Source of the DNA: a virus | Lineage: Duplodnaviria > Heunggongvirae > Uroviricota > Caudoviricetes | Length of the DNA: 37,500 nucleotides | Direction: 5' to 3' (one strand) | IMG/VR virus record: IMGVR_UViG_2713896799_000009 | Coordinates: 1 to 37,500 of that record | Part shown: in pieces, positions 1 to 37,500 of the stretch | Layout of the letters: every line of letters starts with the position of its first letter | How positions within the stretch are numbered: the first letter of the stretch is position 1 | Program-made: the position numbers and the translations under genes | Notes under the pieces: model-generated | The model's database searches: none | What the model saw: the letters and a program-made list of their open reading frames with translations, nothing else | What the model was told of the DNA's origin: nothing

Positions 1-1122
1 CGCCGCTGCCAGCTCGTTCAGGGTGTCCAGAACTTCCGGCGATGAGCCAACCAGCGCAGCAAGCAGTTTGCGCACAAACGCTGCGTTCGCTGCTTCCAGA
101 CCGGCGGCATCATCCGGTGGGGTTGGGGTGGTTGGGGTGCCGGTGAAGGCCGGGCTGTCCAGTGGCGCTTTTGTTTTCGTTTCGTCCATGACGGCTTTGA
201 CAGCCTTTGGCGTGGCAGCCAGTTCATCGCTGTCGTTGTCCGTATCACTACACAGTTGCACCAGACCTTTTTCTGTCGTGCTGGCATTTGTTTGCATTTC
301 AGGTCATCAACTATCTGCTGCGCCTCATCCCTGTACTGTTTCGCTTCCTGCGCATTGTCTGCACCTGCATCCTGGCTGGCTTTAGCCTGTCGGGCGTATT
401 CGGCGGCACTGTTTTTGTGCCCCAGCGCCGCATTTGCCGACAGTTCTGAACTGGTCGCTGCTGATGATGCGGCATTATGATAAAGGCGGGCGCGTTCGGC
501 GGCATCGACTGATTTCGTCCCGCGCTGTGCCTGATGACTGTGCGCTGTTTTCTGCCTCACCCGCAAAACGTTCCGCATCATCACGGGCCGTTGCGGTTGT
601 CGTCACATCCTGTGCCGTCTGCTGTGCGTTTCCGGCTGCAGCTTCGGCGCTCTGCTGTGTCTGATTTTTTAGCTCTTCTGCCTCATCCTTACTAACCGCC
701 GCAGATGTTGCTGCATTGATTGCATCATCAGCAGCTGTTTCTGCTCTCTCCCTGTCACTGACCACCTGCTCAGACAAGCGAACAACGGTATTTATCATTT
801 CCTCAAAACGCTTCATTACCTCAGGGCGTAAATCACCCTCCTTTGGTGCATCCAGAAAAGCATTCAGCGTATCCGGCTCATCTGTCGGTGCAACATAAAT
901 TTCCCCCGCCTTTACAGGAGGATGCCCTGAGCGGGACAAAAATACATCATAAAATCCCGGCTCAGCATTAATAGTATACCCGCCATCACTTCCCGTAAGA
1001 CAGGTTGCCACAATATTAACCACAACTGTCGGACTGGTTCTTCTGGCACGCAATTCAATCGCACAGTTTACGACAGGCTCACCCGCTCCGTCCTTCAGGA
1101 CACCTGAAATCTTTACTGCCAT
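1..1122 (-). pseudogene. stf: Side tail fibre gene (lambda Stf-like), truncated by the window edge and apparently disrupted by two frameshifts
   Basis: N-terminus MAVKISGVLKDGAGEPV... matches lambda Stf, with ATG at 1122 after a GGGGTG ribosome-binding site. Frame A has in-frame stops at 475-477 and 304-306. Tail-fibre-like Ala/Ser-rich sequence continues in a second frame through about 300-580 and returns to frame A below 300 (KGLVQL...LAATPKAV...LDSPAFTGTP), running off the window. Confidence 0.6.
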
Positions 1123-1130
1123 ATTCACCC

Positions 1131-1160
1131 CACAAAAAAGCCCGCCTGAACCGGCGGGCT
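1131..1160 (-). terminator. Rho-independent terminator downstream of lom
   Basis: Minus strand reads AGCCCGCCGGTTCAGGCGGGCT followed by TTTTTTGT, directly after the lom stop. Confidence 0.6.
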
Positions 1161-1186
1161 GTCATAACACTGTGTTACCTGGCTAA

Positions 1187-1786
1187 TCAGAATTTATAAC
1201 CGACACCCACGATGAAACCGTCAGTGCGCCAGTCACCACTGCCGGAGCCTTCATAAGCAATATCAATGGCCACGGATTCGGTCGGGTTAAACTGCACGCC
1301 AGCCCCCCACGCCAGAGACGTGTTGCTGTGGCGACCGTCATCACTTCCGGTCAGCACATCGTGCGTTTTCCCCTTGTTGTCAGTTACGCGGAGATAATCC
1401 CCGGAGAAAGTCGACACACGGCTGTAAGCCACACCCGCCATCGCATACGCGCTGAACCATTCATTCACGCGCACAGACGGCCCCGCCATTACGCTGAACC
1501 AGCGGTTACGAACGGAATCTTCATGCCAGCGGGTATCACTGTAACGGGTCAGCTGGCGATTCTTGTCTCCTGCATAGCTGAATGACGTCACCATCCCCAG
1601 TGTGTCCGTAAACTCATAACGGTATTTCACGTTAATGCCCTTCAGGTCATCGTTTCCGGGCATATCAGTATGGGACTGAAGATACCCGCCGCTTAGTGTG
1701 GACTGATGCTCTGCTGCACTCGCTGGCGTACCAGCGGCGACCAGCCAGACTACTGCAGACAGAATAACAGCACATAATTTACGCAT
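1187..1786 (-). CDS. lom: Lom/Ail-family outer membrane beta-barrel protein
   Basis: 199 aa with signal peptide; C-terminus IAYEGSGSGDWRTDGFIVGVGYKF is near-identical to lambda Lom; sits between J and stf as in lambda. Confidence 0.9.
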   Translation of the reverse strand: MRKLCAVILSAVVWLVAAGTPASAAEHQSTLSGGYLQSHTDMPGNDDLKGINVKYRYEFTDTLGMVTSFSYAGDKNRQLTRYSDTRWHEDSVRNRWFSVMAGPSVRVNEWFSAYAMAGVAYSRVSTFSGDYLRVTDNKGKTHDVLTGSDDGRHSNTSLAWGAGVQFNPTESVAIDIAYEGSGSGDWRTDGFIVGVGYKF

Positions 1787-1810
1787 AATTACCTCTCGCT
1801 TTTCTGCAAT

Positions 1811-1834
1811 AAAAAAGGCGCCATTTCTGGCGCC
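1811..1834 (-). terminator. Rho-independent terminator downstream of J
   Basis: Minus strand GGCGCCAGAAATGGCGCC followed by a T-run; then GAGAGG ribosome-binding site and the lom ATG. Confidence 0.6.
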
Positions 1835-1853
1835 CGTATTGGGGTTATAAAAT

Positions 1854-4800
1854 TCAGCTGATACTGATACCGGCTGTTGATTTCTTCATCACGACAACAA
1901 GAAGGTCGCTGATACTGGTCGTTGGCGTCCAGTTATTAGCACCATATGAAGAAACATTGAAAGTCAGGGTGACATGCCCGTGTCCGGCAGGCATATCGAT
2001 GACAGATGAAAATACCCTGCTGACATCCGTCGCGGGTTGCTGAAAGATTTCCTGTCCGTTCTTCAGCACCTGCAGCTTACAGGTTGAGTACCAGTATGAC
2101 TGTTGGTTGTTGCTGTTAAAGTTTTCATGCTTACCACCGCGAAACAGAACGGGTGGGATTACTATCTGACGGTCAAAAGCCTGGTCATCGTACACAGTGA
2201 CCGTTATTGTACCGCTGGCATAACTGCCATTTCTCGGAAAGGATTTTCCCACCGTTTTGACAATATCGCCTTCAATCTGATTGGCTGACAGTTTCCCCTT
2301 AATCTGACAGTTCTCATTTATCGTGACGTTGTTGAGCGTCCCGGAGTTCGCATTCACGTTACCGCTGATATCGGCATTTTTAGCGGTCAGCTTTCCGTCC
2401 GGTGTCAGGGAAAATGCAGGAGGATTACCGCCGCTGGTAATGGTGGGAGCCGTCAGATATTTCAGGAACACTTCATTCATGAATATCTGATCACCCTGAC
2501 CAACAAACATCGGTTTTGTGTTGCCATTTGCAGGATTAATCATCGCAATCCTGTCTGCCGCCAGCAGCACCTGACTCTGCATGCCGTCAGGGGTGTTCTC
2601 AATACCGGCACCGATACCCGCAATATAAAGGCGACCATCCTGCATCTGCTGCAGTTTCACGGCCCACATACTGTTCAGGTTATTACTGGTGTCCGTCTGA
2701 ACCTTTTGTATCTGCTGGATGGTGGCCTCCTGATCTCCCAGCTTCTGGTCCGTTGTCGTCATGATTTCACTGCTTTTTTGATCCACATACTGGCGAACCT
2801 GCGCTATCTGGCGTGCATTCTCCTCATTACTCTGACTGACCGTCTGCGTGAGTTCGCTGCTGACGTTATCCACTCTCTGGCTCACCTGTGATATACCCAG
2901 TGACAGCTCATCATTTTTTTTCGCAACCAGCTGTGTGAGGCTGTTTTCTGTCTCCCCGATTTTTTGGGTCACTTCAGCAATATCACTCTCTATCTGCTGA
3001 TTGATCTCATCCTCCAGTTGCTCAACTTCACTGCGCAATGCCGAGGCATTAATACGATCGTTCAGCTCCTGCCCCAGCAGGGTGCTGTTTATTTTCCCTT
3101 CAAAAAAATTGAGATACACCTCAGCATCATTAACCGGCCGGCCGACAGCTTCCACAAACGCTGATTTACCGACGATGTTCACACTGCGGATATAAAAGTA
3201 ATAATCATGGCCCGGCCTGATATTAATACTGGCAGCTGTCCAGTACATCGCCGTACCAAGATAGCGGGCTGTGGTTTCAACCTGCCGGATATCCGTAATC
3301 CGCTTTTCCGAGAACCAGAACTCAAACTGCACCGTCGGGTCATACACCGCAAGACGCGGGACTGCCGTTATCTGAAAATACCCCGGTATCAGTTCAATAG
3401 TGACAGGCGCTGCCGGTGCCGCAATCCGGAACGATACCGACGCCGGATCACCCTGCTGCCCCCGGGCATTTACAGCCCGGACCGTCAGCATATAACGCCC
3501 CAGCGCCAGTTGTCTGAAGCGGTATGTGGTTTCCGTCGTCCGGGCTGTGCTGACCAGCCGCTCACTGCCGTCGTCCGCTGCCACGGTCAGGCGAAGCATG
3601 AAGCTCACGCCCTTCACCACCTTCGGCGTGTCCCAGCGGGCCAGTACCTGATACTCCCCGCTGTCTGCGGTGACTTCGGCGGTAAGGTGCTGCACCGCTG
3701 GCGGTGTGACACCATTCACCGTGCCGCTCTGGTCGCCGTCAAAGTGCGCCCCGTTATCCACGATGGCTTCTTTTTCCGGTACATGCTGCACGGCAGTGAT
3801 GGCATACGTGCCGTCGTCGTTCTCACGGATACTCACGCAGCGGAACAGGCGCTGGCGCAGCGTCGGCAGCTTCAGCCCCCACACGCTGTATTCGGCAACG
3901 CCGTCAGGAACACGGCTCACTTTCACCTTCATGCCGTCGGTGACGGACTGAACCTCCACGCTGACCGGATTGCCATTTCCGTCAACCAGGCTTATCAGCG
4001 TGGTGCCGGAGGATGGCAGCGTGATTTCACGGTCGAGCGTCAGCGTCCGGGTCTGGCTGTTCACCGCCAGCACACGACCACCGGTGCTGATACCGGCATA
4101 GTCATCATCACAGATTTCAATAACATCGCCCGGTACATGGCGAAGCCCTTCGGCACCCACGCTGAAGTCCACGGTCTGCGTTTCCAGCAGTTCCGTTTTA
4201 ATCAGCCACAGCCCGGCGCGGTGCGCCTGCCCCCGGCTGGTACAGCCAAAGGCATCCATCTTCGTGACGTTACGACCGTAACGGGCAATGGCCTGCGTGT
4301 CCTCCACAAGCTCTGTTGCCGTCTCCCAGCCGTTGTCCGGGTCAATCCAGTTCACCTCAACGGCATTATGGCGGTCCTTCAGGGCGCTGAAGCTGTAGCG
4401 GAACGGCGCGCCATCATCCGGCATCACCACATTACTGCGGTTATAGGTCCACACCTTATCTGATGGTCGGTCCTGCACGAACGTCAGCGTCTGCCCGTTC
4501 CATACCGGCATACAGCGCATCGCCGAGCAGAAATCACTGAGCACATCCCACGCCTTGCGCTGTGTGGTCAGGTACGCATTACAGGTGATGCGCGGCTCCG
4601 TGCCGCCAAAACCGTCCGGCACCGACTGATCGCAATGCTGGCCGATGACATACAGCGCCCATTTGTCCACATCCGCCGCACCAAGACGTTTCCCCATGCC
4701 GTAGCGCGGATGGGTCAGCATATCCCACAGACACCAGGCCATGTTGTTGCTGTATGCCGGTTTTAACGTTCCGTCCCAGATACCGCTGTATTGCCGCGTC

Positions 4801-5555
4801 TGCGGGTTATAGTTCGACGGCACCTGCAGAATGCGCCCGCGAAGATGATAATTACGGCTCACCTGCTGGCTGCCGAACTGCTCCGAATCCACCTGTACGC
4901 CGACCAGTGCCGTGTTCGGGTAGCACTGTTTCACATCGATGATTTCGGTGTATGACGACCAGAGCGTTTTGTTCTGCAGCTGGTCTGTGGTGCTGTCCGG
5001 CGTCATCCTGCGCATCCGGATATTGAACGGGCGCGGCGGCAGGTTACCCACCACCACCGAGGCCAGATACTGTGAGGTGGTTTTGCCTTTAATGGTGATG
5101 TCTTTTTCCGTCACCCAGCCACCGTTACGTTGTATCTGAACCAGCAGGCGGACTTCCGACGGATTCCTGTCCCCCTTTGAGGTGGTTTCCACCAGTGCCT
5201 GCACGCCGAAGGTAAAACGCAGTCGGTCAATGTTTGCCGACGTGATGGTCCGGGTGATCGGCGTGTCGTATTTCACTTCCGTACCCAGCACCGTCTCGGA
5301 GCCGGAGGATTCAAATCCCTCCGGCGGTGTCTGCTCCTGCTCGCCTGCCCGGAACACCACCGTGACGCCGGAGATATTGGTATTCCCCTCGCTGTCCAGC
5401 ACCGGCGTACTGTTCAGCAGCACGCTTTTTAATCCATCCACCGGACCTTCAACCGGACCTTCGCTGATGGCATCAATCACACTCAGCAACTGCGTGGACT
5501 TCAGGTTGTCCTTCGCTTCGCGCGGGGTATGCCCCTTACTGCTGCCTTTACCCAT
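1854..5555 (-). CDS. J: Tail tip / host-specificity protein J (central tail fibre)
   Basis: 1233 aa; N-terminus [34 protein letters not shown] matches lambda J closely. Contains a coiled-coil segment about 100 aa longer than lambda J and a diverged C-terminal receptor-binding region. Confidence 0.95.
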
Positions 5556-5615
5556 TCCTCACGCTCCATAAACGACAAAACCGCCCGGAGGCGGTTTCAC
5601 ATAAAACATTTTTCA

Positions 5616-6263
5616 TCAGCGACCAATCACCACAACCTGACCACCATCACCTTCATCTGCCGTGCTGATCTCCTGAGATACCACCCGCGACCCCACACGC
5701 ATTTCACCGTACAGAACGGGCAGAACATTGCCCTGGGCAACCATGTTATCCAGTGACGAGAAATACGTGTTCTGTTTGCCGTTATCTGTACTGGCTGCCG
5801 TGGGCGTCCTGGCTTTCGGTGCCAGCATCTGCGCCACACCACCCAGGATCATACTGGCCCCTGCTGCATACATACCCGATACAGCCGCGGCCCCCAGCCA
5901 GCCCACAGGGTTCCACCATGCCACCGCAATCAGCGCCGCACCCAGCACCGCCTGAAACACACCGCCACTTTTGGCCCCCTCCAGACGCGGAACGATGTGG
6001 ATCACGGCACCATTTGCCAGCGGCTCATTAAGACGGGCAGACAATTCGGTTTCACCTGCATCACGCCCGGCAATCCGTACCTGATACCAGCCGTCACTCA
6101 GTTTCTGACGAAACGCCGGGATCTGCATGGCCAGCGCCCGGATGGCTTCGGCCCCCGTTTTCACTCGAAGGTCGATGCGGCGGCCAAATCGTTGTAAATC
6201 CCCGTAAAGGCAGATGCGTGCCATGCCCGGTGACGCCAGAGGGAGTGTGTGCGTCGCTGCCAT
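5616..6263 (-). CDS. I: Tail assembly protein I
   Basis: MAATHTLPLASPGMARICLYGDLQRFG... matches lambda gpI; start overlaps the end of K as in lambda. Confidence 0.9.
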   Translation of the reverse strand: MAATHTLPLASPGMARICLYGDLQRFGRRIDLRVKTGAEAIRALAMQIPAFRQKLSDGWYQVRIAGRDAGETELSARLNEPLANGAVIHIVPRLEGAKSGGVFQAVLGAALIAVAWWNPVGWLGAAAVSGMYAAGASMILGGVAQMLAPKARTPTAASTDNGKQNTYFSSLDNMVAQGNVLPVLYGEMRVGSRVVSQEISTADEGDGGQVVVIGR

Positions 6264-6913
6264 TTGTCGGTGTACCTCTCTCGTTTGCTCAGTTGTTCAG
6301 GAATATGGTGCAGCAGCTCGCTGTCACCACAGTAAATGGCGGCATGATTCGGCACCGATGAACCAAAACAGCACAGCAGCACATCGCCCGGCTGCGCCGC
6401 TGACAACGGCACCTGATACAGCCCTGTGGCCTCCAGATTATCCAGATAGAGATTCTGACCGTTACGCCACCAGTCATCCTCGCGATGAAAATCCGGCATC
6501 TCAATCCCCGCCAGATGGTAAGCATCCCGGAACAGCGTGTAACAGTCCGTCACCCCGTGCTCAAAGCGCCGCCCGGAAAGATGTGGCACACAGCGGAACT
6601 TGTGAATCGCCCCCCGGCAGACCAGCCACCACGGCAAATCACTCTGCACCTGCAGCCGCCGGTCGGTCTCACTCAGCCAGGGCAGACCACCGGGGTGGCT
6701 GTGGACCAGCGCCACAATCTCACCCTGCATCTCTGCCCGCAGCCAGTCCTCCGGCGACATCCGGAAATACGCCTCCGGCTCACCGGAGATATTCACGCAG
6801 GGAAAATATCTTTCCCCCTCCGGTGTTCTCACCACGAAGCCGCACGACTCCGCTGGCGCACATCGCCGGGCGTGCGCCAGAATCGCTGATTCTGTCTCTG
6901 TCATGGGATTCAC
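6161..6913 (-). CDS. K: Tail assembly protein K (NlpC/P60 and JAB/MPN-like)
   Basis: 250 aa; HSHP motif (EIVALVHSHPGG) and position between L and I match lambda gpK. Confidence 0.9.
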   Translation of the reverse strand: MNPMTETESAILAHARRCAPAESCGFVVRTPEGERYFPCVNISGEPEAYFRMSPEDWLRAEMQGEIVALVHSHPGGLPWLSETDRRLQVQSDLPWWLVCRGAIHKFRCVPHLSGRRFEHGVTDCYTLFRDAYHLAGIEMPDFHREDDWWRNGQNLYLDNLEATGLYQVPLSAAQPGDVLLCCFGSSVPNHAAIYCGDSELLHHIPEQLSKRERYTDKWQRRTHSLWRHRAWHASAFTGIYNDLAAASTFE

Positions 6914-7608
6914 TGCGAAAGTTTGTTAATGGAAAGGAAGCCGCCAAAGTTGCCGACGTTATTGCGAAACTTACAGCCGCTCAGGCATTTGCTGCATTTA
7001 TCCTTCGTGATATCGGACGTCGGCTGATCATATTCATCCGCGACCGCCGGGCCATCATAACCGCACTCATCGCCGCGGTAGATCCAGGTGCAGGTGTTGG
7101 CCAGCATGATGCGCCCCGGAAAAACAGCACCGTCCGTTTCCGTCGGTGTGGACAGCACAAAAGAGGCACTGACCGCGCTCAGTTCGCTGCACTGTTCGAT
7201 GCGCCAGCGGCTGATCACCTCCTGCTCCGGATCGGCGTCACTGTTTCCGTTGACGAAGTTCACCGCATCCAGAAAACGGGCGTAAACCTTACGCCGGACC
7301 ACCGTTCCGCCGACCAGACTCTGCAGATCTTCCGCCATCCCGGTGACCATGCCGTACAGATTAGAGACTTTAAGCGTTGGCCTTGCACTGGCTCCTTTGC
7401 CGTTCATCTCAAATCCGCTTCCCTGAATGGGATAAGCCTGATACTGCCGCCCCTGCCAGGTGACTGGTTCACCTTTTTCGTTCTGCTCATTACAGAAGAA
7501 ATAACGATCTCCGCCGACCTCTGTCAGATCAATTTCCCAGAGCACGACCAGCGCGGATTGCTCCGTTTTAGTGCACTCATTGAGTGTTTCCTGCTGTATA
7601 TCCTGCAT
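6910..7608 (-). CDS. L: Minor tail protein L
   Basis: 232 aa with lambda gpL-like sequence and cysteine cluster (CSKCLSGCKF); positioned between M and K. Confidence 0.9.
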   Translation of the reverse strand: MQDIQQETLNECTKTEQSALVVLWEIDLTEVGGDRYFFCNEQNEKGEPVTWQGRQYQAYPIQGSGFEMNGKGASARPTLKVSNLYGMVTGMAEDLQSLVGGTVVRRKVYARFLDAVNFVNGNSDADPEQEVISRWRIEQCSELSAVSASFVLSTPTETDGAVFPGRIMLANTCTWIYRGDECGYDGPAVADEYDQPTSDITKDKCSKCLSGCKFRNNVGNFGGFLSINKLSQ

Positions 7609-7907
7609 CAGTGAGTGACCTCTTCAAAGGTACAGTTAAAATCGGTATACATGGTATTATCCGAAATGCTCCACTCCCTGCAGACAACCCGGACAGTCCT
7701 GTTGTGTTTTGGCGGACGCCACAAAAAAGCACGAATCCCGGCATGACGGGATAAAAAACTGTCCAGCGCGGCACGGGAATATTCATCTGTGACACGAAAT
7801 ACCGGTTTAAACGTTTTCAGATCCGCATTCAGACCACCAGCCCGTCGCTGTTCATATCCGTCACCAAACTTTACCGTAATAACTGATGGCTTTCGTGTCG
7901 TCTCCAT
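7608..7907 (-). CDS. M: Minor tail protein M
   Basis: FGDGYEQRRAGGLNADLKTF matches the lambda gpM core. Start chosen at the ATG at 7907, preceded by GAGGGG; the ORF track's longer start at 7994 and an ATG at 7964 would overlap the tape-measure gene. Confidence 0.75.
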   Translation of the reverse strand: METTRKPSVITVKFGDGYEQRRAGGLNADLKTFKPVFRVTDEYSRAALDSFLSRHAGIRAFLWRPPKHNRTVRVVCREWSISDNTMYTDFNCTFEEVTH

Positions 7908-7941
7908 CCCCTCACGGGGGATCCAGTTAAAAACTTCAGGC

Positions 7942-10900
7942 TCAGGCACTGTACAATCCTCCATCCCGACGCGATGACTGCATAATTGACACAACCCTGC
8001 TGTCGATCAGATCCACCAGTCCCCTGGCTGAGCGCGCATCTATCTCGCCATTGCTCCCTTGATTCTGAATGCTGATGTGATACACGGGAGAATAAACAAA
8101 TCCACCGCCACCATTCACATTTCCAATGGCCCTGACCCCAAGAGAGCCGTCCGCTGCCCGTGTCAGTGGCATGATTGCTTCAGGCCCGGCCTCGCCCATC
8201 AACCCGGCACCTTTCGCAAAAGCAAAATACGTCGGTGTATCCACAATAGTGTTACTGTAAGCACTCAGATTTGCCGATGTGTAAACACCACCTTTTGCGT
8301 TTGCCACTGCCCCCGAAATCCATCCGCCGACCGTACCAAGCCACCCTCCGGCACCGGAGAGTGATTTCAGTCCGTTAACAATGGCTGCATTCATCAGAAT
8401 TTTTGAAACTTCCCGGAGAACTGAACTCCCCCAGTTCCTCCAGTCCACAACATTCCCGGCCAGTGCATCGGAAATATTTGATACCAGCCCGTCCATCGTG
8501 GAAACGACAGCATCTGCCGCCTGTGAAGCATAATCGGTGGCACTGTCTGCCCAGTTGGTCAGTCCCTCCTGGAGTCCGGCATTCCAGTTATTACGTAAAG
8601 CATCGGCCTTTGCATAATAATCCTGCTGATCGCTGAGACGCTCTTCCAGATATTTTTTATTCAGTTCTTTCTCCTGTTTCCACAGAGCTTCTTCAATTTC
8701 TCCGGCCTGATACTGTCTCAGCAGCTCGTTATTTTTCTGCTCAAACGCCTGCCGGATACTCCACATTTCCTGGAGTCGTTCACGCATCCGTGAGCCTTCA
8801 CCATATCCCAGCAACTGCGCTTCGTCAGATGCCCGGGCACTGGCATTACTGTCCGCCAGACTGCTCTCATACGCAGCAAGCTGCTCACGAATCTTTTTCT
8901 GGTCGATGAGTGCTGCATTCTGCAAAAGCGTTTTTTTCTGCGCTTCTGACAGGGTTGATAATTCGCCCTGACTGACCTGATATTTCATCTTAGCCAGTTC
9001 AGTATTCTGCCCTGCCAGTGCTATTTGTTCTTTTTGCTGTTTAATCAGCCGTTTATAAATATCTTCTGTTTTTTCCGCTTCGGTCTTTTTATGCGCTTTG
9101 GGTTTATTTGCCTGGTTATTTCGCCAGGCATCCAGTGAGTTATTGATATAATTCTGTCTGGCTGTCTGATACGCCTCTCCCACAAAGCCGAGATCATCCG
9201 CAGCATAACCCAGGCGGGCACGCTCACGGGCTTCCCCCTTCAGGCGGGACAGAGCCAGTTCGCGCTCACTGTTATTCAGTGCGGTCTGCTGTTTATCATC
9301 CAGGGTTGCCTGTGGTAGCCGTAACGGTACATTCACCAGCCCCTGTCGCTGCTGAAGTAATTCATTACCGAGCCCGAGAAGGCGATTAAACTCGGTATGC
9401 TGCCCATTCATGATCAACAGGGACTGATACGCTTTGTTTTGTTCCGCGGCCTGTTGACGGATCAACGCCACCCGTCGCTCCTCCAGCCCGGCAAGCACAT
9501 CCTGAATGGATTGCGCTTTGCCCTGCATTTGTGTGAGACGGGACTGTTCAACTGCCAGTTGATTTGTTGCTTCTGCAAGCCCTTCTGTGACAGTTTTTAC
9601 CGACGTCATGTGGTTAATCATAAAACCGTTATCGGTTGTCCAGCCCGGGTTTGCCAGCACATACTGATAGCCAGCAATTTTTTCCTGTAAGGATTTAATC
9701 TTACTTTTCTGCTCGTCAATTAACCTGTTTTGCTCATCAAGTGCCTGCCGCGTCTTTTCCTCATTATCTGACGCTTCAGGAAGCGACATTGCCGACGTTT
9801 TCTGGCGAATTTCGTCGATTGTTGCGGCATACTGGCGTGCAGATTCTCTGGCCTGCTCCTGATTCTGATACATCGTGTACCAGGCCGTCGCCCCCAGCAT
9901 GACGAGTCCCGGCACACCACCAACCAACCCCAGCGCACCACTTAACAGACGACTCCCCACTGACGTGACAGTATTCAGCGTTGTCTGTGCCGCTGTTCTG
10001 GCCGCAATATTACGGGTAAGTGACGCCTGGGCAGCTGTCAGCTTCGCTTCTGCTGCGGCCTGCCTTTCGGTACCGCGAGCAGCAACAACCGCCTGTTGCG
10101 CACGATAAACCGCCGCACGCGCCCTGGCGGTTGCTATCTGTGTCCCCCGAAGTTGCGCTTCAGCAAGAGCCACTTCGTTTCTGGCTGCAGTAATTAATCC
10201 GGCAGTTGCAGATCCAGCAGACGACGCCATATTGCCAAAATATCGGGCTACCCCGACGGCAACCAGTGCGCCAGCTGCAGCAGCCACGGTATCCATATTG
10301 TCTGCAACACCATTCAACACCCCGGTGAGTGTCTTTGTCACTCCGCTTGCCTCGTTCGCACCACCAACCCAGGCCATAAAGGCGTTTTCAACTTTGGTTG
10401 CAGAGGATGAAACAGTATCAGGCATTGCTGCATATTCATCACGCAACGCCCCAAGCTGACTAATCAGTGCAGGAACAACCTTATCGGCGGTCAGTTTTCC
10501 GTTATCCGCCATGGCCTTCAGATCCTTACGGGCAACACCCATTCCCGCAGCCAGCGCACGAATAACACGATCGCCGTTCTCATTCACAGAGTTAAATTCT
10601 TCACCGCGCAGCACTCCCTGCGCCAGTGCCTGACTGAACTGCGTGATCACCGAACTGGCTTCTGCTGTACTGGCACCGGATAATTTCAGGCCCGTGGAGA
10701 TCGCCTCGGTGACTTTCAGTACCTCCTCAGAACTGTAGCCATACTCCCGCATGGAAGCTGCAGAGCGGGCAAAAAGGCTGGCGTTATCAGAAAACGCCGT
10801 TCCCGTTCTCTGGCTGATTGCCATTAATTCACGTTGTGATACCTGAAAATCATCACTGGACTGTGAAGCCTGCTTCAGACGGGCATTTACTGAATTCCAC

Positions 10901-11175
10901 TCATCGGCGAGAGAAATAAGATGACCGGTAGCAAAAGCCCCGGCAAATGCCCCCGCCATGTTCAGTGCCGAAGATTTAGCTGTATTTATCTGATCCGTCA
11001 CTTCTGCCAGTGCACGCCGCATTTCACGGGATGCAGCAGCGGACTGCCGGCCTCCGTTCTGCATGGTACGGTAGTAATCCTGCCCCATACGCGAAGCCCG
11101 GGAGATCTCTGACTGGAATGACCGGGAATTTGCCGAGATTTTAATAATCAGTTCACGTAATGTCGCCACACTCAT
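7942..11175 (-). CDS. H: Tail tape measure protein (lambda H analogue)
   Basis: 1077 aa, Ala/Gln-rich coiled-coil with glycine-rich hydrophobic segments; lies between G-T and M. Confidence 0.9.
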   Translation of the reverse strand: MSVATLRELIIKISANSRSFQSEISRASRMGQDYYRTMQNGGRQSAAASREMRRALAEVTDQINTAKSSALNMAGAFAGAFATGHLISLADEWNSVNARLKQASQSSDDFQVSQRELMAISQRTGTAFSDNASLFARSAASMREYGYSSEEVLKVTEAISTGLKLSGASTAEASSVITQFSQALAQGVLRGEEFNSVNENGDRVIRALAAGMGVARKDLKAMADNGKLTADKVVPALISQLGALRDEYAAMPDTVSSSATKVENAFMAWVGGANEASGVTKTLTGVLNGVADNMDTVAAAAGALVAVGVARYFGNMASSAGSATAGLITAARNEVALAEAQLRGTQIATARARAAVYRAQQAVVAARGTERQAAAEAKLTAAQASLTRNIAARTAAQTTLNTVTSVGSRLLSGALGLVGGVPGLVMLGATAWYTMYQNQEQARESARQYAATIDEIRQKTSAMSLPEASDNEEKTRQALDEQNRLIDEQKSKIKSLQEKIAGYQYVLANPGWTTDNGFMINHMTSVKTVTEGLAEATNQLAVEQSRLTQMQGKAQSIQDVLAGLEERRVALIRQQAAEQNKAYQSLLIMNGQHTEFNRLLGLGNELLQQRQGLVNVPLRLPQATLDDKQQTALNNSERELALSRLKGEARERARLGYAADDLGFVGEAYQTARQNYINNSLDAWRNNQANKPKAHKKTEAEKTEDIYKRLIKQQKEQIALAGQNTELAKMKYQVSQGELSTLSEAQKKTLLQNAALIDQKKIREQLAAYESSLADSNASARASDEAQLLGYGEGSRMRERLQEMWSIRQAFEQKNNELLRQYQAGEIEEALWKQEKELNKKYLEERLSDQQDYYAKADALRNNWNAGLQEGLTNWADSATDYASQAADAVVSTMDGLVSNISDALAGNVVDWRNWGSSVLREVSKILMNAAIVNGLKSLSGAGGWLGTVGGWISGAVANAKGGVYTSANLSAYSNTIVDTPTYFAFAKGAGLMGEAGPEAIMPLTRAADGSLGVRAIGNVNGGGGFVYSPVYHISIQNQGSNGEIDARSARGLVDLIDSRVVSIMQSSRRDGGLYSA

Positions 11176-11185
11176 TCTCCGGACG

Positions 11186-11207
11186 AAAAAAAACCGCCGA
11201 AGCGGTT
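11186..11207 (-). terminator. Intra-operon rho-independent terminator between G-T and the tape-measure gene
   Basis: Minus strand AACCGCTTCGGCGGTT followed by TTTTTTTCG, then GGAG and the H start codon. Confidence 0.5.
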
Positions 11208-11215
11208 ATGTTGAC

Positions 11216-20479: not shown

Positions 20480-20656
20480 CCGCTTTATCCAAATTGCATT
20501 GCCAGAATGCCGACAACAGACTGACATTCAAATCCTGACTACCTCCGATAGGCTGAGCATCCACCTATATAGTTTTAATTTTCATCAATCCATTTAACTA
20601 TCGTTTAATTGTTGTCACATAGGATTCTGCCGTTTTTAACAATGCAGGATAATAAG

Positions 20657-20950
20657 ATGAAAAAAATGTTGTTTTCTGCCGCTCTGGCAATGCTTATTAC
20701 AGGATGTGCTCAACAGACGTTTACTGTTGGAAACAAACCGACAGCAGTAACACCAAAGGAAACCATCACCCATCATTTCTTCGTTTCGGGAATTGGACAG
20801 GAGAAAACTGTTGATGCAGCCAAAATTTGTGGCGGCGCAGAAAATGTTGTTAAAACAGAAACCCAGCAAACATTCGTAAATGGATTTCTCGGTTTTATTA
20901 CTTTAGGCATTTATACTCCACTGGAAGCGCGTGTGTATTGCTCACAATAA
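20657..20950 (+). CDS. bor: Bor lipoprotein (serum-resistance protein)
   Basis: MKKMLFSAALAMLITGCAQQTFTV...EARVYCSQ is near-identical to lambda Bor; lipobox LITGC; opposite strand to the late genes as in lambda. Confidence 0.9.
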   Translation: MKKMLFSAALAMLITGCAQQTFTVGNKPTAVTPKETITHHFFVSGIGQEKTVDAAKICGGAENVVKTETQQTFVNGFLGFITLGIYTPLEARVYCSQ

Positions 20951-20981
20951 TTGCATGAGTTGCCCATCGATATGGGCAGCT

Positions 20982-21443
20982 CTATCTGCACTGCTCATTA
21001 ATATACTTCTGGGTTCCTTCCAGTTGTTTTTGCATAGTGATCAGCCTCTCTCTGAGGGTGAAATAATCCCGTTCAGCGGTGTCTGCCAGTCGGGGGCTGG
21101 TTGCATTATCCACGCCGGAGGCGGTGGTGGCTTCACGCACTGACTGACAGACTGCTTTGATGTGCAACCGACGACGACCAGCGGCAACATCAGCGCGCAG
21201 AGTTTCATTTTCAGCTTTCGCATTGGCTAATTCTCTCGAGTACTTTGCATCGAGTGCAGCAACATCACGCTGACGCTGCTGCATGTCAGCGATAGTGGCG
21301 ATCGCCTGCTTCAGCTCACTGACTTTTTTATCACGCTGTTCTTTGTAGGCGATGGCGTTATCACGGTAATGATTGACCGCCCACGACAGGCAGACGATGA
21401 TGCAGATAACCAAAGCATAAATAATCGCGGCGACTCTGCTCAC
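20982..21443 (-). CDS. Rz: Rz i-spanin
   Basis: Matches lambda Rz ([15 protein letters not shown]...[15 protein letters not shown]); start placed at the GTG at 21443, which overlaps the endolysin stop and gives MSRVAAII.... Confidence 0.85.
21041..21223 (-). CDS. Rz1: Rz1 o-spanin lipoprotein, embedded in Rz in another frame
   Basis: 60 aa; [30 protein letters not shown] is near-identical to lambda Rz1. Confidence 0.85.
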
Positions 21444-21973
21444 TGCTCTATCCCCCAACAGGCTAATGCGCTTTCCTGGTCACGACGAATAACCTGTCCA
21501 TAGCAGTTATTTGAACGTATGCGGCAATCGCGCCCACCATCTTTTATCCACCAGCGAATCGCCTCGCATGCGCCCTTACGATCACCGGCATTCAGCCGCT
21601 TATAAAACGTCGACGGGAAACACTTACCGGGGCCAATGTTATAGGGACAGAATGACGCTATACCCGCTTTTTGTGGTTCGGTCAGTGGTACTTTAATATT
21701 GCGCTCCACCCATGCCAGCGCCTTATCACGCTCAATGGCGTTGACCTGGTCGCATTTTTCCTTCGACAGTTTCATACCGGGAAAAACGGGTTTTCCATCC
21801 ACCATCGTGGCACCCCGACAGATGGTCCAGATGCCGGACCCATCGCGGTATGCCGTTGTGTGGTTACCTTCTTTTTCATCCAGAAACTGGTCGAGAATAT
21901 CAGGCGCGGGCGCACCGACGGCAATCAGTGCCAGAACGGCAGCCGACAGGCCGTATCTGATTTTTGCGTTCAT
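21440..21973 (-). CDS. R: SAR endolysin (T4-lysozyme-like, glycoside hydrolase family 24)
   Basis: 177 aa; N-terminal signal-anchor-release segment [16 protein letters not shown] followed by a lysozyme-like domain; paired with the pinholin. Confidence 0.9.
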
Positions 21974-22036
21974 GGATATTTATCAGGATTTATCGGTTTC
22001 TGCCCACGGACAGGTTTATCTGTTCCGGTCAGTGAC

Positions 22037-22387
22037 TTAAGGTTGTGATTCCGGAGGAGTCTTCAGAGAACCAGTAATTCTTCCCGGTAGCTTTCCTTTG
22101 TAGGTTATCCATACATTCTGCGCCTCTAAAATTACGGGGCGCTTTTCCGGCGACTGCTCATCCCCTTCACATAACCCGGCAGCAACATCCAGGAAGACCT
22201 GTCTGATGCTCATTCTGGCTGCTGCCTCATAAAACTCCAGCGCGGCACCTTCAACACGGTCCAGCGAGATGTCCAGGTCAAAAATTTCACCGTCAAAGCG
22301 TTTTTTGTCCCGTAACGCTAAAGTTACCGTAACTTTATTCTCAAAATTGCGGATCCCTTTCACAATCAGTTCATAGTTTTGAGTCAT
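22037..22387 (-). CDS. Hypothetical protein between holin and endolysin (possibly DUF1327-like)
   Basis: 116 aa; GGAGAG ribosome-binding site; family recalled only weakly. Confidence 0.5.
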   Translation of the reverse strand: MTQNYELIVKGIRNFENKVTVTLALRDKKRFDGEIFDLDISLDRVEGAALEFYEAAARMSIRQVFLDVAAGLCEGDEQSPEKRPVILEAQNVWITYKGKLPGRITGSLKTPPESQP

Positions 22388-22391
22388 TGAA

Positions 22392-22607
22392 TTACTCTCC
22401 CCGTGCAGCCTTACGCTTGTCTTCTCTGATTTTGAAGTACAGATTTGTCAGATAAGTCAGGAAGCCCAGAACCAGACTCCCAAGTACACCAATCGCAGCC
22501 CACTGTGACGGACTGACCTGATCAAGCCACTGTAAAAACCAGTAGCCAGCACTGCCTGCGGAGGTGCCGTAGGCAATGCCCGTTGAAATTTTGTCCATGG
22601 ATTTCAT
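22392..22607 (-). CDS. S: Pinholin (phage 21 S21-like), dual-start motif
   Basis: 71 aa, [29 protein letters not shown]..., essentially the phage 21 S sequence; Met1 and Met4 give antiholin/holin starts. Confidence 0.9.
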
Positions 22608-22899
22608 AGCCTCACCTCCGCAAATAACGGATGGCGTAGTTTTACACTGAGAAATGAAAGGGATTTGAAAAGAAAAAACCGCAAAAGCGGGCGAAACGAT
22701 ATATACAGAAAGGAAAGCACTCTATCCAACAAACCACCCACAGTTGATCGGAATAAAAGCAGAGTGCTTATGAATGATCGCCTGCCCGAAGGTTAGTATT
22801 TCTGCACAGCAATTTTGCAAAAAAAGGCGATCATTCATAACTTAAACGTCTTTCAGTCACTCCGGGATTTCCCATCATCGCAGACTGAAAGACTCTGAC

Positions 22900-22974
<75 letters not shown>

Positions 22975-22977
22975 ATA

Positions 22978-23053
<76 letters not shown>

Positions 23054-23055
23054 AC

Positions 23056-23132
23056 TGGACCGCCACCGGGGACTCGAACCTCGCACACTCAACTTAAAGG
23101 GTTGACGCTCTTTCCTGATGAGCTAGTGGCGG
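23056..23132 (-). tRNA. tRNA-like element (anticodon-position TTT, Lys-like), possibly a pseudo-tRNA
   Basis: Acceptor CCGCCAC/GTGGCGG, T-loop TTCGAGT, encoded CCA; but C at position 33 and a mismatch in the T-stem. Confidence 0.35.
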
Positions 23133-23133
23133 T

Positions 23134-23209
23134 TGGTGGCCCTTGCTGGATTTGAACCAGCGACCTGGCGATTATGAGTCGCTCGCTCTCACCACTGAGC
23201 TAAAGGGCC
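23134..23209 (-). tRNA. ileZ: tRNA-Ile2 (CAT anticodon, ileX/ileZ-like; tools often label it tRNA-Met)
   Basis: GGCCCTTTAGCTCAGTGGTGAGAGC...CTCATAA...GGTTCAAATCCAGCAAGGGCCACCA is near-identical to E. coli tRNA-Ile2. Confidence 0.8.
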
Positions 23210-23329
23210 GGGCGCAGGATAATAACGTTACGAAATCAATGTTGCAAGCATTCAAAAATCACCTGGTTAAAAATCACCCTTATCTCCTCCACCAGCGCAT
23301 TCACCATGTCTATCCGAGATAAGTGACAC

Positions 23330-23353
23330 AAAAAAACCGCTTGATGCGGGTTT
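23330..23353 (-). terminator. Putative tR'-like terminator in the late leader region
   Basis: Minus strand AAACCCGCATCAAGCGG followed by seven T residues; lies upstream of the tRNA cluster. Short stem; the late promoter itself was not located. Confidence 0.35.
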
Positions 23354-23473
23354 AAGTTGTGTGGCGAAGCGACCACTCTTAACAGATTAAGATAGTTTTT
23401 GCGTACGCGTTAGTGATTTTTTCATAATTATCTGTATCCTGTGGCTATTTCTCTTGCGCAAAGGATGCTTTTG

Positions 23474-24352
23474 ATGACGCAGCAACTCGAAAACATGCCA
23501 ATAACAGAAATCGAAATTGCCTACGGTGGAGAGGCATACGCAGATAATCAGATCGACGCGAAAACATTAGGCGAAGCCTTAACCTCTCTTAGTGCCCTGA
23601 TTGAACACGCCGAAAAAATAATTAATGGCGAAACAGCAGAGCCGAAAGTCAACATCAAGGCAACAAAAGAAGGTTCATTTACTTTGCTTGTTGCTGTGAT
23701 GGGGAGCATAAAAACTATTAACGCCCTTGGCCTCGTTGCAGGTGGTGGAGTTGCCGCAGGTGGCGTACTCGGGATAATCGAATGGCTCAAAGGGCGTAAA
23801 ATCAGCTCCATTGTCGTCGATGAACAAAAAGATACAGCAGAAATCGAAGTGGATGGTGAGAAGGTTAAATGCAGTAACGACATTCAAAAATTAATAACCA
23901 GTCCAATCATCCGAAAAGAACTGGATAAATTAATCTATAAACCCCTGCAGACTGAAAAACCATCCACGTTCTCAGTTTCACAGCAGAAGCATAAGGTAGT
24001 CAGGGTGACGCAAGCTGAAGCAGTAAGTTTTAAAACTGCAAAATCCACCTTTGTCGAGAAAACGCACGTAACGACACGCCAAGCTAATGTACATTTTGCT
24101 AATGTTCGATTCAAGCAAGGCAAAAGCTGGGATATCATCCTGCCAAATGGCGAAGAAGTTAGCGCATCTATGAAAGATGAGGCTTTTCTTGAACGGGTTG
24201 AACACAACCAAGCAGCATTCTGTAAGGGTGATCTTTTTGTTGTAGAACTGACAGAAACAACAAAAGAAACAAATGGCGCGCTGTCTAAACCACGCTATAG
24301 TATTACTAAGGTTATACGCCACAGAGCGGCGGCAGATAGGAAACTACTTTAA
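23474..24352 (+). CDS. Hypothetical membrane-associated protein, first gene of a three-gene cargo cassette
   Basis: AAGGA seven nucleotides before the ATG (MTQQLENMPITEIEIAYGG...); about 292 aa; central hydrophobic, glycine-rich segment (LLVAVMGSIKTINALGLVAGGGVAAGGVLGII); no homologue recognised; GC noticeably lower than flanking phage genes. Confidence 0.6.
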   Translation: MTQQLENMPITEIEIAYGGEAYADNQIDAKTLGEALTSLSALIEHAEKIINGETAEPKVNIKATKEGSFTLLVAVMGSIKTINALGLVAGGGVAAGGVLGIIEWLKGRKISSIVVDEQKDTAEIEVDGEKVKCSNDIQKLITSPIIRKELDKLIYKPLQTEKPSTFSVSQQKHKVVRVTQAEAVSFKTAKSTFVEKTHVTTRQANVHFANVRFKQGKSWDIILPNGEEVSASMKDEAFLERVEHNQAAFCKGDLFVVELTETTKETNGALSKPRYSITKVIRHRAAADRKLL

Positions 24353-24355
24353 ATC

Positions 24356-24601
24356 ATGTCAATCCTAAGCATTATGCTTTACATCACTGTATTCATGGCT
24401 GTCGCAGCGACGGTCAGATATGCTGTGCTTAGGTTCTTGGTTTGGGTAAAGCCGAATGCGTATATTGAACTAACCTACACCGATCCTGAAGGCAGAACCG
24501 CTAAAAGGAAAGTCAGCGTTAGAAACGAAAATGACGCAGAAGAGTTGGCGCTACTGCTACGCGAACTCAAAACTCGCAACGAAGCAAGTGCAGGAAGGTG
24601 A
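24356..24601 (+). CDS. Hypothetical small membrane protein (81 aa), cassette gene 2
   Basis: N-terminal transmembrane helix (ILSIMLYITVFMAVAATV); starts 4 nt after gene 1; stop abuts the gene 3 ATG (TGAATG). Confidence 0.55.
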   Translation: MSILSIMLYITVFMAVAATVRYAVLRFLVWVKPNAYIELTYTDPEGRTAKRKVSVRNENDAEELALLLRELKTRNEASAGR

Positions 24602-24988
24602 ATGGCGAACACTAAATCCTACCTGGCAATGCAGGCATGGTTTACCACCCTTATCACTGCGGGATTGAATTTCCTTTTTGACTGGCTTCCTCAATTAGCC
24701 TTCTTCAAATCATTGGCGCCTGGAGCTGCTGTCGGCTTATCTCATGTGGTAATTCTTCTTATCGCTTACATAGGTTTGCCTACGCTTAATGATGTAAGAA
24801 TGAAAAGGGAAATAAAAACGGCCAGAAAATTCATCACGAACTGCCTGGCCAACCCTAACCTAACACCAGACCAAATTGCGCACTACAACCAATGTCTTAT
24901 CGATCTAGACAATAAGCTATTAAAAAACATAAATATTCGTATTGATGCTTTATCTGACGCCGAATCGAAAGCTCAAGCAAACGAGTAG
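24602..24988 (+). CDS. Hypothetical membrane protein (128 aa), cassette gene 3
   Basis: Two predicted transmembrane helices and a charged C-terminal tail; AGGAAGGTG ribosome-binding site. Confidence 0.55.
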   Translation: MANTKSYLAMQAWFTTLITAGLNFLFDWLPQLAFFKSLAPGAAVGLSHVVILLIAYIGLPTLNDVRMKREIKTARKFITNCLANPNLTPDQIAHYNQCLIDLDNKLLKNINIRIDALSDAESKAQANE

Positions 24989-25001
24989 TAACAGTCATAA
25001 C

Positions 25002-25352
25002 TTATGATAGAATCAAGCATATACATCCATCAATAAAGCCTAATGCAGTTTGCAGCTCCTTTCTTATAGTTCCATCTGAGCACCTGCGTTTCTTCGCGAT
25101 TGAGCGTAGAGAAACACCAATAACAAAGTGAGCTATGAGCAGCTCATATTCCTCTGGTTTATACTTTCGCAACCGAGCCACACAACCGTCTATCATGATG
25201 CCTTCATCATCATCACACTGGAGACGTGACTTTTTGCCATGTGGCAAAAGCCCCTTGAAGCCCGCTGCTATCGGTTGCCAATCGACACCGCTATTTTCTG
25301 CTGCAGCCCATGCCCCCCAGCGATCTAAAACCTCATACATATCACGCCCCAT
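25002..25352 (-). CDS. Q: Late-gene antiterminator Q (QuuD / phage 82-21 Q family)
   Basis: VLDRWGAWAA...WQPIAAGFKGLL...CDDDEGIMIDGCVARL matches the QuuD-type Q family; start uncertain (candidates at 25340, 25352, 25358), overlapping the RusA stop. Confidence 0.8.
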   Translation of the reverse strand: MGRDMYEVLDRWGAWAAAENSGVDWQPIAAGFKGLLPHGKKSRLQCDDDEGIMIDGCVARLRKYKPEEYELLIAHFVIGVSLRSIAKKRRCSDGTIRKELQTALGFIDGCICLILS

Positions 25353-25719
25353 TACCATCACCTCTGATTTCGCAAATCTTCACGCCCAGTCGCCCACCAG
25401 GAACGAGCTGACCGCGCACAATATTGATTTCATCAAACTGCTCGTCGTCTATGAGAAGCCCCGCATGCGTCAGTGCATCCAGCGGTGCTTTCAGGATATT
25501 GTCCAGGTCGCGACGACGCTTATCCGGTGGCTCTGCAATCACCTTTATCGCCAGCCTTCCGGACAGGTTTAATTTCAGCCGCTGCTGGCGAACAATTAGC
25601 GCCACATCACGGCGATAACGCTTTCCGGCCTCCGAGATGAAATACGTATTGCCATGACGTCGCCAGTAGGTATTCACCGTCGGCGGGTAAGGCAAAACAA
25701 ATTCTATGCGTTCAGTCAT
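25342..25719 (-). CDS. rusA: RusA Holliday junction resolvase
   Basis: 125 aa; MTERIEFVLPYPPTVNTYWRR... is characteristic of RusA; typical nin-region position before Q. Confidence 0.85.
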   Translation of the reverse strand: MTERIEFVLPYPPTVNTYWRRHGNTYFISEAGKRYRRDVALIVRQQRLKLNLSGRLAIKVIAEPPDKRRRDLDNILKAPLDALTHAGLLIDDEQFDEINIVRGQLVPGGRLGVKICEIRGDGNGA

Positions 25720-26778
25720 TCATGCTTTCCACTTCAGGACACCCGAATTTCTCGCGTGCATTAAAAAACGAATCAGCAACAACAGCTGGCTGCCGTGTTT
25801 TTCTTCAAAATCTTTTACCCCGGCGTGCAGTTCGTTATGACATTTACGGCACAGCGGAATAACAAACAAATCATCAGCCTTTGTTCCCATACCTCCCAGG
25901 CCATGACCAATGATGTGATGCGGATCATCTGCCTGATTACCGCACGTCATGCATTTCTGCGTTTTTACCCAGCGCGTGTATACAGGCATCTCTTCCCGTT
26001 GTGGTTTCTGGCGCTGGAGATACTGAGCCGGAGACTCCGGATCAACGGCGATGCTTACTAACGTCTTTTCCTGGAGTGGGGGCTGTTGCTGGTGGACGTG
26101 AAGTGGCAGCGCAATATTTTTTGTGCGCTGCTTCAGTATGCTGGTGGCAGTCTGTTCTCCCGGTACGATGTCACTCTCACGGTATACGGAGCGGATTTTT
26201 TCCACCGGTAATCCCAGTGAACGACACAATACAGACTCCGGAAGCGCATCAGCCACCTGATTGCAGACCGCCCACCAGGATAATTCGGCCAGCGATAACT
26301 CCCTCTCCTGCGTACCGCTGATTGCGTGACGGATGACGTCAATCATCCATGCTGACAAGTTTTGGTGAGCAAGTTGCTCAAGTGATTCTGAGGTCTGGTC
26401 ACGCAACTGGTTGTCGCAGTGCCAGCACAACACCATTGCGCCGGTACCATAACGGTGAATGACGGTTTCACTGTGGTGATAATCACCGTGTGGCCACTGG
26501 CAGGATTTAATATGGCGCAACAGCCAGTCAGACAGTGCACCAGCGCCGCCAGCAGCACGAATCACACGCTCATTGCTGAAAAATGGCAGTAATGATTTAT
26601 CCTCCGCCAGCGGCTGGCGAACGGCAGGGACGACTCCGGATGGCAGGCCGCACATGCTTTTCGGTTCCGGCTCCACCAGCACTCGAGGATTATGAAATAT
26701 CTGTATGGATTCACGGCCCGGCTTAAGGACCACCAGCCCAAGCTCAGGCACCAGAACAGGTCTAAGTAATACCCGCAC
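25720..26778 (-). CDS. YdfU-like protein (DUF968, C-terminal Cys/His zinc-binding motif)
   Basis: 352 aa; C-terminal CMTCGN...HHIIGHG...CRKCHNELH; in Qin, ydfU sits next to the Q gene and rem. Confidence 0.65.
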   Translation of the reverse strand: MRVLLRPVLVPELGLVVLKPGRESIQIFHNPRVLVEPEPKSMCGLPSGVVPAVRQPLAEDKSLLPFFSNERVIRAAGGAGALSDWLLRHIKSCQWPHGDYHHSETVIHRYGTGAMVLCWHCDNQLRDQTSESLEQLAHQNLSAWMIDVIRHAISGTQERELSLAELSWWAVCNQVADALPESVLCRSLGLPVEKIRSVYRESDIVPGEQTATSILKQRTKNIALPLHVHQQQPPLQEKTLVSIAVDPESPAQYLQRQKPQREEMPVYTRWVKTQKCMTCGNQADDPHHIIGHGLGGMGTKADDLFVIPLCRKCHNELHAGVKDFEEKHGSQLLLLIRFLMHARNSGVLKWKA

Positions 26779-26779
26779 G

Positions 26780-27052
26780 TTACCTCCAGATCCGTTGCTG
26801 GAAAGTGCGGGACGGACGTGGTGGGCGTTCGGAATAAGGCAGCCTGACAGAGATTATCCAGTGCCGATAGTCGAGACTGAGAGCTTTCTTAACCTCGAAC
26901 CCGCGCCTGCGGTAAGAATGAATCAGCCATTCGGCCTGTTCTTCAGTACATGGTGGGTGTTGGTACCAGTCGGTTTTAAATGCGTGTGAACGCCGCTCAT
27001 GCCGGATGGCAAGGTCGGTATCAGAATTGTGAAATTTGGTTTTGTGCGCCAT
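26780..27052 (-). CDS. Hypothetical protein (Rem-like by position)
   Basis: 90 aa ORF between the hok-like gene and the ydfU-like gene; sequence not recognised. Confidence 0.4.
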   Translation of the reverse strand: MAHKTKFHNSDTDLAIRHERRSHAFKTDWYQHPPCTEEQAEWLIHSYRRRGFEVKKALSLDYRHWIISVRLPYSERPPRPSRTFQQRIWR

Positions 27053-27124
27053 CTGTTTTCTCTGCTGGCGCAGCAGGTGTCAGGTGTTCAGGCTGACGTG
27101 CGAATTGTAAACCAGAATGCCAGG

Positions 27125-27151
27125 AAAAAACAAAACCCGCCGAAGCGGGTT
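27125..27151 (-). terminator. Rho-independent terminator downstream of hok
   Basis: Minus strand AACCCGCTTCGGCGGGTT followed by TTGTTTTTT. Confidence 0.6.
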
Positions 27152-27219
27152 AAGTGCGGGTGCGTTGAGGATGCCTGACACATCAGAGGTGGCGAGGGAT
27201 TTCTCCCCCGCCAGGTCTC

Positions 27220-27375
27220 TTACTCCTCAGGTTCGTAAGCTGTGAAGACAGCGACCTCCGTCTGGCCGGTTCGGATTCGTACCTCGCAGAGGTCTTTCCT
27301 CGTTACCAGTGCCGTCACTATGACGGTTAAACAGATGACGATCAGGGCGATTAACATCGCCTTTTGCTGCTTCAT
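27220..27375 (-). CDS. hokD: Hok/Gef-family type I toxin (HokD/RelF-like)
   Basis: MKQQKAMLIALIVICLTVIVTALVTRKDLCEVRIRTGQTEVAVFTAYEPEE matches RelF/HokD as recalled; an in-frame upstream extension to 27432 corresponds to a mok-like frame. Confidence 0.85.
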   Translation of the reverse strand: MKQQKAMLIALIVICLTVIVTALVTRKDLCEVRIRTGQTEVAVFTAYEPEE

Positions 27376-27999
27376 AGCCTGCTTCTCCTTGCCTTTCGGC
27401 ACGTAAGAGGCTAACCTAGATTTGCCGTTCATAGATTGAGCCTCAGATTAATGTTAAGCGTCTTGTAGGACGCGTAATGTTAACTGGGGCTTTTCTCTAT
27501 CTGCCTTTGGTGTTCATGCCTGAGACAGATAGCCTCAAGCACCCGCAGCCATTCTACTTAACTCCCGTTACCTCGCCAATATAAAATCAATCAGAAAGGC
27601 GATCCATAAGAACAACAGCAAGACAATAAATTGCCATTACAGCTGCAATAGCCAGCGCACATTTGAGAACCAGCACGACAACCTCCTGTATTGGACGTAC
27701 ACCAGTCCTGATAAATATGAGGCTGTCTCATCATTGATGAGATACAACTATTGGGTATAGTTTCTGTGATTTTGTTCTGTAGAAATGGAACACAACAACC
27801 AGTCACCACCAGCACTTCTTTAAATACGCCAAGTCCGACGCAAGCTAACCTTCTAGTCCGCTTTGAGCGAAAAGCAGACTGTCACGCGTTGAAGTTAATT
27901 GTATTACTTAGATAAACACTATCATTTTCCTGACGTTAAGTTGTATCTTTGATAGGATTAAAAAACGTATAGATAGCTTATGCTACTGAGGGAATAAAA

Positions 28000-28809
28000 A
28001 TGACGAAAATTAGTGAACGATGGAAGCACAATGGCATTACTGAAGGTTATTGCAATATTTGTGGGAAATATGGCTTGCTCACAAAAGATCATGTTCCTCC
28101 AAAGTGCGCCATAACCTTAGGCCCTGTTTTGCAGAAAACAGTTAGCGAATTTTTTGGTATTCAGGAACCAGTTAAACCATTAAATGCTAAAAATGGCTCT
28201 TATTTCAGAACCATTTGCAGCCACTGTAACAATAAGGTATTAGGTGGGCTCGATGTTGCAATTGAAAATGTAACAAAGTCCTTTAAAGAACAGTTAAGTC
28301 GATATATGAATGGTATGAATGTATATCCATTCATTAGAATACCTTTTGATAGCATATCTTTCACTAAGGCTATGATTGGGCACGTGCTATCAGCAACTTC
28401 AGTTGAAGATTGTAAAAAAGAACCCGTAGATAGCCCCTTCTATACACCTTTAAAGGATTATGTTTTGGGTAAAAATTCAAGTTTTGAGGAAACTCATGAT
28501 ATTTACTACTGGTTTTACCCACACAGAATGCACATATCCGCTCAAAGTGTAGCATTTATGAACGAAGGACATGTGGCATTTATTTGTGCTTTACATTTTT
28601 TTCCTATCGGTTTTATTATCACAATGAAAAATGAAGGAACATACCCTGCCCACTCTACAAAATTAGAACTTGAAGATAAATTCCTTACATTTAATATGAC
28701 CTCTATAAATTATGAGTATACGACATTTCCATTTGTAAATCTTAAGGGAAACCAAATGTATGCGATAAGCAACGGTCATACTTGTGTGAGTTATCCAATA
28801 ATTAAGTGA
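28000..28809 (+). CDS. Hypothetical protein with N-terminal HNH-like nuclease motif and an unrecognised C-terminal domain
   Basis: 269 aa; GAGGGAA ribosome-binding site; motif C-x2-C...DH-VPPK...N...C-x-H-C-N-N-K in the first 80 aa; about 190 aa of C-terminus without recognisable similarity; AT-rich gene and promoter region unlike the flanking DNA. Confidence 0.6.
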   Translation: MTKISERWKHNGITEGYCNICGKYGLLTKDHVPPKCAITLGPVLQKTVSEFFGIQEPVKPLNAKNGSYFRTICSHCNNKVLGGLDVAIENVTKSFKEQLSRYMNGMNVYPFIRIPFDSISFTKAMIGHVLSATSVEDCKKEPVDSPFYTPLKDYVLGKNSSFEETHDIYYWFYPHRMHISAQSVAFMNEGHVAFICALHFFPIGFIITMKNEGTYPAHSTKLELEDKFLTFNMTSINYEYTTFPFVNLKGNQMYAISNGHTCVSYPIIK

Positions 28810-28955
28810 CGGCTAAATCATACAATCTACGCATGTTCACTTTCTACATATACCATCTATAATGTCCGCTGTTGGCACAAAGCGGACAACCACGCTAGCT
28901 CTACCCTGTGCCACAAAATGTCAATTTGCATCTGAACTAATGCACTTTAATCTCG

Positions 28956-29378
28956 TCACTTCAATAAATACCGAACATCACCCTGATAAAACGACAATAT
29001 GCGCTGCATAACTTCACTCTTCCGGCACTCGCGACAGATTATGTTCTGACGCCTGTCGTAGCGACGTATTTCTCCGTCAGGTAATGACCAGATAAGGTCC
29101 GGATCAACCGCAGATGGTTTCTTCAGCTTTGCCCTTGAGAGCTTTTTACGGGCATTTTGCCAGTCCTTACGCGCCTGTTCAGACGGGAATAACCCGTAAC
29201 CAGAGTTGTATACATCGCCGCTGGCAACCAGCTCTCTTGCGAGAACGCTCATCAGATATCTTGTCGCACCTGTCTTGACTTCCAGTTGCCGTAACGTCTC
29301 ACGCCCACTCTGGCGTACGAGTTCAACAACCTGTCCTTTAATTTTTTCCCGCTCTTCTTGTGTAAAAACTTTTGCCAC
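28956..29378 (-). CDS. Hypothetical replication-region protein
   Basis: 140 aa, basic, with C-terminal CRECRK motif; directly downstream of the O-like gene; not recognised. Confidence 0.45.
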   Translation of the reverse strand: MAKVFTQEEREKIKGQVVELVRQSGRETLRQLEVKTGATRYLMSVLARELVASGDVYNSGYGLFPSEQARKDWQNARKKLSRAKLKKPSAVDPDLIWSLPDGEIRRYDRRQNIICRECRKSEVMQRILSFYQGDVRYLLK

Positions 29379-29418
29379 AAGCCCTCCTGAAAATTACCTC
29401 ATGACCAGAAATTAACAC

Positions 29419-30495
29419 TTACCCCCTGAAGCCCGGCGGAATTTCGTTATCCGGTTCAGAAATATGATTCACACAACGCTGGTTGTTCGTGCCGCTTACC
29501 GGGAGCAACCAGGGGTTCTCAAAATTCCGGTCCGGTCCAAAAAACGTCGTCGCTCGCTGAACAAATTCCGTTCCCGTTTTCCCGGTAGCCGCCAAGTATC
29601 TTGCGTAACGCCTCACGCCATCCAGCATGGCTTCTGGTGGCACCCCCTCGCGTAATCTGGCCTTCCAGGCACTGAAAGCGGATTTCTTCGGGTTTGCTCC
29701 GGCACGCAACGGGTACTCCCGCCAGACCTGTTCGAACACATCCGGATAATCCACTCGTCCCACAGACTGCCCGGTGTTTTCCGGGACTACCCGATCGGCT
29801 TCCCGCTGAATGGCGGAATCGGCTTCGGGCTGCTGCAGTTGGTGTGATTGCTCCGGCCTTGCGGTCATCACCTGCTGCACAGCGCCCGAATCGGCTTTCA
29901 GCGCATACGCTGAATCGGCTTCCGGTGTCGTGCCTGCTGGCTGACCAAGATTGACGGTCTGAACATCCCCTGCCTGGTTCGTGGCGTTTTTTACGCCATG
30001 GACCATAGTGTTTTGATCTTCTTGATCTGTATCTTTATCTGTATCTTTATCTGTCGTGACTCGTCGTGACATGTGCGTGACATTTCGTGACGCGCCGTGA
30101 CAATCGCCATTTTGTTCCCGCTTTCTTTCCCTCTCTCGCTGCGCCCTCTTGCGCTCTGCAGGAGATTTTGCGGTTTGCGAAATATTGCCGTTGTCCTCTT
30201 TAAGCACCTGGCGTTTTTCCCATCCAGTGATTAAATCACCATCAAGTACCCGCCCCTGCATCGTCTGCAAAATTGAATCAATTACCTCTTCTGTCACGTC
30301 GAGCGCACTTGCCAAATCTTCTGTCGTGACATCAATGTGACCTCGCGTGACATTTCGTGACGCGCTCACCAGGAGGTGGATATACACTGCCATCACTGTT
30401 GCAATTGGCTGCCCTGACACTCTGGCAATTGTTCGCCACTTAGGGTCATTTGGCATGTCATGCCATAATCTGAGCCAGGCGTTAGCCATACTCAC
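29419..30495 (-). CDS. Putative replication initiator (lambda O-like) containing the origin iterons
   Basis: 358 aa; lies where O sits in a lambdoid early-right operon; contains two clusters of helically phased CGTGAC repeats and an AT-rich repeat block; the protein shows matching ASRNVT repeats. Confidence 0.6.
   Translation of the reverse strand: MSMANAWLRLWHDMPNDPKWRTIARVSGQPIATVMAVYIHLLVSASRNVTRGHIDVTTEDLASALDVTEEVIDSILQTMQGRVLDGDLITGWEKRQVLKEDNGNISQTAKSPAERKRAQRERERKREQNGDCHGASRNVTHMSRRVTTDKDTDKDTDQEDQNTMVHGVKNATNQAGDVQTVNLGQPAGTTPEADSAYALKADSGAVQQVMTARPEQSHQLQQPEADSAIQREADRVVPENTGQSVGRVDYPDVFEQVWREYPLRAGANPKKSAFSAWKARLREGVPPEAMLDGVRRYARYLAATGKTGTEFVQRATTFFGPDRNFENPWLLPVSGTNNQRCVNHISEPDNEIPPGFRG
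30015..30361. repeat. Putative replication origin: iteron clusters and AT-rich direct repeats inside the O-like gene
   Basis: CGTGAC five times at about 10-11 bp spacing (30055-30101) and four times (30325-30361); identical 21-mer GCGTGACATTTCGTGACGCGC at 30075-30095 and 30345-30365; AT-rich TCTGTATCTTTATC repeats at 30015-30054. Confidence 0.6.
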
Positions 30496-30559
30496 CTCTT
30501 CTGATACCGAATCTTTTACTCACGAGTTGCCGGAAGCGATTCGATATGGCTATTATCAC

Positions 30560-30985
30560 TCAATGCACTGCCACAGCATTTCCTGCCGGGCCACCACGGT
30601 TCATCTGATTGAAACCGGCGATTGCCACTGCGACAAAATCATCAGCGTCTCTCACCAGTCGCTCCCGCGTCTCCACCAGCTCCCGAAAATAAGCTGAACT
30701 GTGGCTGCGCATTCTGGCCACCAGCAAAGGTGGCATTGCCTTTTCGATCGCTGGTAACAACGCCTGAATTTTTTCAACTGCATCAGGGGTGTCTTTCTCT
30801 ACCCAGCGGAAAATTTTCTGGGTATTGCGAGCCAGGGCTTCCGGATGGCTGTCGTCATACAGTTCTGGGAACGTCATACCCAGTTCAAAATAAGCCCTGG
30901 TTATTTCAGCTGCCGGAACTTTTTCACCGTCCGGATGCGCCCAGGCATTCATCGCCATGCGGATGTGTTCATGCTTGATTTTCAT
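30560..30985 (-). CDS. YdaT-like protein (CII position in the early-right operon)
   Basis: 141 aa; second gene after the repressor-divergent promoter; resemblance to Rac YdaT from recall and genomic position. Confidence 0.55.
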   Translation of the reverse strand: MKIKHEHIRMAMNAWAHPDGEKVPAAEITRAYFELGMTFPELYDDSHPEALARNTQKIFRWVEKDTPDAVEKIQALLPAIEKAMPPLLVARMRSHSSAYFRELVETRERLVRDADDFVAVAIAGFNQMNRGGPAGNAVAVH

Positions 30986-31250
30986 GAATCAAGCTCCTAG
31001 AAAGTGGTTGTGTTAACGTTTTGGTATCTTCCAGCTCGGGCCAAATATTCATCCAATCAAAAGGCCTTAGTTGCTGACGTGTAACTTCACCATTACTGGC
31101 TCGCTCAATAAGGACACATAACGATGCCCCTAACACTTGACCTTTACTCAATGCCTTTCTTAGATAACCGATGCTGGTACCACACTCGCATGCAAACATA
31201 CGCTGTTCATCTGACGAAAGAGAATTGAGAAATATTCTTAATTCTTCCAT
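30969..31250 (-). CDS. Cro-like HTH regulator (YdaS-like)
   Basis: 93 aa; AAGGAG ribosome-binding site; first gene divergent from the repressor; helix-turn-helix-like segment (CGTSIGYLRKALSKG) and IERASNGEV motif. Confidence 0.6.
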   Translation of the reverse strand: MEELRIFLNSLSSDEQRMFACECGTSIGYLRKALSKGQVLGASLCVLIERASNGEVTRQQLRPFDWMNIWPELEDTKTLTQPLSRSLIHENQA

Positions 31251-31278
31251 AGCTACTCCTTAGTAAACACAGTAAAGA

Positions 31279-31322
31279 ATACCCACAGGTAAACAAAAGT
31301 CAATACCCACAGGTTGTTTACC
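31279..31322. promoter_or_regulatory. Putative right operator: two copies of ATACCCACAGGT with an inverted GGTAAACA/TGTTTACC pair
   Basis: Direct repeats at 31279-31290 and 31303-31314 in the 100-bp divergent intergenic region between the cro-like and repressor genes. Confidence 0.5.
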
Positions 31323-31350
31323 TTGCGGTAATCGCATCTATTATTTACCT

Positions 31351-31770
31351 ATGGACAAATATGAATTTAGACGACAGCAACTCATCAAAATTCGTGATGA
31401 GAAATGCGATGGTAAAGCGGTTAACGTGGCCAGAAAGATCGGGCGCGAGCCTTCTTATGTATCAAGAATGTTGTACCCAGAGGGGAAAAAGGGAAAAAAA
31501 CGGATCGCTGATGATATGGTGGAGATTATCGAAGAGTCCTTTGGGTTACCCCGGGGATGGATGGATGGTATCGTTTCATCATCAACGAACACAGCCTCCA
31601 GTTATGAAACAAGGGTTCTAACGCCACGACAACGTATTTTTTTAGATCTCTTAGACGAACTGCCAGAAAGTGAAGCGGATAACTTATTAAAAACTCTTGA
31701 AGAGAAAAAACAGTATTACAATATGATCTACGAAGAAATCCGTAAAAAGAAAGCACAAAACGCATCATAG
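31351..31770 (+). CDS. dicA: DicA-like prophage repressor
   Basis: 139 aa; N-terminal helix-turn-helix region (VNVARKIGREPSYVSRML); C-terminal LPESEADNLL...EE resembles the DicA C-terminus; divergent from the cro-like gene. Confidence 0.65.
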   Translation: MDKYEFRRQQLIKIRDEKCDGKAVNVARKIGREPSYVSRMLYPEGKKGKKRIADDMVEIIEESFGLPRGWMDGIVSSSTNTASSYETRVLTPRQRIFLDLLDELPESEADNLLKTLEEKKQYYNMIYEEIRKKKAQNAS

Positions 31771-31812
31771 CTCACCAAACAACTAGTCACCAGTTAAGAC
31801 ACCGCAAAAAGT

Positions 31813-31850
31813 TACCCATGGGTATTTACTTTTTAAATACCTATGGGTAT
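31813..31850. promoter_or_regulatory. Putative left operator: perfect palindrome TACCCATGGGTA plus a near-repeat ATACCTATGGGTAT
   Basis: 12-bp perfect palindrome at 31813-31824 sharing the TACCCA half-site with the right operator; lies upstream of the plus-strand early-left genes. Confidence 0.45.
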
Positions 31851-32035
31851 CCTTCTTTTCATACCAACCCACCCCGCCCCACAGAATGCAGGGCAATACT
31901 TCGAGTTACCAGGCAGTGGTCAGGGGTTAAGTAGCCAGCCCGAGGCGTAAGAACATGACGGCAGGGTTCAACTTTAATAACTATGCAGCAGGTTTTTGTT
32001 CCGCTACCCCGGCGTTAAGGGGAAATGAGGTCAGC

Positions 32036-32191
32036 ATGGATACTATCGATCTTGGCAACAGCGAATCTCTGGTATGTGGCGTGTTCCCCAACCAGGACGG
32101 TACGTTCACCGCGATGACGTATACCAAAAGCAAAACGTTTAAAACCGAAAATGGTGCCCGTCGCTGGCTGGAAAGAAACTCAGGTGAGTGA
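32036..32191 (+). CDS. ydfA: YdfA-like small protein (51 aa)
   Basis: MDTIDLGNSESLVCGVFPNQDGTFTAMTYTKSKTFKTENGARRWLERNSGE with GAGG ribosome-binding site; resembles Qin YdfA from recall. Confidence 0.7.
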   Translation: MDTIDLGNSESLVCGVFPNQDGTFTAMTYTKSKTFKTENGARRWLERNSGE

Positions 32192-32192
32192 T

Positions 32193-32321
32193 ATGGATTT
32201 CGACACAATCATGGAAAAGGCTTACGAAGAATACTTCGAAGGTCTTGCCGAAGGCGAAGAAGCTCTCAGCTTCAACGAATTTAAACAGGCGCTTTCCAGT
32301 TCGGCAAAATCTAACGGCTGA
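32193..32321 (+). CDS. ydfB: YdfB-like small protein (42 aa)
   Basis: MDFDTIMEKAYEEYFEGLAEGEEALSFNEFKQALSSSAKSNG, translated by hand; below the track's size cut-off. Confidence 0.6.
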   Translation: MDFDTIMEKAYEEYFEGLAEGEEALSFNEFKQALSSSAKSNG

Positions 32322-32350
32322 TAAGCGAAACAGCACCGCGAGGAATCAGT

Positions 32351-32569
32351 ATGCAGAAACGAGAACCCGTCATCATCGCGCCAGACTATACCGATGATGA
32401 ACTTTATGAGTGGATGCACCAGAAAATTAATGCAGCGCAGGATCTGAAATGGGCCAATGAAGCCAGGGCTAAGCAGGCTGAAAATCTGTCCGCTCTGGAG
32501 CAGGATATCACTAATCTGGAAAAAGCAGCGGCATTAAGCATTGCCAGAATGATTACATACCCGCGTTAA
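32351..32569 (+). CDS. ydfC: YdfC-like protein (72 aa)
   Basis: 72 aa ORF in the ydfA-ydfB-ydfC-dicF-dicB gene order. Confidence 0.65.
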   Translation: MQKREPVIIAPDYTDDELYEWMHQKINAAQDLKWANEARAKQAENLSALEQDITNLEKAAALSIARMITYPR

Positions 32570-32910
32570 TAGCTAACCAACGAAGCTAAGGTTGGTAATT
32601 AAGGAGTTCTCCACGGGTGAGGTGGAGTGCGTGCGCCGGACACGGGTGAGCATCCGGCACTGACAGTTTACTGAAAGGATATTTCCCTGAAAAGTCAGAC
32701 CATAACGCGAAAGCGCACGGCGAGGTAGCTGGTTCATAGATAGCCTGTCGTTAAATTTTCGTCGACCGTGCGCTTCCGGTTGTGGCAATCCGCGAAATGG
32801 CGCGGCGGTAAGTATGGCGGGGTTATTCCTTCCCCCGTTGAGGACACCGGGTTGTCAGGTTGACCATACGCTTAAGTGACAACCCCGCTGCAACGCCCTC
32901 TGTTATCAAT

Positions 32911-32968
32911 TTTCTGGTGACGTTTGGCGGTATCAGTTTTACTCCGTGACTGCTCTGCCGCCCTTTTT
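32911..32968 (+). ncRNA. dicF: DicF small regulatory RNA
   Basis: TTTCTGGTGACGTTTGGCGGTATCAGTTTTACTCCGTGACTGCTCTGCCGCCCTTTTT matches the E. coli DicF sequence as recalled, including the 3' terminator hairpin; located between ydfC and dicB. Confidence 0.75.
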
Positions 32969-33137
32969 AAAGTGAATTTTGTGATGCGGTGAATGCGGCT
33001 AAGCGCACGCGGAACAGTTAAAACCAAAAACAGTGTTATGGTTGGATTCTCTGTATCCGGCGTTAATTGTTAACTGGTTAACGTCACCTGGAGGCACCAG
33101 GCACCGCATCACAAAACTCATTGTTGAGGGCGCGATA

Positions 33138-33326
33138 ATGAAAACGTTATTACCAAACGTTAATACGTCTGAAGGTTGTTTTGAAATTGGTGTCACTATC
33201 AGTAACCCTGTATTTACTGAAGATGCCATTAACAAGAGAAAACACGAACGGGAGCTATTAAATAAAATATGCATTCTTTCAATGTTGGCCCGTTTACGTC
33301 CGATACAAAAAGGATGCTGGCAATGA
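33138..33326 (+). CDS. dicB: DicB cell-division inhibitor
   Basis: MKTLLPNVNTSEGCFEIGVTISNPVFTEDAINKRK... (62 aa) with GAGGG ribosome-binding site; matches DicB. Confidence 0.85.
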   Translation: MKTLLPNVNTSEGCFEIGVTISNPVFTEDAINKRKHERELLNKICILSMLARLRPIQKGCWQ

Positions 33327-33514
33327 ATACAGCATTTGCACTTGTTCTGACAGTTTTTCTTGTTTCCGGAGAGCCAGTTGATATTGCAGTCAGTGTTCAC
33401 AGGACAATGCAGGAGTGTATGACTGCAGCAACCGAACAGAAAATTCCCGGTAACTGTTACCCGGTCGATAAAGTTATTCACCAGGATAATATCGAAATCC
33501 CGGCAGGTCTTTAA
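33323..33514 (+). CDS. ydfD: YdfD-like small membrane protein
   Basis: MNTAFALVLTVFLVSGEPVDIAVSVHRTMQECMTAATEQKIPGNCYPVDKVIHQDNIEIPAGL; ATG overlaps the dicB stop (ATGA). Confidence 0.75.
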   Translation: MNTAFALVLTVFLVSGEPVDIAVSVHRTMQECMTAATEQKIPGNCYPVDKVIHQDNIEIPAGL

Positions 33515-33607
33515 AACAGTTCCGTAATAAATATCCGGTTTCATTCTTATATGCCAGCAATGGCAGGGATTTGTTCATCCTTAAATCTGTCATGAGGTTA
33601 AAACAAA

Positions 33608-36079
33608 ATGAGTAAAGTCTTTATTTGCGCCGCCATTCCTGACGAACTGGCAACAAGGGAAGAAGGCGCTGTGGCTGTAGCCACAGCCATTGAAGCTGGC
33701 GACGAACGCCGTGCTCGAGCAAAATTTCACTGGCAATTCCTGGAACATTATCCGGCTGCTCAGGACTGCGCTTATAAATTTATTATCTGCGAGGATAAAC
33801 CTGGCATACCCCGCCCTGCCCTCGATTCATGGGATGCTGAATATATGCAGGAAAACCGCTGGGATGAGGATTCTGCTTCTTTTGTCCCGGTTGAGACTGA
33901 ATCCGATCTGATGAACGTCACTTTTGACAAGCTGGCCCCTGAAGTACAGAACGCTCTCATGGTTAAGTTCGACACATGTAAAAACATCACCGTTGATATG
34001 GTTATTAGCGCACAGGAATTGTTGCAGGAAGACATGGCAACATTCAACGGACATATCGTTGAAGCGTTGATGAAAATGCCAGAAGTTAACGCCATGTATC
34101 CGGAGCTTAAGCTGCATGCCATCGGGTGGGTTAAGCATAAATGTAAGCCTAGTGCCAAATGGCCCGAAATTCAGGCAGAGATGCGCATCTGGAAAAAACG
34201 TCGCGAAGGTGAACGCAAGGAAACCGGAAAATACACGTCTGTTGTTGATCTCGCCCGCGCCAGAGCCAATCAACAGCACACTGAAAATTCAACAGGAAAA
34301 ATCAACCCGGTCATTGCTGCCATTCATCGCGAATACAAGCAGACATGGAAAACACTGGATGACGAACTGGCCTACGCTCTCTGGCCTGGTGATGTGGATG
34401 CCGGAAACATTGACGGCAGCATCCATCGCTGGGCAAAAAATGAAGTTATCGACAACGACCGCGAAGACTGGAAGCGTATCTCGGCATCAATGCGCAAACA
34501 GCCTGATGCCCTTCGCTACGACCGCCAGACTATTTTTGGCCTTGTCCGTGAACGTCCGATCGACATTCACAAAGACCCTGTGGCACTGAACAAATACATT
34601 ACTGAATACCTGACTACAAAGGGCGTGTTTGAAGATGAAGGAACAAATCAGAGCGCAACTGATACTCTCTCGTCGCCAGTACCAGAAACTGATGCAGTGG
34701 AAACGGCAATTCCGGACAACGAAAAAACCGAATGCAAAGTGGAAGTCGAACCATCTGTAGAACGTGAGGGGCCGTTCTACTTCCTCTTCACCGACAAGGA
34801 TGGCGAAAAATACGGTCGCGCAAACAAACTTTCTGGTCTGGATAAGGCGCTGTCTGCTGGGGCTACTGAAATCACGAAAGAAGAATATTTCGCCCGCAAA
34901 AACGGTACATACTCAGGTTCACAACAAAATACTGGTGCATCTGACACGACCGCACAACCAGGGTCAGTAAAAGTTACCGCTGACGAAGTAAACAAAATTA
35001 TGCAGGCAGCCAATATCAGCCAGCCTGACGCCGATGAACTGCTTGCAGTATCACGTGGTGAATTTGTTGCAGGGATTAGCGATCCGAATGATCCGAAATG
35101 GGTAAAGGGGATTGGAACCCGCGATTCTGTGAACCAGAACCAGCAAGAAACGGAACAGAACGACCAGAAAGCGGGACAAAACAGCCCAAATACGCAACAA
35201 AACGAGCCAGAAACGAAACAACCTGAACCAGTAGTGCAACAGGAACCGGAAAAGATCTGCACCGCCTGCGGTCAGAGGGGTGGCGGCAACTGCCCTGATT
35301 GTGGTGCGGTGATGGGCGACGCAACATACCAGGAAACATTCGATGACAAGAACCGGGTTGAAGTTCAGGAAGACGATTCGGAGAAAATGGAAGGCGCTGA
35401 ACATCCACACAAGGAGAATGCTGGCAGCGCTCAGGACTACGCCAGCGATAGTGAAACTGGCGAGACGGCAGATCCCTTAATTACGATGAACGGTCATCAC
35501 ATTATCACATCCACCAGCAGGGCGTGTGACCATCTAATGATCGACCTTGAAACCATGGGAAAAAATCCTGATGCCCCGATTATCTCAATAGGTGCAATAT
35601 TTTTCGATCCGCAAACCGGAGACATGGGGCCGGAATTTAGCAAGACCATCGATCTGGAAACTGCTGGCGGAGTCATTGATCGTGACACCATAAAATGGTG
35701 GCTTAAGCAATCACGCGAGGCGCAATCTGCCATTCTGAGCGATGAAATCCCGTTAGATGATGCACTGCTGCAATTGCGGGAATTTATCGCCGAAAACTCC
35801 AGTGAATTTTTTGTCCAGGTCTGGGGAAATGGAGCCAACTTCGACAACGTGATTTTACGCCGTTCATACGAACGGCAGGGTATCCCCTGCCCGTGGCACT
35901 ACCACAACGATCGCGATGTACGCACAATCGTTGAGCTGGGGAAAGCCATAGACTTCGATGCCAGAACGGCTATCCCATTCGAAGGTGAGCGCCATAATGC
36001 ACTTGATGACGCTCGTTACCAGGCAAAATACGTTTCAGCTATCTGGCAAAAACTGATCCCGAATCAGGCTGATTTTTAA
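33608..36079 (+). CDS. Large early-left protein with C-terminal DnaQ-like (DEDDh) 3'-5' exonuclease domain
   Basis: 823 aa; C-terminal motifs LMIDLETMG, GANFDNVIL and HNALDDARYQAKY fit exonuclease motifs I-III; central acidic, Q/N-rich linker with a Cys4 zinc-ribbon motif (CTACGQRGGGNCPDCG); occupies the exo/bet or recE position. Confidence 0.7.
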   Translation: MSKVFICAAIPDELATREEGAVAVATAIEAGDERRARAKFHWQFLEHYPAAQDCAYKFIICEDKPGIPRPALDSWDAEYMQENRWDEDSASFVPVETESDLMNVTFDKLAPEVQNALMVKFDTCKNITVDMVISAQELLQEDMATFNGHIVEALMKMPEVNAMYPELKLHAIGWVKHKCKPSAKWPEIQAEMRIWKKRREGERKETGKYTSVVDLARARANQQHTENSTGKINPVIAAIHREYKQTWKTLDDELAYALWPGDVDAGNIDGSIHRWAKNEVIDNDREDWKRISASMRKQPDALRYDRQTIFGLVRERPIDIHKDPVALNKYITEYLTTKGVFEDEGTNQSATDTLSSPVPETDAVETAIPDNEKTECKVEVEPSVEREGPFYFLFTDKDGEKYGRANKLSGLDKALSAGATEITKEEYFARKNGTYSGSQQNTGASDTTAQPGSVKVTADEVNKIMQAANISQPDADELLAVSRGEFVAGISDPNDPKWVKGIGTRDSVNQNQQETEQNDQKAGQNSPNTQQNEPETKQPEPVVQQEPEKICTACGQRGGGNCPDCGAVMGDATYQETFDDKNRVEVQEDDSEKMEGAEHPHKENAGSAQDYASDSETGETADPLITMNGHHIITSTSRACDHLMIDLETMGKNPDAPIISIGAIFFDPQTGDMGPEFSKTIDLETAGGVIDRDTIKWWLKQSREAQSAILSDEIPLDDALLQLREFIAENSSEFFVQVWGNGANFDNVILRRSYERQGIPCPWHYHNDRDVRTIVELGKAIDFDARTAIPFEGERHNALDDARYQAKYVSAIWQKLIPNQADF

Positions 36080-36143
36080 TGTTCAATCCCGGTCGTCGAC
36101 CACCAGCTATAGTGGCGGCGACCATGATTAGCGAACGACGCTC

Positions 36144-36392
36144 ATGGCAAGACTCATTCTGCTCACTGAGTGGGCAAAAGAGGAATTCAGCGATCCGGTC
36201 CCTACTCCGGGCACGTTAAGTAAATACGCTAAAGCCGGAATGATATTTCCTCTCCCCAAAAAAGTTGGAAGACACTGGCGAGTGGATCCGCGAGCTCGCT
36301 TTGTCGGAATGGTAAACAAGCCGGAGGTGATCGCCACAGATCATCCTGCTTTGAAGAGGATACTGGAAGATGGCGCGCCCGCGAAAATATAA
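36144..36392 (+). CDS. xis: Excisionase-like protein (Xis)
   Basis: 82 aa, immediately upstream of and overlapping int; resembles e14/Rac-type excisionases. Confidence 0.7.
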   Translation: MARLILLTEWAKEEFSDPVPTPGTLSKYAKAGMIFPLPKKVGRHWRVDPRARFVGMVNKPEVIATDHPALKRILEDGAPAKI

Positions 36393-37500
36393 AACCGATG
36401 TTCCGGGATTATCTCCATATTTTGACAAAAGAAATAACAAAGTTTACTGGCGTTACAGGCATCCCATAACAGGCAAAAATCACGGTCTCGGCAGTATTGA
36501 CCAGAAACTGGCAGAAACTATTGCAGCAGAAGCGAACAGCCGTCTTGCCAGGCAGCAAATGGAACAAATGCTCAGTCTGCAGGAGAAAATTATTAATGAT
36601 ACCGGCGGTTCATCAACTGTTTCCATTTTTCTGAATAATTACAGAAAAATTCAACAGGAAAGATATGAAAACGGAGAGATCAAACTCAACACGCTGAAAC
36701 AAAAAGTGGCCCCTCTCAGGGTATTTGATGAACGTTTTGGCACCAGACCGTTAGATGCCATAACCGTAAAAGATGTGGTATCGGTGCTGGAAGAGTACAA
36801 GGCCAGAGGACATAACAGAATGGGACAAATTTTCAGGAAGGTACTGATCGATGTTTTCCGGGAAGCTCAGCAAACAGGCGATGTCCCGCCAGGCTTTAAC
36901 CCTGCAGAATCGGCAAAAAAACCGCAGGTGCGGATATCAAGACAGCGACTGACTTTTGATGAGTGGATGATGATTTATAACGCTGCGGAAAAGGATGGTT
37001 ACTTTTTACAGCGCGGTATGCTGCTGGCACTGATGACAGGCCAGCGCCTTTCAGATATTTGCAAAATGCAATTTTCGGATATCCGGGATGGTTATCTTCA
37101 TGTCGAACAGCAAAAAACAGGAACCCGGATTGCCATCCCTCTGGCTCTGCGTTGCGATAAATTAAATCTCACCCTGGATGATGTGGTGTCATCCTGTCGC
37201 GATTGCGTTCTTAGTCCGTGGCTATTGCACCATCATCACGCGAAAGGGACAGCTAAGCGCGGCGGGATGGTTAAGCCAGCAACGTTAACCGTTGCATTTA
37301 AAAAAGCGCGGGATTCTGTGGATTACAACTGGCGTGCTAATGGCACCCCACCCTCTTTCCATGAGCAGAGATCTTTATCGGAGCGATTGTTCAGAGAGCA
37401 GGGAATTGATACCCAAATTTTGCTGGGTCATTCGAATCAAAAAATGACCGATATTTACAACGATGCACGCGGTAAGGAGTGGAAAAAACTGATCATTTGA
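36370..37500 (+). CDS. int: Tyrosine integrase (lambda Int family)
   Basis: 376 aa; lambda Int-like over its whole length (RxxxHPITGKNHGLG, VEQQKTGTRIAIP, HEQRSLSERL, LLGHSNQKMTDIYNDARGKEW); the stop codon is the last triplet of the window. Confidence 0.9.
   Translation: MARPRKYKTDVPGLSPYFDKRNNKVYWRYRHPITGKNHGLGSIDQKLAETIAAEANSRLARQQMEQMLSLQEKIINDTGGSSTVSIFLNNYRKIQQERYENGEIKLNTLKQKVAPLRVFDERFGTRPLDAITVKDVVSVLEEYKARGHNRMGQIFRKVLIDVFREAQQTGDVPPGFNPAESAKKPQVRISRQRLTFDEWMMIYNAAEKDGYFLQRGMLLALMTGQRLSDICKMQFSDIRDGYLHVEQQKTGTRIAIPLALRCDKLNLTLDDVVSSCRDCVLSPWLLHHHHAKGTAKRGGMVKPATLTVAFKKARDSVDYNWRANGTPPSFHEQRSLSERLFREQGIDTQILLGHSNQKMTDIYNDARGKEWKKLII

Follow-up and report, generated by a model that had tools for sequence, protein, structure and literature searches.

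The prophage and its side tail fibre gene

The window (the whole stretch of DNA that was analysed, 37,500 nt) comprises a nearly complete lambdoid prophage with an HK97-like head, located at the very start of contig LFZJ01000001.1. Its tail genes are encoded on the minus strand. I (5616-6263, minus strand) is followed by J (1854..5555, minus strand), which encodes the tail tip or central fibre protein of 1233 aa, and by lom (1187..1786, minus strand), which encodes an Ail/Lom outer-membrane protein of 199 aa. Both J and lom are intact; the J DNA is identical to that of a sister prophage in another genome (L010, GCA_036679865.1), and the exact Lom protein is on record in many genomes. The 5' part of the side tail fibre gene, stf, occupies the terminal 1.12 kb (1..1122, minus strand). 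Between lom and stf there is an intrinsic-terminator-like hairpin with a T-run (1139..1160, minus strand), at a place where a ‘terminator’ is annotated in phages mEp460 and Ayreon. The order J, lom, stf on the minus strand is shared with lambda and with the relatives of this prophage.

The stf reading frame starts at the ATG at 1122, preceded by the ribosome-binding site GGGGTGAAT, and begins with ‘MAVKISGVLKDG...’ (minus strand). Residues 1-134 match positions 1-134 of the 134-position profile PF08400 (phage_tail_N; E = 1.9e-42, 144.9 bits with a cutoff of 26.6), and residues 6-45 of the translated window 1-297 (minus strand) match PF03406 (Phage_fiber_2; E = 1.4e-15). Over its first 115 aa the protein shares 53% identity with lambda orf-401, the fibre-repeat region is 56% identical to lambda over 52 aa, and the segment ‘TNALAGKQP...’ aligns with the start of lambda orf-314. 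The profile matches, the identity to orf-401 and the gene order bear out the initial annotation of the gene as a lambda-type stf that follows J and lom.

In lambda, stf lies in the same place, after J, lom and the terminator (Ur-lambda stf; in laboratory lambda, NC_001416, it is represented by orf-401 and orf-314). The C-terminal half of the protein (~440-696 in L010), however, has no similarity to that of lambda Stf, and the downstream gene in the relatives encodes a DUF4376 protein of 190-195 aa, which is not of the Tfa type encoded by lambda orf-194. From its position, the DUF4376 protein is presumed to be the fibre chaperone. Judged by sequence, the window gene belongs to the lambda Stf family, but its receptor-binding end and presumed chaperone both differ from those of lambda, a combination that is common in E. 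coli prophages. Proteins of 696 aa from such prophages (WP_484082820.1 from strain N96; WP_065226736.1 from 06-00048) have genes with 97-99% DNA identity to the window over 1.2 kb and with the same J-lom-stf-DUF4376 order.

At the other end of the prophage, an integrase ORF (36370-37500) reaches the right window edge. In relatives (L010, 12770-20600; L024, 13603-15432) the integrase adjoins ompW, and the stf/DUF4376 end adjoins an ORF6N gene, yciE/F/G and trpA. Therefore, the prophage occupies the ompW-yciE interval. A row of four tRNA genes occupies the late-gene strand (22900-23209, minus strand) just upstream of the lysis genes. They are Gly-TCC, Thr-TGT, Lys-TTT and a tRNA with the anticodon CAT, which is called Met by ARAGORN and tRNA-Ile in the RefSeq relative TUM1880. 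Rfam matches were found to the sok antitoxin RNA (27370-27544, minus strand, 110 bits) and to the DicF sRNA (32912-32963, plus strand, 76.7 bits). In relatives, the sok site has a hokD-like gene next to it, and just downstream of the DicF site come dicB/ydfD homologues, which makes the early region Qin/Rac-like. An ORF of ~292-303 aa (23441-24352, plus strand), located between the tRNA cluster and the Q antiterminator region, runs opposite to the late genes; its counterpart in TUM1880 is annotated as a ‘LAPAL motif-containing putative phage structural protein’, and both place and orientation are odd for a structural protein.

The tail assembly chaperone pair (11216-11904, minus strand) consists of Phage_TAC_1 (11518-11904) and Phage_tail_T (11216-11506). 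Lambda-like phages have a genuine programmed -1 frameshift at this pair; the canonical lambda G/T slippery heptamer GGGAAAG was searched for at the junction and is not there. Long plus-strand ORFs at 3207-4463 (418 aa) and 6214-7614 (466 aa), antisense to J and to the K/L tail genes, resemble the annotated antisense orf206b inside lambda stf, and are probably by-products of codon bias rather than genes. The plus-strand ORFs at 23-385, 207-449, 256-480 and 434-664 are antisense to conserved Stf coding sequence and were rejected as unsupported.

Reading frames and extra bases in stf

The initial annotation described an stf gene read in alternating frames on the minus strand, and the frames and stop positions that it gave are present in the sequence. 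Frame A is open from 1122 to a TAA at 475-477, and later stops in this frame include TGA TGA at 307-309 and 304-306. A second frame, frame B, carries the tail-fibre-like sequence ‘...SVDAAERARLYHNAASSAATSSE...QQIVDDL’. This Stf-like part extends only from ~512 to 298, and not from about 580 to 300 as first described, although the frame-B ORF itself spans 18-584. Frame A is Stf-like again from ~296 to position 1 (‘NASTTEKGLVQLCSDTDNDSDELAATPKAVK...PEVLDTLNELAAA’), and the regained segment reads ‘...NASTTEKGLVQL...LNELAAA’ up to the window edge. Taken as real, the deposited sequence would yield a product of 215 aa, of which the last 11 (SRCRRTRPPLS) are out of frame.

Three intact RefSeq homologues, which encode 696 aa each and carry the annotation ‘prophage tail fiber N-terminal domain-containing protein’, were aligned with the minus strand of window 1-1200. 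The alignment and a base-by-base comparison revealed not two frameshifts, as had been proposed, but three single-base insertions, each changing AA to AAA on the coding (minus) strand. At insertion 1 (513..515, minus strand) the window has GACGAAATCAG where all relatives have GACGAATCAG, and reading moves from frame A to frame B; the TAA at 475..477 is the first in-frame stop, 13 codons past this insertion in frame A. At insertion 2 (297..299, minus strand) the window has CTGAAATGC and the relatives CTGAATGC, and at insertion 3 (291..293, minus strand) it has TGCAAACAAATG and the relatives TGCAACAAATG. Together, insertions 2 and 3 restore frame A. They fall in one alignment stretch (CTGAAATGCAAACAAATG in the window, CTGAATGCAACAAATG in the relatives, with two extra A's), and look like one shift because they are only 4 nt apart.

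The shifts had also been called compensating. This holds as arithmetic, as +1+1+1 amounts to one extra codon, but a ribosome would halt at 475-477. Full-length Stf could be made from such a gene by recoding, either through programmed ribosomal frameshifting or through transcriptional slippage at the A runs, which we consider vanishingly improbable. The single argument for recoding is that the three shifts total one codon and sit at A runs. All homologues, however, are single-frame and lack the extra bases, and neither a conserved two-frame layout nor a slippery site was found among them; AAA runs are also too short for slippage. Programmed frameshifting was rejected on the ground that the homologues are single-frame.

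Comparison with relatives

The three A's are the sole difference between the window and the sister prophage L010 over 11,200 nt, with 0 substitutions. When the three bases are deleted, the 1.12-kb segment comprises 373 codons, and the translation agrees at 373/373 positions with the N-terminal 373 aa of the L010 Stf, an intact protein of 696 aa. Compared with four other intact homologues, the repaired translation is identical at 365-370 of 373 positions, so that identity to the 696-aa E. coli prophage proteins is 365-373/373 overall. Unlike the window, the genes of these proteins have none of the three additional A's, and their annotation is that of intact genes.

To place the insertions in context, the whole window was scanned for private indels against all fetched loci, an indel being private when every relative with ≥97% identity disagrees with it. 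Additional genomes that had been brought in by the terminase match (a very common protein, 15,892 blocks) served as controls. In 1-22400, where 4-11 relatives with ≥97% identity were available, the only isolated window-private indels are those at 293, 297 and 515; the 21.9 kb beyond the first 515 nt contain 0. With uniform placement, the chance of all three events falling in the first 515 of 22,400 nt is (515/22400)^3 ~ 1e-5. The allele with the insertions is absent from 9/9 related loci. A further group of private indels, at 22463-22521, is alignment noise from a mosaic junction where the window also has private substitutions. The right-hand 15 kb is a weaker control, with relatives of only 96-98% identity whose indels lie in diverged or intergenic stretches; across 27200-37500 there is no indel compared with L024. 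The other phage genes in the window, including J, lom and the head, tail, lysis and integration genes, have lengths equal to those of the relatives.

A 311-nt query over the three sites matched 21 RefSeq E. coli records, and in 21/21 of them the best-matching stretch is 308 nt long and below 99% identity, so that none of the 21 has the insertions. Each carrying genome holds 3-8 copies of the segment (median 5), with 92-98% identity. An exact look-up of the truncated products, of 215 aa with an ATG start and 217 aa with a GTG start, found none on record. A pattern scan tolerating up to one additional base at each of sites 2 and 3 gave no match in species-representative genomes and a single metagenome match, which lacks insertions 2 and 3; one match is too few to add much.

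The middle stf segment (window 250-560) is present in 20 of 5426 complete E. coli genomes, in 3-8 copies each, and most of the carriers come from cattle, from food or from STEC-type sources. It seems that the module for the fibre shaft spreads between lambdoid prophages that reside together. With a 25-kb query, the match ends at window 1081, ~40 nt into stf, for most matching E. coli prophages. Window ~1081 looks like a recombination junction inside conserved 5' stf sequence, at the border of a common tail module and a rarer fibre module.

In two relatives, L009 (GCA_047262175.1) and L011 (GCA_047261955.1), stf is interrupted at ~10909-13314, equivalent to window ~877-889. An IS21-family element with istA/istB-like genes lies near codon 80, and an IS66-family element further downstream. 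These interruptions are real stf knock-outs, unlike the three A's in the window.

Origin and meaning of the insertions

The exact Lom protein match also retrieved locus L012, from the same contig as the window (LFZJ01000001.1, assembly GCA_001264215.1). L012 matches window 1-11200 with 100% identity and extends just 1 nt further than window position 1, so that the window edge is a contig end and stf runs off it; no gene is called on the contig beyond lom. All three insertions lie within 515 nt of this end. LFZJ00000000 is the draft genome of the E. coli STEC/ETEC hybrid strain IH57218, which was sequenced with PacBio RS continuous long reads only (P4/C2 chemistry), and assembled into 17 contigs by HGAP pre-assembly, PacBioToCA and Celera Assembler 7.0 (PMC4551483). 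The words ‘Quiver’ and ‘Illumina’ are absent from the text of the source paper and polishing is unmentioned, a silence that does not prove that none was done (PMC4551483). Optical mapping revealed a misassembled area in the genome, which contains 17 prophage regions (PMC4551483). The raw PacBio reads are deposited as SRA study PRJNA269579.

Working from the assembled sequence, we infer that the three A's are very probably consensus errors at the thinly covered, repeat-bounded end of an apparently unpolished PacBio contig. The underlying gene would be an ordinary lambda-type stf, carrying three AA to AAA insertion errors in the last 515 nt of a PacBio-CLR-only, Celera-assembled contig. Insertions are the dominant error of raw PacBio continuous long reads. 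The contig stops inside stf, in a segment that would be repeated in several lambdoid prophages of the same genome, and we attribute the break to this repetition because the segment is present in 3-8 copies per carrying genome. Here the assembler may have run out of uniquely placed reads, so that the terminal consensus would rest on few reads. The three bases are most likely absent from the real DNA, and the living strain most likely has an intact stf encoding a 696-aa Stf, followed by the DUF4376 gene.

Errors in long-read assemblies are mostly short homopolymer-associated indels, which falsely pseudogenise genes (PMC12007338). The window resembles long-read-only assemblies in that its changes are single-base and homopolymer-associated, cause false frameshifts and premature stops, and are detectable against close references (PMC12007338). 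It differs in that the changes affect runs of just 2 to 3 bases and are clustered at one contig end instead of spread through the assembly. The features of an artefact are present: single-base indels that extend homopolymers, an error-prone platform without reported polishing, and clustering at a contig end. The initial annotation had left open a pseudogene or sequencing errors at two sites. The second of these is favoured by insertions that are private, extend homopolymers and lie at a contig end with 0 substitutions relative to L010, but the sites number three. Some points weigh against an artefact. The runs are very short, 2 to 3 bases and not long homopolymers; even at the end of a contig, three errors within ~220 nt make for a high local rate; and real stf frameshifts are known (laboratory lambda), and prophage genes decay.

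A variant of the artefact is a chimeric consensus from a collapsed repeat, in which paralogous stf copies of IH57218 were merged and the indels arose by mis-alignment. The 3-8 segment copies with 92-98% identity in carrying genomes, the 17 prophage regions of IH57218 (PMC4551483) and the contig end in the conserved ‘LNELAAA’ part of stf all speak for such a merger. A mix of diverged copies should, however, bring substitutions, and the terminal 1.1 kb equals L010 except for the three A's, which makes this origin very improbable.

We regard it as unlikely that the gene is a real pseudogene, in which three independent +A insertions in the IH57218 stf leave a 215-aa N-terminal fragment and particles without side fibres. 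The extra bases are present in the deposited sequence, stf is dispensable and was lost by frameshift in laboratory lambda (PMC12617516), and in L009 and L011 this stf has genuinely been inactivated by elements of the IS21 and IS66 families. Yet a pseudogene requires three like insertions within 225 nt, set against 0 substitutions in 11.2 kb compared with L010, and once the first frameshift was in place, nothing would have selected for the remaining ones. None of the three is more than 515 nt from the end of a contig from an apparently unpolished long-read assembly, and the allele is in no other record (0/21 RefSeq records, 0/9 loci, 0/1 metagenome match). Other signs of relaxed constraint, such as substitutions or mixed lesion types, are absent, all lesions being +A. 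Were the insertions real, for which we see a small chance, they would constitute a very recent stf knock-out by clustered homopolymer insertions in an otherwise pristine prophage, 11.2 kb of which is base-identical to that of another strain. The cluster might then have come from local error-prone repair or from recombination at the repeated stf segment.

The defect had been thought to bear on whether the prophage can still make infectious particles, but its weight is small either way. Laboratory lambda lacks side fibres through an stf frameshift and is fully viable, the fibres merely speeding adsorption (PMC12617516). A real stf defect would therefore say little on infectivity, as laboratory lambda also lacks Stf by frameshift. 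In laboratory lambda and in the deposited window sequence alike, stf is split by a frameshift; the stf frameshift of lambda PaPa is a real, experimentally established mutation (PMC12617516), whereas the shifts in the window are very probably errors of the consensus. Should the lesions be real, the prophage would yield Stf-less, J-only particles, like laboratory lambda, and the consequence would be modest, side fibres being dispensable in lambda (PMC12617516).

The disruption is most probably not a real feature of the prophage, and there are no grounds for calling the prophage tail-fibre-defective. The tail-fibre status of the prophage as deposited is unfit for judging its viability, and genes that sit at the ragged ends of unpolished long-read contigs ought not to be counted as pseudogenes.

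Follow-up and report, generated by a model that had tools for sequence, protein, structure and literature searches.

A three-gene prophage cassette with a sequence homologue of MichelleMyBell gp29 is a probable anti-phage module in Escherichia coli

Between the antiterminator gene Q and the tRNA and lysis genes of a tailed-phage genome, we found a three-gene cassette whose first protein resembles gp29 of mycobacteriophage MichelleMyBell over its full length. The gp29/gp30 defense of MichelleMyBell was reportedly described by Dedrick et al. in 2017. We suggest that this mobile prophage cassette serves as an anti-phage system of the abortive-infection type, with a probability of about 0.6. This reading is based on the homology of ORF1 to gp29, the phenotype of that homologue, the cargo-like behavior of the cassette, and the variability of the slot that it occupies. 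The first-pass annotation of this DNA had proposed an abortive-infection or superinfection-exclusion module that was undescribed. With the gp29 homology, the functional part of that proposal is still the best-supported reading. The novelty is not, because the cassette is, judged by its sequence, an E. coli variant of a known defense module.

Organization and conservation of the cassette

The window is the whole stretch of DNA that was analyzed, 37,500 nucleotides long.

23474 to 24988, plus strand: the cassette, ORF1 + ORF2 + ORF3 (292, 81, and 128 aa)
23474 (ATG) to 24352, plus strand: ORF1, 292 aa, gp29-like core protein; alternative GTG start at 23441
24356 to 24601, plus strand: ORF2, 81 aa, small membrane protein
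24602 to 24988, plus strand: ORF3, 128 aa, small membrane protein
25002 to 25361, minus strand: antiterminator Q, convergent with the cassette (Pfam PF06530 Phage_antitermQ, E = 3.8e-45)
22900 to 23209, minus strand: four tRNAs

The cassette is flanked by Q on one side and by the tRNA and lysis genes on the other. Three tightly coupled plus-strand ORFs had been annotated there, and their coordinates and sizes were confirmed. ORF1 and ORF2 are 3 nt apart, and the ORF2 stop codon is directly abutted by the ORF3 ATG. As also noted earlier, the GC content of the cassette (0.434) is lower than that of its flanks (0.528 for RusA-DUF968 and 0.506 for the lysis genes); the value for the window is 0.504. 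An AAGGA Shine-Dalgarno sequence is located at 23461 to 23465 on the plus strand, 8 nt before the ORF1 ATG. The ORF1 homologues start at the position of this ATG, and PGAP annotates the same start. Therefore, ATG 23474 is the likely start of ORF1.

The three-gene order and the gene sizes are kept across related loci down to 37% ORF1 identity (L002 to L033, counting those that extend far enough; two end early at a contig end). Compared with L016 and L021, all three ORFs are under strong purifying selection, with dN/dS values of 0.04 to 0.08 (0.06 to 0.08 for ORF2 and 0.04 to 0.06 for ORF3). The recurring order and sizes and the low dN/dS indicate that these are real genes and not chance ORFs. 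ORF2 is a selected gene that is absent from the PGAP annotation of the RefSeq record L001. The cassette is a translationally coupled, conserved prophage operon under purifying selection.

Relationship of ORF1 to gp29

ORF1 had been called unrecognised. However, it already belongs to phrog_3243 in PHROGs, to the PADLOC family PDC-S42, and to the NCBIfam family NF053583. The PDC-S42 model PDLC05015 matched ORF1 over its full length with an E value of 3.3e-53 (residues 22 to 299 of a 303-aa form of ORF1, profile positions 4 to 294 of 302). Among the PADLOC v2 models, which include Rex, Abi, CBASS effectors, and others, ORF1 matched those of PDC-S42 only, and ORF2 and ORF3 had no match at an E value of ≤1. 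The ORF1 match runs contrary to an undescribed system. PADLOC lists the PDC-S42 family as a candidate only, and the "S" presumably marks an untested single-gene candidate. NF053583 scored 225.3 bits, with a cut-off of 60. It is named "LAPAL motif-containing putative phage structural protein," and RefSeq likewise names ORF1 a structural protein.

Sensitive profile comparison brought out the relationship to gp29. A profile of 142 ORF1 homologues aligned with gp29 in hhalign with a probability of 98.8% and an E value of 4.6e-17 over 269 columns, and pairwise BLASTP of ORF1 and gp29 gave an E value of 5e-7 at 22% identity. PDLC05015 and phrog_3243 are common to ORF1, gp29, ORF19 of Lactobacillus phage A2, and gp4 of Vibrio PE001. 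In GenBank, the Vibrio homologue carries the label "MMB_gp29_gp30__gp29," which we take to be the name of a DefenseFinder model. By these comparisons, ORF1 is a full-length homologue of gp29. The gp29 family comprises 2,917 clusters at 50% identity (E ≤ 1e-3) and spans Actinobacteria, Firmicutes, and Proteobacteria; a homologue search with a broad alignment added three further proteins only. Megablast found no close DNA relatives among sequenced phages, and we found no literature on PDC-S42, the "LAPAL motif," or the two RefSeq protein accessions.

The gp29 and gp30 proteins are an experimentally shown prophage defense of the abortive-infection type, according to secondary literature (PMC8549241, PMC6426606, PMC11856565). 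Plating of phage Tweety is reduced by 4 to 5 logs on MichelleMyBell lysogens (PMC8549241). PMC6426606 describes gp29/gp30 as typical abortive infection and reports that adsorption and DNA injection of a heterotypic phage proceed on these lysogens. In PMC11856565, gp29 is toxic, gp30 is a putative membrane protein, and the mechanism of gp29 is described as unknown.

Predicted architecture of the three proteins

Hydrophobic segments had been predicted in each protein, and all three have them. ORF1 begins with an alpha/beta domain, which is followed by a single central Gly/Ala-rich, glycine-zipper hydrophobic stretch (about residues 69 to 104, peak KD19 of 1.81) and then by WLKGRK. The zipper glycines are G86, G90, G96, and G100. 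The C-terminal half is beta-rich, with an OB-like barrel. The central segment is found family-wide, with a median KD19 of 1.6 to 1.8; that of gp29 itself is too low in hydrophobicity to score as a transmembrane (TM) segment. Near residue 25, ORF1 has DAKTLGEAL where many distant members have a literal LAPAL. Pfam DUF7946 spans the N-terminal domain in 56 of the 142 ORF1 family members, and we found no literature on it. Neither a conserved catalytic-looking residue set in the family alignment nor an enzyme fold for ORF1 was found.

A link to EACC1 (PF19953) was considered and rejected. The link looked attractive because EACC1 is a pore-forming effector, and a weak match (E = 0.016 to 0.018) covered the ORF1 hydrophobic segment and the strands that follow it. 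However, at 15.6 bits the match misses the gathering cut-off of 23.6 bits, and only 3 of the 142 members matched, the best with an E value of 0.016. We treated the match as chance or compositional.

ORF2 has one N-terminal TM helix (KD19 of 2.18) with basic residues just past it and a tail of about 50 aa. It matches phrog_27630 (E = 8e-57). In E. coli, Orbaceae, Vibrio, and Wohlfahrtiimonas, it is the conserved next gene after the gp29-like one, with P33 and G46 invariant across these loci. ORF3 has a strong TM segment at residues 41 to 59 (2.12) and a weaker N-terminal one at about residues 8 to 26 (1.32), and both are stronger in some homologues. Beyond them are a basic stretch and a polar C-terminal tail of about 65 aa that looks helical by eye. 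ORF3 matches phrog_26468 (E = 6.7e-89) and is conserved in third position at each of the gammaproteobacterial loci examined. In hhalign, the ORF2 and ORF3 profiles showed no similarity to gp30 (probabilities of 0.2% and 0.4%, respectively).

Every gammaproteobacterial locus that we examined has both small genes alongside the gp29-like gene. In contrast, most of the distant members of the gp29 family stand alone, and the single-gene form is also found in Lactobacillus phage A2. In the LAPAL subfamily, a gene for a membrane partner is lacking immediately 3' at about 53 of 55 loci. Therefore, such partners are not essential to the gp29 family.

Hydrophobic segments in all three proteins could also point to superinfection exclusion at the envelope, in which the three proteins would act at the membrane to stop incoming phages from using a receptor or delivering DNA, and the cell would survive. 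Small prophage membrane proteins, such as Charlie gp32 (PMC9262239), often do so. However, adsorption and DNA injection are reported to proceed in the case of MichelleMyBell (PMC6426606). Furthermore, the positive-inside rule would place all three soluble domains in the cytoplasm, and inspection of the three proteins noted no signal peptide or lipobox. We consider envelope exclusion quite unlikely.

Distribution of the cassette

In the window, the cassette occupies the interval from Q to the late leader, on the opposite strand. In other lambdoid prophages it is located between hokD and DUF968 in the nin region, co-oriented with the early genes. The Mu-like prophages of Orbaceae and Gilliamella carry it immediately ahead of the lysis genes, on the side that faces the repressor, and a P2-like prophage carries it downstream of an S24 repressor. 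An Enterobacter island has the cassette together with a serine recombinase and a VapE-like protein, without virion or lysis genes. The cassette adjoins a reverse-transcriptase-like gene in Tatumella, and in related prophages its neighbors include modules of the hok or ParE/PaaA2 type. It is present in 37 to 38 of the 276 E. coli genomes that carry the same Q type. Some relatives with this Q type hold an AB5 ADP-ribosyltransferase toxin in the slot, and others hold Dcm with an opposite-strand DUF262 and HEPN pair. The comparison with related prophages that the first-pass annotation had proposed thus revealed a variable slot, with toxin or defense cargo in relatives. The cassette is mobile cargo that moves among unrelated prophage backbones, slots, and an island.

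These contexts bear on the idea that the cassette serves the phage itself, with ORF1 as a virion structural protein or a lysis accessory. The NF053583 name suggests such a role, and lysis genes adjoin the cassette or the gp29-like gene in the window, the Mu-like prophages, MichelleMyBell, and phage A2. However, the Enterobacter island lacks both virion and lysis genes, and other copies sit by the P2-like repressor and in the nin region. The copy in the window is on the opposite strand, outside the probable late transcript, and only the minority of E. coli genomes with this Q type given above have the cassette. In addition, the homologue has a defense phenotype. A phage-intrinsic function is disfavored, and we regard it as very improbable. 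This range of contexts, the virion-less island included, contradicts the name "putative phage structural protein" that ORF1 has in RefSeq.

Insertion site and transcription signals

23372 to 23420, minus strand: non-coding block AAAATCACTAACGCGTACGCAAAA ... TGTTAAGAGTGGT, probable pR'/Q-binding/pause region
23330 to 23353, minus strand: hairpin and run of seven T, terminator-like, candidate tR', just upstream of the tRNAs
23422 to 23427, no strand: left junction TCATAA, from the alignment with cassette-free E. coli W224N
24995 to 25000, no strand: right junction TCATAA, 1 nt from the Q stop codon
23399 to 23428, plus strand: putative sigma-70 promoter of the cassette (TTGCGT, 18-nt spacer, CATAAT)

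The Q of the window is 99% identical to that of cassette-free E. coli W224N. The block at 23372 to 23420 is invariant in the window, L016, L017, L019, L021, and W224N, with surroundings that have diverged to about 70%. It contains a candidate -10 element, TAATCT (23389 to 23384, minus strand), and in W224N it begins about 8 bp past the Q stop codon. We infer that this block is the late promoter region of Q (pR'/qut). The stretch from 23210 to 23353 is common to about 950 E. coli genomes, O157:H7 strains among them. Because the cassette lies between Q and a block that otherwise adjoins Q, it would be upstream of the late leader and not at the downstream position of stx. The earlier placement of the cassette exactly where stx sits was therefore imprecise. 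For Q genes of this family, cargo is inserted between Q and the probable late promoter, at a site distinct from the classical stx position. Late transcription might start at a promoter-like site at the 3' end of Q (25033 to 25004) and run antisense through the cassette. This is less likely because, as seen from Q, the invariant block is located beyond the cassette.

TCATAA is a 6-bp direct repeat that bounds the 1,573-bp cassette segment. In the cassette-free genome H74, with a Q about 95% identical, the match starts exactly at 24995. The repeat could be a target-site duplication, and we claim no transposition mechanism; no such junction repeat was seen in the diverged copies L016 to L021. The distance from the junction to the ORF1 ATG is only about 45 bp, so a cassette promoter must overlap the Q-associated block. 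The promoter-like site there has a weak -35 element (3 of 6) and falls below the promoter scan threshold. In L016 and L017, a -10-like hexamer at equivalent spacing can be read from the alignment. Because the cassette promoter would overlap the probable Q-binding block, a side possibility is that Q of the resident prophage might silence the cassette during the lytic growth of that prophage.

Proposed mechanism

We infer a membrane-acting ORF1 that is held in check by ORF2 and ORF3. Action at the membrane is supported by the family-wide hydrophobic segment, the TM partners, and the lack of a conserved catalytic-looking residue set or an enzyme fold in our searches. In the lysogen, the cassette would be transcribed from the weak sigma-70-like promoter, divergent from the late-promoter region. 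By the positive-inside rule, ORF2 and ORF3 would reside in the inner membrane with their tails in the cytoplasm. ORF1 would be membrane associated through its glycine-zipper segment and would be kept inactive by ORF2/ORF3. An infecting phage would be detected inside the cytoplasm, where the OB-like C-terminal half of ORF1 may be the sensor. ORF1 would then be released and cause membrane damage or growth arrest, and the infected cell would yield no phage. This toxin/neutralizer logic is an analogy only, because ORF2 and ORF3 are dissimilar to gp30.

A toxin-antitoxin-like addiction or selfish module would use the same parts, with ORF1 as the toxin and ORF2/ORF3 as its neutralizers, and would have no meaningful anti-phage role in E. 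coli. The cassette would persist since its loss kills or harms the cell, which would stabilize the prophage or island. The reported toxicity of gp29 (PMC11856565) fits this idea, as do the tight coupling and co-conservation of the three genes, their presence on many mobile elements, and the hok or ParE/PaaA2-type neighbors in relatives. However, the characterized homologue shows a defense phenotype of 4 to 5 logs (PMC8549241), and most family members have no partner gene able to serve as an antitoxin. We consider addiction without defense unlikely; one module could combine addiction with abortive infection.

For the preferred abortive-infection module, we put forward a more specific proposal tentatively and with some doubt. 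ORF1-type proteins might form a new class of non-enzymatic abortive-infection effectors, in which the OB-like half reads a cytoplasmic phage cue and the glycine-zipper hairpin then enters and permeabilizes the inner membrane. In gammaproteobacteria, ORF2 and ORF3 would gate or nucleate this step.

Comparison with known systems

EACC1 is a protease-activated pore-forming defense effector (bioRxiv 10.1101/2025.11.14.688446). Like ORF1, it is small and non-enzymatic and has a hydrophobic core element. However, no protease gene adjoins the cassette. Lambda RexAB and Sbash gp30/gp31 are likewise lysogen-borne cargo with a cytoplasmic component and one or more small inner-membrane proteins, and they are proposed to end in a membrane that loses its integrity and in abortive infection (PMC6426606, PMC6426596). 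By the PADLOC models, they have no sequence relationship to the cassette proteins, and the resemblance is in the proposed logic only.

ORF1 scores as a member of NF053583 but has DAKTLGEAL in place of the literal LAPAL motif. It also matches the PDC-S42 model, as do gp29 and A2 ORF19. PDC-S42 is an apparent single-gene candidate in PADLOC, whereas in gammaproteobacteria it is a conserved three-gene operon.

The closest known system is MichelleMyBell gp29/gp30. ORF1 and gp29 are both about 300 aa and are homologous over their full length. Both are prophage cargo by the lysis region, with a small membrane-protein gene directly 3'. Cargo status is observed for the cassette, and its promoter-like site at 23399 to 23428 is weak. 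However, gp30 (67 aa, two TM segments) is dissimilar to ORF2 and ORF3; small membrane proteins do hold its place immediately downstream, but by analogy only. There are two partner genes here instead of one, and the host is a Gram-negative enterobacterium. A version of the gp29 family in an ordinary lambdoid prophage of E. coli would offer a workable model for the trigger and the killing step.

Organization of the cassette

The cassette lies between the antiterminator gene Q, which ends at 25002 on the opposite strand (PF06530, E = 3.8e-45), and four tRNA genes at 22900-23209, which are followed by a phage-21-type lysis set (S21 family holin, DUF1327 protein, lysozyme, and Rz). We reproduced the coordinates and sizes of its three ORFs as first annotated.

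Genes of the cassette
23474-24352, plus strand: ORF1, 292 aa from the ATG (303 aa if translation began at the GTG at 23441)
24356-24601, plus strand: ORF2, 81 aa
24602-24988, plus strand: ORF3, 128 aa

The ORF1 ATG at 23474 is preceded at 8 nt by AAGGA and agrees with the start positions of homologues and with the PGAP call. ORF1 and ORF2 are separated by 3 nt, and the ORF2 stop is directly followed by the ORF3 ATG. The GC content of the cassette is 0.434, compared with 0.504 in the whole window and 0.528 in RusA-DUF968, confirming the low value noted at first pass. Hydropathy also bore out the membrane segments predicted for all three proteins: ORF1 has a single central Gly/Ala-rich hydrophobic stretch, ORF2 a single N-terminal transmembrane (TM) segment, and ORF3 one strong and one weak segment. 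Gene order and sizes recur in all long-enough loci among the compared loci L002-L033, down to 37% ORF1 identity, and dN/dS is 0.04 to 0.08 per ORF (versus two diverged copies). Therefore, by comparative sequence evidence, the three ORFs are genes. ORF2, although conserved and subject to purifying selection, is absent from the RefSeq annotation of the compared record L001 (10058-10303).

Family and predicted structure of ORF1

The first-pass annotation had called the cassette unrecognized and a candidate for an undescribed system. This did not hold, because ORF1 matches phrog_3243 (E = 2.7e-94), the PADLOC defense candidate PDC-S42 (model PDLC05015, E = 3.3e-53), and NCBIfam NF053583, "LAPAL motif-containing putative phage structural protein" (225 bits; cutoff, 60), and has a full-length homologue in gp29 of the mycobacteriophage MichelleMyBell. 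An exhaustive profile search with the ORF1 family retrieved 2,917 representatives at E ≤ 1e-3. Among the matches listed, lengths of 280 to 315 aa are the rule, with few exceptions. By tblastn against sequenced phages we found four records: two of Lactobacillus phage A2, one of Bifidobacterium phage Bbif-1, and one of a Vibrio tectivirus-like phage element, in which the GenBank note on the ORF1 homologue reads "MMB_gp29_gp30__gp29." For MichelleMyBell we used KF986246 (accession from PMC4939774). A profile of 142 diverse ORF1 homologues aligned with gp29 over its full length (hhalign probability, 98.8%; E = 4.6e-17; 269 columns), and pairwise BLASTP of ORF1 and gp29 gave 22% identity over 274 aa (E = 5e-7). 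gp29 itself matches PDLC05015 (E = 1.6e-16) and phrog_3243 (E = 7.3e-81). These common matches and alignments therefore indicate that ORF1, gp29, A2 ORF19, and PDC-S42 are one family.

The AF2 model of ORF1 has a pLDDT of 77 and a pTM of 0.67.

Predicted regions of ORF1 (AF2 model)
Residues 11-76: N-terminal alpha/beta domain
Residues 79-105: helix-loop-helix on the Gly-rich hydrophobic stretch, low confidence
Residues 112-186: mixed middle domain
Residues 195-284: C-terminal beta-barrel

The N-terminal domain matches Pfam DUF7946 in 56 of the 142 family members; we found no literature on this Pfam entry. The central hydrophobic segment is present family-wide, with a median hydropathy peak (KD19) of 1.60 across all 142 members and of 1.81 for the enterobacterial branch, and in the alignments a basic motif usually comes after it. 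Nearly invariant are Y17, L32, G67, S68, G86, R147, P157, W219, D235, F238, and V280, residues that do not look like a catalytic set. A relationship to EACC1 was rejected, since the match was weak and limited to 3 of 142 members.

Insertion between Q and the putative late leader

The Q of cassette-free E. coli W224N is 99% identical, and about 8 bp past its stop a non-coding block starts (AAAATCACTAACGCGTACGCAAAA ... TGTTAAGAGTGGT..CTTCGCCAC), with a hairpin and T-run after it. In the window, this block is on the opposite side of the cassette from Q.

Features at the insertion
23420-23372, minus strand: conserved block, from alignment with W224N
23353-23330, minus strand: hairpin and T-run
23399-23428: candidate cassette promoter, TTGCGT-N18-CATAAT
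23422-23427 and 24995-25000: 6-bp repeat TCATAA

The repeat flanks a cassette segment of 1,573 bp, and the match to a cassette-free genome with a Q about 95% identical starts exactly at 24995. The block is invariant even among copies of the Q-cassette-leader module that have diverged to about 70% nucleotide identity. From this conservation we infer that it is the late promoter (pR') and Q-loading region of this Q; the 3' end of Q holds a weaker promoter-like site, which is a less likely alternative for the late promoter. If the block is pR', the cassette lies between Q and pR'. The cassette had been assigned to the stx-type cargo slot. It does sit between Q and the tRNA and lysis genes, but the block would place it before pR' and outside the late transcript. 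From the left junction to the ORF1 ATG there are only about 45 bp; therefore, the putative cassette promoter must overlap the block and diverge from pR'.

The slot proved variable. The Q type occurs in 276 genomes, only 37 or 38 of which carry the cassette. In relatives, different cargo lies downstream of Q, either an ADP-ribosyltransferase plus an AB5-type binding subunit or Dcm with an opposite-strand DUF262/HEPN-like nuclease pair. In W224N (locus L045, 1567-2853) and Combat2C1 (L135, 1991-3277), which have the same Q and no cassette, the scabin-related ADP-ribosyltransferase and subtilase-family AB5 binding subunit occupy the classical position of toxin cargo, with the late leader on one side and the holin genes on the other. 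In E. coli SCU-387 (L134, 536-3394), the DNA cytosine methyltransferase follows an 86%-identical Q, and the DUF262 protein and HEPN-like nuclease form opposite-strand, defense-like cargo in the same neighborhood.

A RefSeq 36-aa "antiterminator" CDS (about 23266-23376, minus strand; L001 8968-9078) overlaps the terminator-like hairpin and a leader common to about 950 E. coli genomes, and may be a spurious or relic annotation. The tRNA cluster (Gly, Thr, Lys, and CAT) is just downstream of the putative late terminator. Its CAT-anticodon tRNA (23134-23209, minus strand) is Met by ARAGORN and, in the L001 counterpart, tRNA-Ile by PGAP, presumably of the lysidine type.

Genomic contexts

The cassette adjoins the same Q type in the window and in 37 of 5,426 complete E. 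coli genomes. In related E. coli prophages, hokD and DUF968 flank a version 52% identical (289, 79, and 130 aa; L039-L042, 8001-9507), which shares the strand of the early genes; public gene calls include its ORF2 in L041 and miss it in L039, L040, and L042. In Orbaceae and Gilliamella, the cassette is in Mu-like prophages between repressor-side genes and lysis genes, and in Wohlfahrtiimonas it is downstream of an S24 repressor in a P2-like prophage. In Enterobacter hormaechei, it is in a small island that lies beside core genes and also encodes a serine recombinase and a VapE-like protein; we found no virion genes in this island. In Tatumella saanichensis (L002, 2124-4522), it neighbors a reverse-transcriptase-like gene: a few kb upstream of the cassette is a 548-aa protein that carries a YVDD reverse-transcriptase-like motif, together with its 251-aa partner, which suggests a defense-island setting. 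In Vibrio phage 10N.286.45.F8_PE001 (L049, 8004-9608), a three-gene gp29-like cassette is beside the integrase, and since this 14-kb genome is tectivirus-like (Vinavirales), non-tailed phages carry the module as well. Judged from these neighborhoods, the cassette is cargo. The NF053583 label would instead imply a structural role. The varied contexts, including the island without virion genes, contradict this label, and we regard a phage-intrinsic role, structural or lytic, as very improbable.

Another ORF of the window, at 28000-28809 (plus strand, opposite the early genes; 269 aa; GC, 0.349), has the Cys-rich motifs CNICG...DHVPPKC and CSHCNN. It had no match in Pfam, NCBIfam, or PADLOC and matched only phrog_21495 (unknown function). 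It is full length in 136 E. coli genomes, annotated as hypothetical, and is possibly a cargo gene less characterized than the cassette.

Proposed function and comparison with gp29/gp30

On MichelleMyBell lysogens, the plating of phage Tweety is reported to drop by four to five orders of magnitude, and Tweety gp54 to act as a tunable counter-defense (PMC8549241). The system is called typical of abortive infection, and adsorption and DNA injection proceed (PMC6426606). A further account, which cites Dedrick et al. 2017, reports that gp29 is toxic and gp30 a putative membrane protein and calls the mechanism unknown (PMC11856565). We suggest, with a probability of about 0.6, that the cassette is a mobile prophage defense module of abortive-infection type, in which ORF1 would be a gp29-like effector and ORF2 and ORF3 the membrane partners. 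The first-pass proposal of an exclusion or abortive-infection module thus appears right in kind, though not as an unrecognized one. Toxicity like that of gp29 could also serve an addiction module with no defense role, which we consider unlikely. Exclusion at the envelope, a level that the MichelleMyBell system lets phages pass, seems more doubtful still. For the abortive-infection module, we propose that ORF1 may damage the membrane and that ORF2 and ORF3 may gate it. The proposal draws on hydropathy and the positive-inside rule, on the absence of an enzyme-like fold, and on the gp29/gp30 analogy.

The three-gene form consists of a gp29-like gene, a 70- to 85-aa protein that has a TM segment at its N terminus, and a 110- to 160-aa protein whose N-terminal segments are hydrophobic and whose polar C-terminal tail is probably helical. 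It occurs in E. coli, other Enterobacterales, Orbaceae/Gilliamella, Vibrio, and Wohlfahrtiimonas, with ORF1 identity down to about 24%. We found no description of the enterobacterial form, its two partner families, or its Q-pR' position in searchable literature and databases. The core family is already known, and one member is validated. MichelleMyBell gp30 has 67 aa and two TM segments, and neither the ORF2 profile (14 sequences) nor the ORF3 profile (13 sequences) showed similarity to it (hhalign probabilities, 0.2% and 0.4%). In the distant LAPAL subfamily, about 53 of 55 viral loci lack a small TM ORF directly downstream, and A2 ORF19 is directly followed by a terminator. The comparison thus indicates that the family core is a single gene and that the three-gene set of the window is a lineage-specific elaboration.

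Follow-up and report, generated by a model that had tools for sequence, protein, structure and literature searches.

The 37.5-kb stretch of DNA analysed here (the window) is a near-complete lambdoid prophage of E. coli, and a hok-family locus occupies positions 27124-27579 on its minus strand. Read from right to left, the window carries a lambda-type integrase gene (36370-37500), a gene for an exonuclease-domain protein, DicF, YdaS/YdaT-like genes, a replication initiator gene and a DUF977 gene, followed by a 269-aa cargo gene, the hok/sok locus, a 90-aa phrog_1212 gene, DUF968, RusA and Q genes, four tRNA genes, and the lysis and morphogenesis genes. The features of the locus and its immediate flank are listed in Table 1. 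The toxin, MKQQKAMLIALIVICLTVIVTALVTRKDLCEVRIRTGQTEVAVFTAYEPEE, was identical to K-12 HokD at 51/51 residues, its coding sequence showed no differences from K-12 hokD (b1562) over 156 nt, and the protein matched the Pfam family HOK_GEF (PF01848) at 81.6 bits, against a cutoff of 22. The earlier note, made from the letters alone, had named HokD/RelF as the match for this type I toxin and had also described an upstream in-frame extension resembling mok and a clean terminator; all three were found, and the terminator is the same as that of K-12 hokD. RefSeq labels the identical hok sequence hokD in thousands of genomes, and HokD has been reported to be toxic upon expression (10.1101/2025.08.07.668861).

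Table 1. Features of the hok/mok/sok locus and its flank in the window (positions in the window; ~ marks approximate ends).
Feature	Position	Strand	Details
269-aa gene	28000-28809	+	Fills the DUF977-hok slot; convergent with the early operon
29-codon ORF	27587-27676	-	(V/M)LVLKCALAIAAVMAIYCLAVVLMDRLSD; just 5' of the hok promoter; AGGAGG 6 nt before the GTG start
hok/mok mRNA promoter	27551-27579	-	-35 TTGGCG (27579-27574), 17-nt spacer, -10 TAGAAT (27556-27551); from consensus scan
hok mRNA, full length (predicted)	27124-27544	-	~420 nt, +1 at G27544 to the terminator T tract; ends inferred
tac (translational activator element)	27533-27544	-	mRNA 5' GGGUGCUUGAGG, first 12 nt
5' stem-loop	27496-27532	-	Directly 3' of tac; mRNA positions 13-49; in both folds
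ucb (upstream complementary box, anti-SD)	27486-27491	-	AGCCCC
Sok-target hairpin of processed mRNA	27407-27444	-	mok SD paired with dcb AGCCUC (27412-27407); apical loop variable
mok SD	27441-27444	-	GAGG, 8 nt 5' of the mok ATG
mok ORF	27220-27432	-	70 codons, in frame with hok; ATG at 27432
hok (hokD) CDS	27220-27375	-	51 aa; SD AAGGAG at 27390-27385
Hairpin at Tyr47	27228-27242	-	CAG-CUUACGAAC-CUG, inside hok; loop presents UACG; Tyr47 codon TAC at 27237-27235
GC-rich 3' stem-loop	27191-27212	-	GGCGGGGGAGAAAUCCCUCGCC; in both folds
fbi (fold-back inhibition element)	27158-27170	-	CCUCAACGCACCC; tac partner in the full-length MFE
Intrinsic terminator	27124-27151	-	AACCCGCUUCGGCGGGUU and U tract; stem 27151-27134, then T tract; from terminator scan
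Sok promoter	27389-27417	+	-35 TTGCCT (27389-27394), 17-nt spacer, -10 TAACCT (27412-27417)
Sok antisense RNA (predicted)	~27424-27498	+	~75 nt; 5' and 3' ends inferred

The mok reading frame has its own Shine-Dalgarno (SD) sequence and overlaps hok, which is the arrangement by which the family is recognised, and coupling of hok translation to that of mok is predicted. Its product matched PHROG 251 ('MokW-like host killing') at 7.7e-33, and the exact 70-aa sequence occurs in at least 1000 public contigs. The in-frame organisation of mok was considered as a difference from plasmid R1, on the view that R1 mok is out of frame with hok; this was dropped, as the R1-type plasmid locus likewise has an in-frame upstream ATG.

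The -10 box of the hok/mok promoter lies about 6-7 nt 5' of G27544, the base that corresponds to position 1 of the Rfam leader model and to the 5' end of tac, and the hokW locus has kept this box and the bases around it. Folding of the full-length transcript (27544 to 27125) gave a minimum free energy (MFE) of -175 kcal/mol (z = -8.7) in a structure whose two ends pair with each other: tac was bound to fbi, and ucb held the mok SD. When the RNA was trimmed to the 27212-27191 stem-loop, it refolded (z = -6.2) so that tac was paired with ucb, leaving U4 bulged, and the mok SD entered the hairpin with dcb that constitutes the Sok target. On its own this hairpin folded at -14.7 kcal/mol (z = -4.0), and equivalent hairpins were given by the hokW and R1-type loci; the tac of the window also aligns with that of the R1-type plasmid locus. 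The mRNA of R1 hok undergoes a closed-to-open switch that follows the same logic of ucb/SD versus tac/ucb pairing (PMC9841398). As a thermodynamic prediction, the sequence of the window gives the same switch, and the 3' stem-loop at 27191-27212 is presumed from the R1 case (PMC9841398) to be the 3' end of the processed, active mRNA. The earlier note had looked for the fold-back elements on the plus strand, but tac (27544-27533) and fbi (27170-27158) belong to the hok mRNA on the minus strand.

The RNA fold was also examined by comparative analysis. A scan with HokD, using one genome per species, yielded 53 loci, and 34 non-redundant loci with a recognisable leader were aligned with the window from +1 to fbi (alignment A2; 35 sequences, about ten genera). 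The aligned loci belong to Escherichia, Shigella, Kluyvera, Pseudocitrobacter, Citrobacter, Photorhabdus, Pantoea and unclassified Enterobacteriaceae. RNAalifold recovered the closure between the 5' and 3' ends, the 5' stem-loop, the ucb/SD (Sok) hairpin, the 3' stem-loop and several helices in the coding region, with 98.2% of cells paired on the structure. Compensatory changes occurred at 16 pairs, a count that none of 500 shuffles reached and that compares with 8 or fewer in slid controls. The 5' stem-loop (helix 2) has 8 pairs, two of them with compensatory changes and 99.6% paired; the 3' stem-loop (helix 12) also has 8 pairs, two of them compensatory and 97.5% paired, and the Sok hairpin (helix 3) covaries among the homologues as well. 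RNAalifold returned only 6/12 tac/fbi pairs, the others being thrown out of alignment by a bulged C; these were checked by duplex folding of the ends (first 13 nt against last 16 nt); this gave the 12-bp tac/fbi helix in 16/16 distinct end combinations. Position 4 of tac shows a compensatory change from U-A to C-G in 11 of the 35 sequences, and paired substitutions at tac positions 11-12, judged by eye and unscored, were read as compensatory. This compensatory evolution of the helices, together with the upkeep of the locus in viable phages and in most E. coli genomes, points to purifying selection acting on the fold of the RNA. Elsewhere among the homologues, the locus of E. coli ECMA0423 (L005) encodes an identical HokD and has a degenerate tac region.

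The antisense gene lies on the plus strand, where the earlier note had expected a Sok-like RNA without being able to delimit it: a promoter occupies 27389-27417 and the predicted transcript runs from about 27424 to 27498. This promoter was not called by a generic consensus promoter scan because its -10 box matches the consensus at just 3/6 positions, and its identification is based instead on homology to sokW and R1. The 30-nt oligonucleotide YO-597, published as a probe for sokW/hokW by Takada et al. in 2021 (PMC8621323), corresponds to 27387-27416 with 30/30 identical bases. According to the earlier note, absence of any detectable antisense gene or promoter would mark the locus as an inactive remnant, but the Sok promoter region proved identical to the sokW sequence over these 30 nt. 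Mutation of the sokW -10 box abolished antitoxin activity, and supplying Sok in trans restored it (PMC8621323). In the alignment with the R1-type locus, TATCCT and TTGCGC stand at the positions of the two promoter boxes, and the layout TTGNNN-17-TANNCT is shared by most of the 35 homologues, with hokC-type rows having CACTCT or CAGTCT at -10. The predicted Sok RNA has a single-stranded 5' tail of ~14 nt, a long hairpin (27438-27492) and the U-rich tail UUUUCUCU; it folds at -31.5 to -33 kcal/mol (z = -6.1) and is fully complementary to positions 47-121 of the hok mRNA, which comprise ucb, the mok SD and the mok AUG.

A search of Rfam, which the earlier note had suggested as a check for Sok and hok mRNA models, did return a strong match to RF01794, named 'sok antitoxin', over its full length (1-157; 110 bits against a gathering threshold of 59), but on the minus strand (27544-27370), where it marks the hok leader and not Sok. 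On the plus strand of the window the same model scored only 12.7 bits. The 5' end of the match coincides with tac of the hok mRNA, and the match extends at its 3' end to the hok AUG. RF01794 also matched the hok-sense strand directly 5' of hok in an R1-type IncFII plasmid and in the hokW locus of an Stx2 phage; matches to the hok-sense leader were located at 182-353 on the plus strand of L059 and at 1723-1897 on the minus strand of L060. Because the hok-sense strand upstream of hok is matched in both of these loci, RF01794 is a model of the hok mRNA leader and not of the Sok gene. Automated annotation through RF01794 will place 'sok' on the wrong strand; the Sok gene belongs on the strand opposite the toxin.

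The closest described relative is hokW-sokW of Sakai prophage 5 and the Stx2 933W-type phages (PMC8621323), which also resides in lambdoid prophages and has 92% nucleotide identity to the window over the whole locus. The Sok promoter region, tac, ucb, dcb, fbi and the hok SD are identical in the two, and hokW-sokW likewise has a 70-codon in-frame mok. The terminator and flanks differ, however, and the C-terminus of Hok reads TAYEPEE in the window and VDYESEK in HokW. About nine substitutions between the two loci are clustered in mok codons 2-7, a segment equivalent to the Sok 5' tail and the target loop. Because the substitutions cluster there, the specificity of Sok probably differs between the allele in the window and sokW. 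The predicted target loop of the window, ACGGCAAA, lacks a YUNR motif, which is present as CUGA in the loops of the hokW and R1-type loci, although prediction of the loop is uncertain. Franch et al. reportedly linked a YUNR U-turn motif in the Sok-target loop to rapid pairing in 1999. With a loop that is predicted to lack YUNR, the pairing kinetics of the window's allele may differ from those of the hokW/R1 type.

Similar comparisons can be made with more distant members of the family. The hok/sok (parB) locus of plasmid R1 and its IncF relatives has its genes in the same order, is predicted to refold from a closed to an open form in the same way, and shares with the window the promoter, tac, ucb, mok SD, in-frame mok, dcb, hok SD and fbi, with the Sok promoter inside mok in both. 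The Hok protein is divergent: R1 Hok has 44% identity to HokW (PMC8621323), a protein close to the HokD of the window. The Sok/target hairpin of the window has ~18 extra nt at its tip compared to R1, the Sok -10 box is TAACCT and not TATCCT, and the replicon is a prophage and not a plasmid. The chromosomal hokC/mokC/sokC (gef) loci, represented by rows L014-L021 of the covariation alignment, belong to the same family, conform to the same leader model and have ~80% Hok identity to the window. Their Sok hairpin is shorter, without the 18-nt tip, the -10 region is different, and they are found in the core chromosome, whereas the locus of the window belongs to a prophage.

The earlier note had called the locus an orphan, expecting the relBE genes that accompany hokD in the Qin prophage and reporting that no RelE/RelB-like ORFs follow hok. 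The absence itself was confirmed: no RelE or RelB homologue was found by tblastn anywhere in the 37.5-kb window (best E-value >1), and the relBEF-type arrangement, with relB and relE immediately 5' of hokD, is not present. The term orphan is misplaced, however, in that all regulatory elements are kept, and it is the K-12 copy that is truncated. The sequence that starts at the hok SD AGGAGAAGCAGGCTATG and includes the terminator is identical in K-12 and the window, which share the 156-nt CDS, the 3' UTR, fbi and the terminator, but the sequences upstream are unrelated, and in K-12 the 3' end of relE abuts in place of the leader. The leader having been replaced by relE, hokD (relF) of the K-12 relBEF operon therefore lacks the promoter, tac, ucb, mok start and Sok, all of which the window has; consistently, RF01794 found no leader match in the K-12 Qin hokD region. 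K-12 hokD has been described as inactivated by genomic rearrangement (PMC12214031). Among 5426 complete E. coli genomes, the complete type of locus (at least 80% of 27100-27620 covered, leader included) was found in 3840, compared to 1173 with the relE-hokD junction. Because the complete form is so much the commoner of the two, lack of relBE is the normal state and 'orphan' a misnomer; on these sequence comparisons K-12 Qin hokD is the truncated, rarer form. The arrangement looked surprising in the earlier note because the rearranged K-12 copy had served as the standard. In annotation, hokD without relBE should be taken for the complete, ancestral-type hok/sok module, with truncation ascribed to the K-12 reference. 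A related junction was seen in Kluyvera sp. CHPC 1.2972 (L027, ~1296-1650), in which a K-12-like relE 3' end and intergenic sequence lie directly 5' of a divergent hok with 70% amino acid identity to HokD; the relBE-hok fusion therefore extends beyond E. coli.

Taken together, the locus in the window is very probably a type I toxin-antitoxin module with hok, mok and sok complete, belonging to the hokD/hokW subfamily and carried as cargo in the early-right region of a lambdoid prophage, between replication and Q. The isolated temperate phages Evi, Tritos, mEp460_ev081 and HannyBb carry the locus at the same position with 94-97.5% identity, and hok genes have been reported as about four-fold enriched in prophages (10.1101/2025.08.07.668861). 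The locus is conventional, an element that has already been described, and implies no new biology.

The working of such a module can be outlined from the predicted folds and from its relatives. A weak promoter would produce a stable hok mRNA of ~420 nt, which, as folding and covariation suggest, would be kept translationally inert and devoid of a Sok target by the tac/fbi closure and the pairing of ucb with the mok SD. Slow trimming of the 3' end to the GC stem-loop, a step taken over from R1, would remove fbi, and the fold of the trimmed sequence predicts that tac then pairs with ucb and that the mok SD enters the SD/dcb hairpin. Sok, expected to be a constitutive, short-lived RNA of ~75 nt, would pair through its 5' tail with this hairpin and cover the mok start, thereby blocking mok and with it the coupled translation of hok, and triggering cleavage by RNase III; here the complementarity is evident in the window, and the kinetics are extrapolated from R1 and sokW. 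If Sok synthesis were stopped or outcompeted, the processed mRNA would be translated and Hok would depolarise the inner membrane. Prophage loss, a global block of transcription and prophage induction are possible triggers.

In the hokW-sokW system, mitomycin C lowered the level of Sok and raised that of Hok in a RecA-dependent manner, and deletion of hokW-sokW halved phage release (PMC8621323). Extrapolating from that one study, the most likely role of the module in the window would be to help lyse the host and release phage once the prophage is induced; prophage retention through post-segregational killing and abortive infection are alternatives. A more specific proposal is that the hokD/hokW module acts in intact lambdoid prophages as an induction-sensing lysis timer. 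Lying in the sense orientation relative to the early-right operon, it would receive additional hok-sense RNA from de-repressed read-through, which would also occlude the convergent Sok promoter, while divergent alleles of the Sok 5' tail would keep co-resident copies orthogonal. If true, this would explain the RecA-dependent drop in sokW and rise in HokW, but we offer the proposal tentatively and consider it unlikely as it stands. The locus in the window could serve as a natural allele for testing both the specificity of Sok and the role in prophage induction proposed for hokW-sokW.

Transcription might also come largely from outside the locus: hok could be mainly a passenger of the early-right operon, expressed by read-through from the cro/O side much as hokD is the third gene of K-12 relBEF, with the local promoter and Sok being secondary. 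The toxin gene points the same way as the YdaS/YdaT-like, replication, DUF977, DUF968, RusA and Q genes, a search of the interval from DUF977 to hok revealed no strong terminator on the minus strand, and the rise of HokW on RecA-dependent induction fits this explanation too. However, the locus has its own promoter just 5' of the conserved tac, which is the RNA 5' end required for both tac/fbi and tac/ucb pairing, the convergent 269-aa gene separates DUF977 from hok, and read-through leaves the conservation of Sok and of the fold-back elements unexplained. We therefore consider a mainly passenger role rather improbable.

We also considered the possibility that the locus merely looks intact and is now functionless, silenced by subtle point mutations as has been proposed for K-12 hokB and other chromosomal copies. 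The weak Sok -10 box and the lack of a YUNR motif in the predicted target loop would be consistent with such decay. As cited in one study (10.1101/2025.08.07.668861), earlier tests of chromosomal hokA, hokB and hokC gave neither post-segregational killing nor activation by rifampicin. Against this stand the presence of all defining elements in mutually complementary form, intact ORFs identical to a toxin of demonstrated toxicity, a Sok promoter identical to the functional sokW promoter, and a locus that is kept in viable phages and most E. coli genomes with helices that evolve compensatorily. An inactive remnant thus appears very unlikely. Finally, the literal Rfam annotation, in which Sok would be the minus-strand feature 27370-27544 and the plus strand would encode nothing, has in its favour the family name and the strand of the match, but is almost certainly wrong: the strand evidence from the R1-type and hokW loci rules out the match as the Sok gene itself, and the probe and promoter published for sokW map to the strand that does not encode hok. 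A complete module with Sok encoded on the plus strand is thus the preferred reading.

The coding region also contains the small hairpin at Tyr47 (helix 11 of A2), in which two of the three stem pairs covary across genera (CG/UA 21:14 and GC/AU 22:11). In K-12, hokD mRNA is ~6% edited, and A-to-I editing by TadA has been described for hokD, hokC and hokE (PMC12214031). By analogy, the hairpin is likely a TadA A-to-I editing site, with A27236 as the predicted edited base in the window copy, changing Tyr47 to Cys.

Several small ORFs flank the module. The 74-aa ORF at 27591-27815 had no Pfam or PHROG match and was unannotated in the RefSeq genomes inspected, in agreement with the earlier note, to which it had looked non-coding. 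On the other side, the 90-aa ORF at 26780-27052 was considered as a candidate for Rem, as in Qin, but tblastn with K-12 Rem was empty; it corresponds to phrog_1212, which has no assigned function. The 29-codon ORF encodes a hydrophobic product resembling a transmembrane segment. It is open in five homologous copies, including those of Tritos and HannyBb, down to 87% nucleotide identity; the changes affect only third codon positions in L001 and L058, additionally include one R-to-H substitution in L055, and are conservative in HannyBb. It has been called as a gene on 146 contigs, had no family match, and could represent a small membrane protein that has escaped annotation. A promoter-like site on the plus strand (27558-27587) would direct a transcript antisense to it.

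The slot between DUF977 and hok holds variable cargo: SLATT and SMODS nucleotidyltransferase genes in strain C5, and other genes in HannyBb and Tritos; in K-12, relBE, ydfV and flxA lie beyond hokD. In the window the slot is occupied by the 269-aa gene, whose product matches phrog_21495 (unknown function) end to end, carries the public label 'chaperonin' and has an N-terminal CxxC...DHVPPK sequence. Searches of the 269-aa, 74-aa and 29-aa ORFs against PADLOC, Pfam and NCBIfam assigned them to no defence system or family. At 27726-27742, a perfect 8+1+8 palindrome, TCTCATCA-T-TGATGAGA, overlaps a plus-strand promoter-like -35 box and could be an operator for the cargo gene; the corresponding sequence in the otherwise 95%-identical strain C5 copy is not palindromic. 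Elsewhere in the prophage, a full-length DicF sRNA (32912-32963, plus strand; 76.7 bits) lies in the early-left region, and the four tRNA genes, Gly-TCC, Thr-TGT, Lys-TTT and Met-CAT (22900-23209, minus strand), are located between the Q region and the lysis genes.

Follow-up and report, generated by a model that had tools for sequence, protein, structure and literature searches.

An AT-rich island of ~1 kb in an E. coli prophage carries a single ORF of 269 aa, and we consider it probable that its product is a stand-alone anti-phage (or anti-mobile-element) nuclease which is expressed from the lysogen. This reading is preferred because, at the site of this gene, related phages have known anti-phage genes; in two hotspots, it takes the same position as validated defence genes. 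The island is best explained as a self-contained mobile cassette of ~1.03 kb, which consists of a left palindrome (pal-L), a promoter region, one gene and a right palindrome (pal-R). The window, i.e. the whole stretch of DNA that was analysed, has a length of 37,500 nucleotides. The features of the cassette and its surroundings are as follows.

27220-27544, minus strand: hokD toxin gene and sok antisense RNA, left neighbour; conserved slot flank, outside the cassette
27856-27879, plus strand: pal-L, GTCCGCTTTGAGCGAAAAGCAGAC, 24 bp (9-6-9) with spacer GAGCGA
27880-27999, plus strand: AT-rich 5′ region of the cassette, presumptive promoter
28000-28809, plus strand: CDS of 269 aa (WP_000161640.1, PHROG 21495), from a family that is otherwise unannotated
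28039-28254, plus strand: predicted zinc-stabilised His-Me (HNH/HNN) finger, residues ~14-85, from motif and model
28255-28806, plus strand: C-terminal alpha+beta domain, residues ~86-269, a fold without known relative
28864-28887, plus strand: pal-R, GTCCGCTGTTGGCACAAAGCGGAC, 24 bp with spacer TGGCAC; stable hairpin
28956-29378, minus strand: DUF977 gene, right neighbour and last gene of the replication module; conserved slot flank
29419-30495, minus strand: replisome organiser, convergent with the 269-aa gene

The island and its gene

The first-pass annotation had described an AT-rich island next to the hok locus and convergent with the replication module, and this description holds. GC content is 0.33-0.38 over ~27750-28950, as compared to 0.43-0.60 on either side and 0.504 for the entire window. 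The ORF is present on the plus strand at the position and length that had been given, and starts with ATG. It has a GC content of 0.35 while its neighbours have 0.48-0.54, and the same shift is seen at third codon positions (GC3 0.30 as compared to 0.49-0.55). The proposed ribosome-binding site GAGGGAA is found at 27988-27994, with the ATG 5 nt further on. The hokD gene (27220-27375, minus strand) adjoins the ORF region, followed by sok RNA at 27400-27544 on the same strand (Rfam, E 5e-19), and on the other side the DUF977 gene and the replisome organiser are both encoded on the minus strand. Genes for RusA and a DUF968 protein are adjacent in this nin-like region. The 269-aa gene is thus on the strand opposite to the phage early operon, a placement that is typical of morons expressed from the lysogen.

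In every other context in which the gene occurs, it is accompanied by 86-144 bp upstream of its ATG; the shared DNA begins at 27856 for plasmids and at 27914 for pro147. This 5′ region is transferred together with the gene, and the cassette presumably has its own promoter within 27880-27999. A scan for the sigma-70 consensus over 27880-28000 gave no good match.

A divergent His-Me finger fused to a domain of unrecognised fold

The family to which the protein belongs is large, with at least 1,767 representative clusters (E ≤1e-3), nearly all of which have ~270 aa. It had been claimed that the N-terminal region carries a C-x2-C, DH, N, C-x-H-C-N pattern. The motif is present as C18-x2-C21 ... 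D30-H31 ... C73-S-H-C76-N77, and in 47 sequences with identities down to 22% the residues C18, C21, H31, C73, C76 and N77 are invariant while D30 is kept in at least 90%. The middle asparagine did not stand up: N65 varies in distant family members, and it is the adjacent G66 that is conserved. From this pattern, C18, C21, C73 and C76 are predicted to be zinc ligands, and D30-H31 together with N77 are predicted to be catalytic. In the AF2 model, H31 ends the strand 24-31 and N77 is located on the helix 74-81.

The layout resembles that of HNH_5 and T4 endonuclease VII (PF02945), where two CxxC pairs flank the beta-beta-alpha core, an Asp-His pair ends the first strand, and an Asn on the helix directly follows the second CxxC. 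In T4 endonuclease VII, the corresponding residues are C23, C26, D40, H41, C58, C61 and N62. The 269-aa protein differs by an insertion of ~35 residues (~32-67), which splits the two halves of the finger, by scores below the cut-off, and by the fused 185-aa domain without relatives. Endonuclease VII forms small dimers by domain swapping, whereas the model of the 269-aa protein predicts a compact monomer unit with two domains.

The claim of an HNH/His-Me finger nuclease is thus sustained by motif layout and residue conservation, though not by the Pfam scores. HNH_5 (PF14279), which has a gathering threshold of 27.5 bits, matches the window protein with 11.6 bits (E 0.29) over residues 18-35 only, and the scores of relatives reach 17-19 bits. 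Among 47 diverse members, 24 match HNH_5 at E ≤0.1; the best value is 1.9e-6, but most are at E 0.01-0.1 and split in two. These matches come as two halves in correct order around the insertion, which is why the assignment remains below threshold. With the catalytic His and Asn in place and both CxxC pairs present, the HNH superfamily is a supported assignment for the N-terminal domain, as judged from sequence comparison.

An alternative is that the protein acts in binding or regulation and that its four cysteines build a structural zinc ribbon, with the DH and N residues in some other role. Every HNH model match is below threshold, the best Pfam match of the window protein is to the zinc-finger family zf-TFIIIC (E 0.02), and a comparison of the AF2 model with PDB and BFVD gave no significant structural match to any protein, nucleases included. 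We nevertheless regard a non-nuclease as improbable. Sequence and profile searches of the PDB with the protein and two alignments (A1, A2) returned nothing at E ≤10. The source names "chaperonin" and "metal-binding protein" are not backed by any domain search and were discarded.

AF2 predicts a compact structure with high confidence (pLDDT 92.2, pTM 0.91). Since neither PDB nor BFVD contains a significant match to it, an unknown fold is assigned to the C-terminal 185 residues, in agreement with the earlier statement that the remaining ~190 residues are unrecognised. Invariant residues of this domain are D85, G127-H128, W171, Y173, P174 and P202. The gene is under purifying selection, with dN/dS values of 0.14 and 0.06.

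Two hotspots with alternative cargo

The lambdoid slot between hok/sok and the DUF977/replication genes harbours at least 10 cargo classes. In sister prophages, the same slot with identical boundaries is occupied by PD-T7-1 (E 4e-157), by AbiH or by a SIR2 protein. Further occupants are a HEPN/RES-NTD1 protein, a RelA_SpoT protein that matches PDC-S33, and a DUF7380+DUF4209 protein that matches PDC-S39. PD-T7-1 is an experimentally validated defence system (PMC9519451).

The cassette with the 269-aa gene also occupies the P2-like fun(Z) locus, which has been described as a defence-enriched hotspot (PMC9519451; bioRxiv 10.1101/2024.10.15.618418). Two other cargo types of the P2 slot are again single proteins with an N-terminal HNH and an unrecognised C-terminal domain. 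The classical occupant of this tail-fibre/sheath locus is P2 Fun(Z), which blocks phage T5. The locus is common to both proteins and the same two palindromes flank it in P2 itself; homology between the 269-aa protein and Fun(Z) (528 aa) was considered and rejected (hhalign probability 0.3%).

A correspondence with a catalogued defence system was not obtained: no PADLOC-DB 2.0.0 family matches the window protein at E ≤10, and distant family members give only weak matches to PtuB and PDC-M01B (E 1e-3 or worse). A literature search gave no mention of the accession, nor was there a match in the DefensePredictor supplements. The gene resembles the single-gene systems PD-T4, PD-T7 and PD-lambda (Vassallo et al. 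2022) in its prophage niche, AT-richness, occurrence in either orientation and patchy distribution. It differs from the PD-type systems in having no similarity to PADLOC 2.0 entries and in having another catalytic fold and C-terminal domain. From a prophage hotspot of E. coli, Rst_DUF4238 was reportedly described by Rousset and colleagues in 2022 as a single-gene nuclease defence.

For the anti-phage nuclease, the following mode of action can be envisaged. The N-terminal His-Me finger, with its T4-endonuclease-VII-like CxxC...DH...CxxCN layout, would cut nucleic acid, with the metal held by D30 and N77 and with H31 as general base. Specificity or gating would be supplied by the C-terminal domain, which is tightly packed and of novel fold. 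This domain may hold the nuclease in an inactive state until a cue from a phage is received, as in abortive infection, or it may limit the nuclease to a phage-specific substrate, e.g. modified or branched DNA, as in type IV restriction. Either would make a lone nuclease tolerable without methylase or antitoxin. The defence phenotype, the nuclease activity, its substrate and the gating by the C-terminal domain are thus presumed rather than observed. Compared to McrA, in which the HNH is C-terminal, the domain order is reversed, and structure comparison of the C-terminal domain revealed no SRA, EVE, YTH or McrA-N-like reader fold.

Should the phenotype be confirmed, this would be a compact defence nuclease of a single 269-aa protein, in which a domain of unrecognised fold would provide sensing or specificity. 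The slot from hok/sok to the DUF977/replication genes is a precisely bounded defence hotspot in lambdoid prophages of the Rac/Qin type, and several of its cargos, which are uncharacterised, become defence candidates by the same positional logic.

Distribution across mobile elements

A near-identical gene is found in lambdoid prophages, at the P2-like fun(Z) hotspot and on IncF plasmids. Recent horizontal spread has therefore occurred across three classes of mobile elements. Carriers are 141 of 5,426 E. coli genomes (2.6% of complete genomes). The gene is also carried by epidemic resistance plasmids of the IncF group in Shigella sonnei, Klebsiella and E. coli; the family as a whole extends across Gammaproteobacteria and beyond. 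Homologues also occur in variable islands of the chromosome and in an inovirus prophage; some lie at prophage ends (inovirus, P2-like), one adjoins a terminase, and others are found in chromosomal islets. In Plesiomonas, they adjoin HEPN_AbiU2, Shedu SduA_C and PLDc genes. In 8 different contexts there is no conserved neighbour and the gene is always solitary. When phage records were searched by tblastn, only pro147 and phage 204576 matched.

This distribution bears on whether the nuclease serves the lytic cycle of the phage itself, either as a junction resolvase or debranching enzyme, as a terminase-assisting HNH protein, or in degradation of host DNA. The resemblance of the motif to T4 endonuclease VII is in line with such a role (Pfam Endonuclease_7 is touched by 2 of the 47 relatives, E 0.012), and so are the terminase-adjacent homologue and the location beside RusA and DUF968, in the region where lambdoid phages keep their recombination nucleases. 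However, one or both slot flanks are present in 3,371-5,010 of the E. coli genomes while only the 141 carriers have the gene, which is thus dispensable for these phages. Its transcription runs counter to the early operon, RusA is already encoded, and the identical protein also occurs on conjugative plasmids, in an inovirus and in chromosomal contexts where there is neither tailed-phage packaging nor lytic recombination. A lytic function is accordingly considered to be improbable.

Selection for stability of the element would be expected if the protein were the toxin of an addiction module, with an unannotated sRNA, a peptide or autoinhibition as antidote. The occurrence of a solitary nuclease gene on plasmids, in prophages and in integron-like arrays, where toxin-antitoxin genes are typically found, would fit, as would the adjoining hok/sok. 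An antisense RNA could be driven by a weak promoter-like match that lies directly past the stop codon on the minus strand (28846-28817). Yet the cassette has no second ORF, the 7 promoter-like matches are not in excess over the 5.4 expected from shuffled sequence, and Rfam detects nothing inside the cassette, sok being restricted to the flank. Moreover, the plasmid copies reside in IS26-bounded passenger DNA, outside the maintenance region. We judge an addiction toxin to be unlikely; since many toxin-antitoxin modules act in Abi defence, this alternative overlaps with an anti-phage nuclease.

Palindromes at the cassette boundaries

Pal-L marks the left end of the DNA that is shared with plasmids. 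Its left arm and loop are constant across the slot while the right arm is cassette-specific. The window contains only two matches to GTCCGCT-N10-AGCGGAC, namely the related palindromes pal-L and pal-R, where 0.09 would be expected by chance. Pal-L is found at the left junction of 10 of the 10 lambdoid cargo classes and of 7 of the 8 P2-like ones. In both hotspots, pal-R is present 3′ of all cargo classes, and it also occurs on the plasmids and in P2 itself. In sister prophages, PD-T7-1 shares not only the slot but also these palindromic boundaries.

The first-pass annotation had named a free-standing homing endonuclease as the other option. An AT-rich island with only one gene, an HNH-type motif and sharp insertion boundaries are what would be seen if the protein cut alleles that lack it and were copied in by repair. 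The same palindromes, however, bound at least 17 unrelated cargo classes without a nuclease of this family, and mobility is therefore independent of the 269-aa protein. The sites are many and unrelated (lambdoid slot, fun(Z), IS26-bounded plasmid DNA, inovirus end, terminase-adjacent position, chromosomal islets), domain searches found no NUMOD, IENR1 or HTH modules, and the family is conserved over its full length including the globular domain of 185 aa. A check of related prophages for an empty site had been proposed; none was found among the 5,426 E. coli genomes, the nearest case being an internally deleted AbiH cassette. Homing is thus rejected as a very improbable explanation.

Pal-R forms a DNA hairpin with a dG of -9.6 kcal/mol (z -4.9). 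That the palindromes are classic intrinsic terminators was considered and dismissed: a terminator scan calls neither of them, and there is no T-run on either strand after pal-R or pal-L. The annotated V-operon terminator of P2 is a distinct sequence.

Like integron cassettes and REP/BIME elements, the cassettes are promoter-poor single-gene units between short imperfect palindromes. It is conceivable, though we consider it doubtful, that pal-L and pal-R are heterospecific recognition or crossover sites of an unrecognised, integron-analogous process of cassette exchange, which would carry defence cassettes of a single gene from one carrier to another (lambdoid and P2-like phages, plasmids, chromosomal arrays). 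The HNH gene would then be an example of such a cassette, and its product would stand for a new family of defence proteins with a C-terminal phage sensor of novel fold. In contrast to integron cassettes, there is no GTTRRRY core (absent from pal-L and pal-R in direct reading, where the sixth base of GTTGGCA does not fit) and, in place of one long attC hairpin, there are two different palindromes with the loops GAGCGA and TGGCAC. Also, an empty site with a single palindrome is missing from the E. coli genome set, and no integron integrase is annotated at the slot, which lies inside the prophage early operon. A literature search with the palindrome strings and their pseudo-peptides gave no match. 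A 2026 preprint on P2/P4 hotspots explicitly left the swapping process unexplained. A palindrome pair that is found around the cargo of two unrelated phage families and accompanies the cassette onto plasmids provides a testable handle on the swapping of defence genes.

The exact 24-mer occurs in at least 120 genome stretches, and the palindrome family is REP-like and found across phyla. In many genomes it is multi-copy and extragenic. Its members are short, imperfect, intergenic and multi-copy and form tandem clusters, as is characteristic for REP/BIME-like sequences. In Pseudolabrys and Xanthobacteraceae, there are many copies per MAG, with tandem hairpins that share stems. In Phytobacter and Enterobacter, there are tandem arrays with composite junctions of two hairpins.

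The HNH gene and its setting

The window represents a Rac/Qin-type lambdoid prophage of E. coli, with its integration site beside ompW. The gene under study is the only plus-strand gene from hokD on its left to the DUF977 gene on its right; the genes for the DUF977 protein, the replisome organiser, YdaT and the Cro-like protein, right of it, are all on the minus strand.

27400-27544, minus strand: sok RNA (Rfam match)
27988-27994, upstream of the CDS: Shine-Dalgarno sequence GAGGGAA
28000-28809, plus strand: CDS with ATG start, 269 aa (RefSeq WP_000161640.1, "hypothetical protein")

The ORF, its ribosome-binding site and the surrounding AT-rich stretch, as described in the first-pass annotation, were all found, with a GC trough of 0.33-0.38 over about 27750-28950 compared to 0.43-0.60 on both sides. 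As for the comparison with neighbours suggested there, the gene (GC 0.35, GC3 0.30) lies below four neighbouring genes (0.48-0.54 and 0.49-0.55, respectively), and the whole window averages 0.504 in GC. The annotation had also given the gene its own promoter region. Such a promoter is plausible, since the gene is in every case accompanied by 86-144 bp of its upstream DNA, but a promoter consensus scan revealed no good sigma-70 match upstream of it.

A promoter-like match (TAGAAA-18-TATGAT, 9/12) at 28817-28846 on the minus strand, just 3′ of the stop codon and pointing into the gene, could drive an antisense RNA. As such matches are not above shuffled expectation in this region, it is only a lead. 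Near the HNH gene, a 352-aa DUF968 protein is encoded at 25720-26778 on the minus strand. This protein is itself a His-Me finger of group 7 (YbcO/YdfU; PMC5714182), so that two unrelated HNH-superfamily genes and RusA occur within 3 kb.

The protein family and its HNH-type motif

Pfam yields only sub-threshold matches for the window protein (HNH_5, E 0.29, residues 18-35; zf-TFIIIC, E 0.02), and NCBIfam and PADLOC searches, the latter proposed earlier as a check for defence systems, gave no match. In PHROGs, the protein is matched along its entire length by phrog_21495, a family without functional annotation. A word-indexed search returned 93 relatives of about 270 aa from Enterobacterales, Vibrio, Photobacterium, Plesiomonas, Pseudomonas, Alishewanella and Motilimonas, none of them with a precomputed Pfam domain; the names "chaperonin" and "metal-binding protein" attached to some are unsupported. 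An exhaustive profile search extended this to 1,767 representative clusters at E ≤1e-3 (339 at ≤1e-30), nearly all of 255-300 aa and matching end to end. The HNH gene family is large, architecturally uniform and uncurated.

In an alignment reaching down to 22% identity, C18, C21, H31, C73, C76, N77, D85, G127, H128, W171 and P202 are invariant, and D30, P33, P34, G66, Y173 and P174 are kept in at least 90% of the sequences. Zinc-stabilised His-Me fingers of the HNH_5 / T4 endonuclease VII type show this same motif order, CxxC ... DH ... CxxCN. Among 47 diverse members, 24 touch HNH_5 at E ≤0.1 (best 1.9e-6) and two touch Endonuclease_7, single HNH_5 matches scoring 17-19 bits against a cut-off of 27.5 bits. 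These matches are split: residues ~5-40 align to profile positions 1-28 and residues ~73-93 to positions 33-53, which is the pattern expected from an insertion of ~35 residues between the motif halves. At the family level, Pfam evidence for an HNH domain is real but weak. Of the HNH motif proposed in the first-pass annotation, the four Cys, the DH pair and the last N (N77) are conserved family-wide, although the Pfam match stays below threshold. It is quite improbable that the protein is a zinc protein devoid of catalytic activity, as the invariance of D30-H31 and N77 speaks against it.

Cassette boundaries are imperfect palindromes

The most unusual aspect of the locus is that the cassette is framed by palindromes.

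27856-27879: pal-L, left junction, 24-bp imperfect palindrome, GTCCGCTTTGAGCGAAAAGCAGAC
28864-28887: pal-R, right junction, 24-bp imperfect palindrome, GTCCGCTGTTGGCACAAAGCGGAC

DNA shared with plasmids covers 27856-28879/28896 and that shared with the P2-like phage pro147 covers 27914-28887; in sister prophages with other cargo, the flank match extends up to 27879 and resumes from 28861. The two palindromes have the same orientation and agree at 18 of 24 positions. Each has a 9-6-9 structure with the stem GTCCGCT/AGCGGAC, the loops being GAGCGA (pal-L) and TGGCAC (pal-R). GTCCGCT-N10-AGCGGAC occurs only at these two sites in the 37.5-kb window (0.09 expected by chance), and the pal-R hairpin is stable (dG -9.6 kcal/mol, z -4.9). 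Classic terminators were rejected, since no T-run is found 3′ of either palindrome, and they are not attC sites.

Across prophages, cassettes differ from palindrome to palindrome by 0-2 mismatches per 1,032 bp; the flanks show up to 96/406 and 29/413 differences, those closest to the cassette being at 27850 and 28919. Palindromes were compared in L017-L125, L127, L006 and L007. In all 10 lambdoid cargo classes, the left end is the constant GTCCGCTTTGAGCGA plus a right arm that is semi-complementary and specific to the cassette, and the right end is an entire pal-R. At the fun(Z) hotspot of P2-like phages, the pair surrounds at least 7 of 8 cargo classes. In P2 itself, fun(Z) is framed by the two palindromes, neither of which is the annotated V-operon terminator, and pro147 has lost pal-L via a short-homology deletion. 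The pair also accompanies the cassette on IncF plasmids, where further pal-R-like copies punctuate modules. Sites in other loci are:

L127 (comparison locus): 1337-1360 and ~3433-3457
L006 (plasmid): 9611-9634
L007 (plasmid): 10538-10561

The proposed check for an empty site in related prophages found no empty slot among 5,426 genomes. The smallest content is an internally deleted AbiH cassette which retains both palindromes.

The lambdoid slot as a defence hotspot

Of 5,426 complete E. coli genomes, only 91 contain the 1.3-kb region in this flanking context, whereas 1,728-5,010 contain one or both flanks. The HNH gene itself occurs in 141 of the 5,426, at 120 chromosomal and 29 plasmid places. 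In sister prophages, the same flanks enclose SIR2, a DUF5677 protein, QueH, an alpha/beta-hydrolase and others. When 72 IMG/VR contigs sharing the flank on the DUF977 side were compared, their cargo formed at least 10 discrete size classes. Cargo between the palindromes, read in L017, L023, L024, L057, L066, L070, L084 and L112, includes:

PD-T7-1 (E 4e-157), experimentally validated (PMC9519451)
AbiH with a partner protein
RelA_SpoT protein, matching PADLOC candidate PDC-S33
DUF7380+DUF4209 protein, matching PDC-S39
HEPN/RES-NTD1 protein
GNAT proteins, plus several proteins without an assigned function

Given these products, the slot is a defence-enriched hotspot whose occupants, the HNH gene among them, are interchangeable. 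It corresponds to the hok/sok-DUF977 interval of Rac/Qin-type lambdoid prophages and has precise boundaries; no earlier description of it was found in the literature searched. Three further cargos of the slot (310, 484 and 333+340 aa), whose annotation is absent or marginal, are defence candidates by position.

Occurrence on other mobile elements

The copy of the gene in pro147 has 94.5% nucleotide identity and is located between the genes for the tail sheath and the tail fibre. This is the fun(Z) locus, which has been described as a second defence hotspot of P2 (PMC9519451; bioRxiv 10.1101/2024.10.15.618418). Another P2-like contig (L035) has a complete cassette copy (99.8% identical). A 100% identical protein is encoded on about 48 plasmids, mostly conjugative IncF, from E. 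coli, Klebsiella, Shigella sonnei and Enterobacter, where the gene is IS26-bounded passenger DNA beside mph(A) or a truncated integrase. In three plasmids (L006-L008; NZ_CP025845, NZ_CP099771, NZ_CP023918; locus 5857-6897), IncF elements of Shigella sonnei, E. coli and Klebsiella, the cassette adjoins the mph(A)-mrx-mphR macrolide-resistance module, so that a clinically relevant resistance and a candidate phage-defence gene are transferred together. Distant homologues occur in:

Serratia: edge of a P2-like prophage
Vibrio cyclitrophicus (L011/L012, 9177-12030; 48% identity): distal end of an inovirus-type filamentous prophage
Enterobacter: prophage, adjoining terminase
Plesiomonas shigelloides (CP027852; L014, 16.8-kb locus): cassette-array-like region
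Pseudomonas: serine-recombinase island
Motilimonas: small islet

The Vibrio homologue follows Zot and secretin genes and is flanked by a DUF2726 gene and one for a 362-aa unknown protein; the site has the look of inovirus cargo DNA that may include defence genes. The Plesiomonas locus has short, mostly co-oriented genes at ~400-500 bp spacing, including Fic, NUDIX, HEPN_AbiU2, PLDc/NgoFVII-like and Shedu SduA_C, and resembles a chromosomal integron cassette array as judged on gene layout alone.

As its neighbours are conserved nowhere, the gene is a single-gene unit. A homing endonuclease, the alternative raised in the first-pass annotation, is very improbable and was rejected: the boundaries are common to unrelated cargo, insertion contexts are many, there is no empty allele, and the protein is without DNA-binding modules.

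Proposed function

We consider it rather probable, though far from certain, that the HNH gene is a recently acquired, stand-alone, single-protein defence nuclease, a reading put forward in the first-pass annotation and strongly supported by the genomic context. Two rivals are less consistent with the distribution: a toxin or addiction function, which is unlikely, and a part in the lytic cycle of the phage itself, which is quite unlikely. If many hosts tolerate a lone nuclease whose catalytic residues are intact, without methylase or antitoxin, its activity must be gated or restricted to certain substrates. For the defence nuclease, the most economical reading of the sequence would be an effector plus sensor in one polypeptide. 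Cleavage of nucleic acid would fall to the Endo VII-like HNH head, while the conserved novel C-terminal domain (D85, H128 and W171 invariant, Y173 nearly so) would set when, or on what, it acts. Either a phage cue might switch the nuclease on, as in abortive infection, or modified or structured phage DNA might be restricted in a type-IV-like manner.

Two other single-gene cargo types of the fun(Z) slot (403-aa ORF in L039/L086, 344-aa ORF in L116) begin with an HNH like that of CBASS effectors (PADLOC Effector/SAVED_HNH and PDC-M68A, E down to 1e-31) and continue into an unannotated C-terminal domain. This suggests that an HNH head with an unknown tail is a recurrent solution.

Distribution of the palindromes

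The exact 24-mer of pal-R occurs in at least 120 genome stretches (L128-L247, e.g. L139, L184, L224, L246). Among the matches listed, a few are from other Enterobacterales (L143, L155, L174, L187), most are from soil Alphaproteobacteria (Pseudolabrys, Xanthobacteraceae, Hyphomicrobiales) and some from Actinomycetota and Acidobacteriota MAGs. Phytobacter (L143) and Enterobacter (L174) have tandem arrays of the form pal-R, ~18 nt, pal-L, cargo. In soil bacteria and MAGs, pal-R is one hairpin of a compound, multi-copy, REP-like repeat, in which tandem hairpins share the stem and differ in their loops (TTGGCACA, TCGGGGGTA, TTGACCCA). The 22-nt specified motif is identical across phyla; no record of the repeat was found in Rfam or the literature searched.

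The palindromes may provide the short homology that RecET/Red-type exchange between co-resident elements would use; a RecE-like exonuclease is encoded in the window. Alternatively, an unrecognised site-specific recombinase may act on them, or they may be hairpins with an insulating or RNA-end role, carried along as passengers of the cargo.

A 49-aa ORF at 28862-29011 (plus strand), with the N terminus MSAVGTKRT, is artefactual and stems from the palindrome (ATG TCC GCT ... AAG CGG ACA). Any occurrence of the repeat family would yield pseudo-peptides of this kind (MSAIGTKRT, MSAFGGKAD, MSAFDPKRT), which may lead to false gene calls.

What the first reader, a model, noticed from the sequence alone, without database searches (positions are those of the whole stretch)
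30015..30361. Helically phased CGTGAC iterons in two clusters inside the O-like gene
CGTGAC recurs five times and then four times at 10-11 bp spacing, with an identical 21-mer in each cluster and an adjacent AT-rich repeat block. This is the arrangement of lambda ori inside O, but with a different iteron sequence and a 270-bp split between clusters. It is strong sequence-level support for this gene being the initiator and defines the phage origin.
Basis: seen in the sequence. Interest (0 to 1): 0.45.

Follow-up and report, generated by a model that had tools for sequence, protein, structure and literature searches.

The report
Split iteron origin inside phage initiator gene
The repeated CGTGAC motifs are real and are selected as DNA rather than as protein code. 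They most likely form the replication origin of a common E. coli prophage type, built like the phage lambda origin but with a new short repeat and an extra, conserved second repeat cluster.

Summary
There is no experimental evidence.

**The repeats.** CGTGAC occurs 5 times at 30055-30101, spaced 10, 11, 10 and 10 bp. It occurs 3 times exactly, plus one TGTGAC in phase, at 30325-30361. Both clusters lie in a minus-strand gene (29419-30489) for a winged-helix "replisome organizer" initiator. An AT-rich block (30015-30054) follows the first cluster.

**Not a protein repeat.** The motif falls in all three codon phases.

**Selected as DNA.** In 23 homologues from different genera, synonymous third positions are frozen inside the repeats (0.18 bits) and free outside them (1.33 bits; p = 3e-6).

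**Conserved architecture.** 39 of 52 species-level loci carry the same two-cluster layout, against 0 of 336 flank control windows. Subfamilies switch the hexamer (GTCACG, GTAACG, CGAACG) in both clusters together. An unrelated N-domain family uses AAGGGGCTT in the same layout.

**Relation to lambda.** The protein is not a lambda O homologue. The repeat is a 6-bp asymmetric core, one per helical turn. The window encodes no helicase loader.

**Verdict.** New variant of a known kind. I found no description of this origin in the searched literature.

The parts
29419..30489 (-). Initiator ('replisome organizer') gene. The listed ORF starts at GTG 30495, but homologues start at MAN..., so the likely start is ATG 30489.
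   Evidence: ORF listing. phrog_3729 'replication initiation protein', E = 5.5e-258 over the full length. Homologue alignment. The phage Tritos and Evi annotations give a 1071-nt CDS.
30325..30361 (-). Iteron cluster A. GTCACG on the coding strand at + strand positions 30356-61, 30346-51 and 30325-30, plus the degenerate GTCACA at 30336-41. It encodes ASRNVTRGHIDVT, the loop between helix 1 and helix 2 of the winged-helix domain.
   Evidence: Conserved in position and phase in most homologues. Synonymous sites are frozen.
30293..30298 (+). Single inverted copy of the hexamer, 32 nt downstream of the last cluster A copy. It lies in the codons for ALDVTE.
   Evidence: An inverted copy at the same relative place (gene nt about 180-198) is present in many GTCACG-family loci.
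30102..30324 (-). 223-bp spacer between the clusters. It encodes helices 2 and 3 and the wing of the winged-helix domain, plus a long basic helix (AERKRAQRERERKRE).
   Evidence: Structure model. Inter-cluster distances in homologues run from 157 to 271 bp (one outlier at 340), and 209-247 bp within the GTCACG family.
30055..30101 (-). Iteron cluster B. Five GTCACG copies on the coding strand, spaced 10, 10, 11 and 10 bp in the direction of the gene. It encodes CHGASRNVTHMSRRVT in the disordered linker. This is the proposed core origin array.
   Evidence: Conserved as 2-5 copies in homologues.
30015..30054 (.). AT-rich block of three 12-nt units and two GATC sites. It encodes DKDTDKDTDQED. This is the proposed DNA-unwinding element.
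   Evidence: In most of the 53 genes analysed, the lowest-GC 40-mer lies directly after cluster B, typically as (GATAAA)n or (GATACA)n, even in genes of 65-69% GC.
29975..30005 (.). Inverted repeat with 13-nt arms and a 5-nt loop, flanking the AT-rich block on the far side. Whether it belongs to the origin is uncertain.
   Evidence: Conservation in homologues was not tested.
29422..29493 (-). C-terminal tail QRCVNHISEPDNEIPPGFRG. It matches the C-terminal tail of E. coli DnaT and is a candidate hook to the host primosome or helicase-loading machinery.
   Evidence: 6aep, 2ru8, 9zbt. The same tail occurs on homologues with other C-domains.

Best explanation
The region is an iteron-type replication origin embedded in the gene of the initiator that reads it.

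**Inferred mechanism**
1. The N-terminal winged-helix domain of the 356-aa 'replisome organizer' binds the 6-bp core GTCACG. The copies are direct repeats about one helical turn apart (mean 10.2 bp), so the proteins line up on one face of the DNA.
2. Cluster B (5 sites), together with the adjacent AT-rich, purine-skewed (GATAAA/GATACA)n block, forms the core origin. An oligomer on cluster B destabilises the AT-rich block.
3. Cluster A (3-4 sites, 223 bp upstream, inside the DNA that codes for the winged-helix domain) is bound by the same protein. It acts as a second anchor, looping or wrapping the intervening DNA, or as a control site.
4. The variable C-terminal half recruits the helicase. In relatives this would go through a lambda-P-like, DnaC-like or DnaB-like gene that follows the initiator. 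In this window no such gene follows, so recruitment would be direct, possibly through a tail shared with the host protein DnaT.

**Shown versus inferred.** The sequence anatomy, the DNA-level selection, the concerted change of both clusters and the winged-helix fold are shown. Binding, unwinding, looping and helicase recruitment are inferred.
For: 1. The motif is phased at 10-11 bp and read in all three codon phases, so it is not a peptide repeat. It exceeds all 4000 shuffles and is unique in the window.
2. The conserved peptides SR, VT and (C/G)H are the same hexamer read in three frames.
3. In 23 homologues from different genera, third-position entropy at codons with a conserved amino acid is 0.18 bits inside the repeats (n = 11) and 1.33 bits outside (n = 51). 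Mann-Whitney p = 2.8e-6.
4. 39 of 52 species-level loci have at least 2 clusters and at least 5 phased copies of one hexamer in the first 650 nt of the gene. None of 336 flank control windows does.
5. Spacing in the GTCACG family is 10 bp 86 times and 11 bp 24 times, out of 115 short spacings.
6. Subfamilies use GTCACG, GTAACG or CGAACG(C), always the same hexamer in both clusters. An unrelated N-domain family uses AAGGGGCTT at 11-bp spacing, again in two clusters; this is L002 and L003, the latter being Shigella phage 75/02.
7. The lowest-GC 40-mer of the gene follows cluster B in most loci, even in high-GC hosts.
9. Downstream genes in relatives are lambda-P-like in about 24 loci and DnaC-like in 4. 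Pfam adds DnaB-type helicase matches in 4 of 48.
10. Module-exchange breakpoints fall in the AT-rich block, so the N-domain and its repeats move as one unit.
11. Phage Tritos forms plaques and carries a 100% identical origin region with the same gene order (PMC9928086).
Against: - There is no experimental binding, footprint or origin-activity evidence for this module. I found none in the searched literature.
- Cluster A lies inside the DNA that codes for the N-domain, so its co-inheritance with that domain is physically forced and does not independently show who binds it.
- The N-domain match to Phage_rep_org_N is below Pfam's cut-off (E = 0.016).
- No IHF site and no excess of DnaA boxes occur at the locus.
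- 13 of 52 loci lack a detectable phased array.
- The role of cluster A, whether origin component or regulator, is not resolved.
Confidence: 0.8

Rival explanations
1. Only cluster B plus the AT-rich block is the origin. Cluster A, with its inverted copy, is a control element bound by the same initiator. It would act by autoregulatory roadblock of the initiator's own transcription, or by titration or handcuffing, as incA does relative to incC in plasmid P1. It would be dispensable for initiation.
For: - Cluster A is 223 bp from the AT-rich block, whereas cluster B abuts it.
- A conserved inverted copy follows cluster A, giving a head-to-head arrangement typical of operators.
- Some loci keep cluster B only (L040, L054).
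- In L003, cluster B is inverted relative to cluster A, so a fixed relative orientation is not needed.
- Two iteron clusters with divided roles are established in plasmid P1 (incC and incA). This last point rests on my own knowledge and was not checked here.
Against: - Cluster A is kept in 39 of 52 loci and in an unrelated N-domain family. That is a strong constraint for a purely regulatory accessory of a phage that replicates lytically.
- L008 keeps only cluster A as a phased array.
- No computation here can separate the two roles.
Confidence: 0.3
2. The repeats are binding sites for a protein other than the encoded initiator. Candidates are a host factor, the neighbouring YdaT/CII-like or Cro-like regulator, or a partition or packaging protein.
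For: No direct evidence shows which protein binds. The repeats lie in an early operon next to regulators.
Against: - Hosts range from Enterobacterales to Burkholderiales, Pseudomonas, sphingomonads and Acidobacteria. The hexamer differs between loci from related hosts, for example Pseudomonas L012 and L028 (GTCACG) versus L034 (CGAACG). A host factor is therefore unlikely.
- Downstream genes vary widely, and the window, L001 and L002 have different neighbours. The initiator gene is the query-defined constant of every locus, and no other gene was seen to recur in all of them.
- No second cluster exists elsewhere in the window, as a packaging or partition system might require.
Confidence: 0.05
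3. The repeats are a by-product of a repetitive or conserved protein sequence, or they are an element of the mRNA rather than of the DNA.
For: The 21-mer duplication encodes ASRNVT twice in the same frame, 270 bp or 90 codons apart. The amino acids encoded by the repeats are invariant in the family.
Against: - The period is 10-11 bp and not a multiple of 3, and all three codon phases are used.
- Three different conserved dipeptides are explained by one hexamer.
- Synonymous positions are frozen only inside the hexamers.
- Shuffles that keep the protein sequence do not reproduce the array.
- No Rfam family matches the region.
- A true codon-level repeat does exist nearby for contrast: AATCGGCTT four times, in frame.
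- One-turn spacing fits double-stranded DNA rather than RNA.
Confidence: 0.02

Closest known systems
ori-lambda inside gene O of phage lambda (and other lambdoid O/ori modules)
   Same: - The origin lies inside the initiator gene, at the junction between the DNA-binding N-terminal part and the partner-binding C-terminal part.
- The repeats are followed by an AT-rich unwinding region in the direction of transcription (PMC6022878).
- The N-domain and its repeats move as one exchangeable module.
- Many relatives are followed by a lambda-P-like gene.
- The gene sits at the same place in a lambdoid early operon.
   Different: - There is no detectable sequence homology to O; Pfam gives no Phage_rep_O match.
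- Lambda has four 18-bp inverted-repeat iterons, each bound by an O dimer (PMC6022878). Here the core is a 6-bp asymmetric sequence repeated directly, once per helical turn.
- A second, conserved cluster lies 223 bp upstream, inside the DNA that codes for the DNA-binding domain.
- No P gene is present in this window.
Replisome organizers of Firmicute phages (SPP1 G38P with oriL; Pfam Phage_rep_org_N)
   Same: - The initiator has no AAA+ domain.
- The origin is embedded in the initiator's own gene and consists of repeats ('AB boxes') next to an AT-rich unwinding element. G38P also binds a second site, oriR (PMC5737612).
- The window N-domain aligns over the full length of Phage_rep_org_N (positions 1-119 of 121), though below threshold. 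It also matches PHROG 'replisome organizer' families.
- NCBI names close homologues 'phage replisome organizer'.
   Different: - The Pfam match is sub-threshold (15.6 bits against a 23.3 cut-off).
- SPP1's second site is described as a separate, distant region of the genome (PMC5737612; about 32 kb away by my recollection, not checked). It is not a cluster within the same gene.
- SPP1 encodes its own loader and helicase (G39P, G40P). This window encodes neither.
Two-cluster iteron systems of plasmids and satellite phages (P1 incC/incA; P4 ori/crr). From my own knowledge, not tested here.
   Same: One initiator reads two separated arrays of short direct repeats. One array abuts the unwinding region and the other acts at a distance through looping or pairing.
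   Different: - The proteins are unrelated.
- Those arrays flank the initiator gene or lie kilobases from it. They are not written through its coding sequence in three frames.
DnaD N-terminal winged-helix domain (Bacillus and Geobacillus)
   Different: Sequence identity is only 9-10%. The fold is generic, and the DnaD N-domain is chiefly an oligomerisation module. Homology is not established.

Membership tests
Lambda-type origin (ori within O) | Initiator homologous to lambda O (Pfam Phage_rep_O N-terminal domain) | tested here: not met
   Pfam scans at E <= 0.01 and at E <= 10 give no Phage_rep_O match.
Lambda-type origin (ori within O) | Iterons located inside the initiator's coding sequence | tested here: met
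   Both clusters lie within 29419-30489 on the minus strand.
Lambda-type origin (ori within O) | Iterons of about 18 bp with dyad symmetry, each bound by an initiator dimer | tested here: not met
   Only a 6-bp asymmetric core is conserved and flanking positions are weakly conserved. The copies are direct repeats at 10-11 bp. The lambda anatomy is taken from PMC6022878.
Lambda-type origin (ori within O) | AT-rich unwinding region next to the iterons, downstream in the direction of transcription | tested here: met
   30015-54 has GC 0.25-0.33. The feature is conserved in most loci.
Lambda-type origin (ori within O) | P-type helicase-loader gene immediately downstream | tested here: not met
   The next gene in the window is a DUF977 gene, as in phages Tritos and Evi. 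The feature is met in about 24 relatives.
Lambda-type origin (ori within O) | Initiator binding to the iterons, and origin activity | not testable with these tools
   This needs EMSA or footprinting and an origin-plasmid assay.
Phage replisome organizer (Pfam Phage_rep_org_N, PF09681) | N-terminal domain scores above the family's gathering threshold | tested here: inconclusive
   E = 0.016 and 15.6 bits against a cut-off of 23.3, but the match covers profile positions 1-119 of 121. PHROG replisome-organizer families match at 4e-6 and 2e-4.
Phage replisome organizer (Pfam Phage_rep_org_N, PF09681) | Origin (repeats plus AT-rich unwinding element) embedded in the organizer gene | tested here: met
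   The SPP1 oriL anatomy is taken from PMC5737612.
PHROG 3729 'replication initiation protein' | Full-length match to the family profile | tested here: met
   E = 5.5e-258, protein residues 3-358 against profile positions 1-356 of 356.
Winged-helix DNA-binding domains | H1-(strand)-H2-H3-hairpin topology | tested here: met

The most novel reading that the evidence does not exclude
This would be a previously undescribed, very widespread class of phage origin in which the binding site and its reader are written on top of each other.

- One hexamer, read in all three frames, dictates invariant residues of the initiator.
- The only residues that differ consistently between the GTCACG and CGAACG specificity subfamilies are those in the loop encoded by cluster A.
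- The iteron array might therefore encode the very loop that determines which iteron is read. A change of iteron would then change reader and site together.
- The two arrays would cooperate by looping about 220 bp of DNA to open the AT-rich block.
- Helicase recruitment would bypass a phage loader by mimicking the tail of the host protein DnaT.
Probability: 0.15. Interest if true: 0.8.

Novelty: new variant of a known kind. Interest (0 to 1): 0.55.

Why it matters
- The module is very common. The gene is found in 1647 of 5426 complete E. coli genomes at 80% coverage or more. The N-domain family extends to Pseudomonas, Bordetella, Ralstonia and Aeromonas phages. RefSeq nonetheless mostly labels the gene 'hypothetical protein'.
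- The papers that classify Stx-phage replication modules (Eru types) do not mention its origin.
- Defining the origin gives a testable minimal replicon for these prophages.
- It explains why a handful of residues in the initiator are invariant: they are DNA sites.
- It gives a clean natural example of dual coding, with a direct statistical signature.
- It offers a family in which iteron specificity has switched several times, which is useful for dissecting recognition.
- The absence of a loader, together with the DnaT-like tail, suggests a route of helicase recruitment different from the lambda O-P paradigm.

Tried and rejected
1. **Literature.** The two Eru papers on Stx-phage replication regions contain no mention of iterons or origins for these modules. 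Searches for Rac oriJ and for 'GTCACG' together with 'iteron' found nothing relevant.
2. **Viral-contig scan.** A scan with the N-domain alignment returned only 80 copies whose N-domain protein is 100% identical, which was uninformative for divergence.
3. **Host-factor sites.** The IHF consensus is absent from the locus and DnaA boxes are not enriched.
4. **Helical phasing between the clusters.** Inter-cluster distances cluster near 209, 219, 229, 239 and 247 bp. Gain or loss of an edge repeat shifts the distance by 10-11 bp by itself, so I do not count this as evidence of phasing.
5. **Pfam.** It gave no significant family for the initiator.
6. **DnaT tail.** I could not establish from the preprimosome paper what the extreme DnaT tail contacts. 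The tail remains a lead only.
7. **RNA element.** No Rfam family matches the region.
8. **Promoter-like match.** One consensus match lies inside cluster B (30077-30104, 9 of 12 positions). It is at chance level and I did not interpret it.

Full report
**1. What is in the sequence**

On the + strand, CGTGAC occurs at 30055, 30065, 30076, 30086 and 30096, spaced 10, 11, 10 and 10 bp. It occurs again at 30325, 30346 and 30356, with a one-mismatch copy (TGTGAC) at the phased position 30336. A single inverted copy lies at 30293-30298. The 21-mer GCGTGACATTTCGTGACGCGC occurs only at 30075 and 30345.

Next to the five-copy cluster lies an AT-rich block at 30015-30054. It holds three 12-nt units and has GC 0.25-0.33, against 0.54 for the gene.

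All of this lies inside one minus-strand ORF, 29419-30495. Homologues and the phage annotations indicate that the true start is the ATG at 30489.

A chain of five copies at 10-11 bp spacing was never reached in 2000 shuffles that keep the protein sequence (maximum 4, seen 4 times), nor in 2000 codon-order shuffles (maximum 3). It is the only chain of three or more anywhere in the window. Outside the gene the hexamer is at background frequency.

**2. It is not a protein repeat**

The period of 10-11 bp is not a multiple of three. The copies fall in codon phases 0, 2, 0, 2, 1 in one cluster and 0, 1, 0, 2 in the other.

In an alignment of 22 homologues, later extended to 70, the invariant peptides of this part of the protein are SR, VT and (C/G)H. 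They appear as 'SRNVTRGHxDVT' and 'CHxESRxVT'. These are the three possible translations of GTCACG.

A genuine codon-level repeat sits 150-250 bp away for contrast. AATCGGCTT occurs four times, spaced 24, 72 and 24 bp, always in frame, and encodes EADS(A/G).

**3. Selection acts on the DNA**

A species-dereplicated scan of bacterial genomes returned 56 loci that encode a relative of the N-terminal domain. They include Enterobacterales, Pseudomonas, Bordetella, Chromobacterium, Stenotrophomonas, sphingomonads and Acidobacteria assemblies.

I built a codon alignment of 23 GTCACG-type genes from different genera and looked at codons whose amino acid is conserved. Their third positions have a mean entropy of 0.18 bits inside the hexamers (n = 11) and 1.33 bits outside (n = 51). 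Mann-Whitney p = 2.8e-6. Valine is always GTC and threonine nearly always ACG inside the repeats, whereas the same amino acids elsewhere use all four codons.

**4. The architecture is conserved and the two clusters change together**

A de novo search looked for any hexamer phased at 10-11 bp. It found at least two clusters and at least five copies in the first 650 nt of 39 of 52 genes, and in none of 336 control windows from the flanks. In the GTCACG family, 110 of 115 short spacings are 10 or 11 bp.

More distant subfamilies carry GTAACG or CGAACG(C) instead, always the same hexamer in both clusters.

A different N-terminal domain is joined to the same C-terminal half in E. coli ERL06-2497 (L002) and in Shigella phage 75/02 Stx (L003, the 'Eru4' type of PMC8951638). 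It carries AAGGGGCTT at 11-bp spacing, again in three frames and again as two clusters about 245 bp apart. In phage 75/02 the second cluster is inverted.

In most loci the lowest-GC 40-mer of the gene lies directly after the second cluster. It usually reads (GATAAA)n or (GATACA)n, even in genes of 65-69% GC where such codons are disfavoured. The conserved 'DKDKDK' peptide is therefore best read as the coding shadow of an AT-rich element.

**5. What the gene is**

The protein matches phrog_3729 'replication initiation protein' over its full length (E = 5.5e-258) and, more weakly, families labelled replisome organizer and DnaD-like helicase loader. Pfam gives nothing significant. There is no Phage_rep_O match, and Phage_rep_org_N aligns end to end but below threshold (E = 0.016).

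Cluster A encodes the loop between helix 1 and helix 2 of this domain. That loop tolerates insertions in homologues, and the insertions add further hexamers (L001, L005, L030). Cluster B encodes the disordered linker.

In relatives the next gene is lambda-P-like in about 24 loci and DnaC-like in 4. Pfam adds DnaB-type helicase matches in 4 of 48. This is the pattern expected downstream of an origin-binding initiator.

Homology breakpoints between mosaic relatives fall in the AT-rich block, at window positions of about 30014-30032. The N-domain, both clusters and the AT-rich block therefore travel as one module, and the C-terminal half travels as another.

**6. Context in the window**

The window is a Rac-like lambdoid prophage. 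It carries an integrase, a RecE-like exonuclease, a RacR-like repressor, YdaS-like and YdaT/CII-like genes, the initiator, a DUF977 gene, RusA, Q, and lysis and structural genes. No loader or helicase gene follows the initiator.

The same order is found in phages Tritos and Evi. Tritos carries a 100% identical origin region, and it was isolated as a plaque-former and propagated on MG1655 (PMC9928086). The module therefore works in a viable phage. Close copies of the gene are present in 1647 of 5426 complete E. coli genomes.

**7. How it most likely works**

The anatomy, the DNA-level constraint, the concerted iteron switches, the winged-helix fold and the loader genes in relatives are shown. 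The following steps are inferred.
1. The N-domain binds GTCACG as a head-to-tail array on one face of the helix.
2. The array on cluster B destabilises the adjacent AT-rich block.
3. Cluster A is a second anchor for the same oligomer, looping or wrapping the DNA, or it is a control site.
4. The C-terminal half brings in the helicase.

For step 4 the only lead in this window is that the last 24 residues (QRCVNHISEPDNEIPPGFRG) match the C-terminal tail of E. coli DnaT. The same tail recurs on homologues with other C-domains. I could not establish what that tail contacts.

**8. Comparison with known systems**

The origin works like ori-lambda. Both have repeats inside the initiator gene at the domain junction, an AT-rich region on the downstream side, and N-domain and repeats exchanged as a unit. 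Lambda has four 18-bp inverted-repeat iterons bound by dimers and a 39-bp AT-rich region (PMC6022878).

It is not a member of the lambda O family by sequence. It differs in iteron type (a 6-bp asymmetric core, once per turn), in having a second conserved cluster, and in lacking P here.

By weak sequence similarity and by naming it is nearer the replisome organizers of Firmicute phages. SPP1 G38P likewise binds repeats next to an unwinding element inside its own gene, and binds a second, distant site as well (PMC5737612).

Two-cluster plasmid systems (P1 incC/incA, P4 ori/crr) are functional analogies from my own knowledge. I did not test them here.

**9. Novelty and verdict**

I found no description of this origin, its iterons or its split layout in the searchable literature. 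Subscription journals are not covered.

It is a new variant of a known kind: an iteron origin inside an initiator gene. What adds interest is the three-frame dual coding, the conserved split into two arrays, the repeated switches of iteron sequence, and the absence of a loader.

An intriguing but weakly supported reading concerns the loop encoded by cluster A. The only residues that differ consistently between the GTCACG and CGAACG subfamilies lie in that loop, so the array might encode its own specificity determinant. This observation is confounded, because those residues are dictated by the iteron sequence itself.

Noticed in passing
window 29422-29493 (minus strand): The last 24 residues of the initiator (QRCVNHISEPDNEIPPGFRG) match the extreme C-terminus of E. 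coli DnaT (PDB 6aep, 2ru8, 9zbt). The same tail ends several homologues that have otherwise different C-domains. Among the genome loci it never co-occurs with a lambda-P-like downstream gene.
   Followed up: partly
window 28956-29418, and phages Tritos (L060) and Evi (L061): No helicase loader or helicase gene follows the initiator; the next gene is a DUF977 gene. Relatives with the same C-terminal half (L002, L003) have a DnaC-like gene there. Phage Tritos forms plaques and has the loader-less order.
   Followed up: partly
window 29794-29925: AATCGGCTT occurs four times, spaced 24, 72 and 24 bp, always in frame, and encodes (P)EADS(A/G) in the linker of the C-terminal half. It is also present in L002 and L003. 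It looks like a true peptide-level repeat of unknown role.
   Followed up: no
window 29975-30005: An inverted repeat with 13-nt arms and a 5-nt loop lies directly beside the AT-rich block, on the side away from the iterons. Its conservation was not examined.
   Followed up: no
window 30015 and 30024: Two GATC (Dam) sites lie 9 bp apart inside the AT-rich block. GATC also recurs in the AT-rich block of several enterobacterial homologues.
   Followed up: no
window 28000-28809 (+ strand): An opposite-strand ORF of 269 aa with low GC (0.35) sits between the replication genes and the hok/sok region. It has Cys-rich CxxC motifs, matches phrog_21495 (unknown function) and has no Pfam match. It looks like a moron or a possible defence gene.
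   Followed up: no
window 27370-27544; 32912-32963; 22900-23209: The window carries a sok antitoxin RNA (hok/sok locus), the DicF sRNA, and a cluster of four tRNA genes: Gly-TCC, Thr-TGT, Lys-TTT and Met-CAT.
   Followed up: no
L045 and L058 (Serratia and Pantoea loci): Here the same N-terminal winged-helix domain is fused to a longer protein with a GIY-YIG-like segment (YVYYV...GIS.NPW.R). No phased hexamer array is detectable in these genes.
   Followed up: no
L001, L005 and L030, cluster A loop: Insertions in the loop encoded by cluster A (for example TTCHGVSL in L001 and L005, and a roughly 30-residue insertion in L030) consist of further in-phase hexamer copies. The array seems to grow by duplication inside a surface loop that tolerates it.
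   Followed up: partly

Follow-up and report, generated by a model that had tools for sequence, protein, structure and literature searches.

The inverted repeats on either side of the repressor gene in the window (i.e. the whole stretch of 37,500 nucleotides that was analysed) are, with good probability, the operators of a prophage immunity repressor, the binding of which is predicted from the sequence, and together they would constitute a lambda-type switch in a lambdoid E. coli prophage. The arrangement represents a conventional lambda-style OR/OL system, the repressor family of which seems never to have been characterised: full-text literature searches recovered no published operator analysis or characterisation of the window repressor or of any family member. 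The protein is annotated as 'hypothetical protein'. Among 5,426 complete E. coli genomes, 822 have a match to at least 80% of the length of the region that includes its gene.

Dyads and promoters around the repressor gene

The repressor gene and a cro-like gene are divergently oriented and separated by a spacer of 100 bp. On its other side the repressor gene is located immediately 5' of ydfA-ydfB-ydfC-dicF-dicB, with an equal gene order in the RefSeq annotation of an identical locus, and DicF lies at 32912-32963. The elements of the region are listed below, where the site names denote candidate operators.

30969..31250, minus strand: cro-like gene of the YdaS family, 93 aa (YdaS and phrog_35 hits)
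31276..31303, minus strand: PR-like promoter of the cro-like gene (-35 TTGACT at 31303-31298, 16-nt spacer, -10 TATTCT at 31281-31276)
31280..31291: OR1, TACCCACAGGTA, exact dyad within the PR spacer, covering the first 2 nt of the PR -10
31304..31315: OR2, TACCCACAGGTT, one mismatch, between both -35 hexamers, centre at -41.5 from the repressor ATG
31317..31344, plus strand: PRM-like promoter of the repressor gene (-35 TTTACC, 16-nt spacer, -10 TATTAT; 9/12 match)
31319..31330: OR3, TACCTTGCGGTA, exact dyad over the -35 TTTACC of the PRM-like promoter
31351..31770, plus strand: repressor gene, 139 aa (phrog_5736 'transcriptional regulator', E 4e-70, full length)
31813..31824: OL2, TACCCATGGGTA, perfect palindrome, directly adjoining the -35 of the PL-like promoter
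31813..31859, plus strand: terminator-like element that the OL pair forms (stem of 16 bp, loop of 5 nt, followed by TCCTTCTTTT)
31825..31853, plus strand: PL-like promoter of the ydfABC-dicF-dicB operon (-35 TTTACT, 17-nt spacer, -10 TATCCT)
31838..31849: OL1, TACCTATGGGTA, one mismatch to the OL2 palindrome, in the PL spacer, its final TA being the start of the -10
31860..31997, plus strand: early-left leader, homologous to the Rac prophage leader 5' of ydaG/ydaF

The repeating unit is a 12-bp dyad, TACC-YRYR-GGTA, that is present in five copies, three in the divergent spacer (starting at 31280, 31304 and 31319) and two 3' of the repressor gene (starting at 31813 and 31838). OR1 and OR2 are spaced by 24 bp, OR2 and OR3 by 15 bp, and the distance from OR to OL is about 0.55 kb. 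The initial annotation had described a repeat occurring twice in the divergent region, and ATACCCACAGGT is indeed found there in two exact copies (31279-31290 and 31303-31314), but the third site at 31319-31330 had been overlooked. The perfect palindrome and near-copy that it reported just 3' of the repressor gene are present as described (31813-31824 and 31838-31849), and the TACCCA half-site that it took both sets to share is a fair description of a half-site that reads TACC-Y-R over 40 loci.

Exact matches to TACC-N4-GGTA are confined to the two intergenic spacers: the 37.5-kb window holds four of them, all four within these spacers (0.23 expected), and none of 100 shuffled windows contained four. 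Outside the spacers, matches with one mismatch number 10 against about 7 expected, which we attribute to chance. A candidate fourth OR site across the ATG, TACCTATGGACA, was rejected; it has two mismatches and lies in conserved coding sequence, while the site itself is not conserved.

The hexamers of the PR-like promoter match the consensus at 9 of 12 positions in a promoter scan, transcription being expected to start near 31268-31270, and a Shine-Dalgarno sequence AAGGAG is located 5' of the cro-like ATG at 31250. In the PL-like promoter just 8 of 12 positions match, and a generic promoter scan made no PL call; its start is expected at 31860-31861. In the window, PL and PR are superimposable together with their sites, i.e. 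the geometry is identical, and the PL-like promoter aligns with the corresponding promoters of Rac and Qin (dicBp). An exact match to the YdaT site TTGATT-N6-AATCAA (PMC9986795) is present at the ydaS/ydaT junction (30975-30992), and neither an N gene nor a nut system is evident.

Recurrence of the dyads in related immunity regions

For the comparison we used 44 loci, namely the window and 43 others that encode the N-terminal DNA-binding domain of the repressor, originating from Enterobacterales, Aeromonas, Neisseria, Burkholderiales and Xanthomonadales; position matrices and promoter-register counts are based on the 40 loci that were scored. The motifs are not absent from related immunity regions, as the dyads recur in most of the 43 other loci, mostly at -72/-73, -47/-48 and -32/-33 from the repressor ATG. 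Over all 44 loci, which are not phylogenetically independent, exact TACC-N4-GGTA occurs 128 times against 3.8 expected; 66 of the sites lie between -90 and -25 relative to the repressor ATG, 61 are downstream and a single one is located further upstream. An equivalent of OR1 is found at -71 to -75 in 39 of 40 loci, one of OR2 at -47/-48 in 34 loci (its last 2 nt nearly always degenerate) and one of OR3 at -32/-33 in 38 loci, and an OL-type pair, 25-26 bp apart, lies 3' of the repressor gene at the early-left promoter in 32 of 44. For instance, phages mEp043 and CharmingMan carry three sites 5' of cI that are spaced by 25 and 15 bp, and their early-left promoter has two further sites with a spacing of 25-26 bp. 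This association of fixed dyad positions relative to the repressor ATG with a downstream pair is defined here, on the basis of the compared sequences, and not in the literature. The parallel with the OR/OL layout of lambda that the initial annotation had drawn is thus supported by the fixed positions and the downstream pairs, with the refinement that OR comprises three sites.

Short repeats in two copies are common and the region is a mosaic, with Rac-like sequence from 31860 to 31997 (the homology to the Rac leader starting at CATACC) that is followed from 31998 on, i.e. from ydfA and beyond, by sequence with 97% identity to Qin, so that one could regard the repeats as chance occurrences or as recombination leftovers at a mosaic junction that have no regulatory role. 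This explanation is effectively refuted by the shuffled windows, by the excess of sites in the 44 loci and by their positions, which are fixed across bacterial classes. Moreover, the position matrices show TACC and GGTA to be invariant around a YRYR centre, with the promoter hexamers conserved in register with the sites; that the central 4 bp vary while the flanks do not points to selection on the dyad, rather than to a block retained by shared descent.

The promoters follow the same pattern. The PR -35 TTGA (beside OR2) and the T at position 6 of its -10 (beside OR1) are conserved in 33-34 loci, the string 'ATTTACC' of PRM in 33-34 of 38, and a -10 with A2 and T6 that ends 6-7 nt 5' of the repressor ATG in 33 of 40. 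In the window the PRM -10 ends 6 nt 5' of the ATG at 31351, and the preceding sequence, ATCTATTATTTACCTATG, holds no purine-rich Shine-Dalgarno, as had been noticed before; strings resembling one occur in 5 of 40 loci, where they either run into the -10 or directly adjoin its 5' end. Because the placement of the -10 is conserved and a usable Shine-Dalgarno is lacking, the comparison supports the earlier suggestion of a leaderless maintenance transcript, for which the predicted start would be at or next to the ATG.

The downstream pair allows a second reading, namely that the segment 31813-31849 mainly provides the repressor gene with a rho-independent terminator and resembles the upstream repeats by coincidence. 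The predicted RNA hairpin is indeed stable (free energy -22.9 kcal/mol, z -5.6; only 5 of 16 base pairs are G-C; tail UCCUUCUUUU), it is located 3' of the repressor stop codon and finishes at the PL start, it is the sole terminator-like element from that stop codon to the next operon, and it is the most stable among the 32 OL pairs compared. Nevertheless, most of the 12-bp dyad pairs in those 32 of 44 loci have no stable hairpin or T-tract, a separate GC-rich terminator is present 5' of the pair in mEp043 and in two further loci (L020 and L043), and the OL pair interlocks with its -35 and -10 hexamers exactly like OR1 and OR2 do. We therefore hold this reading to be very improbable; an exclusive role of the pair as terminator is unlikely, and a dual role as operator and predicted terminator is plausible. 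A match to the Rfam family mir-2041 at 31813-31849 is below threshold and merely reflects the OL hairpin.

Alternatively, the YdaS-type Cro could be the main or sole reader of the dyads, the 139-aa protein having its binding sites elsewhere or not being the immunity repressor. In most of the 44 loci the repressor has a homologue of the cro-like protein as its partner, and a YdaS-like Cro is present in nearly all of the loci that bear the motif and missing from the three that do not. In L040 and L044, which encode distant homologues of the repressor in which the recognition helix is changed (SISHM and TISHL), there is a different inverted repeat or none, which speaks for a specificity set by the repressor, but here Cro is absent as well. 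Since nearly every locus has both proteins, the comparison cannot cleanly separate the two as readers of the dyad. Against an exclusive role of Cro stand four Klebsiella loci (L005, L008, L009 and L011, close relatives of each other) that keep the dyads at -73 and -33 as well as an OL-like site or pair downstream without a cro-like gene nearby, and the positions of the sites, which are fixed relative to the repressor start and promoter. Furthermore, the characterised lambdoid switches all share their operators between the two proteins, as exemplified by the overlapping footprints of PaaR2 and YdaS in CP-933P (PMC8630535). We regard a main or exclusive role of Cro as very improbable, and retain the reading in which the dyads are operators of the repressor.

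The repressor and its relatives

The repressor combines an N-terminal Xre-type helix-turn-helix of the mEp043-cI family (helices 23-30 and 34-41) with, in the predicted structure, a disordered linker (residues 77-87) and, past this linker, nothing except a C-terminal helical hairpin that is distantly DicA-like. The N-terminal 75-85 residues or so are 65% identical to mEp043 cI and 70-82% identical to many repressors of the S24 type. The family pattern reads MDKYE...REPSYVSRML...KKRIADDM...GW.D, with 30 columns invariant across 14 diverse members. The invariance of M1, K3, Y4 and E5 also counts in favour of the leaderless start. The 139-aa protein has no Peptidase_S24 domain and no Pfam hit at all. 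A PDB sequence search with the window repressor yielded no chain at E < 0.07, and the Z-alpha domains that were retrieved at E of about 0.08 were taken as chance matches.

The initial annotation had called the repressor DicA-like, and this holds for the position of the gene and for the last 50 residues or so, but not for the DNA-binding domain, which is of the mEp043-cI type. The DicA profile (NCBIfam NF007257 / PRK09706) scores 23.9 bits, far below its cutoff of 101, and covers residues 86-136 only; with BLASTP, 33% identity to K-12 DicA is found over 46 C-terminal residues (E 1e-7) and no similarity in the N-terminal part. Membership of the DicA family was rejected on account of that score and of the unrelated N-terminal domain, which gives no HTH_3 or P22-C2-like match. 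RacR was likewise considered as a relative, and the comparison shows no relation.

With Qin the window shares the position of the repressor gene, a short repressor without S24 domain, the homologous C-terminal helical region of about 50 residues and promoters that align, and operators are likewise present at two places in Qin, the divergent spacer and the left promoter (PMC10448788). The Cro partner is YdaS-like in the window and not DicC. The DicA operator Oc is TTGTTAGTCATAACTAACAA, at which DicA represses dicC and activates dicA (PMC3441716), and dicBp is under DicA repression (PMC10448788). This operator is unrelated to the window dyads: an Oc-type operator, TTGTTAGT..ACTAACAA (PMC3441716), is not found in the window spacers, which hold TACC-N4-GGTA dyads instead. 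The Rac operators are of the TTAGGC/GCCTAA type, and TACC-N4-GGTA is absent from the immunity regions of Qin and Rac, which have other repressors.

A second resemblance is to CP-933P, a cryptic prophage of E. coli O157:H7, in which paaR2 is leaderless, has OR and OL operators and is activated at low repressor levels (PMC8630535). Shared with the window are the lambda-like switch, a YdaS-family Cro, YdaT as CII analogue and the clusters at OR and OL (PMC8630535), whereas PaaR2 has 18-bp repeats of the GTTTAGTAA type as its operators. In the window, the repressor is not followed by paaA2-parE2 toxin-antitoxin genes. At the structural level, the best match to the predicted repressor model is Rep of Salmonella phage SPC32H (PDB 5d50, the Rep-Ant complex), which is weak (E 8e-4, TM 0.46, 16-24% identity, on a predicted model). 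Rep shares the Xre-type helix-turn-helix, the helical C-terminal part, the small size and the lack of S24, and is controlled by an antirepressor, a role that Rem plays towards DicA; among the 10 other window ORFs scanned Pfam revealed no antirepressor, several of these ORFs being without any Pfam match.

The closest counterparts are cI of mEp043 and CharmingMan and their S24-type relatives, which share a DNA-binding domain with 65-82% identity, a YdaS-like Cro partner and the identical operator dyad, in the same number and positions. They differ in that they are 221-242 aa long and carry Peptidase_S24 (PF00717) where the window repressor has its DicA-like helical C-terminus; by virtue of this domain they are presumably RecA-inducible. 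In addition, OR1 and OR2 are 24 bp apart in the window and mostly 25 bp in these relatives. The lambdoid phage mEp043 forms plaques.

Proposed working of the switch and its implications

In the proposed switch, repressor dimers would bind the dyads via the Xre-type helix-turn-helix, with a recognition helix around PSYVSRML. Dimers on OR1, in the PR spacer and at the start of its -10, and on the weaker OR2, which abuts the -35, would turn off the operon of the cro-like gene, YdaT and replication, and OL1 and OL2 would, in the same geometry, do so at PL for ydfABC-dicF-dicB, an operon that may thereby come under repressor control. The dimer on OR2 would probably stimulate the PRM promoter of the repressor itself, from which transcription may begin at or next to the ATG to give a leaderless mRNA, and occupation of OR3 over the PRM -35 would result in negative autoregulation at high repressor levels. 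The YdaS-type Cro probably binds the same sites. Finally, the RNA hairpin of the OL pair with its U-tract could end transcription of the repressor gene immediately ahead of the PL start.

As in lambda, the repressor and cro genes diverge, and three dyad operators alternate with the elements of two back-to-back promoters, the middle operator being the weaker one and located beside the -35 of the repressor promoter, in the position of a class-II activator. O1 and O2 are spaced by about 24-25 bp, the early-left promoter, which lies 3' of the repressor gene on the same strand, has an operator set of its own, and the repressor gene is without Shine-Dalgarno, its -10 being positioned for a leaderless start. 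The specific components differ: the dyads are 12-bp TACC-YRYR-GGTA units, whereas lambda has 17-bp sites, there are only two clear OL sites, Cro is of the YdaS type with YdaT as CII analogue, and the repressor of 139 aa lacks the S24 autocleavage domain, its C-terminal domain being neither of the S24 nor of the lambda type. The distance of only about 0.55 kb between OR and OL and the apparent lack of an N gene and a nut system are further differences. Since OR2 and OR3 are 15 bp apart in the window and 23 bp in lambda, the logic of autoregulation may differ as well.

Tentatively, and with somewhat more doubt than confidence, the DNA-binding domain, the YdaS-type Cro, the tripartite operator of fixed geometry and the leaderless start might be viewed as a portable immunity cassette that ranges from Enterobacterales to Neisseria and Xanthomonas, in which one head is combined with swapped S24 or DicA-like tails, and in which the OL pair of the window would double as a terminator that insulates dicB. 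If so, a tail swap would change the route of induction while the immunity specificity is kept, and the terminator at OL would insulate the toxic dicB operon from read-through of the repressor gene. The general view of how lambdoid switches work is unchanged. For a repressor that had not been characterised, the analysis provides a map of the promoters and, with TACC-YRYR-GGTA, a concrete and testable consensus of the operators. The natural tail swaps (S24 versus DicA-like) could serve to examine the influence of the tail on cooperativity and induction, and the consensus should allow immunity groups to be predicted from sequence for this repressor family in several proteobacterial orders.

A recurrent dyad, probably an operator

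The repeats that the initial annotation reported beside the repressor gene (31351-31770, plus strand, 139 aa) can all be read as variants of a single 12-bp dyad, TACC-N4-GGTA. They are present as claimed: ATACCCACAGGT occurs exactly twice (31279-31290 and 31303-31314), and TACCCATGGGTA at 31813-31824 has a copy with one mismatch, TACCTATGGGTA, at 31838-31849. The exact dyad occurs four times in the 37.5-kb window (0.23 expected by chance; 0 of 100 shuffles got to four), and every copy lies in one of the two intergenic spacers beside the 139-codon gene. Permitting one mismatch adds TACCCACAGGTT at 31304, other such matches being at chance level, so that the divergent spacer holds three sites (OR1, OR2 and OR3 at 31280, 31304 and 31319), one of which had been overlooked; the downstream spacer holds two (OL2 at 31813 and OL1 at 31838).

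The phages mEp043 and CharmingMan each carry three such sites upstream of cI, spaced 25 and 15 bp, and two at the early-left promoter, 25-26 bp apart. A genome scan with an alignment of the DNA-binding domain yielded 41 further loci (Enterobacterales, Aeromonas, Neisseria, Burkholderiales, Nitrosomonadales and Xanthomonadales), which together with the two phages and the window make a set of 44 loci (264 kb). Absence of the motif from related immunity regions had been named as evidence against operators; it abounds there, with 128 exact sites against 3.8 expected, 66 of them between -90 and -25 relative to the repressor ATG, 61 downstream and one further upstream. The positions are nearly always -72/-73, -47/-48 and -32/-33. 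In position matrices TACC and GGTA are essentially invariant and the centre is YRYR, which makes the half-site TACC-Y-R, close to the TACCCA proposed initially; the last two bases of the middle site are systematically degenerate (GGTT, GGGA or GGCC) and the centre of the third is variable. The regulatory regions of Qin and Rac, which have different repressors, contain no TACC-N4-GGTA sites. The dyad is also missing in three distant homologues. Two of these differ in the recognition helix, with SISHM or TISHL where the others have SYVSRM, and carry another inverted repeat upstream.

Four Klebsiella loci (L005, L008, L009 and L011, at ~2900-3000) encode S24-type homologues without a nearby upstream cro-like gene; they have TTTGCTATATTTT in place of OR2, keep the -73 and -33 sites, and still have an OL-like site or pair downstream. 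Since sites persist there without a cro-like gene, the sequences suggest that the dyads track the repressor rather than Cro, although the four loci are closely related and thus amount to few independent observations. The repressor may have been retained there without its lytic partner. In mEp043 and several enterobacterial loci (L002, 4053-4078; also L010, L012, L014, L015 and L021, ~40 bp before OL2) the OL pair is closely preceded by a wider inverted repeat, ATTACCTGAAAATTCAAGCAGGTAAAC (TACCTG-N10-CAGGTA). The window lacks this repeat, which may represent a third OL element with other spacing or the site of another protein.

Predicted promoters and the repressor start

A generic promoter scan predicted two promoters in the divergent spacer:

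31303-31298 (-35, TTGACT) and 31281-31276 (-10, TATTCT), minus strand, PR, promoter of the cro-like gene
31317-31322 (-35, TTTACC) and 31339-31344 (-10, TATTAT), plus strand, PRM, promoter of the repressor gene

Read on its own strand PR is [OR2]TTGACT-6 nt-[OR1 ...GGTA]TTCT, and its leftward counterpart is [OL2]TTTACT-7 nt-[OL1 ...GGTA]TCCT; the predicted PL is thus built exactly like PR, the -35 hexamer adjoining O2 and the -10 hexamer beginning with the final TA of O1. This design recurs at PL in 32 of the 44 loci, mostly with a better -35 (TTGACA). OR2 lies between both -35 hexamers, its centre at -41.5 from the repressor ATG, and OR3 overlaps the -35 of PRM. Lambda cI activates PRM from the equivalent position at OR2. 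The predicted PL aligns with the Rac promoter and with dicBp of Qin, which has been studied experimentally (PMC10448788).

Six bases separate the end of the PRM -10 from the repressor ATG, which is fixed as the start by the conservation of residues M1, K3, Y4 and E5. Of 40 loci, 33 have a hexamer with A2 and T6 that stops 6 or 7 nt short of the ATG (10 or fewer at any other offset); Shine-Dalgarno-like strings occur in five of the 40 and overlap the -10 or lie immediately 5' of it. These observations give good indirect support to the earlier suggestion of a leaderless repressor mRNA, which would parallel lambda cI as well as paaR2 of CP-933P (PMC8630535). In the beta-proteobacterial and Xanthomonas-type loci (L020, L026, L031, L032, L034, L036 and L038-L043) the cro-like ATG also lies ~6-10 nt past the PR -10 in the upstream spacer (e.g. 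GGGTATTGTTTGCGCATG), and both divergent genes may be leaderless; the cro-like gene of the window, in contrast, has a normal AAGGAG Shine-Dalgarno.

The repressor itself has no Pfam match; along its entire length it corresponds to PHROG 5736 ('transcriptional regulator', E 4e-70). The description as DicA-like holds for gene position and for the protein's tail, but not for the DNA-reading head: the DicA profile covers residues 86-136 only (23.9 bits, cutoff 101), and BLASTP against K-12 DicA gives 33% identity across 46 C-terminal residues and none at the N-terminus. DicA's own operator, TTGTTAGTCATAACTAACAA (PMC3441716), is likewise unrelated to the dyad. The N-terminal ~75-85 residues are instead 65% identical to cI of the lambdoid phage mEp043 and 70-82% identical to the N-termini of many Peptidase_S24 repressors of 221-242 aa (Salmonella, Klebsiella, Edwardsiella, Pantoea, Yersinia and others). 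The AlphaFold model (mean pLDDT 83) has a helical HTH domain (helices 23-30 and 34-41), a disordered linker (77-87) and a C-terminal helical hairpin; its best PDB match, a weak one, is Rep of Salmonella phage SPC32H, which is controlled by an antirepressor, and other Xre-type regulators rank next. RacR was considered as a relative and rejected as unrelated. Within the DNA-binding domain, the codons for GKKGKK contain A5 and A7 runs (31482-31503). Database proteins of 135-136 aa (P0010-P0018, some from complete E. coli genomes) begin at the out-of-frame ATG 31361 and return to the repressor frame at KKRIADDM. They represent alleles shifted by one base in the A-run, which reflect either genuine inactivation of the repressor or sequencing errors in the homopolymer.

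A mosaic block and its downstream boundary

The lambdoid prophage in the window is largely complete: it has genes for tail, head, terminase, lysis, Q, RusA and replication, and an integrase at the right end. The repressor gene is flanked by:

minus strand, left of the divergent spacer, replisome-organiser gene
30560-30985, minus strand, left of the divergent spacer, YdaT/CII-like gene
30969-31250, minus strand, left of the divergent spacer, Cro-like gene of the YdaS family
plus strand, right of the repressor gene, ydfA, ydfB, ydfC, DicF, dicB, ydfD and a large exonuclease gene
32912-32963, DicF sRNA (Rfam RF00039, 76.7 bits)

The sequence from 31998 on shares 97% identity with Qin, a prophage of E. 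coli K-12. The ~140-nt early-left leader before it (31860-31997, CATACCAACCCACCCCGCCCCACAGAA...GTTAAGTAGCCAGCCCGAGGCG...) matches no Rfam family and is not conserved in Qin, but is homologous to the Rac leader upstream of ydaG/ydaF, and this homology begins at CATACC, the exact start expected for a transcript from the predicted PL. A Rac-like leader from the PL start and Qin-like sequence from 31998 imply that the immunity module, from cro to PL, is a separate mosaic block.

Where the cro-like gene meets the YdaT-like gene, TTGATTTTCATGAATCAA (30975-30992) matches the YdaT recognition repeat TTGATT-N6-AATCAA exactly and includes the YdaT start codon; it probably serves the prophage as its CII-type establishment site, and operator OM/PRE of CP-933P occupies the same position (PMC9986795). 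A mechanically called 78-aa ORF (31955-32191) is longer than RefSeq ydfA (DUF1391), which starts at 32036 (156 nt); its N-terminal extension is probably not translated, because the DUF1391 match covers only residues 29-76. After DicF, 32975-33115 gives a sub-threshold STnc100-like match (38.6 bits, cutoff 47).

With four flanking bases, the OL dyads make up a hairpin with a perfect stem of 16 bp and a loop of 5 nt, after which comes TCCTTCTTTT (RNA free energy -22.9 kcal/mol, z -5.6). It is the most stable among 32 OL pairs compared, and nothing else between the repressor stop codon and PL resembles a terminator; in relatives such as mEp043, L020 and L043, a separate GC-rich terminator precedes OL. 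The hairpin could be taken to mean that the pair is exclusively a terminator, which is unlikely because the dyads are widely conserved without any hairpin. With moderate confidence, we infer that the operator pair of the window also stops transcription of the repressor gene shortly upstream of where PL starts; if so, it would shield the toxic dicB operon from read-through.

Proposed regulation

The sites, their non-random placement, their conservation, their fixed register with the promoter hexamers and the domain homologies are established. In the mechanism that we propose, repressor dimers would shut down PR from OR1 and OR2 and PL from OL1 and OL2, occupancy of OR2 would stimulate PRM, OR3 would mediate negative autoregulation, and the YdaS-type Cro would read the same sites as the repressor. 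Induction would not proceed via RecA autocleavage, since the repressor is without an S24 domain; an antirepressor may be the route, by analogy with Rem, the antirepressor of DicA (PMC10448788). A Pfam scan of 10 other ORFs in the window found no antirepressor.

The system is of a textbook kind. Studies of close analogues from E. coli prophages already exist, namely of RacR in Rac, DicA/DicC in Qin (PMC3441716, PMC10448788) and PaaR2/YdaS/YdaT in CP-933P (PMC8630535, PMC9986795). A literature search of incomplete coverage returned no account of this repressor family, its operator dyad or the operators of mEp043. The somewhat fresh points are that an invariant OR geometry is conserved very widely, that C-terminal modules are swapped on one DNA-binding head, and that operator and terminator appear to overlap.

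Follow-up and report, generated by a model that had tools for sequence, protein, structure and literature searches.

The ydfC–DicF spacer of a Qin-like prophage corresponds to the known processing region of the dicBF operon and carries a conserved, covarying module with a predicted pseudoknotted fold

The ydfC–DicF interval and its counterpart in E. coli K-12

The interval studied here lies in the early operon of a Qin-like lambdoid prophage, contained in a 37,500-nucleotide stretch of viral DNA, which was analysed as a whole and is referred to as the window. The ydfC coding sequence (72 aa, 32351–32569, plus strand) was taken from the ORF list and from the RefSeq annotation of strains EFF60 and K-12. 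The sRNA DicF (53 nt, with terminator hairpin and U tract; 32911–32968, plus strand) was recognized by the Rfam family RF00039, whose match at 32912–32963 reached 76.7 bits, the gathering score being 48. Few bacterial sRNAs have been known for as long as DicF. It is followed in the operon by dicB (33138–33326, plus strand), which encodes a cell division inhibitor, and the overall order of the operon (dicA-like repressor, ydfA, ydfB, ydfC, DicF, dicB, ydfD) matches that of K-12.

Several features ascribed to the interval (32570–32910) by an earlier sequence-only reading were confirmed. The non-coding, hairpin-rich gap between the ydfC stop (32569) and DicF, given there as about 340 bp, is 342 nt long, and the stems listed there, GCCGGA/TCCGGC (32635–40/32653–58), CCGCG/CGCGG (32790–94/32801–05) and GGGTTGTCA/TGACAACCC (32849–57/32877–85), are all present. 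The high density of hairpins was also borne out by folding of the 396-nt segment 32570–32965, whose energy of −146.5 kcal/mol (z = −2.6) was equalled by one of 100 dinucleotide shuffles. The term “GC-rich” proved apt for the 3′ module described below (59.5% GC), which is the only clearly GC-rich part, but not for the entire interval, where the enrichment is mild (53.7% vs. 50.4% in the window, the 75th percentile among 341-nt windows). The AAGGAG motif, which had been placed at 32611, is located at 32601, and the GTG ORF behind it comprises only 10 codons, while a 31-aa ORF on the plus strand (32768–32863) is frameshifted in K-12 through a 1-nt indel. The view that the interval holds no plausible ORF is consequently upheld, and its coding potential was rejected because these ORFs are tiny or frameshifted between strains.

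The gap had been considered unusual on the assumption that ydfC and dicF are only about 110 bp apart in K-12. This distance is wrong: in K-12 BW25113 (locus sequence L001) ydfC ends at 1770 and DicF occupies 2112–2163, leaving a gap of 341 nt. Direct alignment of the window with K-12, the very comparison by which the sequence-only reading had proposed to challenge itself, was colinear over 606 columns with 99% identity and a single 1-nt indel, and an insertion relative to K-12 was thus rejected. What separates ydfC from DicF is the untranslated spacer that the dicBF operon normally has in K-12, and since the K-12 spacer has 341 nt and is 99% identical, there is nothing “extra” in the window. 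The K-12-like arrangement was found in 3006 of the 5426 complete E. coli genomes, which covered no less than 80% of a 901-nt query taken from the interval and its flanks, and strain EFF60 was 100% identical to this query. What had been suggested as an extra structured element in the DicF precursor is therefore indeed a structured element of the precursor, but one that K-12 shares, and the remarkable gap was the product of the wrong K-12 distance, the interval itself being ordinary. Taken literally, the earlier observation would mean that about 230 bp had been gained relative to K-12 together with a new independent sRNA gene or small ORF. Apart from AAGGAG and its 10-codon ORF nothing speaks for this reading, which is refuted by the K-12 alignment and by the tiny or frameshifted ORFs, and which has practically no chance of being correct. 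The proposal of an independent unannotated sRNA also had to be abandoned, as no sigma-70-like site was found on the plus strand within 32570–32910, and no internal promoter was found in the K-12 dicBF operon (Ragunathan et al., 2023; PMC10448788).

The region has already been named and studied in K-12: Balasubramanian et al. (2016; PMC5069750) speak of the “long untranslated region containing dicF” in the dicBF operon, and a review (PMC9438474) of the ydfC 3′ UTR. The 5′-end of the 53-nt DicF is generated by RNase E and that of a stable 190-nt DicF species by RNase III (Ragunathan et al., 2023, after Faubladier et al., 1990; PMC10448788), and both species accumulate in stationary phase (PMC10448788). 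A 72-nt form of DicF made by RNase III has been reported as well (PMC9438474, PMC5069750). In K-12, RNase III cleaves approximately 137 nt ahead of DicF, and a subsequent cut in the linker by RNase E frees the 53-nt sRNA. Most K-12 transcripts stop at the DicF terminator and none longer than ydfD was seen (PMC10448788). The sequence printed in Fig. S1B of the same paper corresponds to about 32725–32963 of the window, and counting 190 nt back from 32963 maps the RNase III cut near 32774. The final 135 nt or so of the interval form the 5′ portion of the published 190-nt species made by RNase III, and the interval is a known, experimentally studied RNA processing region, located upstream of DicF and outside the RF00039 family.

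Fold and covariation of the 3′ module

A 116-nt module (32779–32894, plus strand) makes up the 5′ domain of the long DicF form, and a pseudoknotted fold supported by covariation was predicted for it. The module is closed by helix P1, formed by GUUGUGGC (32779–86) and GCUGCAAC (32887–94), and encloses hairpin H1 (CCGCG/CGCGG, 32790–94/32801–05), a 3-bp junction helix (GGU/ACC, 32807–09/32846–48), hairpin H2 (CGGGG/CCCCG, 32818–22/32833–37) and hairpin H3 (GGGUUGUCA/UGACAACCC, 32849–57/32877–85). The pseudoknot would arise by pairing of GUAUGG in the H1/H2 junction (32812–17) with CCAUAC in the loop of H3 (32864–69). The covariance model matched the window at 32776–32901 with 147.5 bits, and this was its sole match there.

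The fold was examined in a model-guided alignment of 35 distinct sequences, where 94.7% of the cells held standard pairs in contrast to 34–55% when the partners were slid by 1–3 columns, and 15 of the 36 pairs had changes on both sides. The conserved and covarying structure among homologues, for which the sequence-only reading had recommended a search, was hence found. None of the 500 shuffles reached any of the observed covariation measures, although such controls overstate the significance for module sequences as closely related as these, and, because the sequences were retrieved by exact motifs, GGCGGTAAG and CAGGTTGACCAT are bound to look conserved. The MAFFT and the 74-sequence alignments gave a similar picture, with overall values of 94.7–95.5% paired cells vs. 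33–56% after sliding and 13–15 double-sided pairs. Compensatory changes were seen in H3 of Izhakiella (UUGUCA/UGACAA to UAACCA/UGGUUA), in the pseudoknot of phage P1 (GUAUGG/CCAUAC to GCAUGG/CCAUGC, with U-G intermediates elsewhere) and in the junction helix of the P7-type copies (GGU/ACC to GGC/GCC). RNAalifold, run blind to the structure, recovered H1, H2, H3, the junction helix and part of helix P1. In H1 only one-sided changes occurred, and the support for helix P1 is partly confounded by the likeness of the upstream and downstream partners of its GUUGUGG segment. Considering these results, we concluded that the module at 32779–32894 has a well-supported, conserved and covarying predicted pseudoknotted fold.

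The assignment of the interval to a known RNA family was rejected by the Rfam scans. The scan proposed by the sequence-only reading gave no match inside 32570–32910 to DicF or to any other family even at E ≤ 10, no family of Rfam 15 matched the module at the same threshold, and the scans of 12 related loci at gathering scores placed no family on the interval; the window and the related loci yielded only DicF, C4, isrK, tRNAs, sok and a sub-threshold STnc100. A full-text literature search with strings of the module returned unrelated primer sequences only. Neither the pseudoknotted fold nor its spread beyond Qin-like prophages is described in PMC5069750 and PMC10448788, while older papers on DicF or phage P1 may describe the block. 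The fold is best regarded as a modest lead, unlisted in Rfam.

Flanking stems, sRNA cassettes and distribution

The ydfC-proximal part of the spacer (32572–32698, plus strand) folds into four small hairpins according to both the MFE and the centroid structures, at 32572–96, 32609–27 (CUCCAC/GUGGAG), 32635–58 (GCCGGA/UCCGGC) and 32660–98 (CUGAC../..GUCAG). These hairpins are kept in Qin-type relatives with different upstream genes (L093 and L160) and are confined to the Qin-type group. Changes on both sides of a pair were not seen in them. They are followed by a long imperfect hairpin of about 20 bp predicted at 32700–32786 (plus strand), the 5′ and 3′ arms of which are CCAUAACGCGAAAGCGCACGGCG and GACCGUGCGCUUCCGGUUGUGGC, respectively. 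The published RNase III cut site (about 32774) falls in its 3′ arm, and the hairpin is probably the RNase III substrate. Its duplex energy of −32.1 kcal/mol can be compared with a mean of −24.2 and a best value of −33.1 kcal/mol in 100 arm shuffles; since the best shuffles match it, this energy does not by itself set the hairpin of the window apart. A comparable stem of about 20 bp was predicted in the lambdoid-type members examined, with different arms (for example CACAACGAUGAGAGCA/UGCUCUCUUCGUUGUGG), loops of 31–128 nt and energies of −26 to −34 kcal/mol, and it is weak in Serratia symbiotica. The stem energy exceeded that of every arm shuffle in five relatives (Erwinia, Izhakiella, Trabulsiella, L036 and L051), while the best shuffle equalled it in the window and in the other Qin-type and cdtI-type copies, for which the case thus rests on the recurrence of the arms. 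The phage P1/P7 and pPE4 copies lack a long RNase III-type stem.

Between the module and DicF lies a U/A-rich linker (32895–32910, plus strand), predicted to be single-stranded, which the DicF 5′-end and the literature identify as the site of the RNase E cut; its sequence differs between cassette types. A second long-range stem was read from the sequence on the 3′ side of DicF (32972–33120, plus strand), where GUGAAUUUUGUGAUGCGGUG (32972–91) can pair with CACCGCAUCACAAAACUCAU (33101–20). This stem, which is outside the interval but part of its processing unit, is probably the RNase III site that gives the 3′-end of the 72-nt DicF form, and an analogous stem can be drawn downstream of the terminator in other family members. 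The weak STnc100 match falls on the same segment (32975–33115), with 38.6 bits against a threshold of 47. As predicted, two RNase III-type stems would bracket the module together with the sRNA.

BLAST searches against phage genomes showed that the last 100–125 nt or so of the interval are conserved alone in otherwise unrelated phages. The identity of the module was 76–82% in P1, P7, RCS47 and SJ46 and about 90% in cdtI, Stx2c phages, Ayreon and 2H10, and the module was also present in the Salmonella phage F1055 and in a phage deposited as Actinobacillus pPE4. A motif scan detected it in at least 120 IMG/VR contigs with 68 distinct core sequences, and it was carried by 504 records of P1-like plasmids. 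In the scan of one genome per species it was found in Escherichia, Shigella, Citrobacter, Trabulsiella, Erwinia tracheiphila, Izhakiella and Serratia symbiotica. The pattern matches in Pseudomaricurvus, Syntrophomonas, Methylophilus and other non-enterobacterial genomes, as well as in L009, failed the covariance model and were discarded as chance. The search anchored on DicB, aimed at avoiding the bias of motif retrieval, found the module in 75 of 80 relatives and added little, all of them being near-identical (98–100% in DicB); in the other five the module was missing through a contig end, insertion of IS elements or replacement of the upstream DNA. The module is a well-supported predicted fold in the 5′ domain of the long DicF form that is common to Qin-like, cdtI/Stx2c-like and P1/P7 phages.

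Each element carries one module, which always lies within a repressor-controlled early operon in a promoter-proximal position. In phage P1 it is found about 30–50 nt downstream of the C1-controlled Pban promoters and is followed by a strong terminator and then by 2.6 kb of leader, largely non-coding, up to ban. The cdtI copy is located about 280 nt past a pL-like promoter and about 350 nt past cI, and the pPE4 copy stands between a dicA-like repressor gene and kil. A hairpin with a U-run occurred downstream of the module, 20–134 nt away, in all 73 distinct contexts, and the constant module is followed by at least 14 unrelated terminator-type sRNA cassettes, of which DicF is one. The mean pairwise identity among 16 cassette types was 84.5% for the module, 62% in the 75 nt that follow and 64% in the 80 nt before it, a comparison biased in favour of the module by the use of its own motifs to fetch the loci.

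Possible roles of the module and its relation to known systems

The identity of the interval with the dicBF spacer is nearly certain. For the module we favour, with moderate confidence in the mechanism, the role of a maturation and stability cassette of the sRNA precursor. The ydfABC-dicF-dicB RNA, which contains the interval, originates from the DicA-repressed promoter dicBp. The alternative partners of GUUGUGG, the 5′ strand of helix P1, can be read from the sequences as (C)CAUAAC or CACAAC upstream and (G/A)C(U/C)(G/A)CAAC downstream. Before cleavage, GUUGUGG would be held in the RNase III stem by its upstream partner; after RNase III had cut the 3′ arm of the long stem, generating the 190-nt species, it could re-pair with the near-identical GCUGCAAC or CCACAAC downstream, closing helix P1. 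The new 5′-monophosphate end would thereby be tucked beside a helix of a compact pseudoknotted domain and only the U/A-rich linker would be exposed, so that RNase E could cut at one defined place. Such an arrangement would account for both the long life of the 190-nt form and the single RNase E cut. Some observations fit this model less well. It is not obvious why a guide of processing should require loop and junction nucleotides that hardly vary, and the module is better conserved than the sRNA that it would serve (84.5% vs. 62%, in the biased sample). Moreover, in phages P1 and P7 the module is retained some 30 nt away from the Pban start without the RNase III stem, which means that the coupling to RNase III is not universal. 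The defined structure and the natural compensatory variants make the role of the 190-nt DicF directly testable.

The constant position of the module in repressor-controlled early operons, proximal to the promoter and upstream of an intrinsic terminator, raises the possibility that it is a cis-acting processive antiterminator or anti-Rho RNA, similar to put in role, which would ride on RNA polymerase and allow early transcription to pass the DicF-type terminator and the long untranslated segments on its way to dicB/kil, exo, int or, in phage P1, ban. The module may in this way explain how these operons pass their own terminator. The 2.6-kb, mostly untranslated leader that phage P1 must cross to reach ban, the locations near the pL-like promoter in cdtI and after the dicA-like gene in pPE4, and the single copy per element fit this reading; an N-like gene is not evident among ydfA, ydfB and ydfC, and the strongly conserved unpaired nucleotides would suit a conserved host machine. 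Nevertheless, we consider it rather unlikely: the module has no similarity to put in sequence or by the covariance model and forms a multi-helix pseudoknot rather than two stem-loops, its excision together with the sRNA, as one stable RNA between RNase III stems, is more in keeping with a product than with an element bound to polymerase, and K-12 transcripts mostly end at the DicF terminator, none being seen beyond ydfD (PMC10448788). The same excision and the accumulation of the stable 190-nt species in stationary phase (PMC10448788) would agree with the idea that the module itself is the product, which binds or titrates a host protein such as Hfq, ProQ or a ribonuclease, while the sRNA serves as terminator and Hfq handle. 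Flanking RNase III stems could release the module as a unit, an Hfq-enriched interval lies upstream of dicF, and conservation is higher in the module than in the sRNA cassettes, although this last comparison suffers from the way the loci were retrieved. RNase E removes the module from DicF, no similarity to any Rfam protein-binding RNA was found, and this reading appears improbable.

The module combines a conserved core and covarying stems around it with a terminator that lies 10–90 nt downstream in every case, as would also be expected of a riboswitch-like sensor acting on the DicF terminator by mutually exclusive pairings. In the MFE structures, the 3′ strand of the Qin-type helix P1 and the linker can pair with the 5′ half of DicF including the 5′ arm of the terminator, and the 5′ strand of helix P1 has an alternative partner upstream. 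This candidate antiterminator pairing is Qin-type only and is not conserved in the cdtI, Erwinia and P1 cassettes; on this ground a classical riboswitch was rejected, and with no match to Rfam riboswitches and no candidate ligand the sensor is a very unlikely explanation. Equally far-fetched is that the block is a recombination linker of mosaic phage genomes with no function at the RNA level. It does lie, in many phage backgrounds, where variable genes on its upstream side meet variable sRNA cassettes, and most E. coli copies are highly identical, but six helices are kept paired by compensatory changes, including separate events in the P1/P7 lineage (a UA to CG change each in the pseudoknot and the junction helix), which points to selection on the RNA structure. 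Beyond guiding DicF maturation, the module might represent a new class of phage cis-regulatory RNAs acting on the host transcription or RNA-decay machinery. This broader interpretation is unlikely but not negligible. One of its forms would be a processive antiterminator put-like in role but unrelated to put, and the variable sRNA cassettes would be passengers of the constant domain.

Among known elements, RfaH ops and boxA were considered because of GGCGGTAAG and the UGCUCUU-like strings. The ops element (GGCGGTAGnnTG on the non-template strand) was rejected, as the module has GGCGGTAAGTATG with one extra A, and in P7-type copies a C replaces the essential T6 of ops, a change that is compensated at the RNA level. 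As for boxA, a fixed single-stranded element of N-utilisation and rrn-type sites (GCUCUUUA), non-Qin members have UGCUCU(C/U)U-like strings in the long stem's 3′ arm; they co-vary with the opposite arm (UGCGCUU in Qin) and are predicted to be double-stranded. The hallmark of put is read-through of terminators dependent on the zinc-binding domain of the RNA polymerase β′ subunit. The put elements of HK022 and HK639 (PMC9378689, NC_016158) resemble the module in being promoter-proximal structured RNAs of early operons located upstream of terminators, and the put phages and the module-bearing lambdoids are alike in showing no obvious N protein. The put element consists of two stem-loops of about 70 nt and is present as putL and putR in HK022, whereas the module has six helices in approximately 116 nt and a single copy. 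The covariance model of the module gave no match in HK022 and HK639, and membership in put was rejected because the HK022 putL/putR and HK639 putL-like sequences share no alignable similarity with it. Short strings common to put and the module (ACCAUGCG and GGGUU..CAGG.UGA) stand in a different order and look like chance.

In the annotation of phage P1 (AF234172), a “dicF-like region” (68791–68892) overlaps the 3′ half of the module (H3) and the terminator, so its resemblance to the dicF region had been recognized before. The annotation carries no structure or function, and the similarity is that of the module and not of DicF proper, the phage P1 terminator hairpin (GCCCAUCUUCGGGUGGGC) being unrelated to DicF. 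The closest relative of the interval is the K-12 190-nt DicF precursor itself, with the same locus, flanking genes and DicF, 99% identity and a length within 1 nt. In a wider sense, DicF resembles the RNase E-matured Hfq sRNAs MicL, CpxQ and SroC (PMC9438474), which are likewise terminator-proximal sRNAs freed from longer RNAs. Upstream stem-loops set the RNase E site in these RNAs (PMC9438474), and DicF is similarly preceded by structured RNA before the single-stranded cut site. DicF differs from them in having an RNase III step first and an upstream domain that is predicted to be a multi-helix pseudoknot, and this domain, unlike theirs, is more conserved than the sRNA it precedes and stands in front of at least 14 unrelated sRNA cassettes.

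The dicB promoter region and the stem between DicF and dicB

The intergenic region between the dicA-like repressor gene and ydfA contains a near-perfect, 16-bp palindrome, TACCCATGGGTA…TACCTATGGGTA, at 31813-31849, which is probably the repressor operator of the dicB promoter. The same palindrome was reported as a terminator by the terminator scan, which is a false call. The untranslated leader found directly 3′ of the dicB promoter (~31870-31955, …gcagggcaatacttcgagttaccaggcagtggtcaggggttaagtagccagcccgaggcgtaagaacatgacggcag…) is also kept in phage pPE4 (L005 ~2310-2405), where the module, that is, the conserved predicted pseudoknotted fold, comes almost straight after it and ydfABC is not in between. 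This segment could represent a second element of the leader that is conserved.

On the 3′ side of DicF, sequence complementarity revealed a predicted long-range stem, in which GUGAAUUUUGUGAUGCGGUG (32972-91) pairs with CACCGCAUCACAAAACUCAU (33101-20), the latter immediately preceding the dicB ribosome-binding site. This pairing probably constitutes the RNase III site generating the 72-nt DicF, and it may also influence dicB translation. The Rfam scan of the window gave an STnc100 match at 32975-33115, below threshold (38.6 bits vs 47).

Other RNA genes of the window

A full-length sok antitoxin RNA was detected on the minus strand at 27370-27544 (RF01794, 110 bits), which implies that the prophage has a hok/sok-type toxin–antitoxin locus. 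The RNA family scan of the window also located four tRNA genes clustered in about 310 nt of the minus strand (22903-23209), one of which was much weaker (44 bits).

Variation of the module and the sRNA cassette in the relatives

Damaged copies of the module occur naturally. In the Shigella-type L142 and L058, helix P1, the closing helix, is without its 5′ strand and AGGCACACAAC directly abuts H1, the first hairpin, while in L190 and L212 the module or its 5′ part is lost where unrelated DNA, read as putative insertion sequences, joins in or near the module.

The variable terminator-type hairpin following the module (the sRNA cassette) includes a Shine–Dalgarno sequence and a start codon inside the terminator hairpin (AGGAG…AUGUUCUACCG) in the Erwinia, Izhakiella, Trabulsiella and Serratia-type copies (L154, L155, L151, L140 and L051; the start codon is GUG in L051). 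The reading frame passes through the terminator, suggesting that translation initiation and termination are coupled. In pPE4 the cassette is tandemly duplicated (L005 2620-2780), and the units present twice are the 3′ end of the module (3′ strand of helix P1), the linker, the terminator hairpin and the AAAGUGAAUUUUGUGAU motif. The early region of this phage is E. coli Qin-like, although it was deposited as an Actinobacillus phage.

tRNA-like elements in the flanking stems

In cdtI/Erwinia-type relatives (L004 ~2700-2720, L154, L155, L036 and L051), the second long-range stem, which lies 3′ of the sRNA terminator, carries GGGCUCAUAACCC in its loop. This sequence, absent from the window, matches the initiator tRNA-fMet anticodon stem-loop exactly. 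The 90-nt loop of the upstream RNase III-type stem contains two hairpins, GGCAGGUUCAAUUCCUGCC and GGUCCGUUCAAUUCGGAC, which resemble tRNA T-arms (L154, L155 and L051).
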